Origin: Octopus sinensis
Lineage: Eukaryota
Direction of reading: 5' to 3'
Length of the DNA: 64,000 nt
Assembly: GCF_006345805.1 (NCBI RefSeq)
Contig: NC_043000.1
Coordinates: forward strand, 21,638,001 to 21,702,000
Under the pieces are notes generated by a model that was not told the origin of the DNA, did no database searches, and was given only the letters and a program-made list of their open reading frames with translations. This document shows positions 1 through 64,000 of this stretch, one piece after another. Position 1 is the first letter of the stretch. Each line of letters starts with the position of its first letter. The position numbers were made by a program, and so were the translations under genes.

Positions 1-1400
1 GGACATTTATGCTGACATAGTTGCTATATTAGGGGATAATGGATGGAAGCACTCCATCAGTTCCGACAACGAGTGTTCCAGTTGATCCGATCAACAGAAC
101 AGCCTGCTCGTGGAATTAACGTGCAAGTGGCTGAGCACTCCACAGACACGTGTACCCTTAACGTAGTTCTCGGGGATATTCAGCGTGACACAGAGTGACA
201 AGGCCAGCCCTTTGAAATACAGATACAACAGAAACAGGAAGTAAGAGTGAGAGAAAGTTGTGGTGAAAGAGTACAGCAGGGATCACCACCACCCCCTGCC
301 GGAGCCTCATGGAGCTTTAGGTGTTTTCACTCAATAAACACTCACAACGCCCGGTCTGGGAATCGAAACCACGATCCTACGACCGCGAGTCCGCTGCCCT
401 AACCACTGGGCCATTGCGCCTCCACGATTAGGGGATAATACTCCACCTTTATCAACAGTGCAAAAGTGGACAGCTGAATTTAGGAGAGCAAGAAAGTCTT
501 AAAGATAACTTGTGGTCTGGATGTCCTACAACTGCCACAACTAAGGAAAATATTGACCATATTCACCACATGGCGATGGATGACAGGCAATTGACTATAA
601 ATCAAATAGCCAATGCTATTAGCATATTATGTGAGTATATTCTGCACAATGAGCTTGGCATGGTGAAGGTTCCTGCTCAGTGGGTGCTACATCTGACACC
701 TGATCAAAAGTGCACCAGGCTGTTCTCATCACAAGAAAATCTGACATTGCTTAAGGCAGATCCAGCTGATCTCCAAACATTTCCTAAGCCAGGATGCCAG
801 GATATGTGTTGGCTTCATCACTTTGAGCCAGAGACAAGGAGACATTCCATGCAGTGGAAACACCCCTCCTCACCTGCTTCAAAGAAGGCCAAGATTGTTT
901 CATTTACAGGGAGGGTGTTGGCTTTGGTTTTTGGAGGATGCAAAAGGCATTGTGTTTTTTTTACTATCTTCAAAAAAGCAACACTATCAATGGAGAATAC
1001 TATGCCAACTTGCTGAAGCAGTTACGAAATGTTATCAAGACAAAACATCCAGGAAAACAACTGAAGTTTTGTTGCATTAGGACAATACTCCATCACTCAA
1101 GTCCTTACTTTTAATGGCTGCTGTTTATGACTGGCTTTGAACTGGTTGATCACCTTCCTTATTCTACTGATTTGGCCCCCAGCTGACTATCATCTATTTC
1201 CCAACATTAAAAAATACTTGGCTGTTGATAACTTTTTTTAACCAACAGAATGAAAGCTTTTTCATCAATGGGATCCAAACACTGCAACACCGCTGGAAGA
1301 AGTGTGTGGACTGCAAGGGAAACTATGCTGAAAAATAGACTTCATTTGGTCACGCAAGAATATCTTGGTCAGCCTATGAACTTTTCAGCCAACCCTTGTA
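1..1400 (+). pseudogene. Degenerate mariner (Tc1/mariner) transposase and right TIR, interrupted by a SINE
   Basis: Frameshifted ORFs 510-1114 give mariner motifs QWVLHLTPDQK (WVPHEL-like), WLHHFEPETRRHSMQWKH and TINGEYY. An HLPYSTDLAPADYHLF segment (YSPDLAP-like) lies at ~1150-1200. The element ends AACTTTTCAGCCAACCCTTG-TA. Confidence 0.85.
41..426 (-). mobile_element. tRNA-derived SINE (family A) with 13-bp TSD
   Basis: tRNA-like head with A/B boxes on the - strand. ATTAGGGGATAAT is duplicated at 28-40 and 427-439. Closely matches 15934-16316. Confidence 0.9.
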
Positions 1401-1558
1401 CTATTCCCCGACTTCCTTAGGTATTTTTCTATGTGGCTGCTAATGTTAAAGCTATCTGTGCACTGTGTGTTGCTAATTTTTCGGGGGGGGGGGGTTGTTT
1501 TCTTTCTTCCACTAGTTATTAATTTTTTTATCTCTCTTTTTTTTTTTATTCATTTCAG

Positions 1559-1624
1559 GAAATGGGAAAATGGTTTCTAGAATTTAATGATGAACAGAAA
1601 AATATTTTTCTGAAAGGGTTGTTG
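1559..1624 (+). CDS. F-box/WD40 protein, first visible coding exon (EMGKWFLEFNDEQKNIFLKGLL; D-domain-like)
   Basis: Polypyrimidine tract plus TTTCAG acceptor and GTAAGA donor. Phase 0/0, in frame with the next exon. Confidence 0.8.
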
Positions 1625-2499
1625 GTAAGAGGCTGAACATTTTCTAACAAAATCAACATAATGAACTCTTCTCTGTGTATTTTCATAATTGCTTTCTATT
1701 GATTTGTATTGTAAATTTAAGCATTATGTTTATCCTGTCTATCACTGGTATTTATTTACTCCATTAAATGAACTATCGCAGTAACCACTACATTTTTACA
1801 TAGCTTGTCCTGGATCTGTCAGTCTGCTGCAGTATTCATGGTTTGTAAATAATATTTATGGATCTTGGTCAGAATTTCCAGCCATGATTTTTCAGTTGTT
1901 CATTCGACTGAATGATCAGGATCATTCAATTAACATGAAAGAGGCAGAATATTCCACAGATACCTGTACTCTTAACATAATAAATGCCAGTTGAGCGCTG
2001 GAGTAAATGTAACTACTCCTGAGTAAGAGTATAGAAACTGCACTCCTCCGCCAAGCCATGTTGTGCCAGTGTGGCAAAGTAGGCTCATCAAACCAGTGTG
2101 ATCTCAAATTCACAGGCTCCACATTGGACTATGGTTAGTGGAGAGAACATATTGTGGCCTTCATCCTGTGGTGGACTAAACATAGGCAACCCAATCCGAA
2201 TGGAATTCTAATACAGAAACAGCATATGGTGCGACAAGGTTAGACGTTAGAATTACAGGTACAATCTAAGTGATGAGCTTCTGTACAGTTTCCACCTTCT
2301 CATTTTCACTCAAGATGAAGGTGCATGGCCTTGGAGGTTAGGGTATTGCCCTCATGATCACAAAATCATGGTTTCAATTCCTCGACCAAGCACTATGTTG
2401 TGTTCTTGAGCAAGACACTTCATTTCACATTGCTCCAGTCCACTCAGCTTCAAACAAATAACTCTGTAATTGACTGGTGTCCCGTTCGCGAAATGTTTC

Positions 2500-3135
2500 T
2501 TTCCCACGAGAGTTCTGGACCCCAGTTATGAACTCATTTGCATACAGCCAATCAGAGCTCAATTATTAAACTAGTATCCACCTAGTCACAAAAACACTTT
2601 GGCTGAGTTCAGTGGATAATGTGTGTTATAGCAAAATTTAGCTGTCCTAAACAGGTTAATAGGGGTGACAAATGTGAAATTTAATGTATAAAGTGAATGG
2701 AGAGCTGCTCACCGATGATGCCAGAAGTGTTGCCAATTTGTGTAAATTACTAGAAAATGTAAATGAGGATAGTTTCCTAATTTTTTGACTGATTTTGTAC
2801 ATTCCTAATTTAAGATGTTGGTGTTGATCTGGAAACATCGTAATCAATATGGCGTTGTCGTATTGCGCTCTCCTTGGGTACATGGGTACATACAGTATCA
2901 GTAATCTCAGTCTGTTAGTTACATATAGAGATGGGGCTCAATTGATCTATGAGGATGGTGGGGGGATGTGGTGCTTATGTGAGACCTGCTATGCTGTACT
3001 CAGAGAGTGGCATACACCATTCTATGCCTGACTGATTGTACTGTAGTAGTACACAGTAAGTGGATTTTCAAGGTGAGCTCTGATTGGCTGTATGCAAATG
3101 AATTCATTACTAGGATCCGGAACTCTCATGGGAAA
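2500..3135. mobile_element. MITE-like element with ~60-bp imperfect terminal inverted repeats
   Basis: 2500-2561 (TTTCCCACGAGAGTTCTGGAC...ATTTGCATACAGCCAATCAGAGCTCA) is the reverse complement of 3074-3135. Confidence 0.7.
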
Positions 3136-3924
3136 AAATATTTTGCATTCCATTCAGTAGGTGCGTTGTGGTTTCAGTCACTTACACACCATAGAAAATG
3201 AGTAGCCAGCCCTGTGAGTCCCACGACTCAAGATAGTAAAAACCAGAGATTGATGATGAATTTCAATCACATTTTAAGTCTCTCTGAAGCTATAGAAAAT
3301 GTTTGCCCAAGATGCTGCATAATGGGATCAAACCTGGGACCTTCTGATTGGATAGAAAATCTATTTACCATTCTGCTATATTCATCATCATCATCATCGT
3401 TTAACGTCTGCTTTCCATGGGTTGGACGATTTGACTGAGGACTCGCAAACCAGATGGCTGTACCAGGTTCTAATCTGATCTGGCAGTGTTTCTGCAGCTG
3501 GATGCCCTTCCTAACGCCAACCACTCCGAGAGTGTAGTGGGTGCTTTTACATGCCACCTGCACAAAGAGCACTACTTTAATTCTTATTCATTAATCTTTT
3601 CTCATAAATCAAATTCTTTTGCATGTTTATTTTGTTCTAATATATACATATATAATAGGTGTAGATGGAGCTATGCAGTTAAGACATTTGCCACAGTGTG
3701 GCCCCTTGGGTGAGTGTCTTCTACTATAGTCACAGGCCAGCCAAAGCCTTGTAAGCAGATTGGGTAGATAGAAACTGAAAGAAGCCCATCGTAATGTGTG
3801 CACGCGTCCTTGTCTTGACATTACATGATTGTTGTAAAGGAATATCATTCATTTCCAGAAGTAAAAGGAATATCATTCATTTACAAAAGTAAAAAAATAA
3901 AAGTTTGTGACGGTTTGTGTAGAC

Positions 3925-4304
3925 CAGTGGTTCCCAAAGTGGGCGGATTGTCCCCCTGGAGGTGGTGGAAAGTTCCAAGGGGACGTTGAAGAGAAGTAGG
4001 TTGATAATGGGGTAGTGATTCTTGTAAAAAGTGGGGCAATAATAGGGTAGCGATTTGTGTAAAAAGTGGGGCGATAATGGGGTAGCGATTCGTGTAAAAA
4101 GTGGGGCAATAATGGGGTAGCAATTCGTGTAAAAACAACAAAATAATGGGTTTCTTTAGGTTAAGTTATATTTGTGAAATACAGTTGCTTTGAATTTGCT
4201 TCAGAAAGAAGTCTATGCTTGTGATGGTAATTTTGGGTAGGGGCACTAGGAATGTGCCCTGGGTGCGAAGTGGGTGGAAACCTGAAAAAGTTCGGGAACT
4301 ATTG
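3925..4304. mobile_element. hAT (Charlie-type) MITE with 8-bp TSD and an internal 35-bp minisatellite
   Basis: Ends CAGTGGTTCCCAAA and TTCGGGAACTATTG. GTGTAGAC is duplicated at 3917-3924 and 4305-4312. About 4 x 35-bp repeats at 4004-4136. Confidence 0.88.
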
Positions 4305-5195
4305 GTGTAGACTAATAATTTCAACAAAAAACAAAATGTAGGGTATATTGAATGATGTTATTCATTAGAAAATCCCGTTTTCTCTTCAGGTGGGGCTATA
4401 CACACACTTCACTTGGCTTGATGAAATGTTAAAAATACTAAAATTACAACCATATTAGAAAGGATTTAAAACAGTTTTAAATCCTTTCTAATCACTACCC
4501 CATTATCGCTCTACTTTTTACACAAATCGCTACCCCATTATCGTCCCACTTTTTTAAAATCCTTCCTAAAAGGATTTAAAAGTTTTGTTGTTTACCAGTG
4601 ACTCGAATCCAAAATATGTTGTTTTGTTTTTTTATAGCTTTTGGATATTGGGTTGGGTTCCCTTTAACAATTTTAAGTTAACATTTTATTATTAAGATTA
4701 TGGTAAATCATTAGAAACAGCAGAGTATCAAAATGAATGTTTCTTTTTTTCCCTCTGCATTCTGAATAAGATTTCTTCTTAGATCAATTTTGCCTTTCAT
4801 CTATCTGGTGATGGAGATGATGTTAGTAAAATAAATACCAGTAATATACTGGTTCAATTTGATCAGTGGCTCATTTTCATTTGCCTTATCTCAAAAGAAA
4901 CTGTTAAAGTGTGATGTCAAAATAAAATGGTTGAAAACCCAACTAAATGTATCATACTTCCATATTTTTACTTAAATACATTAAGCATTCAACTTTTCAA
5001 AGTTAAAACATAATCAGACAGTGGAACTGATTAAATGAACACAAAAAATAGTCCTATGAAAAAAGTCAATATTAATATTAATTTGCTGGTCCAATATGAA
5101 TATGAGCTTCATGCCTGACACAAATGAGACCACCAAAAGCTGCAATAGGAAAAGGGTTTAAAGGAATAAATCATACCACATCATGCAAGTTAATA

Positions 5196-5428
5196 AGCGG
5201 TGAGCTGGCAGAAACATTAGCACACCAGGTGAAATGCTTAGCGGTATTTCATCTGTCATTACATTCTGAGTTCAAATTCCGCTGAGGTCAACTTTGCCTT
5301 TCATCCTTTTGGGGTCAATAAATTAAGTACCAGTTACGTACTCAGGTCGATGTAATTGACTTAATCCCTTTGTCTGTCCTTGTTTGTCCCCTCTATGTTT
5401 AGCCCCTTGTGGGTAATTAATAAATAGG
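5196..5428 (+). mobile_element. tRNA-derived SINE (family B; Deu/Nin-like central domain)
   Basis: Head GGTGAGCTGGCAGAA...GAGTTCAAATTCC and body GCCTTTCATCCTTT(C)GGGGTC(G)ATAAATTAAGTACCAG. Further copies at ~7655-7870, 11222-11430, 11850-12068 and 32762-32968 (+), and 29420-29772 and 39636-39738 (-). Confidence 0.8.
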
Positions 5429-5851
5429 AAGTGTTTGGACCTTAAATAGAGGGATCTATTCATAAAATATTTTGCCATCTCCACTCAATGCTGATACAAG
5501 CAGCAGTAAACCTGGAACTTATTCTGGGAGACATAGTGTAGGAGCACAAAGGATGCATGTCCTAGGACCCCAAAGGGAACAAGCATAGTGATTGATAACT
5601 GGAAAGTGTAAGGACAGTTGCTTCTGATAGGATCCTATGGAGGAGGTGCCTAAGGACTCAATCCCCACAACTGTCCCAGAAATAGTAAACAGAGAAAATG
5701 GAAAGATAGATTTAATATCTTCATATTGAGCCCAAATTTTTATCTGAATAATTTATATAAACAGTTGTAGAAATATTCACAAATTGTTTGTTTTAACATT
5801 CCATATGATTTGTGTCTCTAATAAAATGTTTCACTTTCATTTTAAATCTAG

Positions 5852-5996
5852 AAAGGTTGTGAGTTACCTCAGTTACATTTGCTTTCTGTGAAAATGGAGC
5901 CTAATTTGCATCGAGGCTGTCCTCCAAATTGCCAAGATATCATTACTTGGTTACCAACTAATTTAGCCACTAAAATCATGTCATTTCTAGATCCTG
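5852..5996 (+). CDS. F-box/WD40 exon 2 (KGCELPQLHLL...CQDIITWLPTNLATKIMSFLDP; F-box start)
   Basis: AG/GTGAGT boundaries; F-box motif LP..LA.KI.SFLD; ends in phase 1. Confidence 0.93.
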
Positions 5997-6799
5997 GTGA
6001 GTAATTTGTTTTTTTCCTTTTTTTTTTTTGTTTACTGTATTACAATCATTGAATACTTCAAATTCACTTCCGTAAGACAATCGAAAATATTTTTCTGTCC
6101 CCTGATTTTCACACCTGTAGGGATGAGTTTGACAACCCCACACCCTCCCCTCTCTGCCAGTCCATACAAATATAAATTATCTAACACTTTTTTTGTACTT
6201 TCCACAAATTAGGTGGTTAGTGGAAAGATTGATTTTGTACTTGATAACCTCACTAGTTGATATTCTGGTTATACCCATATCCTGTTGCAATTATGCTCAA
6301 CTGCTTTAGTCACTGACACAAGCATTTAATGCTTTCCCATTAAATATTATCCCCCACTTTTGTGCTAACAGTTATCCCCACCTTAGAACCACTTCACTTG
6401 TCACCTATCCCACATTCTCAACATCATTCTTTACCACTCAATTTTCCACTGAACACTCCTTTTCCCATGAACATGATCTCATCTACCACTGATGCCCTTT
6501 TTCATCACTAATTCTATCCACTCTATGTACCTCTGACCTCCATCTTTGGCACTGTGTCTTCTCTCTCTCTCTTCACACTTCACACCATTTCTCTATTATT
6601 TATCTACAGTTTTATTATGTGGATCTCTACCCTGAACCCCTTTTTATGTACTACCACCTACCACCACCGTCCTGATCTTCCCTAAATTGAAATTCACCAG
6701 TGACCATGCCGCCACCCATGTTCACCATTCACTGTATTCATCTCTATCTGTCACTTTCATGAACCTACCCACGCAACCACCTCAATTTTCTGATGCTAC

Positions 6800-6940
6800 A
6801 TAAAAAGCACTGGTTATGGTGCCACATAGAAAGCACAGGTGACAGTGCCGCGTAAAAAGCACTGGTGACGGTGCCATGTAAAAAGCACTGGTGACGGTGC
6901 CATGTAAAAAGCACTGGCGACGGTGCCACATGTAAAAAGC
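6800..6940 (+). repeat. ~26-bp minisatellite (about 5 copies) in an RTE-3'UTR-derived repeat
   Basis: TAAAAAGCACTGGTGACGGTGCCATG units, followed by the common tail ...AAGGCATCCAGCTGTAGAAAC. Confidence 0.8.
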
Positions 6941-8305
6941 ACCCAGTACACTCAGTGAAGTGGTTGACATTTGAAAAGGCATCCAGCTGTAGAAACCAAG
7001 CCAATACAGACTATGGAACCAGTGCGGCTCCTGTCAAACCATCCATCCATGCCAGCATGGAAAATGAATGTTAAAAGATAATTTTATCTTTATGCATCTT
7101 GTACCTTGGGAATATGCCCTGACACCTCATCTCCACCAGCCTTTCTCCTTTTCCTGCTTGGGCACCCATGTATCTCCTCTACATTAAGACACCTGTTCCC
7201 TGTCTCTCTATTCTATTTTGACCCTTCAGCACCTGTCACAAAACCAATACTCACTATACTACACCACATTCTGTCAAGGGGTTTTGTCTGTGAATAACTT
7301 GGTCACCTTACCGGTACCAATGCTACATAAAAAATGCCTTCAGTACTCTGTGAAGTGGTTAGGAAGGACGTCCAGCCATAGAAACCATGTCAAGGCAGAC
7401 ATTGGAGCTCAATACATCCCTTGGATACATTGGATCCTGTCCAACCCATGCCAGCATGGAATTCCTTACTGGTATTGCTTGAATTGGTCACAGTGTGGTA
7501 TTTTTTTTTGTGTGTGTGTGTTAATGTACTTAATCATACTAATAAGATTTTCTAGATTTGCAAAATAAACTTTGACTTTTTTGGTTTTTTAAGCTTTAAA
7601 GTTTCTGTGACCAGTTTTATATACATTATTCTTGGTATTGTTTCGTTTGTTCCAAAGGCGGCGATCTGAGAGAATCGTTAGCATGTCGGGCAAAATGTTT
7701 GGTGGCATTTTGTTCAATTTTTACATTCTAGTTCAAATTCCACCCACATCCACTTTGCCTTGCATCATTTTCAGAGTCAATAAAATAAGTACCAGTTGCC
7801 CACTGGGATCAATGTAATCAATTTAACCCCTCTCTTGAAAGTGCTGACATTGTGCCAAAATTTGAAACCAGTATTTTGTTGATTCCTGTTTGTCTATCTA
7901 CAATGTCGCGAAGGAGTTGGAGAAATCAGTATTTAGCTTTAGCTTCTGAGCACAAGGTTGATGCGAGATAAATCTCTTCCTGGACAAATGTCTGTTGCAA
8001 GGGTTGTTCTCAACTCAAAAGATCTAATTCAGTTAAGGCATGCCGAATTTTAAGTATCCTGGTCAGGAAAACAACAAAATACCTTCAGTGGATTTGAATT
8101 CAAAACCATAAACACTGGCACTCCTGATATATTTTCACTTACATCCCTTCTCATTGCTCATTGCATATCCACGTTTCCATTTTTATGACATTTTGATGCC
8201 TCTGTTTCCTCACCACTTCTTTCATCATCTTTTTATGTGGAAGTGCTTTCCATGTTGTCTTTAGTTGGACACTTTGATAGAATCTGACAAACTTGAAGAC
8301 CCCCA

Positions 8306-8637
8306 CCTCCCATTTACATATTTACAAAGTAAGAAAACAGCACAGCTCCCATGACTTCAGGAAACATTTTTTCACGCTGAGAGTTGCTGAAGCATGGAAC
8401 AAACTGCCGGCATCAGTTGTTAGTTGTCGGAGCACTGCATCCTTCAAAACTTCCATGCTTCCTGAGATTCGCCAACACTACACTTAGTTTTCTCCCCTCC
8501 ATACACACACAAGCATGTATCTGACTCATACATTGTTCGCTTTCCAGACATTTCTACATTACTGCATGTACTTTATATGCACTTTCTGACAAGTTGTGGT
8601 GCACCTGAGCACTGTATACAATAATTTAATTATTATT
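8306..8637 (+). mobile_element. 5'-truncated CR1-type LINE 3' end
   Basis: HIYKVRKQHSSHDFRKHFFTLRVAEAWNKLP...QHYT plus 3'UTR, nearly identical to the end of the 26.2-27.7 kb element. Another copy lies at 38127-38332. Confidence 0.9.
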
Positions 8638-9073
8638 GTACTTGAGTGTCTCAGTATTGACATGATTTCTACAACTGAATGCCCTTGCTTATGCCAACCA
8701 CTTCATGGAGTTTTTTTGGGGGGTTTTTTCTTTCATCAGCACTAGTAAGATCAACTTATGCATGACTAAAGATCTCTCACAACTAAAGAGAATAGGAGAG
8801 AGAGAAAGAGAGACTGGGATAATTTTAAGCAAGGTGATGATAAAGGGTTGGGTATAATAAGAACAACCTACATGAGCACCCTTTGTTCATATAGGAGGGT
8901 GAAGAGAGTAAGAGAGTAGATACTGTTGGAGAAGGATTTTATGGATTACATTTAATGAGTTTTAATAAATTTTAATGAGTGGTAAATGCCTGAGTTTTGA
9001 TAATTTTTTTTAAAAATATTTTTGTGTTGTAATATAATTTCATAGGATGAAAATAGAAATTTCTTTGTTACAG

Positions 9074-9234
9074 TGACTCTATGCCGTTCTTCACAAGTTT
9101 GCAAAATTTGGCGCCGAATTGGTGAGGATCCTACTTTCTGGCGTCGGTTTTGTTGCCAGCCAAAATGGCAACTGTCTAAATTGGCAGAACATAAGCAAGT
9201 GATCAATCATATGTCCCCTGAAGGTTGCATTCAG
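9074..9234 (+). CDS. F-box/WD40 exon 3 (VTLCRSSQVCKIWRRIGEDPTFWRRFC...)
   Basis: CAG/GTAAAT boundaries; second half of the F-box (VCK.W); phase 1 to 0. Confidence 0.95.
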
Positions 9235-10463
9235 GTAAATGGTAAACTCTTACTAAAACTTATACAAAAAAAATAATTACCAAACAGCTTTTGTATCTCA
9301 GGAGGTTCCTTATGCCAAGAATAAACACACACATTGATTCTATTTTACTTCGTTTGTTTTGATATTTGAAGAAAACTAATTGAATTTTTTTTTAATTGAA
9401 CTTTTACGATAATTGTAAAACCATAAACTATTAGTTACAGCTGTTCTTATATTATTTTTACATAAAGTAATTTTCTATGTAAAATATAGTTCTACATTAA
9501 AATTATGTTTTGTTACTAAAAAAATATTATTTAACCATTTAAACTCATTTGACCAATTAACTCATTTTAATTTAATGCTGTTTCAATTGCATGTACTGAG
9601 TTTCTTTTATCCCAGCAAGCTTTCAGCAGTATCAGTGAAAGTATTATTCACTGTTCACTGTATATCATCATCATAGATCTGTTTTCCATGATGGCATGAG
9701 CTGGATGATTTGACTGGAGCTGGTAAGACCAGGAGCCACACCAGGCTCCATTGTCTGTTCTGGAATGGTTTCTACAGTTGGATGCCCTTCCTAACACCAA
9801 CCACTCCACAGAATGTACTGAGTGCTTTTAACATGGCACCAGCACAAGCAGAGGAGGAATTTCATTTAGGCTTACAACAATCAGGTACACACCATTGACA
9901 AAGCTTCAAAAGGCCAAAATACATCTGACATTCTTGTGAGTCACTGCTGGGATGATGTTCACCACATTCCAATATATATTGTATTTTAAACACGTATCTA
10001 TGAAGAGATTTTATCTCAGAGAAAACCACCGCATCATGCCTTTCACTGGTGTATATACATTAGGTATAGGACACAGGTGGCTGTTTCCATATTACTATAT
10101 TAGCCTACAAAAATGTCTAGTTAGGAAATTTAGCAATATGACTAAAGATTTACCATATATTCTATTTCTGTCTCTGCTTTCGAATTGTGCTCTTAGATAA
10201 AATACAATTGTCCATTTAATTTAGTTCTACAGAAGCTGAAAATTGCCATTATTCTCATTTCAAAAGCCTACATTTTTAAACTTCTGTGACGGGGAAGCTT
10301 GAAAAAGTGAATACATAAAAAAATTTAGCTGGTTTTTTTTTGGGGGGGGGGGTTCTGATGAATTTCCAATTGAGTAATGTACATAACTGTGGATCATTGG
10401 AATTATTTAACTTTTTGCAATTATTCTCTACTGTCCTGAACTTGTTGTTTCTAATTCTTTCAG

Positions 10464-10554
10464 TGGAAGAGAGTTTTTGCTGAGCGGTTTCGATTGCGAA
10501 ATAACTGGTTAAAAGGGCGTTGCACAGTCAGGACTTTTGAGGGACACACTCAAG
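10464..10554 (+). CDS. F-box/WD40 exon 4 (WKRVFAERFRLRNNWLKGRCTVRTFEGHTQ)
   Basis: CAG/GTAAAT boundaries; linker helix WK..F..R..L..NW..G typical of Fbw proteins. Confidence 0.95.
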
Positions 10555-12761
10555 GTAAATAACTGTTGAATTTTTAAACCTTCATTGTCTTGCTCAGATT
10601 GAGCAAACCTATGGTCAAAGGCATTCCAGCAGTGACCACCCTATGTACATTGTCCAATGTGAATGCCTTGCTCCTGCTTCAAGATGGTAGGACGTGATTT
10701 TAAAAAACTGGACTGCTATCTTAGTAGATCAAGCAATTACACAGAGGCTCCTTATTGGTTCAGACTTGTTTGAGTCTAGCATTGTTAATTACATGTGATT
10801 TTAGCACTTTTAATTATATGTACGTATGTAACACCCTTAATTACACGTCTTTAGCACTCTTAAGTACACCTGTGGCTTTAGCACCTTTGCTTATACATAC
10901 CTTAACACCCTTAATTACATATAAAGCTTTATTACCCTTAATTACACATATCTAATAGGCTCTGTGGTTAAGAAGTTTACTTCCTTTCCACATGGTTTCA
11001 GGTTCAGTCCTACTGTTTGGCACTTTGGGCAAGTGTTGTTGTCTTTTTTTCTATAGCCCCAGGCCAACCAAAGCATTGAAAGTAGATTTTGTAGATAGAA
11101 ACTGAAAGAAGCCTGGTATTGAGGAAATGTCACCTTGCTTGGAAAGGGGTGATGGTTGGTGACAGGAAGGCCATAGAAAACCCGCTTTAATAAACTTTGT
11201 GCAAGCATGGCAAAGTGAATAAGGCAGTGAGCTGGCAGAAACGTTAGCACACCGGGCGAAATGCTTAGTGGTATTTCGTCTGTCTCTACATTGTGAGTTC
11301 AAATTCTGCCAAAGTCAACTTTGCCTTTCATCCTTTCAGGGTCGATAAATTAGGTACCAGTTGCATATTGGAGTCAATCTAACCAACTGGGCCCCTCCCC
11401 CAAAATTTAAGGCCTTCTGCCCAGAGTAAAAAATCATGGAAAAGTGAATGTTAAACAATGATGATGATAGCTATAGCAGCCTTAATTAGACTTATGGTTT
11501 TAGTACAATGATTACGTGTATGTCTTATAGCAGTTTCAGTCATATGTATGTCTTCATAATGATTTGTAACATAGACACATGGCCAACAATTCCTTGTGGA
11601 TGTTGACTAAATTTCAATTCACTACTTGACTGTTACTTTATTTTATCAACTCCAGAAAAATGTAAACTAAGGTTAACTTCAGCAGGAGTTGAACTCGTGA
11701 CAAGGTGTGACCACTAAGCACCAAATGGCATTGTATCCGCTTCTATATAGATTCTGCCGAATCCAATCCCTTTTATGTCTTCACATCTATTAAAAAGATG
11801 ATCTTGGCACAAGTGTGGCTGTTAGGTGCAGACAGATATGGTTTTGTGCAAGGTGGCGAGCTGGCAGTCGTTAGCACGCCGGGCGAAATGCGTAGCCGTA
11901 TTTCGTCTGCCATTACACTCTGAGTTCAAATTACGCCAAGGTCGACTTTGCCTGTCATCCTTTCGGGGTCGATAAATTAAGTACCAGTTATGCACTGGGG
12001 TCGATGTAATCGACTTAATCCATTTGTCTACTCTATGTTTAGCTCCTTGTGGGTAGTAAAGAAATAGATATGGTTTTGTGGTTAAGAAGTTTAGTTCCCA
12101 ATCATGCAGCCTTTTGTGTTCAGTGGCACCTTGGGCAAGTATATTTGCAACTATCGTGTGATATTTATTACAGGGAGCACACATACAGGTTTCTTTCAAT
12201 TTATATCAAATCAAAATCCACTTAATTGTAGTTGTGGCTGATGCCAGTGTCATGCCACCAGAATAGGTACCAGTCAGATGGCACTGGCTTCGGCCACAAC
12301 TACGATTTCACTTGGCTCGACAGGTCTTCACAAGCACTGCATATCACCCAACGATTGAAGGGTACTTTAAACGGGCCAGTTACACGACACTGGTATCGGC
12401 CACAACTACTATTAAGTGAATTTGATTTGACAGAAATTGGAAGAAGCCTCTGTCTGTCTGTTTCTGTGTTTGTTTGTTTGCTTGTGTGTACCCGGTAATA
12501 AATATCACACAATGGTTGCAAATGAGCATCATTGTCATACAGATGATGTTTGTTTCCTGTATTCTGTGAAGAACATTCCTGGCCATGAGGAAATGTTGTC
12601 TTGCTGGGAAATAAATGAGGGTTGGTGACAGGAAGAACATCCAGCTATAGAAAATCTGCCTCAGCAAACTTTATCTGACCCATAAAATAATGGTGTATGC
12701 TTTCATTTTAAAAATGCTTTTGTTTTATCTCAGCCTCTGCTTTATTGATTTTTTTTTATAG

Positions 12762-12826
12762 GTATTTCTTGTATTCAGTTTGATGATACACGAATCGTTA
12801 GTGGATCGTCAGACAAAACTATTCGG
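12762..12826 (+). CDS. F-box/WD40 exon 5 (GISCIQFDDTRIVSGSSDKTIR)
   Basis: TAG/GTATGT boundaries; WD40 repeat 1. Confidence 0.95.
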
Positions 12827-13115
12827 GTATGTTATATCTTAATTATCATTTTGGTTTCTTCTCCACATATTATTCTACTTCAGCTCTTGAATGTTGCATG
12901 TATTAAATATTAATTTCCACTGGCGTTAGGAGAGGCACCTAACTATAAAAATCATACCAAAACAGACAGTGGCTGCGTGGTAAGTAGCTTGCTTACAAAC
13001 CACATGGTTCCAGGTTCAGTCCCACTGTGTGGCACCTTGGGCAAGTGTCTTCTACTATAGCCTCGGGCTGACCAAAGCCTTGAGTGGATTTGCTAGACGG
13101 AAACTGAAAGAAGCC

Positions 13116-13155
<40 letters not shown>

Positions 13156-13297
13156 AATATAAGAGAGTGGTCACTATATGGCTCACTCTAGCACCAGTTA
13201 ATCAAAAGGTTTCAACCACGAAAATACATGCTTCCCATGAAAGTCAGTACGATTGTTAGCTCACACGGACAGGGCAAATAAAAAATAACAAAAATAC

Positions 13298-13392
13298 AGA
13301 TTATTTTGGGACAATTGTTTCGCTATTAATGAATTAAATGTAATTTTACTTACAAAAAAAATCCATTTGTAGCTCGTCAGCCAAAACTATCT
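13298..13392 (-). ncRNA. Type I hammerhead ribozyme
   Basis: Reverse complement of the 14683-14777 motif (TCGTCAG at 13374-13380; GAC at 13310-13312). Confidence 0.85.
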
Positions 13393-13831
13393 AGATGAAA
13401 TCCACTCAATCACACGCCAGATTTACCATAACGATAAATACGCGTGTGGTTCAATTGATTACATCCGACGTTATAATTCAAATGCCCCAACTAACAGCGC
13501 GCCAAACTTTCACGGAAAACAAATACAGCATTTAGAAATAAATGCAGCATAATTATAATTAATTAATAAGGGTGAGAGAATTAGATACTAATTTAATAGT
13601 ATATCTATTCAACACCAAGTGGCTAGTGCTCCGAGAAACCTGGATTATTATAATATTTTATAACATATTATAATATTTTTACAAAATAAATATAAGAGAG
13701 TGGTCACTATATGGCTCACTCTAGCACCAGTTAATCCAAAAGGTTTCAACCACGAAAATACATGCTTCCCATGAAGTCAGTACGATTGTTAGCTCACACG
13801 GACAGGGCAAATAAAAAATAACAAATAATAC

Positions 13832-13926
13832 AGATTATTTTGGGACAATTGTTTCGCTATTAATGAATTAAATGTAATTTTACTTACAAAAAAAATCCAT
13901 TTGTAGCTCGTCAGCCAAAACTATCT
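13832..13926 (-). ncRNA. Type I hammerhead ribozyme
   Basis: Same motif (TCGTCAG at 13908-13914; GAC at 13844-13846). Confidence 0.85.
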
Positions 13927-14153
13927 AGATGAAATCCACTCAATCACACGCCAGATTTGTACCATAACGATAAATACGCGTGTGGTTCAATTGATTACAT
14001 CCGACGTTATAATTCAAATGCCCCAACTAACAGCGCGCCAAACTTTCACGGAAAACAAATACAGCATTTAGAAATAAATGCAGCATATTATAATTAATTA
14101 ATAAGGGTGAGAGAATAGATACTAATTTAATAGTGATTGAGTGGATTTCATCT

Positions 14154-14244
14154 AGAGTTTTGGCTGACGAGCTACAATGGATTTTTTTTGTAAGTAAAAT
14201 TACATTTAATTCATTAATAGCGAAACAATGTCCCAAAATAATCT
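14154..14244 (+). ncRNA. Type I hammerhead ribozyme (1-nt shorter stem III)
   Basis: UUUUGG-CUGACGA-GCUA...UAGC-GAAACAAUGUC-CCAAAA; predicted cleavage after C14232. Confidence 0.75.
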
Positions 14245-14682
14245 GTATTTTTGTTATTTTTATTGCCCTGTCCGTGTGAGCTAACAATCGTACTGACTTT
14301 CATGGGAAGCATGTATTTTCGTGGTTGAAACCTTTTGGATTAACTGGTGCTAGAGTGAGCCATATAGTGACCACTCTCTTATATTTATTTTGTAAAAATA
14401 TTATAATATGTTATAAAATATTATAATAATCCAGGTTTCTCGGAGCACTAGCCACTTGGTGTTGAATAGATATACTATTAAATTAGTATCTAATTCTCTC
14501 ACCCTTATTAATTAATTATAATTATGCTGCATTTATTTCTAAATGCTGTATTTGTTTTCCGTGAAAGTTTGGCGCGCTGTTAGTTGGGGCATTTGAATTA
14601 TAACGTCGGATGTAATCAATTGAACCACACGCGTATTTATCGTTATGGTAAAATCTGGCGTGTGATTGAGTGGATTTCATCT

Positions 14683-14777
14683 AGATAGTTTTGGCTGACG
14701 AGCTACAAATGGATTTTTTTTGTAAGTAAAATTACATTTAATTCATTAATAGCGAAACAATTGTCCCAAAATAATCT
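14683..14777 (+). ncRNA. Type I hammerhead ribozyme
   Basis: Stem I UUUUGG/CCAAAA (extended by AGAU/AUCU). Core CUGACGA at 14695-14701. Stem II GCUA/UAGC. GAAA at 14754-14757. Palindromic stem III ACAAUUGU. GUC cleavage triplet, cut after C14765. Confidence 0.88.
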
Positions 14778-15080
14778 GTATTTTTGTTATTTTTTATTTG
14801 CCCTGTCCGTGTGAGCTAACAATCGTACTGACTTTCATGGGAAGCATGTATTTTCGTGGTTGAAACCTTTTGGATTAACTGGTGCTAGATGAGCCATATA
14901 GTGACCACTCTCTTATATTTATTTTGTAAAAATATTATAATATGTTATAAAATATTATAATAATCCAGGTTTCTCGGAGCACTAGGCCACTTGGTGTTGA
15001 ATAGATATACTATTAATTAGTATCTAATTCTCTCACCCATATTAATTAATTATATATATATATAATATATATATATGATA

Positions 15081-15113
<33 letters not shown>

Positions 15114-15933
15114 ATGTGTGTGTGTGTATGTTTTTGTCTGTGTTTGTCCCCCCAACATCGCTTGACAACCGATGCTGGTGTGTTTACGTCCCTGTAACTT
15201 AGCAGTTCGGCAAAATAGACCGATAGAATAAGTACTAGGCATACAAAGAATAAGTCTTGGGGTCGATTTTCTCGATTTGCCCCAGCATGGCCACAGTCAA
15301 ACGACTGAAACAAGTAAAAGAGAAAGGGAGAGTGGGGCTTGGTACAGTCTTTTGGCTTGCCATCTCCTGCCAAATGCTCCAACTCATGCCACCATCATCA
15401 TGGTGATGATAACGGCCAGCGGGCATCACAATAGTTTCTGAACTAATCCATCTATCTATACCTATAAATATACATTCCTCTATATTTATTTATCTATTCG
15501 ATTGATTCTCCTCCAATAAGTTTACATTTCACAGGATACCAGAATAAGATTCAGACTACCTAGAGAGTTGTCTCCCATGATTGACCATAAAATGAAACTT
15601 GTACACACCGCGATGATACTTCCTGCCTTCTGGTAACAATTCGTTTTGCTGAATTGTTGGTGGATGAAAAAATGTATTCAGTTTCTAAAAAAATTACATT
15701 TGTTTCCCTTTAATGTGTTTATGTAGTTGGTATTATAGTTTCAGAGGAAACAATTAATTAATTACTTCTAAATAACTTAATTTTCTCTCTCTCTAATGTT
15801 TTTTTGTTAATTGTTTCCTATGTTGTCCTTTAAATAGCAAACATATTCTATCAGCTTTCCTAATTCACTCCAGATTTGCTTCAGTCTATTTTTATTAGCA
15901 TCCTCATTCATTCACCTGATACTTATCACCCTT

Positions 15934-16316
15934 GGTGGAGGCGCAATGACCCAGTGGTTAGGGCAGTGGACTCGCGGTCGTAGGATCGCGGTTTTGATTC
16001 CCAGACCGGGCGTTGTGAGTGTTTATTGAGCGAAAACATCTAAAGCTCCACGAGGCTCCGGCAGGGCATGGTGGTGATCCTGCTGTACTCTTTCACCACA
16101 ACTTTCTCTCACTCTTACTTCCTGTTTCTGTTGTACCTGTATTTCAAAGGGCCGGCCTTGTCACTCTCTGTGTCACGCTGAATATCCCCGAGAACTACGT
16201 TAAGGGTACACGTGTCTGTGGAGTGCTCAGCCACTTACACGTTAATTTCACGAGCAGGCTGTTCCGTTGATCGGATCAACTGGAACCCTCGTCGTCGTAA
16301 CCGACAAAGTGCTTCC
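15934..16316 (+). mobile_element. tRNA-derived SINE (family A), full length with 13-bp TSD
   Basis: ACTTATCACCCTT is duplicated at 15921-15933 and 16317-16329; tRNA-like head. Confidence 0.92.
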
Positions 16317-17015
16317 ACTTATCACCCTTCATACTCCAGACATTAAGTGTGCCAACACTGAGGTTGTGGAAGGTATGGGCCAGCAAGACCCAAGGATGGG
16401 AGACAGGATTATGCGTCTGTAAAGAAAGCTTGCATGTGCATTTGGCAGACATTGTAAATATACAAACAGGCTTCAACCTGCATGCGCTTCACCGTTATTT
16501 TATTCACTTCACAATCACTACATCCACCAGGAGATAGACACTAGACAGAGATGGAGTGAAGTGGGGGAGAGCATTCTGTATAGGTAACCACTAGAGGAGC
16601 TAGGAGAAAGACATCTGGTAGACGTTAGAGGGGGAAGACTTTTGGTATAGGGGGTGGGTTGGAAGGGCACACTGCAAATGACAAAACACTATGGATGCCC
16701 TATTCCCTAGCTAAAGGCGATGTAACATTTCCACAAACAAGGTGAAAGCCCCTAATTAACAATCAACATGGGAAAGCAAGTGGGTAAGAAACTGAGAGAG
16801 GGGACATTTTCGAGAATTAGGGCTACAGTCAAGGAGACAATAGAACATTTGGATAAGATAGTGGGAACAAAACAAAACAAATGAAGAAGAGGAATTCTCA
16901 AGATTTAGAGCAACAGTAAACAGAATTGACAGTTGGGTTTGTTAACTTTGCTATAACTTACAGCATGGAATACATGAAACTTTGTGACTAAATAGATAAC
17001 TAAATGAATAATAAT

Positions 17016-17226
17016 TATTCTGTTGCGTCTGGGGAGAGTCATTTTCTTTTTGTACCTTATAATGTAACACACTCACAAGTAAAATTTCCACTTATTTCCT
17101 ATTTTTATTTTCCAAAAATTTCCGTTGCGTCTTGCAAAAATAGGAAATAAGTGGAAATTTTACCGGTGAGTGTGTTACATTATAAGGTACAAAAAGAAAA
17201 TGACTCTCCTCAGATACAACAGAATA
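17016..17226. repeat. Foldback inverted repeat (~90-bp arms, ~29-bp spacer)
   Basis: 17016-17106 is the reverse complement of 17136-17226. Confidence 0.85.
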
Positions 17227-17775
17227 TGCTTCAACACACGAACTCACATAAAGAATCTTGCAAGCCTAATCCAAAAACAAAAAATAATTATAATGAGTGT
17301 TATAAAGTGAAACAATTGAACATTTGCATTTAACTTTACTATAACATACAGCATGGAATAAATGAAACTTTGGGGCTAAATAGATAAATAAATGAACAAT
17401 AATAATTATTACCATACCTTGAAACAGGTGAGGGTTGGTAAGAGGAAGGGAACCCAGCCAAAGAAAATTTTCCCCATCAATTCAATTCAACCCATGTGCA
17501 CATGGAAAAGCAGTTATTAAAATGATTGTGTGTGTGTGTATAAATATGTATATATGTGTGTGTGTGTGTGATTATATATGTATATGTATCCCTATGATTT
17601 TGTTTTCTTGTGTGTGTGTGTGTGTGCATGTATAAAATCATTAAAGGCATTAATGGTTTTTGGATAACTGACAGAAAAAGAACATGTCCATTTCTTGTAT
17701 GTAAACTTTCACTGATGTGCTTCTGTTCAATTTTTTAAATATTATGTGTCCCTATGATTTTTTTTTTCTTTACAG

Positions 17776-17901
17776 GTCTGGAATATTCGAACAAATGCTC
17801 CTTGGTCAGTTCAAACATTAGTTGGCCATAGTGGGACTGTACGGTGTTTGCATTTAGAAGGCAACCGTCTTGTGAGTGGTTCTTCCGACAAAACAATAAA
17901 A
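17776..17901 (+). CDS. F-box/WD40 exon 6 (VWNIRTNAPWSVQTLVGHSGTVRCLHLEGNRLVSGSSDKTIK)
   Basis: CAG/GTAAGC boundaries; WD40 repeat 2. Confidence 0.95.
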
Positions 17902-18002
17902 GTAAGCCCTTAACTAATTTCAAAATAGAAACTTCTTTTTCCTTCCCACAACCTGATCTTTCATACATAATATATATATTTTCCCCTCACTCGTTTACAT
18001 AG

Positions 18003-18092
18003 GTTTGGGATTTATCAACCCAAGACAGATGGTCCAGTATAGCGTGTAAAGTGACGATGGTAGGCCATTTGGATACAGTAAGGTGTTTACAG
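18003..18092 (+). CDS. F-box/WD40 exon 7 (VWDLSTQDRWSSIACKVTMVGHLDTVRCLQ)
   Basis: TAG/GTAAGA boundaries; WD40 repeat 3. Confidence 0.95.
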
Positions 18093-19699
18093 GTAAGAAT
18101 ATTTTTAATTACAAATTGGTCAGATGTCAGCTGTGTTGTAGACCTTTCGATCAACTTATCTCTTTAATTCAAAGCAGGCTAGCTTTGTCACACATGATCA
18201 TTCTGATTCTGGGGATTTTGTTAAGAATACAGGTGTCTGTGAAATACTCGCCCATTTGCACTACATTGTAGTGTAAGTGGGTGAATATTCCATGGGCACT
18301 TGTACCCTTAACACAGTCCTCAGAATCAGCCTGATAGTGTGTGACAATGGTGCAGGCATGGCTGTGTGTTAAGAAGTTTGCTTCCCAACCACATGTTTCC
18401 AGGTTCAGTCCCACTCCGTGGTACCTTGGGCAAGTGTCTTCTACTAACTTTAGTCCAACCAAAGCTTTGTGAATGAATTTTACAAATGGAAAGAAGCCCA
18501 TCTTGTGTGTGTGTGTCTGACTTTGATTGTCCACCATCACCGCTTAACAACCGGTGTTGGGGTGTTTGCATTCTCATAACTTAGCAATTAGGCTAAAAAC
18601 AATAGTGTGTGTACAAGGCTTTAAAACAAAGCAAAAATAAGCACTGGAGTCAATTCATTCAGCTGAAATTCTTCATGGCGGTGCCCCAGCATGGCCACAG
18701 TATAATGACTGAAAAGATAATGGATTGCTAATTAATAACTAATATTTAATTGTTGCCGTCTGGCCCCACCCATATCAGCTTTAATCACCCCAGTTTTCCT
18801 GGACCACATTGACAGTGTCCTGTGATCAAATGGAATTCAGTCACCAATTGACATGCTCCAACCTCTAGTCCTCAAGTCTGCTGTCTCCTATCTCTGGCTT
18901 TTTTTATTGCTTCTCTAATCACCTCTCTTCCTCAAAACTAGCTGATCTTGTACCTCCACCATTCAAACACTCCAACCTAATTGTCTCTCCACCTCTTATC
19001 ACTCTTAGTACATCCAACCTGCACACACACACATATTAACCTCTATACTCTGGCCTTGCTTCCTAGAACTTCTGCTTTCAAGTTCACTGACCTCCAAGGG
19101 TCTACAAAAGCCATGAGTAATAATAACCTTTCCTTCAGATTCAACAAATAGAAAACAAAGATCTCTGATCAAAGGTGCTCTAGTCATGATTGTCCTCTCT
19201 TTTGTTTTATTCTGGTCCATGTACCATTGACTACAATATCCAATGTCCTCTCCTTTACGACAGGATGTAATTTAAAGGAAATTTGACTGCTGTTTCTAGC
19301 AGATCAAGTGACCGCATAGAAGTTGCCACTTCATTTCACATTCCTCCAATCCCCTAAGCTGAAAATAAGTACCATCAGTAGCTGGGAATTAACTCTGTGA
19401 AGGCTTGCAGGGTCTTCAGAGAGAAGTTTTATATTCTAAGTCACCTAAATTCCTTGAAAATCTAGATAAGCTCTGACCTCATGGATCTCAAGAGAGACTT
19501 TACACTGTAGAGACCCCTTATAACAAGAAATCTGGATAAGATTTGCCTCTAAGTTCGTGACAGACTTTATAGTATAGAGGCACCTTATAATATGAAAACT
19601 TACTTCAAGTGTTTATCCATACAGCAACATTTCTTCTTTCTCTCGAGCTTTAAGTTTTTAAAAAGTTTTTACCAAAGAAATAAAAAAAAAAATGATCAT

Positions 19700-20098
19700 A
19701 GGCGCAGGAGTGGCTGTGTGGTAAGTAGCTTGCTAACCAACCACATGGTTCCGGGTTCAGTCCCACTGCGTGGCATCTTGGGCAAGTGTCTTCTGCTATA
19801 GCCTCGGGCCGACCAATGCCTTGTGAGTGGATTTGGTAGACGGAAACTGAAAGAAGCCTGTCGTATATATGTATATATATATGTGTTTGTGTGTCTGTGT
19901 TTGTTCCCCTAGCATTGCTTGACAACCGATGCTGGTGTGTTTACGTCCCCGTCACTTAGCGGTTCGGCAAAAAGAGACCGATAGAATAAGTACTGGGCTT
20001 ACAAAAAGAATAAGTCCCGGGGTCGAGTTGCTCGACTAAAGGCAGTGCTCCAGCATGGCCGCAGTCAAATGACTGAAACAAGTAAAAGAATAAAAAAA
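19700..20098 (+). mobile_element. CORE-type tRNA SINE (family C), full length
   Basis: tRNA head, CORE-like CTTGGGCAAGTGTCTT, internal TA/TG microsatellite and tail CCAGCATGGCCGCAGTCAAATGACTGAAAC. Other copies at ~18350-18720, 36350-36705 and 39415-39635 (+), 22220-22530 (-), and more. Confidence 0.85.
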
Positions 20099-20132
20099 TG
20101 ACTACATATACAATATTTTTTTGTTTCTGTAG

Positions 20133-20221
20133 GCAGACGACGAGAAGTTAATAAGTGGCTCTTATGATAAAACACTGAAAGTATGGGATATTCGAACAGG
20201 AGAATGTAAAATGAAACTCAG
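20133..20221 (+). CDS. F-box/WD40 exon 8 ([30 protein letters not shown])
   Basis: TAG/GTAAGA boundaries; ends in phase 2. Confidence 0.95.
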
Positions 20222-20382
20222 GTAAGAATATTACAATTTTGGTTAAGCAGTTTATTTTGGTCAGCGAAAAATAGAATAATATTGATCATCTTTTACTCTC
20301 AACTATTCTTCATGGTAGTTGATATTGTGTAATATTTTACTGGCTCATTAGGAATTCATTAAATATAGGTCACATAATTTAA

Positions 20383-20603
20383 CTCTTTAGCATTTAAGCT
20401 GGACATATGTGGCCAAAAATATTCTATTTGATCTATATTCAAACTGACCTGATCTGACCTCTCACAACTACTTTACACTGTCATTGTAAAAATATACAGT
20501 CACATCATCAAAATCTCAAAGCTATGAGATAATGCATGATTAACTCAAAACAATTTGAGTGAGAAAGCATTGCTTTTGTCTGAATATTCTGAATGCTAAA
20601 GGG
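20383..20603. mobile_element. piggyBac-type MITE with TTAA target duplication
   Basis: TTAA|CTCTTTAGCATT ... AATGCTAAAGGG|TTAA. A second, interrupted copy lies at ~20795-21222. Confidence 0.8.
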
Positions 20604-21308
20604 TTAATGTATTTCATGACAAAAACATTAAATTAATGTGCAGTATATATATATATATTTTTCGTTTGTAAAAAATATAATCTAAAGTTGAAGCTTTGTA
20701 GGTTTGAATTCCATTTATTACCTTTCGTGGTTATAACTCCAAAATTACTTGAGAACAAACCTAGAAATAATTTCTTATACTATTAGATGCTTCGACCTTT
20801 ACCATTTAAACTGGCCATATCTGGCCAAAATATTCCATGTTTTACGTTCAAACTGACCAGATCCAGGCTCTCTCATGCCTACCTGGATTAAATAATCACA
20901 TCATGGTGAGATCCTTTTCTTAAGACATACCTAATTTTCAGCTTGGTTTATTTTTATAAAAATAAAACAATCATCATTTGTGCAAGTAGCCAAAGCACCA
21001 AAATTATTAGACAGCAGCTATCTATCTATCTATCATATATATTCACACACAGAGATATAGATTGTTTAACATCCACCTTTCCATGGCTCAGACGAAATAT
21101 GTTGAGGATGATATTCGACGGCTGGATGCCCTTGAAGATATGGGATGGTGTAGGATTAATTAAAAATAATTTGAATCAATAAGCATTACATTTGATGGAA
21201 TAATCTAAACACTAAAGGGTTAAGAATTTGAAATTTCAATTTTGATTTCATGGTATTACTGCATGCAGGTTGACATAAACTTCTATTAAACGTTTTATTT
21301 CTTTTTAG

Positions 21309-21387
21309 GGGCCATTCAGCTGCTGTTCTATGTGTACGCTTCAATGAGTCAAAAATTGTATCTGGCTCGGCAGACAAAACAATCAAG
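21309..21387 (+). CDS. F-box/WD40 exon 9 (GHSAAVLCVRFNESKIVSGSADKTIK)
   Basis: TAG/GTAATT boundaries; WD40 repeat 4. Confidence 0.95.
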
Positions 21388-23006
21388 GTAATTAATTCTT
21401 TTATTAACTTCATAGTTCATAATCAACCTAATTAACTCTGATTTAGCAAATATTAGATCGATATTGTTTATTGCAGGGATAGTATAAGATGCAAGCATGG
21501 TTGTGTTTTTAAGAAGTTTTCTTTGCAACCTTGTGATTTTGAATTCAGTCCCGCTCCTTGGCAACATGAGCAAAAGGTTTCTACTATCTGACCACAGAAA
21601 ATCTACCTCATTAAGTCTTTGTCCAACCCATGCAAGCATGGAAAAGTGGACGTTAAAATGATGAGCCTTTGCACAGTTTCTGTCTTCCTAATTCCAATCA
21701 TGTTCTGGATTCGATCCCACTGCATAACTGCATAGCACCTTGGCCAGGTGCCATCTGTCTGACTCCTGTGCATAAGATTTGATAGATGGTAACTATGTGG
21801 AAGCCCATTAACAGGATTATTTCTGTTCATGGCTGGTAGACTTAATCCCTCACTCAGGAATTTTGGGGAACACAATACATTTCCCAATGAGTTTGCAACA
21901 AAATACTTTGTTAAAGGCACCCAAGGATGCCTGAAAACAGTTATGGGAATTGCCCTTCCTTCTTTGACTAAGCTTTTATTATAAAAAATAAAACTATTTC
22001 GTTCAAGGCAATACCAAAGGTACTGTACGGTGAGATTGAACCAAAAACCATATAGCTGCAAAGGAACTTCTTAATCTACATGGCCATGCTTGCTCTCATT
22101 TACATAAAATTGTCATTGCTCAACACAAATGGACTATCATAGATTTGAGGAACTGTTACAGATAGTGGGGATGTTGCAGCATCAACCATATCTTTTACTT
22201 GATCCTGCCATCGGACCATTGGACTGCGGCCATGCTGGGGCACAGCCTTTGAGGGTTTAGTCATACAAATTAACCCCCATACTTATTTTTTATCTATCAG
22301 TCTCTTTTGCTGAAGTACTAAGTTATGGGGGGTGTAAACAAACCAACACCGGTTGAGAAGCAATGGTGGGAGAATGAACACAAAGACATACACATGTATA
22401 CAGATACACACGCATCGTTTCCACCCACCAAATTCATTCACAAAGATTTGGTTGGTGAAGGAGCCATGCAGTGGGACTGAACCTAAAATCGTGTGGCTGC
22501 AAAGCAAACTTCTTAACCACACAGCCACACTATTAGATGGAATACTTTTGAAATATTACTACCAGACCTTTCATCATCATCATCATCATCATCCAGTGTT
22601 TTAAATTCAGGTTTTGTCCCCATTAATGGGGATGGCCACATTTACATCAATGCCATAGCAACTAAGGTAGGCAGGTGCAGCCCACCCCAACCTTTGGGCT
22701 GGCTGGCTGACTGACTGGTACCCATTCACCTTCACTATCATAAGGCTTTTTTTGGAGCTGGATTTTCTATGGGGAGCATGCCCTTGCTTACCCCCAACCT
22801 CAATTTCTAGACATGAGTGGTCCCGAGACCAAGGCCTCTACCACAATTTTTAAGAAATGTAGTGGAAAACTAGCTCAGGAAGGCAGGGACGTTACTCCTT
22901 GAGACCACTTTCGGAGACCCACTACATATGTTGGTACAATGGGAGATTATGGCAACACACTCACATTTCTTTTTAATTAATTAATTAAGCTTTATTTATT
23001 AAACAG

Positions 23007-23200
23007 GTTTGGAATTTTGATGCTAACTGTATCATGACATTGGATGGTCATCAAAATGCTGTCACTTGTCTGCAGTTTGATTCGACTCGAATTGTTAGTG
23101 GGTCGCTTGATTGTAACCTCAAATTTTGGGACATTCACACTGGAGTGTGTGTTAACACTATTGACTGGAAAGCTGCTGAAGGACACACGGGTGTAGTCAG
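23007..23200 (+). CDS. F-box/WD40 exon 10 (VWNFDANCIMTLDGHQNAVTCLQFDSTRIVSGSLDCNLKFWD...EGHTGVVR)
   Basis: CAG/GTAAAG boundaries; WD40 repeats 5-6. Confidence 0.95.
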
Positions 23201-23269
23201 GTAAAGTATAATGCACTTCTGCTATTTTTAAACTGAGATCATTTCTTAAAACATACCTAATTTTCAGCC

Positions 23270-23816
23270 TGGGTGTACCTTTCCTTCATTGAGCACTAAA
23301 CTCTGCTTGTGAAGACCTGTTGAGGCAAGTAAAATCGAAATCAAATTTGATGACTGGCATCCATGCTAGTGGAGCGCTAAGAGCACCATCCAAGCGTGAT
23401 CATTGCCAGAGCGGCTAACTGGCTTTCATGCCAGTGGCACATAAAAAGCACCATTTGAGCGTGATTGTTACCAGCGTTGCCTTACTGGCACTTGTGCTGG
23501 TGGCACATGAAAAAACATTCGAGCGAGGCTGTTGCCAGTGTCACAGGACTGGCTCCTGTGCAGGTGGCACGTAAAAAACACCATTTGAGCATGGCTGTTG
23601 CCAGTACTGCCTGACTGGCCCTCATGCCGATGGCATGTAAAAAGCACCCACTACACTCTCGGACTGGTTAGCATTAGGAAGGGCATCCAGCTGTAGAAAC
23701 ACTTCCAGATCAGATTGGAGCCTGGTGCAGCCATTTGGTTTGCCAGTTCTCAGTCAAATCGTCCAACCCATGCTAGCATGGAAAGCAGACATTAAACGAT
23801 GATGATGATGATGATG
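23270..23816 (+). mobile_element. RTE 3'UTR-derived retroposed repeat with (GAT)n tail
   Basis: Matches the 3'UTR of the RTE at 44.5/54.3 kb (CTTGTGAAGACCTGTTGAGGCAAGT...AAGGGCATCCAGCTGTAGAAAC...AAACGATGATGATG). Similar copies at 31835-32310, 24766-25020 (-), 3385-3560 (-), 30400-30615 (-) and 48495-48815. Confidence 0.85.
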
Positions 23817-24589
23817 AAAACAATCATCATTTGTGCAAGTAGCCAAAGCACCAAAATTATTAGACAACAGCTATCTATTTATCTATCTATCTACCTATCC
23901 ACACACACTCACACAGATATAGATTGTTTAACATCCTCCTTTCCATGGCTCAGACAAAATATGTTGAGGATGATTCTCTACAGCTGGATGCCCTTCCTGT
24001 CACCAACACTTACCTGTTTCCAAACAAGGTCATACATGCACCTTGGTCAGACTTGACTTTCACTGAAGATTGGAAATGAATATCATCTTTGTATGATGGT
24101 GATGCTCAATGACAAACATACAATGTCAAGACAAGGGTATACACAAACATACACATACTCGCTTAAAAGCCACCCTATCAGGCAGATTTTAAGCTAGCTC
24201 CTATGAAGGGCTCTTCATTGGGCCCAACTATCACACATCATGCATGGGGTATGTATTAAATTTTATTAAACAATATTTTTCAAGCAATGAACAATTTTCA
24301 TTAAAACAATGATATAACTTGTCAACTTGGAACTTATTGCAGAGCTGCATGGTAAATATTGTTCGTCTTCCCATTCGTGGGGGTCAGTACAATTTTTTTT
24401 TTTTTTTTGCTAACCTCTTTCTTTCTTTCTTTCTCTCTCTCTCTCTCTCTCTCTCTTTTTCTTTCTCCCTCTCTCTGTCTGTCTTCACCACCGCCCTCAC
24501 TGTCTCAATGCCTATTATTATTCTCACTCCATCAGGGAGTCTAAGTGACACACAGAAATTAGTTTTCACATTTATCATATTAGATATAT

Positions 24590-25215
24590 ATTACCATAGG
24601 CTTGTAAGAAATGAAGCTAGTATGCTTCACTGGATGTGCAATGTCAGTGTGCATGTACAACAGTGTAAGCATCTTGAGAGAAAGGTTGGGCATTAATGGT
24701 ATCAGATGTGGTGCACAAGAGAGATGACTGCGTTGGTATGATCATGTGATGCATATGGACAAGGACATCATCATCATCGTTTAACATCCGTTTTCCATGC
24801 TAGCATGGGTTGGACGGTTCGACCGGGGTCTGGGAAGCCAGGAGGTTACACCAGGCTCCAGTCTGATCTGGCAGTGTTTCTACAGCTGGATGCCCTTCCT
24901 AACGCCAACCACTCCGTGAGTGTAGTGGGTGCTTTGTACGTGCCACCGACACAGACGCCAGTCAAGGCAGTGCTGGCATCAGCCACATTCAGATGGTGCT
25001 TTTTACATTCCACCGCACGGGACAACTGTTTAAAAAAAGTGCTGATTTCTGTGGAGGGAACCTGTTGGAATGGTAGACCCAGGAAGACATGGGTAAAGGT
25101 GGTGAAGCATAATCCTCAAACACTGGGCCTCATGGAAGCAATGGCTAGTGGTCAAGACCTTTGACGATATGCCGTGCTTGAGAAGACCCGTCAAACCAAG
25201 TGAAATCATAGTCGT
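24590..25215 (+). pseudogene. Degenerate RTE ORF2 C-terminal fragment with a nested repeat
   Basis: RLVRNEASMLHWMCNVSV and VEGTCWNGRPRKTWVKVVKH match the RTE ORF at 54963-56477. Confidence 0.8.
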
Positions 25216-25729
25216 GGCACATAAAAAGCGCCTTTCGAGTGACAGGCCTCATAGAGGCAATGTGGCCGATGCTGGTGTCATATAATTAGCACCTGTGCCA
25301 GTGACATGTAGAAAGCACCTATCGAGCATTAGGCCCCATGGAGGCAATGACAAACAACCAAGACCTTTGGCAATATGCCATGCTTCAGTAGAAGACCCAT
25401 CAAACCAAATGAAATTGAAGTCGTGGCAGATATTGGTGTCACATAACTGGCACATAAAAGCACCCTTGATGTTCTTGGAGTGGTTGGCATATTAGGAAGG
25501 GCTGTAGAAACCATGCCAAATCAGACTGGAGTCTGGTGCAGCCCCTCACTTTATCAGCCCTGATCAAACAGTCCAACCCATACCAGCTTAGACAACAAAC
25601 ATTAAAGGATGATATACATATATAAATGTGTGTGTGTGTGTGTGTGATCAATCATCATCATTTAGTGTGTGTGTCTATAGAAAAGAAAAGAAGTGGAGCA
25701 GTAATTAACAATGAGAAGTTGATCATTGG

Positions 25730-25768
<39 letters not shown>

Positions 25769-25939
25769 AGTACTAGGTTTACAAAGAATAAGTCCTGGGG
25801 TCGATTTGCTCGACTAAAGGCGGTGCTCCAGCATGGCCACAGTCACAGAACTGAAACAATTAAAGCGAGTATACACATACATACATATATAATGTACTGA
25901 TCCATGAAGAAAATTCAACAATCTGTTGAGAGAGAAATA

Positions 25940-26167
25940 TTTATTTATTTACGGTCACAATACATGTATTAAAGTGCTACTAGCAGTTCCATCTGGTGTG
26001 AGAACTCAAATATATTCTTCAGGTGCAAACTACAGATAATGAACTAAAGAAATTGAATATAATTTTATACACACACACACACACCTGAAGAATATGTTTG
26101 AGTTCTCTCAACATATGGAACTGTTAGTAGCAATTTAATATATGTATTGTGACCTTGAATAAATAAA
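25940..26167. mobile_element. Foldback (~85-bp arms) carrying degenerate hammerhead motifs
   Basis: 25940-26025 is the reverse complement of 26081-26167. The + arm reads CUGAAGA-AUAUGUU...AACAUAU-GGAACUGUUAGUA. Confidence 0.65.
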
Positions 26168-26189
26168 GCCAACTTTCTCTATTCTTCCA

Positions 26190-27710
26190 ATTCTGTCTTG
26201 ACAATGGTGTTACTCCAGAACAGTGGAAAACTGCCAGTGTCATCCCTCTGTTCAAAAAAGGCGACCGCACATCGTCTGTCAACTATCGCCCCATCAGTCT
26301 TACTAGCTGCATCGCCAAACTGATGGAATCCTGTATCAGAGAAACCCTCTGGAACTTCTGGAAGTCTCACAGCCTCATCCAGCCGTCACAATTTGGATTT
26401 ATTCCTAACTCCAGCTGCTGTAATCAACTCATCGAGTTTCTTGAGGACGTTACCCAAATCACTGATCGCGGATCCTGGGTGGATGTTGTTTACCTGGACT
26501 TTGCTAAGGCTTTTAACTCTGTGCCACACAAAAGACTTATGGTGAAGCTTTCTGCGTTGGGTGTAAGAGACGAACTCTATAACTGGTTAAAGTCCTTTAT
26601 TTTCAGCCGAAAAGAGGTTGTCACAGTTCTAGGACAGCACTCTTCGCCCTATGAGATGACATCTGGTGTGCCGCAGGGATCTGTTCTTGGCCCCCTTTTA
26701 TTTGTTGCATATGTTAATGACATAGATGCCAACTTAAAGAATGCCACAGTACTGAAATATGCAGATGACATCAAGCTGTACCTCGAAATAAAGAGGTCAA
26801 ATCCTGTACACTATGGATCTCTATTGCAAGCAGACCTGGACACAATGCAGCAGTGGATCATGGACTGGCAACTCAAGCTGGCTGTGGACAAATGTACCAC
26901 CATGCATTTTGGGAGGAGAAACCCAGCGTCCACCTACTCCCTCCACAACACTAGTCTCAAAAAGTCTTCAAGTGAACGTGACCTGGGTGTTATTGTCGAC
27001 AGTGATTTGCGTTGGACAAAACACATCGCTAAAATTGTCAAGAAGGCTGAGGGTGTCTTGGCATCACTCACCAAATCCTTTGTGAGCCGCTCTCCGGCTA
27101 TCTATCTGCGGCTTTATATAGCTATGGTAAGACCTCACCTGGAATTTGCATCACCGGTCTGGAACCCCTATCTTGCCCAGGACATCAATCGTCTGGAAGC
27201 TGTTCAGCGACGTGCAACCAAAAGAATACCCTCCATCAGGCATTTGCCATATCCTGAACGCCTTACTTCCCTGGGCATGGACACATTGAAACTCCGACGT
27301 CTGGCAGCTGACTTGGCAGACACCCATAAAATTATCAACCATCGCACAAACAATAACTCTGAGCACCTCTTCAAACTCCACCTATCTAACACCCGTGGAC
27401 ATATTTACAAAGTAAGAAAACAGCACAGCTCCCATGACTTCAGGAAACATTTTTTCACGCTGAGAGTTGCTGAAGCGTGGAACAAACTGCCGGTATCTGT
27501 TGTTAGTTGTCGGAGCACTGCATCTTTCAAAACTTCCATGCTTCCTGAGATTCGCCAACACTACACTTAATTTTCTCCCCTCCATACACACACAAGCATG
27601 TTCACTTTCCAGACATTTCTACATTACTGCATGTACTTTATATGCACTTTCTGACAAGTTGTGGTGCACCTGAGCACTGTATACAATAATTTCATTATTA
27701 TTATTATTAT
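26190..27710 (+). mobile_element. 5'-truncated CR1-type LINE; RT ORF 26323-27570 uninterrupted
   Basis: NYRPISLT, QFGF, YLDFAKAF, SGVPQGSVLGPLLF, KYADD and RPHLEFASPVWNP motifs; (ATT)n tail. Confidence 0.95.
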
Positions 27711-27712
27711 AT

Positions 27713-27748
<36 letters not shown>

Positions 27749-27754
<6 letters not shown>

Positions 27755-28133
27755 CAAAATAGCAACAAGTATATCCAAAGTAGAGCAGTACAATTGTTTC
27801 ATGCTTCTTCATTTTATTAAACACTGTAAATATTACATCAGTTTTAAAATGTCGAGCAATCTTCAGCCAAAAATAGAGATAAGAATGTGCATTGTCCGTT
27901 TGACTGGCAAATTCTATAAGTGGCTGAAGATTGCTCGACATTTTAAAACTGATGTAATACTTACAGTGTTTAATAAAATGAAGTAGCATGAAACAATTGT
28001 ACTGCTCTACCTCAGATATACTTGTTGCTTATTTTGATTATAATCACCCCATTTGATTTATATGGATAATACCATACAAAATTCTGGTGCCTTTGACTTA
28101 AGTAGCATATTCATCTGAATCAAAATTTTGCTG
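27749..28133. mobile_element. Penelope-like foldback insert in (TA)n with two inverted hammerheads
   Basis: Arms at 27749-27869 and 27921-28042. The + arm has CUGAAGA (27924-27930), UGCU/AGCA stem II and GAAACAAUUGUA (27990-28001). Confidence 0.78.
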
Positions 28134-28488
28134 ATATATATATATATATTGTATGTTTATATATTTATTGGCTAAACTGGCAAAATGACCATTCTGAAAT
28201 ATAACAAGATATATATATATCTTTTCGCTTTTATCCTTCAAAACGTAGAGTAGATGAAACCGTAGCGACTGAAGAAGGGGTTTTTTCTTTGTGTTAATTG
28301 TCTTGTACTCTATTTTTTTGTTGTTTTTAAAAAAATGTCCAGTTCCTTTGGTTTGTGTCTATGTTTTCGTTTCTCATTGTGTTCGACATCCCTTTGGTGT
28401 CCTGTACTCATATATGCATGTATATGTACATGTAGAGGTAGGTACGTACATATAAGTTTATATATATGCATATGTTTTATTTCATTTA

Positions 28489-28566
<78 letters not shown>

Positions 28567-29127
28567 TGGTAGGGAGGCGGCAGTGTATAAGGCTGATAAA
28601 ATTTATGCAAACTATAGACTGATTTAACCCAAATCTGAATGTGAAGTAATCTAAGAAATATGTGGTTGGTTGGTTGGAAGCAAACTGTAGATTACTATGG
28701 GTGATTATGGCAACACACTCTCACCTTCTGGCTTTTCTGTTTGATCTATTATCGGCCCAGTTTTGCAATTTCCTGCCTGTTATTCTTATTACCACTCTAG
28801 TTTCTCTGACTGCTGATTGAAGAACCAAAAATATTTTGAATTCATTTCCTCTCCTCTTTCCCCACTCAGATTTTCTGAAAGTTAAATAGGTTTGTAGCTA
28901 AACAATTAAGGATAGTGTTATGCTATGGAATTTCATCTTAATCTGATGAATTTGCTGTAACTTTAGCAAAACAAAAAAAGAAAAGAAAGAAAAATGTGAA
29001 AAAGTTATCTTTTAAAATTTTTACATTTAAAAAATTTTCTTTTCTTTTAGTGTTAATTGTAGAAACTACAACTATTGTTTGTTTGTATTTTTAGTATTTA
29101 TTTATTTATTTATTTATTTTATTTAAG

Positions 29128-29185
29128 ATGTCTCCAAGCTGATTCCTGGAGGGTTGTAAGTGCTGCTGATGACAAAACTATCAAA
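29128..29185 (+). CDS. F-box/WD40 exon 11 (CLQADSWRVVSAADDKTIK)
   Basis: AAG/GTAAGC boundaries; phase 2 to 0. Confidence 0.93.
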
Positions 29186-32100
29186 GTAAGCTTATTAACA
29201 TTGCCTTCAGATTATTTTCAGTTTCTTTATTTTCTGTTCTGTTTCACCCTTGTTCTGAATTCAAACTCCCATTCAACACATCCATATTCTCCACTTACTA
29301 TTTTGGGGTGGGTAGAGCTTTCAGACACCTTGTCCATGAAGTCCTATCACAAGCAACCACCATTCTTTTCAACTCAAGGCACAAGACCCAAAATTTTTGG
29401 AGAGGGGCGGGGGGGGGGCACTTGATTAGATTGACCCCAGTACGTGACTGGTACTTAATTTATTAACCATGAAAGGACGAAAGGTAAAGTCAACCATGGT
29501 GGAATTTGAACTCAGAATATAAAGACAGACGAAATACCTATTTCTTTACTACCCACAAGGGGCTAAACACAGAGGGGACAAACAAAGACAGACAAACGGA
29601 TTAAGTCAATTACATCGATCCCAGTGCGTAACTGGTACTTAATTTATCAACCCCGAAAGGATGAAAGGTAAAGTCAACCATGGCGGAATTTGAACTCAGA
29701 ATATAAAGACAGACGAAATACTGCTAAGCATTTCGCCCAGTGTGCTAACGTTTCTGCCAGCTTGCCACCTTACGAGCAACCACCATGACTCTTTGCAGCC
29801 AGATTCCCAAGCATGACCAATTAAGTTTATGGATATCGTCCAACCATCTCGTTCTTGGTTGCCCCTGGGTCTCTTGCTGGTTGGCTTGACTTTGATAACC
29901 TGTCTTGTGACATACTAATTGGAGGTGCTAGCATGGCTGTGTGATAAGAGGCGTGGGTGATGGCGGAGGATGCGGTCACAAGCGATGTTGGGGAGGAATA
30001 TGGATAAGAGGCTTAGGTGCCTCATTTTGTTATTGAATTGTGAACAATGTAAGAGGTTTGCTGCCTCACGAATAATATAAGGGATCAATGTTCTCGGGGA
30101 AAAAAGAAACGATCGGCAGGCGTCGCTTTTCCCCCCATTAATCATCATTTTCATTTTTCATTTCATATAACATTATGTCTGTGTCCAGCTCACAGCTTCC
30201 TTTCTCAATGTAAGGCCTTTATGGCCAATATAATGAAATGAAGAAGTTTGCTCCCCAACTGCTTGGTTCCAGGTTCAGTTCCAGGGTGTGGCACCTTGAG
30301 AAAGTGTCTTCTACTATAGCGTTGAGCTGACCAAAGCCTTGTGAACAGATAGTGAATGGAAACTAAAATTTGTGTGTTCATATTTATCCTCCCACCATCT
30401 TGTAGTGGCTGCTTTTTACGTGTCACCAGCACGGGGCCAGTCAGGTGGTACTGGCAACAACCTCGCTCGAATCTTTTTACACATGCCACCAGCACAGGTG
30501 CCAGTAAGGCAACGCTGGTAATGATCACGCTCGAATGGTGCCTTTTACGTGCCACCGGCATGGAAGCCAGTTAGCTGCTCTGGCAACGATCACACTCAGA
30601 TGGTGCTCTTGGCACGTGAATTCCAAATGCTAGAAATAACAGTTCCACCTGGAGAGACTTCTTGATCTCCCCAAGTAGTTAGGGTGTTGCACTCACAGTC
30701 ATAAGATTGTGGTTTCAATTCCTGGACCAAGCACTGCATTGTGTTCTTGAGAAAAGCACTTCATTCCTTGTGGCTCCAATCCACTCAGCTGTGAATGAGT
30801 TCCAGCAATCACTGGGCAGTTAACTCTGTGACTGACCAGCAACATGCTAACCACCAAGCTATGTGCCCTTATTAACTAAAACTAAACAAAAAATATTGTC
30901 ACCACCAGGAAAATTACAAGATTTAATATTTGAGGGAGTAATGTTACACCACAGGGTGTGTAGCTTGGAGATCAAGGAGTCTGGTACTACAGATATCATA
31001 TTAGAATGTTGCAGGAAAGAATCACAAGATGGATTATTTTAGCCAAGCCATATCGCCAGACACAGATAATGGGCACCTGTGCCAGGTCACATTGATGGGG
31101 AAGGGGAGGCAATCTCAGTCACCTGTGCAGTGAAAATCGGGTTACGTTCCAGCTTTGAGTCCTAGGACTTGTGACTGGTCTACGTAAGCAACCACTATAA
31201 AGGGACAATGCCAATGTGATTTTCAGGCCATCCAAACTGGTCAACCTGATGTGGTTGACGTTTAGTTTGAACAGTTATAGATCAACATCTTTAGAGCAAA
31301 ATCCAGGTTGGAAAGTATTCCAAAAGGTTGGAATTCTAGAGAGACTGGACACAGAAGTTAATGTGGAGCCTTATTGGAAGCAACATAGAATGGCTGACAA
31401 GAAGGAAGATGGATGGACATAGTTGGCAGGCCATTGTAGTAGTTTTAGAAGAGGCAGTGTGTCTGTGTCCTGGAGGTTTTGTGAGTTTGTGAGTAATTCC
31501 TTGCCAATCAGTTGGATTGACCACCTTTTGGATGCAGTCCAGGATGATTTTGTTTGTACCAGCAACAGTATCATCCACGACTGAGGTGAAATCCTCTCGT
31601 GTGCATTTCGCTTGAGCTTTGAAGACAGCAGTTGTTCAGAGCTGAGGTATTTTATGGATCTGAAGAGGAAGGCTAGTCTTTTGGATATAGTTTTTGTAGC
31701 AACTTTGTCTTAATTACATGGAGCCAAAAACTGAAGTGGCATAATGTAAAAACCAAACCTGTACTGGGGTTGATCCAGTCTGTTGTGCATTCTCTTACAA
31801 ATCTGTGGCTTTATGACAATGTAACAATTAAGTATCAAATTCGATGACTGGCATCCGTGCTAGTGGAGCGCTAAGAGCACCATCTGAGTGTGATCGTTGC
31901 CAGAGCAGCTAACTGGCTTCTGTGCTGGTGGCACGTAAAAAGTACCATTTGAGCGTGATCGTTACCAGTGTTGCCTTACTGGCACTTGTGCCGGTGGCAT
32001 GTGAAAAAACATTCGAGCAAGGTCATTGCTAGTGCTGCTGGACTGGCTCCTGTGCAGGTGGCACATAAAAAAACACCATTTGAGTGTGGCCATTGCCAGT

Positions 32101-33572
32101 ACTGCCTGACTGGCCCTCGTGCCAGTGGCACATAAAAGCACCCACTACACTCTCGGAGTGGTTGGCATTAGGAAGGGCATCCAGCTGTAGAAACTCTGCC
32201 AGATCAGATTGGAGCCTAGTGCATCCATCTTGTTCGCCAGTCCTCAGTCAAATCATCCAACCCATGCTAGCATGGAAAGCGGACATTAAACGATGATGAT
32301 GATGATGATATTTAGTTTAGGCTTACCTTTGAGGTTACAATATTATCTTTGGTACTTTGTAGAATTTTGGAATTTGACTTCAGGAAACATTTAATCTAAA
32401 CATCATCATTATCAACATCATTTAGTATCCTTGTTCCATAATGGCATAGGTCGGATGGTTTGACAGGATCCAGTTAGCTTGGAGGCTGTGGTGGGTATCA
32501 TTGTCTGCTTTGGCCAAATTTCTATGGCTGGAAGCCCTTCTTAATGCCAACCACTGAAAAAGCAAGACCCCCTTCACAGAGTGGATGTGCAGTACTGAGG
32601 GAGGTGGCATTGTATCACGTGTAGAGAAGCTAAAGTAGGAAAGTGAGATAGGGATGTTTGTCTTGCTGTAGAGATGCATGGGCACCCCAACAGGAACGGG
32701 AGTAAAGATAGTGGAGGTGAGGTTATCTGGGAGGATTCTCAAGGTATAAGAAGGGGCGATAAGGCGGTAAGCTGGCAGAATCGTTAGCATGCCGGGCAAA
32801 ATAGGTATTTCGTCTGCCACTACGTTCTGAGTTCAAATTCTGCCGAGGTCGACTTTGCCTTTCATCCTTTCGGGGTCGATTAAATAAGTACCAGTTACGC
32901 ACTGGGGTTGATATAATCAACTTAATCCATTTGTCTGTCCTTGTTTGTCCTCTCTGTGTTTAGCCCCTTATTTTCTTATTTTCAGTTTCTGACATGTTAT
33001 ATTTATTTTTAGGTGCATGGCCTTAGTATTTACATTGTTGGATTCGTGATCAGAAGGCTGTTGGTTCAATTCTTGAACCAGGTAGAGTGTTGTGTTCTTG
33101 AGCAAGGCACTTTATTTTTACATTGCTCCAGTCTATTCTGTTATAAATGCGTAGCAGCCAGGTGCTGGTGCAACCCCACCCCATTAACATCCTTGATGTA
33201 ATACAGGGGCAAGATTGAAAGGGCCAAGAAGGTGTTTATGTTTGTGACTTCACTATCATTTTAACATCCACTTTATCTATGCTCACTGAGGCAGATTTTC
33301 TGTGGACAGATGCTCTTCCTGTTGCCAACCTTCACCTGTTTCCAAGTCCGGATCCATGGCGGACATGTTTATACCGAATATCAATCATTTACGACTATCA
33401 CGTGATGTCAAGATGTAGAAATGTACACACACATGCATATACAATAAATATATATTCCAGGCTTCTTTCAGTTTCTGTCTACAAAATCCACTCACAAGGC
33501 CTTGGTGGGCCTGATTCATTTTCTGAAGAAATTATATATGAATTTTTTTTGTTGCATTTTTCTTTTGTACAG

Positions 33573-33716
33573 GTATGGAACTTGGAGACAGGAAAACGAC
33601 TGATAACTCTACGAAATCATTCTGATGGTGTCACTTGTTTGCAGTTTAGTGACTTCATTATAGTGTCTGGTTCCTACGATAAAACAGTAAAGCTTTGGGA
33701 CTTCAGTTGTTGCTGA
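33573..33716 (+). CDS. F-box/WD40 last coding exon (VWNLETGKRLITLRNHSDGVTCLQFSDFIIVSGSYDKTVKLWDFSCC*)
   Basis: CAG acceptor, WD40 repeat 7 and TGA stop. The 12 exons total 1308 nt (435 aa plus stop). Confidence 0.95.
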   Translation, partial: VWNLETGKRLITLRNHSDGVTCLQFSDFIIVSGSYDKTVKLWDFSCC

Positions 33717-33819
33717 CGAGAACATTTATTTAATGTCTTCAAACTTATGTGTGTATATGTGTACTTGCACATGTATACTTTTTTTTCTGTTCTTGTTGCT
33801 CTCTGTTTACTATCATCAA

Positions 33820-33850
<31 letters not shown>

Positions 33851-34512
33851 CATCTGTCTTTCTTAATTTACTCCAAGAACAATTCTTTCTCTATGATCTC
33901 TGAAGGTCAGTTTTCCAAATTAATATTTCGAAAGCTTTCCATGATACTCTTTACCAATCTTCTTTGAACAATTTGCTTAGCTACTGAACAATCAATGTAG
34001 TGAGTTTTGATAAATTCTCAACTCTTTCTTTTTGAAAAATATTTTATTTATATCATTTGCCTTAGAACTGGTTTATTAAACCTCCATGTTAATTACTGTC
34101 TAAGATTTTGATTTAACTTTTTCACTCTCAAATGTAATTAATAGTTGTCTTGTAACTTGTATTTAACATTAATTTTTTGTTACGGTAATAAGAGCAATTT
34201 TTATGGTAGCGCCATCTCAATATCAATTGATTTCAAGCTTATCTATGGTTCTCATCCAGTTATTTCCTGCTGGTTACTACTGTTGATAATTTATTGTAAA
34301 ATGAATTGCTATTTCATTAATACTAATTAAAATAGCCTTTCTGAGCTTTTCAGTCAACTTCCATGCCTGTTTAATAAAGTTTATAATGCAAGTTCTCTGT
34401 GGTTCAGTTTGGAAAAAGGATTTCTTTATGTGAAAATATCAAGTGTTCCTCTTGACTTTTCTGCTTTTTCTCCTTTCTCTCTCTCTCTCTCTTTCTCATA
34501 TATATATATATT

Positions 34513-34556
<44 letters not shown>

Positions 34557-37500
34557 ACTATGGTGGTGCTCCAGCATTACCACAGCTGCATGGCTGAAAC
34601 TAGTAAAAGAATAAAAGAATATATATTTATATATATATTACATATAAGAGGGATGACCACTAAGTGGACATCCATTATGCTAGAAGTCGACCCTCACCCT
34701 TATTTTAAATTTATATATATACATATTTATATATATATATATATATATTTTTTTTTTGTTTTTGTTTTGAAAGACGATTTATTTATTATTTACATTGAAT
34801 TTTGAGAATTCGAGTTATACATTTATTTAAATTAAATTTCTGTAAATAAGGAATAAAATTTAACAAAATTTCCCGTAACAGGCTGACATGAACAAAGCAG
34901 AAGGTTCAAATCAGAAATATTTACAAAATCATTTTTTGTTTTTGTTTTTTTTTAATCTATTTATTTATTGCGATGTCTTTAAGGTGTATCTTTTAATCTT
35001 ACACTGCACAACAAATCAATTGAATGTGGTTCAATCACCGCCAATTACTAAACAATCTGTGTTAATGTGTATAAAAATGAATAATTAAAAAAGCTGAGAT
35101 GTGAAAATAAAACTAAGGTTTTAAGTCAGTTACTATGCAGTTTTATTACTCGTGTGCTACTTAAATAAAAAAAAATGCAATAGTTTTGTAATTAGTTGTA
35201 ATTATGTACTTTGTTTTAACTGTCTGGAGTGGAATTAATAGCTTAGAATTTGGAATCCAACTTTCAGTGTTAAAGCAAAAATATGGCACCCAGAGATTTT
35301 CTGTGAAAATAGATATTTGAATGTTGTGTGAAGAAAAATATGGAATCCTATAGTTGCTTCACTTTAAAGGCTTAGATATTGTGAGCTGTAAAACTAAATT
35401 GAGCATTAATTCTTCCATACTTTCCATTTGAAATTTTTCTTTTTTTTTTTTAATCAAAAGTAGATTATTTTCTCTGTAGTTCCATCCAAGTGTGTTGTTT
35501 ATTTCACTCCAAATAGTCTTTTGTTCAAAAATGTTTGTTACTATTGTATATAAACAAGCATAAGCTCCGCAAATCAGGTGAACTCTTGTTATATGTATTT
35601 AAAAAAAAAATTCAGAATTATAAATTTTACTAAAATAAAGAAAATCAAACTTAGAATTTTTTTTTTGTTTGTTTTCAAGTTGTTTTTCTTGTTTATTTTT
35701 TTATTTTTTACATTTTTTGTAAAAATTTTTGTGTTCTTCAAAATCTACTTCAATAAGACCAACCTGGTTGTGAGTGCTTTGCTTTCTTTTTATTTTATTT
35801 TTTTTTAAAGATTTCTGTCATTATCTGTAATATATTTAGATAAGTTGTACATTTTCTTGTGCTGGATTTCAATAAATATAAAATATTTTAACATTATTAA
35901 GAGTTCAATTGCTTTTTTAAAACTTTTCTCTGTTATAAAGTAAGTAACCAAATCCTCATCATTTAACGTCCACTTTTTCATGCTTGCATGCATCAGACAG
36001 AATCTACTGAGGCTGATTTTCTATGGCTGGATTCCTTTTGTGTCTCCAACCCTTACCTGCTTTCAGGAAAAGTAATATTTCCCATAGCCAGACATGTTTT
36101 TCACAGAAGACTGGAAACAAACAATATGCTCATTTACAACCATCACATCATGTCAGTATGAGGGTGTACACAAACACTATAATCTCAAGTGGTGCCACAT
36201 AAAAGCACGCAGCACACTCTGTAAAGTGGTTGCCATCAGGAAAGGCATCCAGCTGTAGAAACCATGCCAAATCAGACTGGAGTCTGATACAGCTTGCCAG
36301 CTCTGGTCAAACCATCCAACCCATTCCAGCATGGATAATGGATGATATATAGGCATAGGAGTGGCTGTGTGGTAAGTAGCTTGCTTACAAACCACATGGT
36401 TCTGGGTTCAGTCTCACTGCGTGGCACCTTGGGCAAGTGTCTTCTACTATAGCCTCGGGCAGACCAAAACCTTGAGTGGATTTGGTAAATGGAAACTGAA
36501 AGAAGCCTGTCGTGTATATATGTGTGTGTGTTTGTCCCCCCAACATCACTTGACAACCGATGCTGGTGTGTTTACATCCCCGTAACTTAGCAGTTCAGCA
36601 AAAGACACAGAATAAGTACCAGGCTTAGAAAGAATAAGTCCTGGGATCGATTTGCTCAACTAAAGGTGGTGCCACAGTCAAATGACTGAAATAAGTAAAA
36701 GAGAGTATATACATAAATGGTGATATATGTGAGGTAGACCCAGGAAGGAATGACCTTTGAATGTTGAGCTTCACACTAGTGATGACTTGTGACAGACTTT
36801 TGGCGATATGCTGTGCTTGATAAGACTCAAGCCAAGTGAAATGGTAGTCATGGCCAGGGTCATGTAATTAGCACCTGTGAAATCATAGTTGTGGCCATTG
36901 CTGATGTCATGTTAATGGCACCCATGCTTGTGACATGTAAAAAGCACCCATTACAATCTTGGAGTAGTTGGAAGGGCATCCAGCTATAGAAACCATACCA
37001 AATCAGATTGAAACCTGGTGCAGCTTACCAGTTCCAGTCAAACTGTCTAACCCATGCCAGCATGGAAAGCAGACATTAAGTAATAATGATTTTATATATA
37101 TATATATATAGATCGGTAGCCACTACACACATTTTTTTTTCTCCTTGTTTTTTGTGTCCCTTTCTGTAGAAGAGCATAGGCTCGAAACATAAAAGACTTT
37201 TTCAATTCATGAGCGTTATATTAATACATCTGTTTGTTCTGTACACCACCTGTCTTCGTCTTTTTTGTTGGTTTTTTTTTTTTTGTGAACTCTCCCCCTA
37301 TATATATATATTATCATAATCATTTAACATCCGTGTTCATAGGTGGGATGGTACCACAAGAGCTGGCCAGGCCGAAGCCTGCATCAGACTTCTGTGACTG
37401 TTTTGGCAGGATTGGATGCCTTTTCTAACACCAACCACTCAGCAGAATAGACTTAGTGCTTTTTATGTGGCACAAGCCCAGGTGAGGTCAGTTTTAGCAA

Positions 37501-39909
37501 GATTTTTACAGCTGGATACCTTTCCGAATACCAACCACTTTACAGTATGGACTGAGTGCTTTTAAGTGGCACCTGCACTGACAAGGTCACCAAGTATTTG
37601 CAAGACAAAATCTTTTAAGAGGGGAGGAGGTAATGAAAAGATTATAGTGAGACAGATACAGGTGTCTTGCTGTAGAGGAAGTACAAGGTTACCTAGCTGG
37701 AGAGAGAAAGGTCAAGAATGAAGACAGAAACAGATGTGCTACCGCAAAGAAAATACATGGTTGCCCAGCCTGAGGGGAGTGCAGGAGAGAGAGAGAGAGT
37801 GGGAAACAACAGAATGGAGATGGTGACAAAATGCTGGGTATACTAACAGGGATCAGTATAAATGAGATAGCTGAGTAAAGGAAGAGAGAGAGATATTTGA
37901 TCTATTTATTTTGTTGTAAGTTGTTAATGATTTCATTAATGTTTACAAACCTATCTCTTCTCTGCTGATATCAGTTTTCAAAGAAAAACAATTGATCTAT
38001 TTATTTTATTCACATTGTGTAAAGATGCACAGTTTTTCTATCACCAATAAAAAAAATATATATTGTCAAATTATATTTCACAATTTCTATTTTCCTATGT
38101 TTAATTAAGATGAGAGAACTTTCGAACACTTCAAAACTTCCATGCTTTCTGAGATTCGCCAACACTACACCTGATTTTCTCCCCTCCATACACACACAAG
38201 CATGTATCTGACTCATACATTGTTCGCTTTCCAGACATTTTTACATTACTGCATGTACTTTATATGCACTTTCTGACAAGTTGTGGTGCACCTGAGCACT
38301 GTATACCAGAATTTCATTATCATTATCATTATCAAACAGTGGCAAGTGCCAGGCCATACCCTTGAGGTTCAAATGTCATAAGTGACAGGATATTGTGAAG
38401 GGAGGGCGTGTAAGTGGCGAAAGACCTGGGCATATATAAAGTTGGAGTGGCTACCGAATAGCAATGATACAGAGGGACAGGATGGAGGAGTGGGAGCTAG
38501 GCATAGTGAATGGAGGAGGAAATGCAAGAAAACAAAGAGATGTAGATTGGTTTGTTGGGGTAGGGTGAGAGGAAAAGTTTTCTTGTTACATGTGGGTGGA
38601 ACACTCATGTCAGGGGCTAGCAGATGGCAATAACAGAGTGAGGTAAGGCATGTGGGTAGAATGCACAGGTCAGGGGCAAGCAGAGAGCAATGATACAGTG
38701 GCACTGGGCCAATAGGACAGGATTGGGGAGTGGGAGGTAATCGTAGTACATGAAACAGAAATGTGAGCAAGAAAAGGGATGTAGAGACGTAGTTTGGTTC
38801 ATTGTGGTAGAGTGTGGGTGGGACAAACAGTGCTTCTATATAAATGGTAGTCTCTGGAGTGTGAGAAAGAGGGTTCTGTAATTTCTTGCAGATCAAACTA
38901 CACGGATGATTTGTGTATACTTATCAAACACTTGTGCTGTACATAGCTCACTTTCTCCATCAAATCAATATTACCTGTACAGGTGCAAAGTGTGTCACAC
39001 CTCAGACATTTAGGTGATCACAAAACATGCAATGAATTGTTTTTGCTCAAGAGCACAATGCAGTGCCCATGATCTTGTGATCTCGAGGACAACATCCAAG
39101 CCACCAGGCCACATGCCTTCACTACATACCCACAAATACACACACAAAATGAGTTTCTTCCAATTCCGTTTTTCAAATCCACTCACAACTCTTTGGTTGT
39201 ATAGTACCATAGCAAGAGATATAGTAGAAGACTCCTGCTCAATGTGCCTTGCAATTGGAATGAACCCAAGGTTACATAATTGGTAAGCAAGCATTTTAAC
39301 CACACAGCCATACCTGTGCCTATATATTGCCAGATCTTAATTTTGTTGTTGTTATGTAAAGTATTGTAAGTCCACAATGTTGCTTTTTCAGAAAACAAAA
39401 AAATAGTTTTAGCATAGGCATAGGAGTGGCTGTGTGGTAAGTAGCTTGCTTACAAACCACATGGTTCCGGGTTCAGTCCCACTGCATGGCACCCTGGGCA
39501 AGTGTCTTCTATAGCCTTGGGCTGACCAAAACCTTGTGAGTGGATTTAGTAGACAGAAACTGAAAGAAGCCCGTCATATATATATAAATATATATGTGTA
39601 TATGTTTGTGTGTCTTTGTTTGTCCCCCCAACATCGCCCACAAGGGGCTAAACATAGAGGGGACAAACAAGAACAGACAAAGGGAGTAAGCCGATTAGAT
39701 CGATCCCAGTGTGTAACTGGTACTTAATTTATCGACCCTGTTCCCTTTTGTTTGTTTGTGCGCATGTGTGTGGGTCAGTGTGTGTGTGTGCCTATACATG
39801 TGTGTGTGTGTGTGTTTGCATGTGTATGTATGTATGTGTGTGTGTGCATGCATATGTATGTATGTGTGTGCATGCATATGTATGTATGTGTGTGCATCTG
39901 TATGTACGT

Positions 39910-42040
39910 ATCCTGCATAGACGATGTAATAAAGGCTATAGATGAAATGAAAATAGACTCAGCTACTGGCCCCGATGGATTCCCAGCAATCCTCCTAAAA
40001 GTATGTAAGAGAGTCCTAGCAAGACCACTGCAGTTCCTCTTTCAGAGCTTCCTTGCAACTGGCAAACTTCCAAGAAAACTGAAGGAAGGTAAAATATGCC
40101 CTATTCATAAAGGAGGTAGCAGAGCGGAGGCCAAGAACTACAGACCTATCTCTCTGACCTCACACATCATCAATGTCATGGAACGAATAGTCAGAAGGAA
40201 ACTGATCACCTTCCTTGAAGAAAATGACTTGCTGCCTGACACCCAACATGGTTTCCAACCAGGAAGAAGCTGCTTAACTCAGCTCCTACAACACTATGAC
40301 TGGGTGCTGAAACGACTGCTCAACCACTCAAATGTGGAAGGGATATATCTCGACTTTGCAAAGGCCTTTGATAAAGTCGATCATGGAATGATATGTCACA
40401 AACTGCGTGATCTTAGCATAGTTGGAAAACTGGGAGAATGGCTTCATGACTTTCTGAAAGATAGAAGTCAGGTGGTAGTAGCCAATTCCATTAATACGCA
40501 AATAGTGAGCGGTGTTCTGCAGGGCACTGTTTTGGGACCACTACTGTTCATAATGGCCCTCTCAGACATGCCCTCAGCCACACAGAGAGCCACGATCACA
40601 AGTTATGCAGATGATACAAAAGTTTCACAGGCAATACAGAACCCTGAGGACACTAAATGCCTGCAATGTGAGCTGGACAAAATATACAAGTGGGCTGAAA
40701 AGAATAGCATGCAGTTCAATGCTGAAAAGTTTCAAGCTTTATGCTATCAACATGCAAAACTAAATGCAATACCCAATGAATACACTGGACCCGGAGGAAT
40801 TGCAATCCCAGAGGCACAATCAGTGCGTGACCTGGGTATTTACATGAGTGATGACGCAACCTTTCGCGTACATGTTGCTAAATTGGCAATGAAATGTAGA
40901 TGACTGGCCGGATGGATTCTCAGAACCTTTAGAACAAGAGAACAAGAAACCATGATGGTCCTCTGGAGGACACTTGTCCTAAGCCACTTTGACTATTGCT
41001 CTCAGCTATGGTCAACATCCAGTGTCAAGTTGATCACAAAACTTGAGGCGATCCAACGTAGCTACACGAAGAAGATAGCCTCTGTGCAGAATATAAGCTA
41101 CTGGGAAAGACTCAAGAGATTAAAACTCTATTCCTTGGAGCGTAGGCGAGAAAGATATGCCGGCTACCCGCATGGTTCATGGTCTCAAAAATTTGTCCTA
41201 CGAAGAAAGGCTGAGGACGCTCGACCTTTATTCTCTTGAAAAACGCCGCCGCCGTGATGATCACATTCTCGCCCACAACATCATAAGCGGAAAGTGTAAC
41301 CTCTCGAAAGAGCTGTTCTTCACTCCTGCTCCAGAGCGTCGGCTGCGGGGTCATTCCGAAAAGCTCTACCTGCGACGATTTCATCTCAATCGAAGGAGAG
41401 GAGCTTTCTCCGTCCGGGTTGCGGATCCGTGGAACAAGCTGCCAGACGAGATGGTGAAGATGCCAACGACCGCTTTGTTCAAAGCCTCCCTGGACCTCAA
41501 GTGGCCTGAACTCTTTACATGAACACCACCCTGTACTTAACTCCATGTCCCCTACATGGCCTTGCTATTTGCTTTTGAGCCAAATTAACTAACTAACTAA
41601 CTAACATAATAGACATCTGGAAGGACTTGTCCCAAACTTTGGCATTGAGAGTTACACAAATGCCAGAACTGGGCGCCACTGCGTGGTGCCAAGGACTCCA
41701 AATTTGCCATCAAGATGTAGGACAAGATACTGTGATAGCCTGGGCTTCCGAGGCCCACAGCTCTTCAATATCCTCCCGAAGAACCTAAGAGACCTGCATG
41801 GGGTGGATGCAGATGTCTTTAAAATGAAACTGGATCTCTTCTTGTCAGGTATCCCAGATGAACCAACTTCACGGCAGGAGGTGCAGATCAGGGCAGCTGC
41901 ATCGAACTCTCTCACGCACCAAATGGCAGTTGCTAAAAAGCATCCGTGAAGTATAACCATGTAGCAACAGCAAATGGCGGTGCCCCAGCATGGCCACAGC
42001 TTGTGAGCTGAAACTAGAGTCAATCAATCAATCAATCAAA
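39910..42040 (+). mobile_element. CR1-type LINE (second family), RT pseudogene with nested insertion and (CAAT)n tail
   Basis: GPDG, NYRPISLT, QHGF, YLDFAKAFDKV and SYADD motifs. Stop at 40901-40903. The frame resumes at 41606 (IIxIWK...VPNFGI). Confidence 0.92.
41162..41605 (+). mobile_element. Nested CR1-type 3' fragment (third family) with (TAAC)n tail
   Basis: ATRMVHGLKNLSYEERLRTLDLYSLEKRR...LRGHSEKL...FSVRVADPWNKLP; interrupts the host at ERYA|II. Confidence 0.88.
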
Positions 42041-42638
42041 CATATACTCATATACATACATATACATACATCTCCTGCTGCATATACATATACCTATAGA
42101 CTTATATATATATATATATATATATATATGCATAGAATGGTTGATCCTCTCAATTTCGATACCATATGAGAAAGGCAAGAAATTCTGTCTTCTCTGCAAT
42201 TCTGAGCTATTTTTCATTATTTTTTCTAAAAATACTCTAGTAAACACGGTTATAGAATGAGCATACAGATGTAAGCATTGGCAGAAACATACATTTAGTG
42301 CATATAAGTAATCTCTATCATTATATATAATTTAAACTTTAATTTCCTTTATATTTAACTTTCACTATTAATATCCCTACTCTTTCTGTTATCTACTTAT
42401 GACCTTATATCATTTTCACGTTTTTTTAAACAATATTAATAGCGTTCTGTCTATCGCTATACAAATCCATCATTTTTTGCTAAAATGTCATATTGACGAG
42501 TTTCGTTTTTTTCACTTTCCCGAAGAGAAGATTGCATTGTTTATACCATTTATTCTTTTGAATAGTATCAGTGGAATTTTCGAAACATGTGCCGAAAGTA
42601 AAAATACTTGTTTAAACCTGCGTTAACTCAATTTTTTA

Positions 42639-42682
<44 letters not shown>

Positions 42683-42789
42683 TAGATAGATAGATAGTTA
42701 TAGATATATATATATAAATATACATACATAATATATATATGTTTATATAGAATGTATACACAATATATATATGAAATAATTATATATAT

Positions 42790-42853
<64 letters not shown>

Positions 42854-42861
42854 ATGTATAT

Positions 42862-42892
<31 letters not shown>

Positions 42893-42899
42893 GTGTATG

Positions 42900-42960
<61 letters not shown>

Positions 42961-43529
42961 CATGCATATTTATGTGTGTGTATATATATATATGTATCTA
43001 TATGTTTTATGATCTAAAATGCTCCAGCTAGGGCGTGGTTGAACAAATCTTACGAAATTGAACCATATTCATTATTGAATAGAAATTTAATCTGTTTCTC
43101 CTGTAAATATTTAACTTCCTAAGTAAAGCGGCAACGTGACTTAACTATGAAAAGGAGAGGGAGAGACTAAGAGTGAGGGAGAGAGAGGCAGACTGACAGG
43201 CAGAGGGTGGGTGCAATAAAGCATAGAGAGATATAACAACGCAACAACTAAAAAATATCGGACAATGATTTTAACAAATTAAAGAAAAAAAAAGACACAG
43301 ACATACATTTGGATGAGTGTATATAATACTTGTATACATGTATATATGTGTATATGTGTATATGTGTGTGTGTATACATATATTTACATGTATATCTATA
43401 TATATAGATATATATATATACATATACATACATAATATGTATATATACACAATATATATATGTATATAGAGAACGTATACACAATATATATATGAAATAA
43501 TTGTATATACATATATTTACATGTATGTA

Positions 43530-43567
<38 letters not shown>

Positions 43568-43629
43568 GATAGATAGATAGATAGATACGTAGATAGACAC
43601 ACAGACAGACAGATAGATATACATATATA

Positions 43630-44290
43630 TAGAAGGTGGGCCGCTCATATACACAGCAAAGTTAACATGGTCAGCAGAATGTGTTCCTGGATTCTCAGAA
43701 CTTTCCAGTCGAGAGATATCCTGATATCCTCACCATTATCCTTCTCTTCTCCACTTTTGCCTGACCCCTCTTTCAATACAGTTGTCCACTTTGGTCTCCC
43801 CTCATAGAACAAATTCCCATGAAACATGAAGCACCTCAAACGTCAATTACAAAAATGACAGTCCTTGACCATTGGAGTCGACTAGAAAAGCTCAAGCTTT
43901 ATTCTCTTCGATGTCGTCATGAGCGCTGTATCATCTGCATGAGGTGGAAAATATTCCAGCAGCAGTTCCCGAATGATGCTGGCATCTCCTTTAAGATACA
44001 CCCAAGACTTCTGCCCCATGCGATCCACCAACCACATAAATCCCACTTGCATCTCATAATAACAATTTGGCACGATTATTTCACATCAAGTGGCCCCACT
44101 CTCTTTAACATGATATCAAAACACATTAAAGCAGAAACAGACCCCCATAAAGTTCAAGAAGTCTCAGGAAAAACTCCTTCAAAAAATCCCGAATAAACTT
44201 CGTTCACCAAGATATATCTCTGTAAACTATAACTCTCTACTTGGGTGGGACATGGTGTCCGACTTCTGATTTGACTAAAATCGCCAAGTG
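43630..44290 (+). pseudogene. Degenerate CR1-type LINE fragment (duplicate at ~53434-54090)
   Basis: RLEKLKLYSLRCRHERCIICMRWKIF; related to the 49.5-50.45 kb element. Confidence 0.8.
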
Positions 44291-44322
<32 letters not shown>

Positions 44323-44414
44323 TATACACATATACATACATATATACATATACATACATATATACGTATACACATAGACATATATATGTATATATATATA
44401 TTATACATATACAT

Positions 44415-44451
<37 letters not shown>

Positions 44452-44464
44452 CATATATATACAT

Positions 44465-44508
<44 letters not shown>

Positions 44509-44510
<2 letters not shown>

Positions 44511-46857
44511 CATCATCATCATCATCATCATCGTTTAACGTCCGCTTTCCCTGCTAGCATGGGTTGGACTGTTCAACTGGGGTCTGGCAAGCCCGAAGGC
44601 TGCACCAGGCCAATCAGATCTGGCAGTGTTTCTACAGCTGGATGCCCTTCTTAACGCCAACCACTCCGAGAGTGTAGTGGGTGATTTTATGTGCCACCGA
44701 CACAGGTGCCAGACGAGGCTGGCAGACGGCCACGCTCGGATGGTGTTTTTTATGTGCCACCGACACAGGTGCCAGATGAGGCTGGCTGACGGCCACGCTC
44801 GGATGGTGTTTTCTTATGTGTCACCGACACAGGTGCCAGACGAGGCTGGCGGACGGCCACGCTCGGATGGTGTTTGTTACGTGCCCTCAGCACGGAGGCC
44901 AGTCATTGCGGTACTGGCTACGGTCACGTTCGGATGGTTTTCTTATGTGCCACCGCCACTGGTACCACAAGGATACAAATCCCATTGATGTTCATCTATT
45001 TTGATTTGGTTCGATTTGATTTGATTTGATTCGATTCTCACTTGCCTCAACAGGTCTTCACAAGTGTCACAAGAAGGAAGGTATGCACAGGTGGACTGAC
45101 TACGTCCCAGGTAAGGGCCACGGGTTATGGCTTCACTAGTCTTGCCGGGTCTTCTCACGCACAGCATACTTCCATAGGTCTCGGTCTCTAGTCATTTCCA
45201 TGGTGAGACCTAACGTCCGACGGTCGTGCTTCACCACCTCGTCCCAGGTTTTCCTAGGTCTACCTCTTCCACGGGTTCCCTCAACTGCTAGGGATTGGCA
45301 CTTTCTCACATACCTATCTTCATCCATTCTCGCCACATGACCATACCAGCGCAATCGTCTCTCTTGCACACCACAACTGATGCTTCTTAGGTACAACATT
45401 TCTCTCAAGGTACTAACGCTCTGTCGAGTAAGTACACTGACATTACACATCCATCGGAGCATACTGGCTTCGTTCCTCACGAGCTTACGCATGTCCTCAG
45501 CAGTCACGGCCCATGTTTCACTGCCATGTAGCATAGCTGTTCGAACACATGCATCATACAGTCTGCCTTTTACTCTGAGCGAGAGGCCTTTAGTCACCAG
45601 CAGAGGTAAGAGCTCCCTAAACTTTGCCCAGGCTATTCTTATTCTAGCAGTTACACTTTCAGTGCACCCACCCCCACTACTGACTTGGTCACCTAGATAG
45701 CGGAAGCTATCAACTACTTCTAGTTTTTCCCCCCGGAAAGTGACGGAAGTTGTTTTCTGCAGATTTTCGGAGGTCAATGCTCCAGAGCATCTGCCACATA
45801 CAAAAACTATCTTCCCAGTTAGCCTACCTTTGACATTGCTGCACCTCTTATGTGTCCATAGCTTACACTGGGTACATCTTATAGAGTTTCTACCTACACC
45901 TTTTCTACAGATCGAGCAGGGCCATCTTCCTGAGGATATTTGTGGATTGTCTACCTTTCTACTTATTAGTACTTTAGTTTTAGCTAGGTTGACTCTAAGG
46001 CCCCTCGATTCTAAACCCTCCTTCCACACCTGGAACTTCTCCTCCAGTTCTGATAGTGACTCAGCAATTAGAGCGAGGTCGTCAGCATAGAGGAGCTCCC
46101 AGGGGCAACCTGTCTTGAATTCCTCCACAATTGCCTGGAGGACTATGATAAATAGGAGGGGGCTGGGTACTGAACCCTGGTGGACCCCAACCTCTACTTT
46201 GAATTCTTCTGTGTACATGTTGCCAACTCTAACCTTACTTATGGCATCTCTGTACATGGCTTGCACAGCCCTCACCAGCCATTCATCTATCCCTAGTTTC
46301 CTCATTGACCACCAGATGAGGGATCGGGGGACCCTATCAAAGGCTTTCTCCATGTCAACGAAAGCCAGGTACAGGGGCTTATCTTTGGCTAGGTATTTCT
46401 CCTGCAGCTGCCTTACCAGGAATATAGCATCAGTGGTGCTTTTCCCTGGGACAACCCAAACTGCATCTCATCTAACTAACTCTCTCTCTAATTAGTTGGG
46501 CTATGACCCTCTCCGTAACATTCATTACCTGATCCAACAGCTTGATACCTCTGTAATTATTTGTATCTAGGGCATCACCTTTACCTTTGTAGCAGTTGAC
46601 TAGTATGCTGCTACACCAGTCATTGGGTATGACTCCTTCGTGTATCACCTGGTTGACTATACGGGTGACTAGGTTTTAGCCAACACTGCCAGATATTTTG
46701 AGCATCACTGCAGCAATTCCTGATGGCCTGGGGCTTTCCTGTCTTCCCTGCTTCAGCTTCTATTGCCTTAGCTACCACGGAACTATCAACTCGGATAGCT
46801 GGTCCCTCTGTTGGGTCAACATTCGGCAGACTCTCTTTATCCCATTCATTTTCTTTA

Positions 46858-46858
<1 letters not shown>
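44509..46858 (-). mobile_element. 5'-truncated RTE-clade LINE, copy 1, in (TA)n
   Basis: RT motifs VDMEKAFDRVP, GVHQGS and LLYADD, plus GRGRPRKTW. Frameshifts near 46450-46770. (GAT)n tail. Confidence 0.93.
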
Positions 46859-46904
<46 letters not shown>

Positions 46905-48346
46905 ATATATATTTATATATACAAACTATACTACTCAAAACACCATACCTTCCCACTGCTTCCCCCAAAGAATGTGTCTATATGTGTTTAAAATGATGAA
47001 GTATGTATGTATATATCCATAATAAGTGCATGTATGTGTATATGTGTGCCTCTGTGTATGTGTGTGTGTGAAAGGCACCTCATTTTATGGGGGGGGGGTT
47101 CTTGCGCATGGGATCATAGTGCCCTCACATTGGGACTTGATAGCTTGTCCTGGCTTGTTTCTGGATCATGTAAATAGGGTGCAAAGGATCAGTGAGGGAT
47201 CAGCCCAACCTTATTGGATTTAAAATTCTAGGTCGTACAATCGCTAGGTAAGAGTCATTTACCATGCTTGGTCAATTAGGAGGGCCCTGCGGCATGCATG
47301 AAGGCCACAGCTGCAAATCTGAATAAAGCTGCCATGAACACAATACTACTTAGAACTGTCCTTGCAGACATTTCACATGGTAGATGGTCAGTGATGACCT
47401 TTTTACTCATGAGTGGATAGCCATCGTCATCATCACCATATATACATAAATACATATATACATACACGAAGAATTCATGTTTACATATATACATAACTAC
47501 AAACAATCATACACACACATATACACATATACATACATATATACATATACATACACACACACACACATATCTGTGCAAACATAAACAACAACATAGTTAA
47601 ATACAAATACAACTGTACACATACACCCACATACATTCATCATACACACGTATTTATATCCATATATGTACATATACATAGCTATCTGCGTACCTGCTAT
47701 TTCTTACACAATGAAACACTATTTCTTTTCTTTAACAATTCTAAAGAAATTCTAAAATATCTCAATTTATTGTCATTAAATTTCTTATCCCTATTCAAAT
47801 CTTAGGTCAACCTTTTGTGTCAATTTAGAAACACGCATGAATAAATGTATGTGGGTGTATGTATTTAGAAAAAATAGGTAAGACCGAAATATGTATATGC
47901 TCACACCTCTCCTTCAATTCATCTATCTGTCTATACATACATGCATATACTCATATATACATATATATATAAATTGAATGTATAGACATATAAGTATATA
48001 ATTAGGGGATATGTTAACCTTTTGAAGGGATGGTTGAATTCAAGAAAACACTGGTTGAATACCTAGTATTTTGGGGCAATGAAATACCCTTAAAACAATA
48101 GGTATATATTAAGAATATAGTTTATATCCATTTCAAAAAGAAAAGAAAATGGAGATAAGGAAGTTGATAATTGTTTATTGCTTAGAAAGTGGTCATCTTC
48201 GCTGCTTACAATTGTTTCAATAAATTAATTACAAATTTGTACATTGATATTACATTTATGTGACCAAAGAAAAAAAGCTGCTCCTTTTGATGTTATATAT
48301 GGACTCATCTTCTTTTTTCCTTTTAAACGGATGTAAACTCTGTGTG

Positions 48347-48415
<69 letters not shown>

Positions 48416-48829
48416 ACATATGTATGTATATATATATGTGTGTATATGTATATGTATATATCTGTACACGTCTCTCATTGGACACTAAACTTCAGTTTTG
48501 AGGACCTGTTAAGGCAAGTGAAATCAAATTCGTTGAGATGACCGATGATAGCACCGCCTGACTGGCAACCACACCAGTGGAATACTAAAAGCACCATCCG
48601 AGCATGAATGTTGTCAGTGCCGCTGTACTAGCTCCTGTTCTGGTGGCATGTAAAAAACACCATTTGAGTGTGGCTATTGGCAGTACCACATGGCTGGCTC
48701 TCGTGCCAGTGGCACGTAAAAGCACCCATTACACTCTTGGAGTGGTAGGTGTTAGAAGGGCATCCAGCGGTAGAAACCCTACCTGATCAGATAGGAGCCC
48801 GGTGCAGCCTTCTGGGCAGGATCTTCCAG

Positions 48830-49330
48830 ATATATATTACTGCGTACCTCTCCTGTCTTCTCTCCGGGGAGTAGAGTCTTAAGTGTTTCAACCTTTCCCA
48901 GTAGCTGAGCTGTTACAAAGAAACGATTTTCTTTGTGAATCTTCTCTGGATTGCTTCAAGGTCTGCTGTTAATTTCACGCAGGTGGCTGACCATAGCTGT
49001 GAGCAATAATCCAGGTAGCTGAGGACGAATGTCCGCCAGTGGACCATCATGGTTTCCTTATCTCTTGTTCGGAATGTTCTTAGGATCCATCCAGTCAGTC
49101 GTCTGCACTTTGTCGCCATCATGGTAATTTGCACTTGGAAAGAGGTATCATAACTCATGTCTATACCCAGGTCCCTCACTGACTAAGCTCTGGGACTGAA
49201 ATTCCCTGTGGACCAGTGTCCCCTGTAAGTTAGGTTTTGTTGCTGGTGGTGTGGGGCTTGGAATTTTTCAGCATTAAACTGCATATTATTATCCTCAGCC
49301 AATCTGTAAATGGATTCCAACTCCTTCTGC
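48830..49330 (-). pseudogene. CR1-type LINE fragment of the 39.9-kb family (duplicate at ~58680-59180)
   Basis: RDLGIDMS...GWILRTFRTRDKETMMVHWRTFVLSYLDYCSQLWS. Confidence 0.85.
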
Positions 49331-49370
49331 ATATTCATATACCTATAGACTTATATATATATATATACAT

Positions 49371-49421
<51 letters not shown>

Positions 49422-49474
49422 ATAGATATATATATATATAGATAGATAGATAGATAGGTAGATAGATATAGATA

Positions 49475-50452
49475 TAACTTAACTTAGAATAACTTAGAAA
49501 GGTTTTGGCCAGTATTGGCCCAGGCCATGTCTAACTTAATAGCACCACCTGGTGAAGTCTTTCAGTTCAGGATTTGGGCACCAAGGCCCATTCGAGCAGA
49601 GAGTTATTGTTTGCGGAGACATATCCGGGTGTGGGTGGTTTGTCCGGTACTGTTTGAAGGAATTTGTCCAAAGACTTCTTGAATTTTGTGTGGTCAGTTT
49701 CTTTTTTGACGTGCCCTGGTGTAATGTTGAAGAGAGCAGGTCAATTGAGTGAAATAGTTTGTGCCGTATTGTCGTTATGTGATGCGATTTAGATTTTTGT
49801 TGTGGACGGATGGCACGTGGTCCAAGCTTGGATGCATTTTGAAGGTGATGCCAACATCATTCGGACAGTGCTGGTGGAATATTTTCCACATCATACAGAT
49901 AATGTAGCGTTCACGGCGTCGTTGGAGTGAATACAATTTCAGCTTCTCTAGTCTACCCCAGTAGTCAAGGTCTGACATGCCATCTATCTTTTTTGTGATT
50001 GACCTTTGGGGAGCTTCAATTCTCATAATATTTTGTTTTTGTAGGGAGACCACAGTGGACAGCAGTATTCAAGGTGGGGTCGGGCAAAAGTGGAGAAGAG
50101 AAGGATAATAGCGTGGGAATCTCTCGACTGGAAGGTTCTGAGAATCCAGGAACACATTCTGCGGGCCATGTCAACTTTGCTGCTTATATGTGTAGCCCAG
50201 CTTATGTTGTTGTCCACTGTTACTCCCAGGTCTCTGATGTTGTTGGATGCCATAAGAATTTCTCCAGAAGGAAGAGAGTATGGGAGTTTCAGAGCGTCCT
50301 CCCTTCCAAAGTGGATCAGTTCAAATTTGTCTTCATTTAGCAACATGTTATTCTTTTCCGCCCATTGGACAACAGCCAGTAGGTCTGACTGAAGGTTTAT
50401 TTGGTCATCCACGCCATTGATGACCTTCTGGAGCTTCTGACCTTCTGGAGCT
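49475..50452 (-). mobile_element. 5'-truncated CR1-type LINE in (TA)n (duplicate at ~59318-60301)
   Basis: LQSDL..V.QWAEKNNM, RDLGV, RPHLEYCCPLWSP and LYSLQRRRERY motifs; TAAGT-type tail. Confidence 0.9.
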
Positions 50453-50529
50453 ATGTATATATATATACATATACATACATAATATATATATATATATATA
50501 GATAGATAGATATATATACATATACATAC

Positions 50530-50571
<42 letters not shown>

Positions 50572-50572
50572 A

Positions 50573-50645
<73 letters not shown>

Positions 50646-50673
50646 TAGATATATATATACATATACATACATA

Positions 50674-50873
<200 letters not shown>

Positions 50874-51287
50874 CATATACATGTATATTTATGTGTGTGT
50901 ATATATATGTATGTTTATGATCTAAAATGCTCCAGCTAGGGTGTGGTTTAACAAATCTTATGAAATTGAACCATATTCATTGTTGAATAGAATCTAATCT
51001 GTTTCTCCTCTAAATATTTAACTTCCTAAGTAAAGCGGCAACGTGACTTAACTATGAAAATGAGAGGGAGAGACTAAGAGTGAGAGGGTGGGGAGGGAGA
51101 GAGAGGCAGACAGACAGGCAGAGGGGTGGGTGCAATAAAGCATAGAGAGATATAACAAAGCAACAACTAAAAAAAATCGGACAATGATTTTAACAAATTA
51201 AAGAAAAGCAGACACTGACATACATTTGGATGAGTGTATATAATACTTATATACATATATATATATATATATATATACTAGCAGAAT

Positions 51288-53248
51288 TGCCCGGCGTTGC
51301 TCGGGGTGAATTGTTGAAAGTACTGTTAATGATTGCACTGAATTATGATGATTATTCAGGCAAATATTGATATAAGCTTACGGTGGGAGATAAGGACTTA
51401 ACGATCAAACGTGTGCCATTGCATTGTTTTGGGGGAACCAAATTTCTGATGAGCATTATAGGGGCACCAACTTTAAGTTTGAGAAAGTGTGGTGGTAGTC
51501 CGGGGTGCTCCAAGGAATTGAGTACCTCTATTGGATAGTTGATGATGTCCTCTGGGTCAGGAGTTGTATCGATAGACTGATATACACAGACTTCCCCAGG
51601 AATGAGTTTTAGCATTTCATCATTAATATGGTGAACAGTTTTATTCCTCGGGGCCAGTATAGCCTTTTTGCCAATCCAATCCATATTCTGATAATTCGCT
51701 TGTAGATCTGGGAACACTGCATCTCTGAGATCAGAAGGCGTCTTAACAATGGTACAAATGGAATCGATGGTAATATTACCATTTTCATCCCCTGGTATTT
51801 TGCCTTCGCCAAGTTTGCACTTGGCGAAGGCAAAATACCAGTGTGTGAGGAAATGCTGCTGATGTGATATTACGTCGCATATGAGCACGCATATTGGTGT
51901 GAAGTTTGAGAGTTACTTCCCTTTATTTAAAAAAATTTGCATTAAAATGGAAAAATTATGGTAAATTATTTGTAAAATCATAGACTCATCGTAGACGCGC
52001 GCTAATACCCAGAAGGGCTCGATATGAATCCCGACTATAAGATACCCGGTTTTGGTTAAACTGCATCGCAAAATGTGGGAGTAGTTAGGAATCTAAATCG
52101 GAGTAGACAGACACACAACCTTTCTTTATATATAAATATTTTCGTCCTAAAAAACTTTGTATGGATTGAATGGTTACCTCTATGGAAATATATACACACA
52201 CATTATACATACATGTGTGTATAGATGAATATATAAATACATTTAAATATCTATATACACTTTTGGGCGATCTTTCTGTTCTTAGAGATAACTTTAGATC
52301 TTATTTTCGTCCTAAAAAACTTTGTATGGAGTGAATGGTTACCTCTATGGAAATATATACACACACATTATACATACATGTGTGTATAGATGAATATATA
52401 AATACATTTATATATCTATATACACTTTTGGGCGATCTTTCTGTTCTTAGAGATAACTTTAGATCTTATTTTCGTCCTAAAAAACTTTGTATGGAGTGAA
52501 TGGTTACGTGTATGGAAATATATACACACACATTATACATACATCTGTGTATAGATGAATATATAAATACATTTAAATATCTATATACACTTTTGGGCGA
52601 TCTTTCTGCTACTTGTATATACTTTAGATCTTATATTCGTCCTAAAAAACTTTGTATGGAGTGAAAGTTTACCTCTATGGAAATATATACACACACATTA
52701 TACATACATCTGTGTATAGATGAATATATAAATACATTTAAATATCTATATACACTTTTGGGCGATCTTTCTGCTACTTGGATATAGGTCTTATATTCGT
52801 CCTAAAAAACTTTCCTGTCACACACTCACGCACACGCACACACACACGCACCCTCACACACACACACGCACACACACACACACACACTCACACACACACG
52901 TTAGCTTACAATTTTATTTATATATTTGCGTGTCTATGTGTGTAAAGAGGAAGTGGCAGAGTGAAAGAGTCACTCACTACAAAAAGTGAATTACTTTCAC
53001 TTTATTCGTTGCACACTGTGTGTGTGCGTGTGCGTGTGGTGTAGGCCACACTAAGAGAAGCATTTGACTTAGACACCACAATGTGAGTTTTCTCTAGATT
53101 TTGCTTAATTGGGGTTGAAATTTTAAAAACTGGACCTGGCACGACCCAATGCATTCTACTCTTAAAAATGCTAGGTAAATTGTAATTGAAGAAATCCTAT
53201 ATTGTAGATTTCTATAAGATACAAAGGGAGGCAGATAAAATCTGCCTT
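51288..53248 (-). mobile_element. Non-autonomous Helitron with PIF1-helicase fragment, copy 1
   Basis: 3' end CCCGAGCAACGCCGGG hairpin plus CTAG|T. ORF 51352-51888 reads AILAPRN...PGLPPHFLKLKVGAPIMLIRNL..CNGTRL (RepHel helicase). Confidence 0.9.
52139..52810. repeat. 165-bp tandem repeat, 4 copies (3 copies at 61942-62450)
   Basis: TTCGTCCTAAAAAACTTT recurs near 52143, 52308, 52473, 52638 and 52798. Confidence 0.92.
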
Positions 53249-53280
53249 TGTATATACATATATTTACATGTATGTATGTG

Positions 53281-53418
<138 letters not shown>

Positions 53419-54088
53419 TATATACATATATATAGAAGGTGGGCCGCTCATATACACAGCAAAGTTAACATGGTCAGCAGAATGTGTTCCTGGATTCTCA
53501 GAACTTCCAGTCGAGAGATATCCTGATATCCTCACCATTATCCTTCTCTTCTCCACTTTTGCCTGACCCCTCTTTCAATACAGTTGTCCACTTTGGTCTC
53601 CCCTCATAGAACAAATTCCCATGAAACATGAAGCACCTCAAACGTCAATTACAAAAAGACAGTCCTTGACCATTGGAGTCGACTAGAAAAGCTCAAGCTT
53701 TATTCTCTTCGATGTCGTCATGAGCGCTGTATCATCTGCATGAGGTGGAAAATATTCCAGCAGCAGTTCCCGAATGATGCTGGCATCTCCTTTAAGATAC
53801 ACCCAAGACTTCTGCCCCATGCGATCCACCAACCACATAAATCCCACTTGCATCTCATAATAACAATTTGGCACGATTATTTCACATCAAGTGGCCCCAC
53901 TCTCTTTAACATGATATCAAAACACATTAAAGCAGAAACAGACCCCCATAAAGTTCAAGAAGTCTCAGGAAAAACTCCTTCAAAAAATCCCGAATAAACT
54001 TCGTTCACCAAGATATATCTCTGTAAACTATAACTCTCTACTTGGGTGGGACATGGTGTCCGACTTCTGATTTGACTAAAATCGCCAA

Positions 54089-54129
<41 letters not shown>

Positions 54130-54219
54130 TATACACATATACATACATATATACATATACATACATATATACGTATACACATAGACGTATATATGTATAT
54201 ATATATTATACATATACAT

Positions 54220-54292
<73 letters not shown>

Positions 54293-54297
54293 TATAT

Positions 54298-54332
<35 letters not shown>

Positions 54333-54336
54333 TTAT

Positions 54337-56682
54337 ATCATCATCATCATCATCATCATCGTTTAACGTCCGCTTTCCCTGCTAGCATCGGTTGGACTGT
54401 TCAACTGGGGTCTGGCAAGCCCGAAGGCTGCACCAGGCCAATCAGATCTGGCAGTGTTTCTACAGCTGGATGCCCTTCTTAACGCCAACCACTCCGAGAG
54501 TGTAGTGGGTGATTTTATGTGCCACCGACACAGGTGCCAGACGAGGCTGGCAGACGGCCACGCTCGGATGGTGTTTTTTATGTGCCACCGACACAGGTGC
54601 CAGACGAGGCTGGCTGACGGCCACGCTCGGATGGTGTTTTTTATGTGCCACCGACACAGGTGCCAGACGAGGCTGGCGGACGGCAACGCTCGGATGGTGT
54701 TTGTTACGTGCCCTCAGCACGGAGGCCAGTCATTGCGGTACTGGCTACGGTCACGTTCGGATGGTTTTCTTATGTGCCACCGCCACTGGTACCACAAGGA
54801 TACAAATCCCATTGATGTTCATCTATTTTGATTTGGTTCGATTTGATTTGATTTGATTCGATTCTCACTTGCCTCAACAGGTCTTCACAAGTGTCACAAG
54901 AAGGAAGGTATGCACAGGTGGACTGACTACGTCCCAGGTAAGGGCCACGGGTTATGGCTTCACTAGTCTTGCCGGGTCTTCTCACGCACAGCATACTTCC
55001 ATAGGTCTCGGTCTCTAGTCATTTCCATGGTGAGACCTAACGTCCGACGGTCGTGCTTCACCACCTCGTCCCAGGTTTTCCTAGGTCTACCTCTTCCACG
55101 GGTTCCCTCAACTGCTAGGGATTGGCACTTTCTCACATACCTATCTTCATCCATTCTCACCACATGACCATACCAGCGCAATCGTCTCTCTTGCACACCA
55201 CAACTGATGCTTCTTAGGTACAACATTTCTCTCAAGGTACTAACGCTCTGTCGAGTAAGTACACTGACATTACACATCCATCGGAGCATACTGGCTTCGT
55301 TCCTCACGAGCTTACGCATGTCCTCAGCAGTCACGGCCCATGTTTCACTGCCATGTAGCATAGCTGTTCGAACACATGCATCATACAGTCTGCCTTTTAC
55401 TCTGAGCGAGAGGCCTTTAGTCACCAGCAGAGGTAAGAGCTCCCTAAACTTTGCCCAGGCTATTCTTATTCTAGCAGTTACACTTTCAGTGCACCCACCC
55501 CCACTACTGACTTGGTCACCTAGATAGCGGAAGCTATCAACTACTTCTAGTTTTTCCCCCCGGAAAGTGACGGAAGTTGTTTTCTGCAGATTTTCGGAGG
55601 TCAATGCTCCAGAGCATCTGCCACATACAAAAACTATCTTCCCAGTTAGCCTACCTTTGACATTGCTGCACCTCTTATGTGTCCATAGCTTACACTGGGT
55701 ACATCTTATAGAGTTTCTACCTACACCTTTTCTACAGATCGAGCAGGGCCATCTTCCTGAGGATATTTGTGGATTGTCTACCTTTCTACTTATTAGTACT
55801 TTAGTTTTAGCTAGGTTGACTCTAAGGCCCCTCGATTCTAAACCCTCCTTCCACACCTGGAACTTCTCCTCCAGTTCTGATAGTGACTCAGCAATTAGAG
55901 CGAGGTCGTCAGCATAGAGGAGCTCCCAGGGGCAACCTGTCTTGAATTCCTCCACAATTGCCTGGAGGACTATGATAAATAGGAGGGGGCTGGGTACTGA
56001 ACCCTGGTGGACCCCAACCTCTACTTTGAATTCTTCTGTGTACATGTTGCCAACTCTAACCTTACTTATGGCATCTCTGTACATGGCTTGCACAGCCCTC
56101 ACCAGCCATTCATCTATCCCTAGTTTCCTCATTGACCACCAGATGAGGGATCGGGGGACCCTATCAAAGGCTTTCTCCATGTCAACGAAAGCCAGGTACA
56201 GGGGCTTATCTTTGGCTAGGTATTTCTCCTGCAGCTGCCTTACCAGGAATATAGCATCAGTGGTGCTTTTCCCTGGGACAAACCCAAACTGCATCTCATC
56301 TAAACTAACTCTCTCTCTAATTAGTTGGGCTATGACCCTCTCCGTAACATTCATTACCTGATCCAACAGCTTGATACCTCTGTAATTATTTGTATCTAGG
56401 GCATCACCTTTACCTTTGTAGCAGTTGACTAGTATGCTGCTACACCAGTCATTGGGTATGACTCCTTCGTGTATCACCTGGTTGACTATACGGGTGACTA
56501 GGTTTTAGCCAACACTGCCAGATATTTTGAGCATCACTGCAGTAATTCCTGATGGGCCTGGGGCTTTCCCTGTCTTCATGCTTCTAATTGCCTTAGCTAC
56601 CACGGAACTATCAACTCGGATAGCTGGTCCCTCTGTTGGGTCAACATTCGGCAGACTCTCTTTATCCCATTCATTTTCTTTA
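54337..56682 (-). mobile_element. 5'-truncated RTE-clade LINE, copy 2, frame open to the stop at 54963
   Basis: Frame runs from KENEWD...GKAPGPSGI through the RT motifs to REKTRQD*. 3'UTR with 63-bp repeats. Confidence 0.95.
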
Positions 56683-56729
<47 letters not shown>

Positions 56730-58184
56730 ATATATATTTATATATACAAACTATACTACTCAAAACACCATACCTTCCCACTGCTTCCCCCAAAGAATGT
56801 GTCTATATGTGTTTAAAATGATGAAGTATGTATGTATACATCCATAATAAGTGCATGTATGTGTATATGTGTGCCTCTGTGTATGTGTGTGTGTGAAAGG
56901 CACCTCAATTTATGGGGGGGGGGTTCTTGCGCATGGGATCATAGTGCCCTCACATTGGGACTTGATAGCTTGTCCTGGCTTGTTTCTGGATCATGTAAAT
57001 AGGGTGCAAAGGATCAGTGAGGGATCAGCCCAACCTTATTGGATTTAAAATTCTAGGTCGTACAATCGCTAGGTAAGAGTCATTTACGATGCTTGGTCAA
57101 TTAGGAGGGCCCTGCGGCATGCATGAAGGCCACAGCTGCAAATCTGAATAAAGCTGACCATGAACACAATACTACTTAGAACTGTCCTTGCAGACATTTC
57201 ACATGGTAGATGGTCAGTGATGACCTTTTTTACTCATGAGTGGATAGCCATCGTCATCATCACCATATATACATAAATACATATATACATACACGAAGAA
57301 TTCATGTTTACATATATACATAACTACAAACAATCATACACACACATATAAATCCAAACATAGGTATACACACACACACACACACACACACATATCTGTG
57401 CAAACATAAACAACAACATAGTTAAATACAAATACAACTGTACACATACACCCACATACATTCATACACACGTATTTATATCCATATATGTACATATACA
57501 TAGCTATCTGCGTACCTGCTATTTCTTACACAATGAAACACTATTTCTTTTTTTAACAATTCTAAAGAAATTCTAAAATATCTCAATTTATTGTCATTAA
57601 ATTTCTTATCCCTATTCAAATCTTAGGTCAACCTTTTGTGTCAATTTAGAAACACGCATGAATGAATGTATGTGGGTGTATGTATTTAGAAAAAATAGGT
57701 AAGACCGAAATATGTATATGCTCACACCTCTCCTTCAATTCATCTATCTGTCTATACATACATGCATATACTCATATATACATATATATATAAATTGAAT
57801 GTATAGACATATAAGTATATAATTAGGGGATATGTTAACCTTTTGAAGGGATGGTTGAATTCAAGAAAACACTGGTTGAATACCTAGTATTTTGGGGCAA
57901 TGAAATACCCTTAAAACAATAGGTATATATTAAGAATATAGTTTATATCCATTTCAAAAAAGAAAAGAAAATGGAGATAAGGAAGTTGATAATTGTTTAT
58001 TGCTTAGAAAGTGGTCATCTTCGCTGCTTACAATTGTTTCAATAAATTAATTACAAATTTGTACATTGATATTACATTTATGTGACATGAGTATAATTTC
58101 ATCAAAGAAAAAAAGCTGCTCCTTTTGATGTTATATATGGACTCATCTTCTTTTTTCCTTTTAAACGGATATAAACTCTGTGTG

Positions 58185-58272
<88 letters not shown>

Positions 58273-59228
58273 GTATATATATATGTGTGTATATGTATAT
58301 GTATATATCTGTACACGTCTCTCATTGGACACTAAACTTCATTTTTGAGGACCTGTTAAGGCAAGTGAAATCAAATTCGTTGAGATGACCGATGATAGCA
58401 CCGCCTGACTGGCAACCACACCAGTGGAATACTAAAAGCACCATCCGAGCATGAATGTTGTCAGTGCCGCTGTACTAGCTCCTGTTCTGGTGGCATGTAA
58501 AAAAACACCATTTGAGTGTGGCTATTGGCAGTACCACATGGCTGGCTCTCGTGCCAGTGGCACGTAAAAGCACCCATTACACTCTTGGAGTGGTAGGTGT
58601 TAGAAGGGCATCCAGCGGTAGAAACCCTACCTGATCAGATAGGAGCCTGGTGCAGCCTTCTGGGCAGGATCTTCCAGATATATATTACTGCGTACCTCTC
58701 CTGTCTTCTCTCCGGGGAGTAGAGTCTTAAGTGTTTCAACCTTTCCCAGTAGCTGAGCTGTTACAAAGAAACGATTTTCTTTGTGAATCTTCTCTGGATT
58801 GCTTCAAGGTCTGCTGTTAATTTCACGCAGGTGGCTGACCATAGCTGTGAGCAATAATCCAGGTAGCTGAGGACGAATGTCCGCCAGTGGACCATCATGG
58901 TTTCCTTATCTCTTGTTCGGAATGTTCTTAGGATCCATCCAGCCAGTCGTCTGCACTTTGTCGCCATCATGGTAATTTGCACTTGGAAAGAGGTATCATA
59001 ACTCATGTCTATACCCAGGTCCCTCACTGACTAAGGCTCTGGGACTGAAATTCCCTGTGGACCAGTGTCCCCTGTAAGTTAGGTTTTGTTGCTGGTGGTG
59101 TGGGGCTTGGAATTTTTCAGCATTAAACTGCATATTATTATCCTCAGCTAATCTGTAAATGGATTCCAACTCCTTCTGCATATTCATATACCTATAGACT
59201 TATATATATATATACATACATGCATAAA

Positions 59229-59277
<49 letters not shown>

Positions 59278-60375
59278 TAGATAGATAGATAGATAGATAG
59301 GTAGATAGATATAGATATAACTTAACTTAGAATAACTTAGAAAGGTTTTGGCCAGTATTGGCCCAGGCCATGTCTAACTTAATAGCACCACCTGGTGAAG
59401 TCTTTCAGTTCAGGATTTGGGCACCAAGGCCCATTCGAGCAGAGAGTTATTGTTTGCGGAGACATATCTGGGTGTGGGTGGTTTGTCCGGTACTGTTTGA
59501 AGGAATTTGTCCAAAGACTTCTTGAATTTTGTGTGGTCAGTTTCTTTTTTGACGTGCCCTGGTGTAATGTTGAAGAGAGCAGGTCCAATTGAGGTGAAAT
59601 AGTTGTGCCGTATTGTCGTTATGTGATGCGATTTAGATTTTTGTTGTGGACGGATGGCACGTGGTCCAAGCCTTGGATGCATTTTGAAGGTGATGCCAAC
59701 ATCATTCGGACAGTGCTGGTGGAATATTTTCCACATCATACAGATAATGTAGCGTTCACGGCGTCGTTGGAGTGAATACAATTTCAGCTTCTCTAGTCTA
59801 CCCCAGTAGTCAAGGTCTGACATGCCATCTATCTTTTTTGTGATTGACCTTTGGGGAGCTTCAATTCTCATAATTTTTGTTTTGTGTAGGGAGACCACAG
59901 TGGACAGCAGTATTCAAGGTGGGGTCGGGCAAAAGTGGAGAAGAGAAGGATAATAGCGTGGGAATCTCTCGACTGGAAGGTTCTGAGAATCCAGGAACAC
60001 ATTCTGCGGGCCATGTCAACTTTGCTGCTTATATGTGTAGCCCAGCTTATGTTGTTGTCCACTGTTACTACTCCCAGGTCTCTGATGTTGTTGGATGCCA
60101 TGAGAATTTCTCCGGAAGGAAGAGAGTATGGGAGTTTCAGAGCGTCCTCCCTTCCAAAGTGGATCAGTTCAAATTTGTCTTCATTTAGCAACATGTTATT
60201 CTTTTCCGCCCATTGGACAACAGCCAGTAGGTCTGACTGAAGGTTTATTTGGTCATCCACGCCATTGATGACCTTCTGGAGCTTCTGACCTTCTGGAGCT
60301 ATGTATATATATATACATATACATACATAATATATATATATATATAGATAGATAGATATATATACATATACATAC

Positions 60376-60422
<47 letters not shown>

Positions 60423-60608
60423 GATAGATAGATAGATATAGATATATATATACATATACATACATAATATATATATACACACACAATATATATATGTATA
60501 TATAGAATGTATACACAATATATATATGAAAAATTATATATACACACACACACACATATATATATATACACACAATATATGTATATATTGTGTGTGTATA
60601 TATATATA

Positions 60609-60669
<61 letters not shown>

Positions 60670-61077
60670 TACATATACATGTATATTTATGTGTGTGTAT
60701 ATATATGTATGTTTTATGATCTAAAATGCTCCAGCTAGGGTGTGGTTTAACAAATCTTATGAAATTGAACCATATTCATTGTTGAATAGAAATCTAATCT
60801 GTTTCTCCTCTAAATATTTAACTTCCTAAGTAAAGCGGCAACGTGACTTAACTATGAAAATGAGAGGGAGAGACTAAGAGTGAGAGGGCGGGGAGGGAGA
60901 GAGAGGCAGACAGACAGGCAGAGGGTGGGTGCAATAAAGCATAGAGAGATATAACAAAGCAACAACTAAAAAAAATCGGACAATGATTTTAACAAATTAA
61001 AGAAAAGGCAGACACTGACATACATTTGGATGAGTGTATATAATACTTATATACATATATATATATATATATATATA

Positions 61078-64000
61078 CTAGCAGAATTGCCCGGCGTTGC
61101 TCGGGGCTGAATTGTTGAAAGTACTGTTAATGATTGCACTGAATTATGATGATTATTCAGGCAAATATTGATATAAGCTTACGGTGGGAGATAAGGACTT
61201 AACGATCAAACGTGTGCCATTGCATTGTTTTGGGGGAACCAAATTTCTGATGAGCATTATAGGGGCACCAACTTTAAGTTTGAGAAAGTGTGGTGGTAGT
61301 CCGGGGTGCTCAAAGGAATTGAGTACCTCTATTGGATAGTTTATGATGTCCTCTGGGTCAGGAGTTGTATCGATAGACTGATATACACAGACTTCCCCAG
61401 GAATGAGTTTTAGCATTTCATCATTAATATGGTGAACAGTTTTATTCCTCGGGGCCAGTATAGCCTTTTTGCCAATCCAATCCATATTCTGATAATTAGC
61501 TTGTAGATCTGGGAACACTGCATCTCTGAGATCAGAAGGCGTCTTAACAATGGTACAAATGGAATCGATGGTAATATTACCATTTTCATCCCCTGGTATT
61601 TTGCCTTCGCCAAGTTTGCACTTGGCGAAGGCAAAATACCAGTGTGTGAGGAAATGCTGCTGATGTGATATTACGTCGCATATGAGCACGCATATTGGTG
61701 TGAAGTTTGAGAGTTACTTCCCTTTATTTAAAAAAATTTGCATTAAAATGGAAAAAATTATGGTAAATTATTTGTAAAATCATAGACTCATCGTAGACGC
61801 GCGCTAATACCCAGAAGGGCTCGATATGAATCCCGACTATAAGATACCCGGTTTTGGTTAAACTGCATCGCAAAATGTGGGAGTAGTTAGGAATCTAAAT
61901 CGGAGTAGACAGACACACAACCTTTCTTTTATATATAAATATTTTCGTCCTAAAAAACTTTGTATGGATTGAATGGTTACCTCTATGGAAATATATACAT
62001 GCACATTATACATACATGTGTGTATAGATGAATATATAAATACATTTAAATATCTATATACACTTTTGGGCGATCTTTCTGTTTCTTAGAGATAACTTTA
62101 GATCTTATTTTCGTCCTAAAAAACTTTGTATGGAGTGAATGGTTACCTCTATGGAAATATATACATACACGTTATACATACATGTGTGCATAGATGAATA
62201 TATAAATACATTTATATATCTATATACACTTTTGGGCGATCTTCGTGCTACTTAGAGATAACTTTAGATCTTATTTTCGTCCTAAAAAACTTTGTGCGGA
62301 GTGAATGGTTACGTGTATGGAAATATATACACACACATTATACATACATCTGTATATAGATGAATATATAAATACATTTAAATATCTATATACACTTTTG
62401 GGTGATCTTTCTGCTACTTGGATATAGGTCTTATATTCGTCCTAAAAAACTTTCCTGTCACACACTCACGCACACGCACACACACACACACACACGCACC
62501 CTCACACACACACACGCACACACACACACTCACACACACACACGTTAGCTTACAATTTTATTTATATATTTGCGTGTCTATGTGTGTAAAGAGGAAGTGG
62601 CAGAGTGAAAGAGTCACTCACTACAAAAAGTGAATTACTTTCACTTTATTCGTTGCACACTGTGTGTGTGCGTGTGCGTGTGGTGTAGGCCACACTAAGA
62701 GAAGCATTTGACTTAGACACCACAATGTGAGTTTTCTCTAAATTTTGCTTAATTGGGGTTGAAATTTTAAAAACTGGACCTGGCACGACCCAATGCATTC
62801 TACTCTTAAAAATGCTAGGTAAATTGTAATTGAAGAAATCCTATATTGTAGATTTCTATAAGATACAAAGGGAGGCAGATAAAATCTGCCTTTTATAATA
62901 AGAGATAAAAAACTTTCCTGTCACACACTCACGCACACGCACACACACACACACACACGCACCCTCACACACACACACACGCACACACATACACACTCAC
63001 ACACACGCACACACACACGTTAGCTTACAATTTTATTTATATATTTGCATGTCTATGTGTGTAAAGAGGAAGTGGCAGAGTGAAAGAGTCACTCACTACA
63101 AAAAGTGAATTACTTTCACTTTATTCGTTGCACACTGTGTGTGTGCGTGTGCGTGTGGTGTAGGCCACACTAAGAGAAGCATTTGACTTAGACACCACAA
63201 TGTGAGTTTTCTCTAAATTTTGCTTAATTGGGGTTGAAATTTTAAAAACTGGACCTGGCACGACCCGATGCATTCTACTCTTAAAAATGCTAGGTAAATT
63301 GTAATTGAAGAAATCCTATATTGTAGATTTCTATAAGATACAAAGGGAGGCAGATAAAATCTGCCTTTTATAATAAGAGATAAAAAACTTTCCTGTCACA
63401 CACTCACGCACACGCACACACACACACACCACGCACCCTCACACACACACACACGCACACACATACACACTCACACACACGCACACACACACGTTAGCTT
63501 ACAATTTTATTATATATTTGCATGTCTATGTGTGTAAAGAGGAAGTTGCAGAGTGAAAGAGTCACTCACTACAAAAAGTGAATTACTTTCACTTTATTCG
63601 TTGCACACTGTGTGTGTGGCGTGTGCGTGTGGTGTAGGCCACACTAAGAGAAGCATTTGACTTAGACACCACAATGTGAGTTTTCTCTAGATTTTGCTTA
63701 ATTGGGGTTGAAATTTTAAAAACTGGACCTGGCACGACCCAATGCATTCTACTCTTAAAAATGCTAGGTAAATTGTAATTGAAGAAATCCTATATTGTAG
63801 ATTTCTATAAGATACAAAGGGAGGCAGATAAAATCTGCCTTTTATAATAAGAGATAAAAAACTTTCCTGTCACACACTCACGCACACGCACACACACACA
63901 CACACACGCACCCTCACACACACACACACGCACACACATACACACTCACACACACGCACACACACACGTTAGCTTACAATTTTATTTATATATTTGCATG
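61078..64000 (-). mobile_element. Helitron copy 2, with tandemly amplified 5' module
   Basis: Same 3' hairpin plus CTAG and helicase fragment (61153-61689). Confidence 0.85.
62445..64000. repeat. ~470-bp tandem array (at least 3.3 copies, runs off the window)
   Basis: TTTCCTGTCACAC starts at 62451, 62914, 63389 and 63863. Each unit ends in AGGCAGATAAAATCTGCCTTTTATAATAAGAGAT. Confidence 0.93.

What the first reader, a model, noticed from the sequence alone, without database searches (positions are those of the whole stretch)
12827..17775. Sense-strand ribozymes and a ~0.9-kb hairpin inside intron 5 of the F-box/WD40 pre-mRNA
Seen: the gene is on +, so its pre-mRNA contains two sense hammerheads (predicted cuts after 14232 and 14765, 533 nt apart). 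An almost perfect antisense arm (13151-14134) precedes them. Inference: host transcription could excise a unit-length RNA without any element promoter. Alternatively the arms anneal into long dsRNA that silences the ribozymes and forms an ADAR or Dicer substrate; coleoid cephalopods are known for heavy A-to-I editing. The competition could affect splicing of exons 5-6.
Basis: inference. Interest (0 to 1): 0.75.

Follow-up and report, generated by a model that had tools for sequence, protein, structure and literature searches.

The report
Two-armed retrozyme silenced in an intron
This is one of hundreds of young copies of a non-coding jumping repeat that carries predicted self-cutting RNAs and lands as two back-to-back arms, so when the host gene is read through it, the first arm is predicted to pair with and block the self-cutting RNAs in the second and likely makes a target for RNA editing rather than releasing a unit RNA.

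Summary
Intron 12827-17775 of an F-box/WD40 gene holds a 1.9-kb insert: an antisense arm (13150-14134), then a sense arm (14133-15055) with two minimal type I hammerheads (cuts after 14232 and 14765). It is one of at least 541 young copies of a 534-nt non-coding Penelope-type retrozyme in (TA)n. The hairpin is the family's insertion geometry, not a feature of this intron. In 125 of 126 two-arm loci with both outer ends at a fixed site, one arm ends at each site, and both arms share locus-specific variants, which suggests one RNA primed twice. Read-through from either side meets the antisense arm first. Folding puts both hammerheads in a ~790-bp duplex, so host-driven excision is unlikely. One RNA-like run shows family RNA hyper-edited A-to-G, but it cannot be assigned to this locus. 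Array-fixed variants lean A-to-G (25 vs 12), hinting that edits are inherited; a 60-locus replication was too small to confirm this. An effect on splicing is untested. The scan already noted this architecture, probably this family, and inherited editing on other DNA.

The parts
12762..12826 (+). Host exon upstream of the intron (WD40 repeat of an F-box/WD40 gene)
   Evidence: AG/GT borders; Pfam WD40 E 0.0033, below cut-off
12827..17775 (+). Host intron (GT...AG) that holds the insert; intron number not verified
12970..13118 (+). Left half of an older host repeat, split by the insert
   Evidence: matches positions 19-161 of the uninterrupted copy at 18341-18700
13121..13150 (.). (TA)n target microsatellite, left side
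13150..14134 (-). Antisense arm, about 1.85 units of the 534-nt repeat; outer end at unit position ~160 (site A)
13303..13387 (-). Minimal type I hammerhead on the - strand, predicted cut after 13310
13837..13921 (-). Minimal type I hammerhead on the - strand, predicted cut after 13844
14133..14134 (.). Head-to-head junction of the two 5'-truncated arms, 2-nt overlap
   Evidence: family distribution
14133..15055 (+). Sense arm, about 1.7 units; outer end at unit position ~290 (site B)
14157..14239 (+). Sense hammerhead 1, predicted cut after 14232; stem-III loop one base short of the family form
14688..14772 (+). Sense hammerhead 2, predicted cut after 14765; family form with self-complementary stem III
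13147..14928 (+). Predicted ~790-bp duplex in the pre-mRNA (13147-13947 with 14133-14928) that covers both sense hammerheads
15052..15147 (.). (TA)n/(TG)n microsatellite, right side
15121..15215 (+). Right half of the split host repeat
   Evidence: matches positions 164-257 of the copy at 18341-18700
17776..17901 (+). Host exon downstream of the intron (WD40 repeat)
   Evidence: Pfam WD40 E 2.4e-7

Best explanation
The insert is a recent copy of a non-coding, hammerhead-bearing 534-nt repeat found at hundreds of (TA)n sites, likely pasted in by a Penelope-type enzyme that primed one RNA from both cut DNA strands, and in the host pre-mRNA its first-made antisense arm is predicted to pair with the sense arm, block both ribozymes and likely draw A-to-I editing, with likely little effect on the gene. 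Shown: the family, its copy number, the two-arm geometry, the one-end-at-each-site rule, variants shared by both arms, and A-to-G-rich contigs of family RNA. Inferred: mobilisation by a Penelope-like reverse transcriptase/GIY-YIG protein; a circular or uncut multimeric template copied round and round; the duplex beating self-cleavage in vivo; editing of this particular copy. Productive unit RNA would more likely come from transcription that starts inside an array and runs outward, or from one-arm copies, than from read-through of a two-arm copy.
For: Family: 978 candidates, 40 scored, most matches 94-100% identical; 541 exact B-end and 236 exact A-end junctions with (TA)n, reversed-pattern controls 0. 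Geometry: 34 of 41 loci have two outward arms, 33 of 34 with one end at A and one at B (p 4e-9). Of 80 loci picked by a B end, the partner end is A in 50, elsewhere in 5, absent in 24, off the edge in 1 and never a true B. Of 60 loci picked by an A end, the partner end is B in 42, A in 0, elsewhere in 1, absent in 17. One template: opposite arms of a locus differ by 0.36 substitutions per 100 nt, the same arm by 0.43, different loci by 2.17; the partner arm is closer than the average arm in 58 of 58 loci. This copy has two variants in both arms. Only 1 of 254 inner ends lies within 5 nt of the hammerhead cut, so copying runs through the cut site; 61 of 127 junctions have 1-6 nt overlap and 30 are blunt. 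Inverted 5'-truncated copies, a one-sided tail and (TA)n targeting are described for Penelope-like elements (PMC8557442 passages); cutting and extending both strands from two internal start sites was shown in vitro (PMC11167929). Intact 775-781 aa RT + GIY-YIG elements exist in this genome. Fold: -1437 kcal/mol, 83 of 83 and 85 of 85 hammerhead bases paired long-range; duplex with the antisense arm -125 and -134 kcal/mol against -19 and -25 for the local folds. Editing: run X5 shows 19 A>G among 29 change places, 13 of them absent from DNA-like run X15, and contigs with 8-14 differences in 80-160 nt.
Against: No RNA read could be assigned to this locus; all runs were contigs of a multi-copy family, their RNA status is a guess, and X5 and X15 carry different organism labels. 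Only 1 of 5 RNA-like runs shows a strong editing signal. X1, from the same study, is weak (5 A>G, 4 also seen in DNA-like runs); X2 and X13 show none beyond genomic variants; X12 had only 2 contigs. The edits in X5 are mostly on the ribozyme strand (19 A>G vs 4 T>C), whereas read-through hairpins should be edited on both arms, so most edited family RNA may not come from hairpins like this one. No autonomous partner sharing sequence with the unit was found among 50 GIY-YIG loci. No listed short-read contig bridges this locus's central junction (the list is truncated). MFE folding ignores kinetics and bound proteins.
Confidence: 0.72

Rival explanations
1. Host transcription excises a 533-nt unit RNA between the two sense hammerheads, which circularises and seeds new insertions without any element promoter.
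For: Two cores 533 nt apart on the sense strand. The unit folds well as a circle (z -5.3 against 30 shuffles). Local hairpins form faster than long-range duplexes (general knowledge). Editing could later loosen the duplex.
Against: The complement of each hammerhead is made 0.3-1.4 kb earlier and pairs it fully. Stem III has only 2-3 bp, a type that needs dimers or protein (PMC7229834 passages; PMC11167929). Hammerhead 1 has a shortened stem-III loop in the assembly (1 of 366 copies). Both cuts are needed on one molecule.
Confidence: 0.1
2. The insert regulates the host gene: cleavage, dsRNA or cryptic signals change splicing or levels of the F-box/WD40 mRNA, like the intronic CPEB3 ribozyme.
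For: Precedent for an intronic ribozyme tuning its mRNA (PMC10919898, abstract only). The sense arm has GTAAGT donor-like hexamers at 14190 and 14722, and the antisense arm six AATAAA on +. Retrozymes are depleted from introns in Xenopus, which suggests a cost (bioRxiv 2026.07.22.740005 passages).
Against: The insert is very young, one of hundreds, and lies 320 nt from the donor and 2.7 kb from the acceptor. Introns cut by a slow hammerhead still splice (PMC2995048 passages). No GT-AG joint inside the unit appeared in the laid contigs. AATAAA is expected by chance in A-rich DNA. Even in Xenopus 42-44% of copies are intronic.
Confidence: 0.1
3. The hairpin at this locus is a long-read fold-back or assembly artefact.
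For: About six single-base deletions cluster within 110 nt of the centre. No listed contig bridges the junction.
Against: The flanks are unique and are the two halves of one host repeat. The two arms end at different fixed sites, which a fold-back read cannot produce. Short-read contigs of X15 show six other joints from the antisense part to the sense part at depth 13-48.
Confidence: 0.04

Closest known systems
Metazoan non-LTR retrozymes (Cervera and de la Pena 2020, PMC7229834; Li, Clavereau and Pollet 2026, bioRxiv 10.64898/2026.07.22.740005)
   Same: Non-coding, low-GC tandem units, each with a type I hammerhead; dispersed; proposed to be non-autonomous Penelope derivatives that move through RNA circles.
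   Different: The unit (534 nt) is longer than the 170-400 nt reported. Most copies are two outward arms with fixed, unequal ends; the word 'inverted' does not occur in the first paper's text and only in a reference title in the second. Circles and self-cleavage were not shown here.
Penelope-like element insertions with inverted 5'-truncated copy and 'tail' (PMC8557442; PMC11167929)
   Same: Inverted upstream copy, one-sided extension, (TA)n targeting, no visible target-site duplication, two internal start sites.
   Different: No ORF; the tail is about 130 nt rather than 30-40; both arms can be multi-unit arrays; the one-end-at-each-site rule holds in 125 of 126 loci.
Hyper-edited inverted repeats in introns (PMC5625713)
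   Same: Long, nearly perfect intronic dsRNA from mobile elements; the octopus CNS has the most hyper-edited reads in the part of that table I saw, and lizard Penelope is named as massively edited.
   Different: Here the duplex arises within a single insertion and covers ribozymes; the editing seen is family-level only.
Intronic self-cleaving ribozymes such as CPEB3 (PMC10919898, abstract)
   Same: A ribozyme on the sense strand of an intron.
   Different: CPEB3 is, from recall, a single conserved HDV-like ribozyme; this is a young multi-copy parasite whose ribozymes are predicted to be blocked.

Membership tests
Non-LTR retrozyme | Tandem units each with a type I hammerhead | tested here: met
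   4 cores in 4 units here; 279 of 320 hammerhead spans in 180 loci match the strict intact pattern
Non-LTR retrozyme | Non-coding, low GC, no LTR | tested here: met
   GC 0.32-0.34. ORFs of 200 aa or more were listed for 80 B-end loci; by their coordinates none lies within the units. PBS and PPT were not searched.
Non-LTR retrozyme | Dispersed mobile copies | tested here: met
   541 B-end and 236 A-end junctions on many contigs; this copy splits an older repeat
Non-LTR retrozyme | Self-cleavage of the RNA | not testable with these tools
   Structure only; Rfam 0 matches
Non-LTR retrozyme | Circular RNA | tested here: inconclusive
   Contigs join the unit end to start, but tandem DNA does the same. 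Indirect support: variants fixed across whole arrays and both arms; inner ends not at the cut site
Non-autonomous Penelope-like element | Inverted 5'-truncated copy with one-sided tail, AT-rich or microsatellite target | tested here: met
   definition from PMC8557442
Non-autonomous Penelope-like element | Sequence shared with an autonomous PLE of the same genome | tested here: inconclusive
   None among 50 GIY-YIG loci, a small sample of 5029 candidates
ADAR hyper-edited repeat | Clustered A>G in RNA absent from DNA of the same individual | tested here: inconclusive
   13 A>G places in X5 absent from X15, but different samples and labels, contigs only, not locus-specific; 5' neighbour A/U in 17 of 19 vs 93 of 133, p 0.10
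Regulatory intronic ribozyme | Cleavage or structure alters host mRNA maturation | not testable with these tools
   No locus-specific RNA data

The most novel reading that the evidence does not exclude
The family replicates through a monomeric RNA circle that is A-to-I edited and then copied by twin-primed rolling-circle reverse transcription, so single editing events become A-to-G changes fixed in every unit of both arms of a new germ-line insertion (for example L157, L057, and A79G in this copy). RNA editing would then drive the sequence evolution of a ribozyme retroelement, while the obligatory antisense-first layout mutes the ribozymes whenever a host gene reads through.
Probability: 0.35. 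Interest if true: 0.68.

Novelty: new member of a known kind. Interest (0 to 1): 0.42.

Why it matters
For the host gene it probably matters little. For the family, the geometry answers a general question: how can hundreds of self-cleaving RNAs sit in introns? Any read-through of a two-arm copy makes the antisense strand first. The strict one-end-at-each-site rule and the variants shared by both arms give a genomic read-out of the two-start-site priming shown in vitro for a lizard Penelope element, and indirect support for the proposed circular template of animal retrozymes. If the A-to-G excess among array-fixed variants holds up, RNA edits are being inherited through retrotransposition in an animal group known for heavy editing.

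Tried and rejected
Rfam scan of the window: 0 matches. Search for the autonomous partner: 147 GIY-YIG matches; 50 loci compared with the unit gave no shared sequence apart from neighbouring insertions (L102, L103) and a 30-nt weak match in L114; none of 80 B-end loci continued into a Penelope-like ORF by inspection. Sequencing runs: no RNA holder listed on record; all laid runs were contigs, so starts, ends, strand, circles and small RNAs could not be seen. Presence/absence of this insert and transcription of the host gene were not tested: both read-laying runs went to repeat-free stretches of the element. Inherited editing: the replication planned in advance (60 new loci) gave only 6 new array-fixed variants (1 A>G, 0 T>C) and 7 vs 5 over all fixed variants (p 0.25), so it did not confirm the bias. 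All rare differences, including unreplicated ones, show no bias (43 A>G vs 49 T>C, p 0.4), and no heavily edited single copy was found among 180 loci. A>G sites are not more paired than other A in the predicted circle. Arm length does not differ between A and B arms (p 0.43). Rows dropped: L166 (apparent duplicate of L165) from the variant counts; L051, L062, L150, L191, L218 and L166 from the junction count; unit positions 150-200 and 275-298 (152-175 and 280-296) were masked as AT-rich ends. Literature: no paper held 4 of 5 terms on edited RNA retrotransposed into genomic copies; searches listed nothing on this for retrozymes (listings only); 'octopus' occurs 0 times in both retrozyme papers. 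Supplements of the bioRxiv preprint were not seen and could list a mollusc among its four invertebrates.
Full report
1. Observation. The intron runs GT...AG from 12827 to 17775 between two exons that translate as WD40 repeats; an F-box-like stretch lies upstream on the same strand. I did not verify that it is intron 5. A hammerhead descriptor scan of the whole window, both strands, gave four cores, all in one insert: cuts after 14232 and 14765 on +, after 13844 and 13310 on -. Each has a 7-bp stem I, a 4-bp stem II with a long loop and a 2-3 bp stem III: a minimal type I hammerhead. Rfam gave 0 matches. The antisense arm (13150-14134) aligns to the sense arm (14133-15055) over 828 columns at 97.8%. 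The insert sits in a (TA)n run that splits an older host repeat, of which an unbroken copy lies at 18341-18700.

2. It is a family. A search of the window's genome gave 978 candidates, of which 40 were scored, most matches 94-100% identical. Exact patterns for the two outer junctions occur 541 and 236 times, controls 0. With the unit numbered from the hammerhead cut, outer ends fall at ~160 (site A) or ~290 (site B). Of 41 loci, 34 have two arms, all pointing outward, and 33 of the 34 have one A and one B end (p 4e-9 against free choice); the exception, L062, mixes two haplotypes. Among 80 loci picked by a B end, the other end is A in 50, elsewhere in 5, absent in 24 (L191 was flagged B by the script but is a single arm) and off the edge in 1. 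Among 60 picked by an A end, it is B in 42, A in 0, elsewhere in 1 and absent in 17. The window's copy (A left, B right) is typical, so the hairpin is the family's insertion geometry.

3. How it inserts (inferred). Opposite arms of one locus differ by 0.36 substitutions per 100 nt, units of one arm by 0.43, different loci by 2.17; the partner arm is closer than the average arm in 58 of 58 loci and no other arm is strictly closer in 44 of 58. This copy carries A79G and C451T in both arms. Inner ends are scattered, with 1 of 254 within 5 nt of the cut site; 61 of 127 junctions overlap by 1-6 nt and 30 are blunt. Arrays reach 10 full units. This fits one template primed from both DNA strands at two start sites and copied through the cut site: a circle or an uncut multimer. 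Craig et al. describe inverted 5'-truncated copies, a 30-40 bp one-sided tail and (TA)n bias for Penelope-like elements (PMC8557442, passages). Frangieh et al. show a Penelope protein cutting and extending both strands from two internal start sites that define the tail (PMC11167929, main text parts 1-2 of 4). The genome holds intact 775-781 aa RT + GIY-YIG elements, but none of 50 GIY-YIG loci shares sequence with the unit, so the partner is unidentified.

4. What happens in the pre-mRNA. Because both arms point outward, a polymerase entering from either side makes the antisense arm first (geometry). The MFE fold of 13100-15100 is a 792-bp duplex (-1437 kcal/mol) in which 83 of 83 and 85 of 85 hammerhead bases pair long-range; a nascent RNA ending at 14250 already buries hammerhead 1. 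Each hammerhead's duplex with its antisense copy is worth -125 and -134 kcal/mol, its local fold -19 and -25. Hammerheads with a short helix III cleave weakly as monomers and better as dimers (PMC7229834, passages), and the lizard Penelope hammerhead did not cleave without protein. Hammerhead 1 also lacks one base of the self-complementary loop that 351 of 366 copies have; RNA-like contigs show the family letter, so this is an assembly error or a private lesion. Excision by host transcription is therefore unlikely (about 0.1). Even if a cut occurred, introns cut by a slow hammerhead still splice in mammalian systems (PMC2995048, passages). None of this was measured at this locus.

5. Editing. 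All runs were contigs and none is on record as RNA. On one sense unit, RNA-like run X5 has 19 A>G among 29 change places; 13 are absent from DNA-like run X15; four contigs carry 8-14 differences in 80-160 nt at depth 2.6-4.4. X1, from the same study, gave a weak signal (5 A>G of 8 places, 4 also in DNA-like runs); X2 and X13 gave none beyond genomic variants; X12 had 2 contigs. X5 and X15 carry different organism labels, and nothing ties these contigs to this locus. The edits are mostly on the ribozyme strand (19 vs 4, sites not independent), which suggests that most edited family RNA is sense RNA, not two-arm hairpins. Hyper-editing of mobile-element duplexes, lizard Penelope included, is known (PMC5625713, passages).

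6. Inherited edits? Variants fixed across the units of a locus must predate integration. In 120 loci they are A>G at 24 of 120 A and T>C at 12 of 171 T on the ribozyme strand (p 0.003), while single-unit differences show no bias (11 vs 19, p 0.71). L157 has 8 A>G among 11 such variants and L057 4 of 4. The replication planned in advance (note) was uninformative: 6 new variants (1 A>G, 0 T>C), 7 vs 5 overall, p 0.25. Combined it is 25 vs 12 (p 0.0014), with A or U as 5' neighbour in 21 of 25 vs 55 of 95 (p 0.019), and 20 vs 12 without L157 and L057 (p 0.019). All rare differences show no bias (43 vs 49). Polarity rests on the majority letter, and transcription-linked mutation bias (recalled) is an alternative. 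I rate inherited editing at about 0.35.

7. Comparison and novelty. It is a new member of the animal non-LTR retrozymes (PMC7229834; bioRxiv 10.64898/2026.07.22.740005, part 1 of 5 and passages) with Penelope-type insertion marks; cleavage and circles remain unshown. My reading was formed before I looked at earlier notes. They report the same two-arm rule for several other families in this genome, a ~534-nt unit in another intron, probably this family, and inherited editing at other loci; they are unchecked and not counted as support. Searches listed no paper on edited retrozyme RNA fixed in DNA or on twin priming of retrozymes; subscription journals are not covered.

8. Verdict. The intron is an ordinary landing site. 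The likely outcome of read-through is a long, editable duplex that mutes the ribozymes. Interest 0.42.

Noticed in passing
L157, outermost B-end partial unit: The terminal partial unit has A at unit positions 242 and 255, where all inner units of both arms that cover them have G: a template switch after the first ~50 nt copied, or a polishing artefact.
   Followed up: no
L100-L114 (G000 C1:207472500 and others): A young Penelope-like family with intact 781-aa RT + CxxC linker + GIY-YIG frames, a ~1-kb 3' region and two alternative 3' ends about 30 nt apart in (TA)n; no hammerhead found in it by the descriptor.
   Followed up: partly
L043 3468-7090: An array of this retrozyme sits in the (TA)n at the 3' end of one of those Penelope-like copies.
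   Followed up: no
L103:1351, L107:8021 and 8416, L116:247: Other hammerhead families with different sequence lie near GIY-YIG loci.
   Followed up: no
window 14190 and 14722: A GTAAGT donor-like hexamer lies in the stem-II loop of each hammerhead; another family's hammerhead (L116) has the same hexamer there. No spliced joint was seen in the laid contigs.
   Followed up: partly
L062: The only locus with both ends at site A mixes two haplotypes, likely two insertions or a recombinant.
   Followed up: partly
window 44291-63500: Tandem-repeat rows recur at a spacing of about 9.8 kb (for example 44685 and 54513, 52137 and 61940), suggesting a local duplication or an uncollapsed haplotype.
   Followed up: no
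window 17016-17226: A 91-bp inverted repeat (95%, 29-nt loop) in the same intron, a second small potential dsRNA.
   Followed up: no
L165/L166 and L102/L103: Pairs of near-identical loci 9 kb and 27 kb apart, likely local duplications.
   Followed up: no
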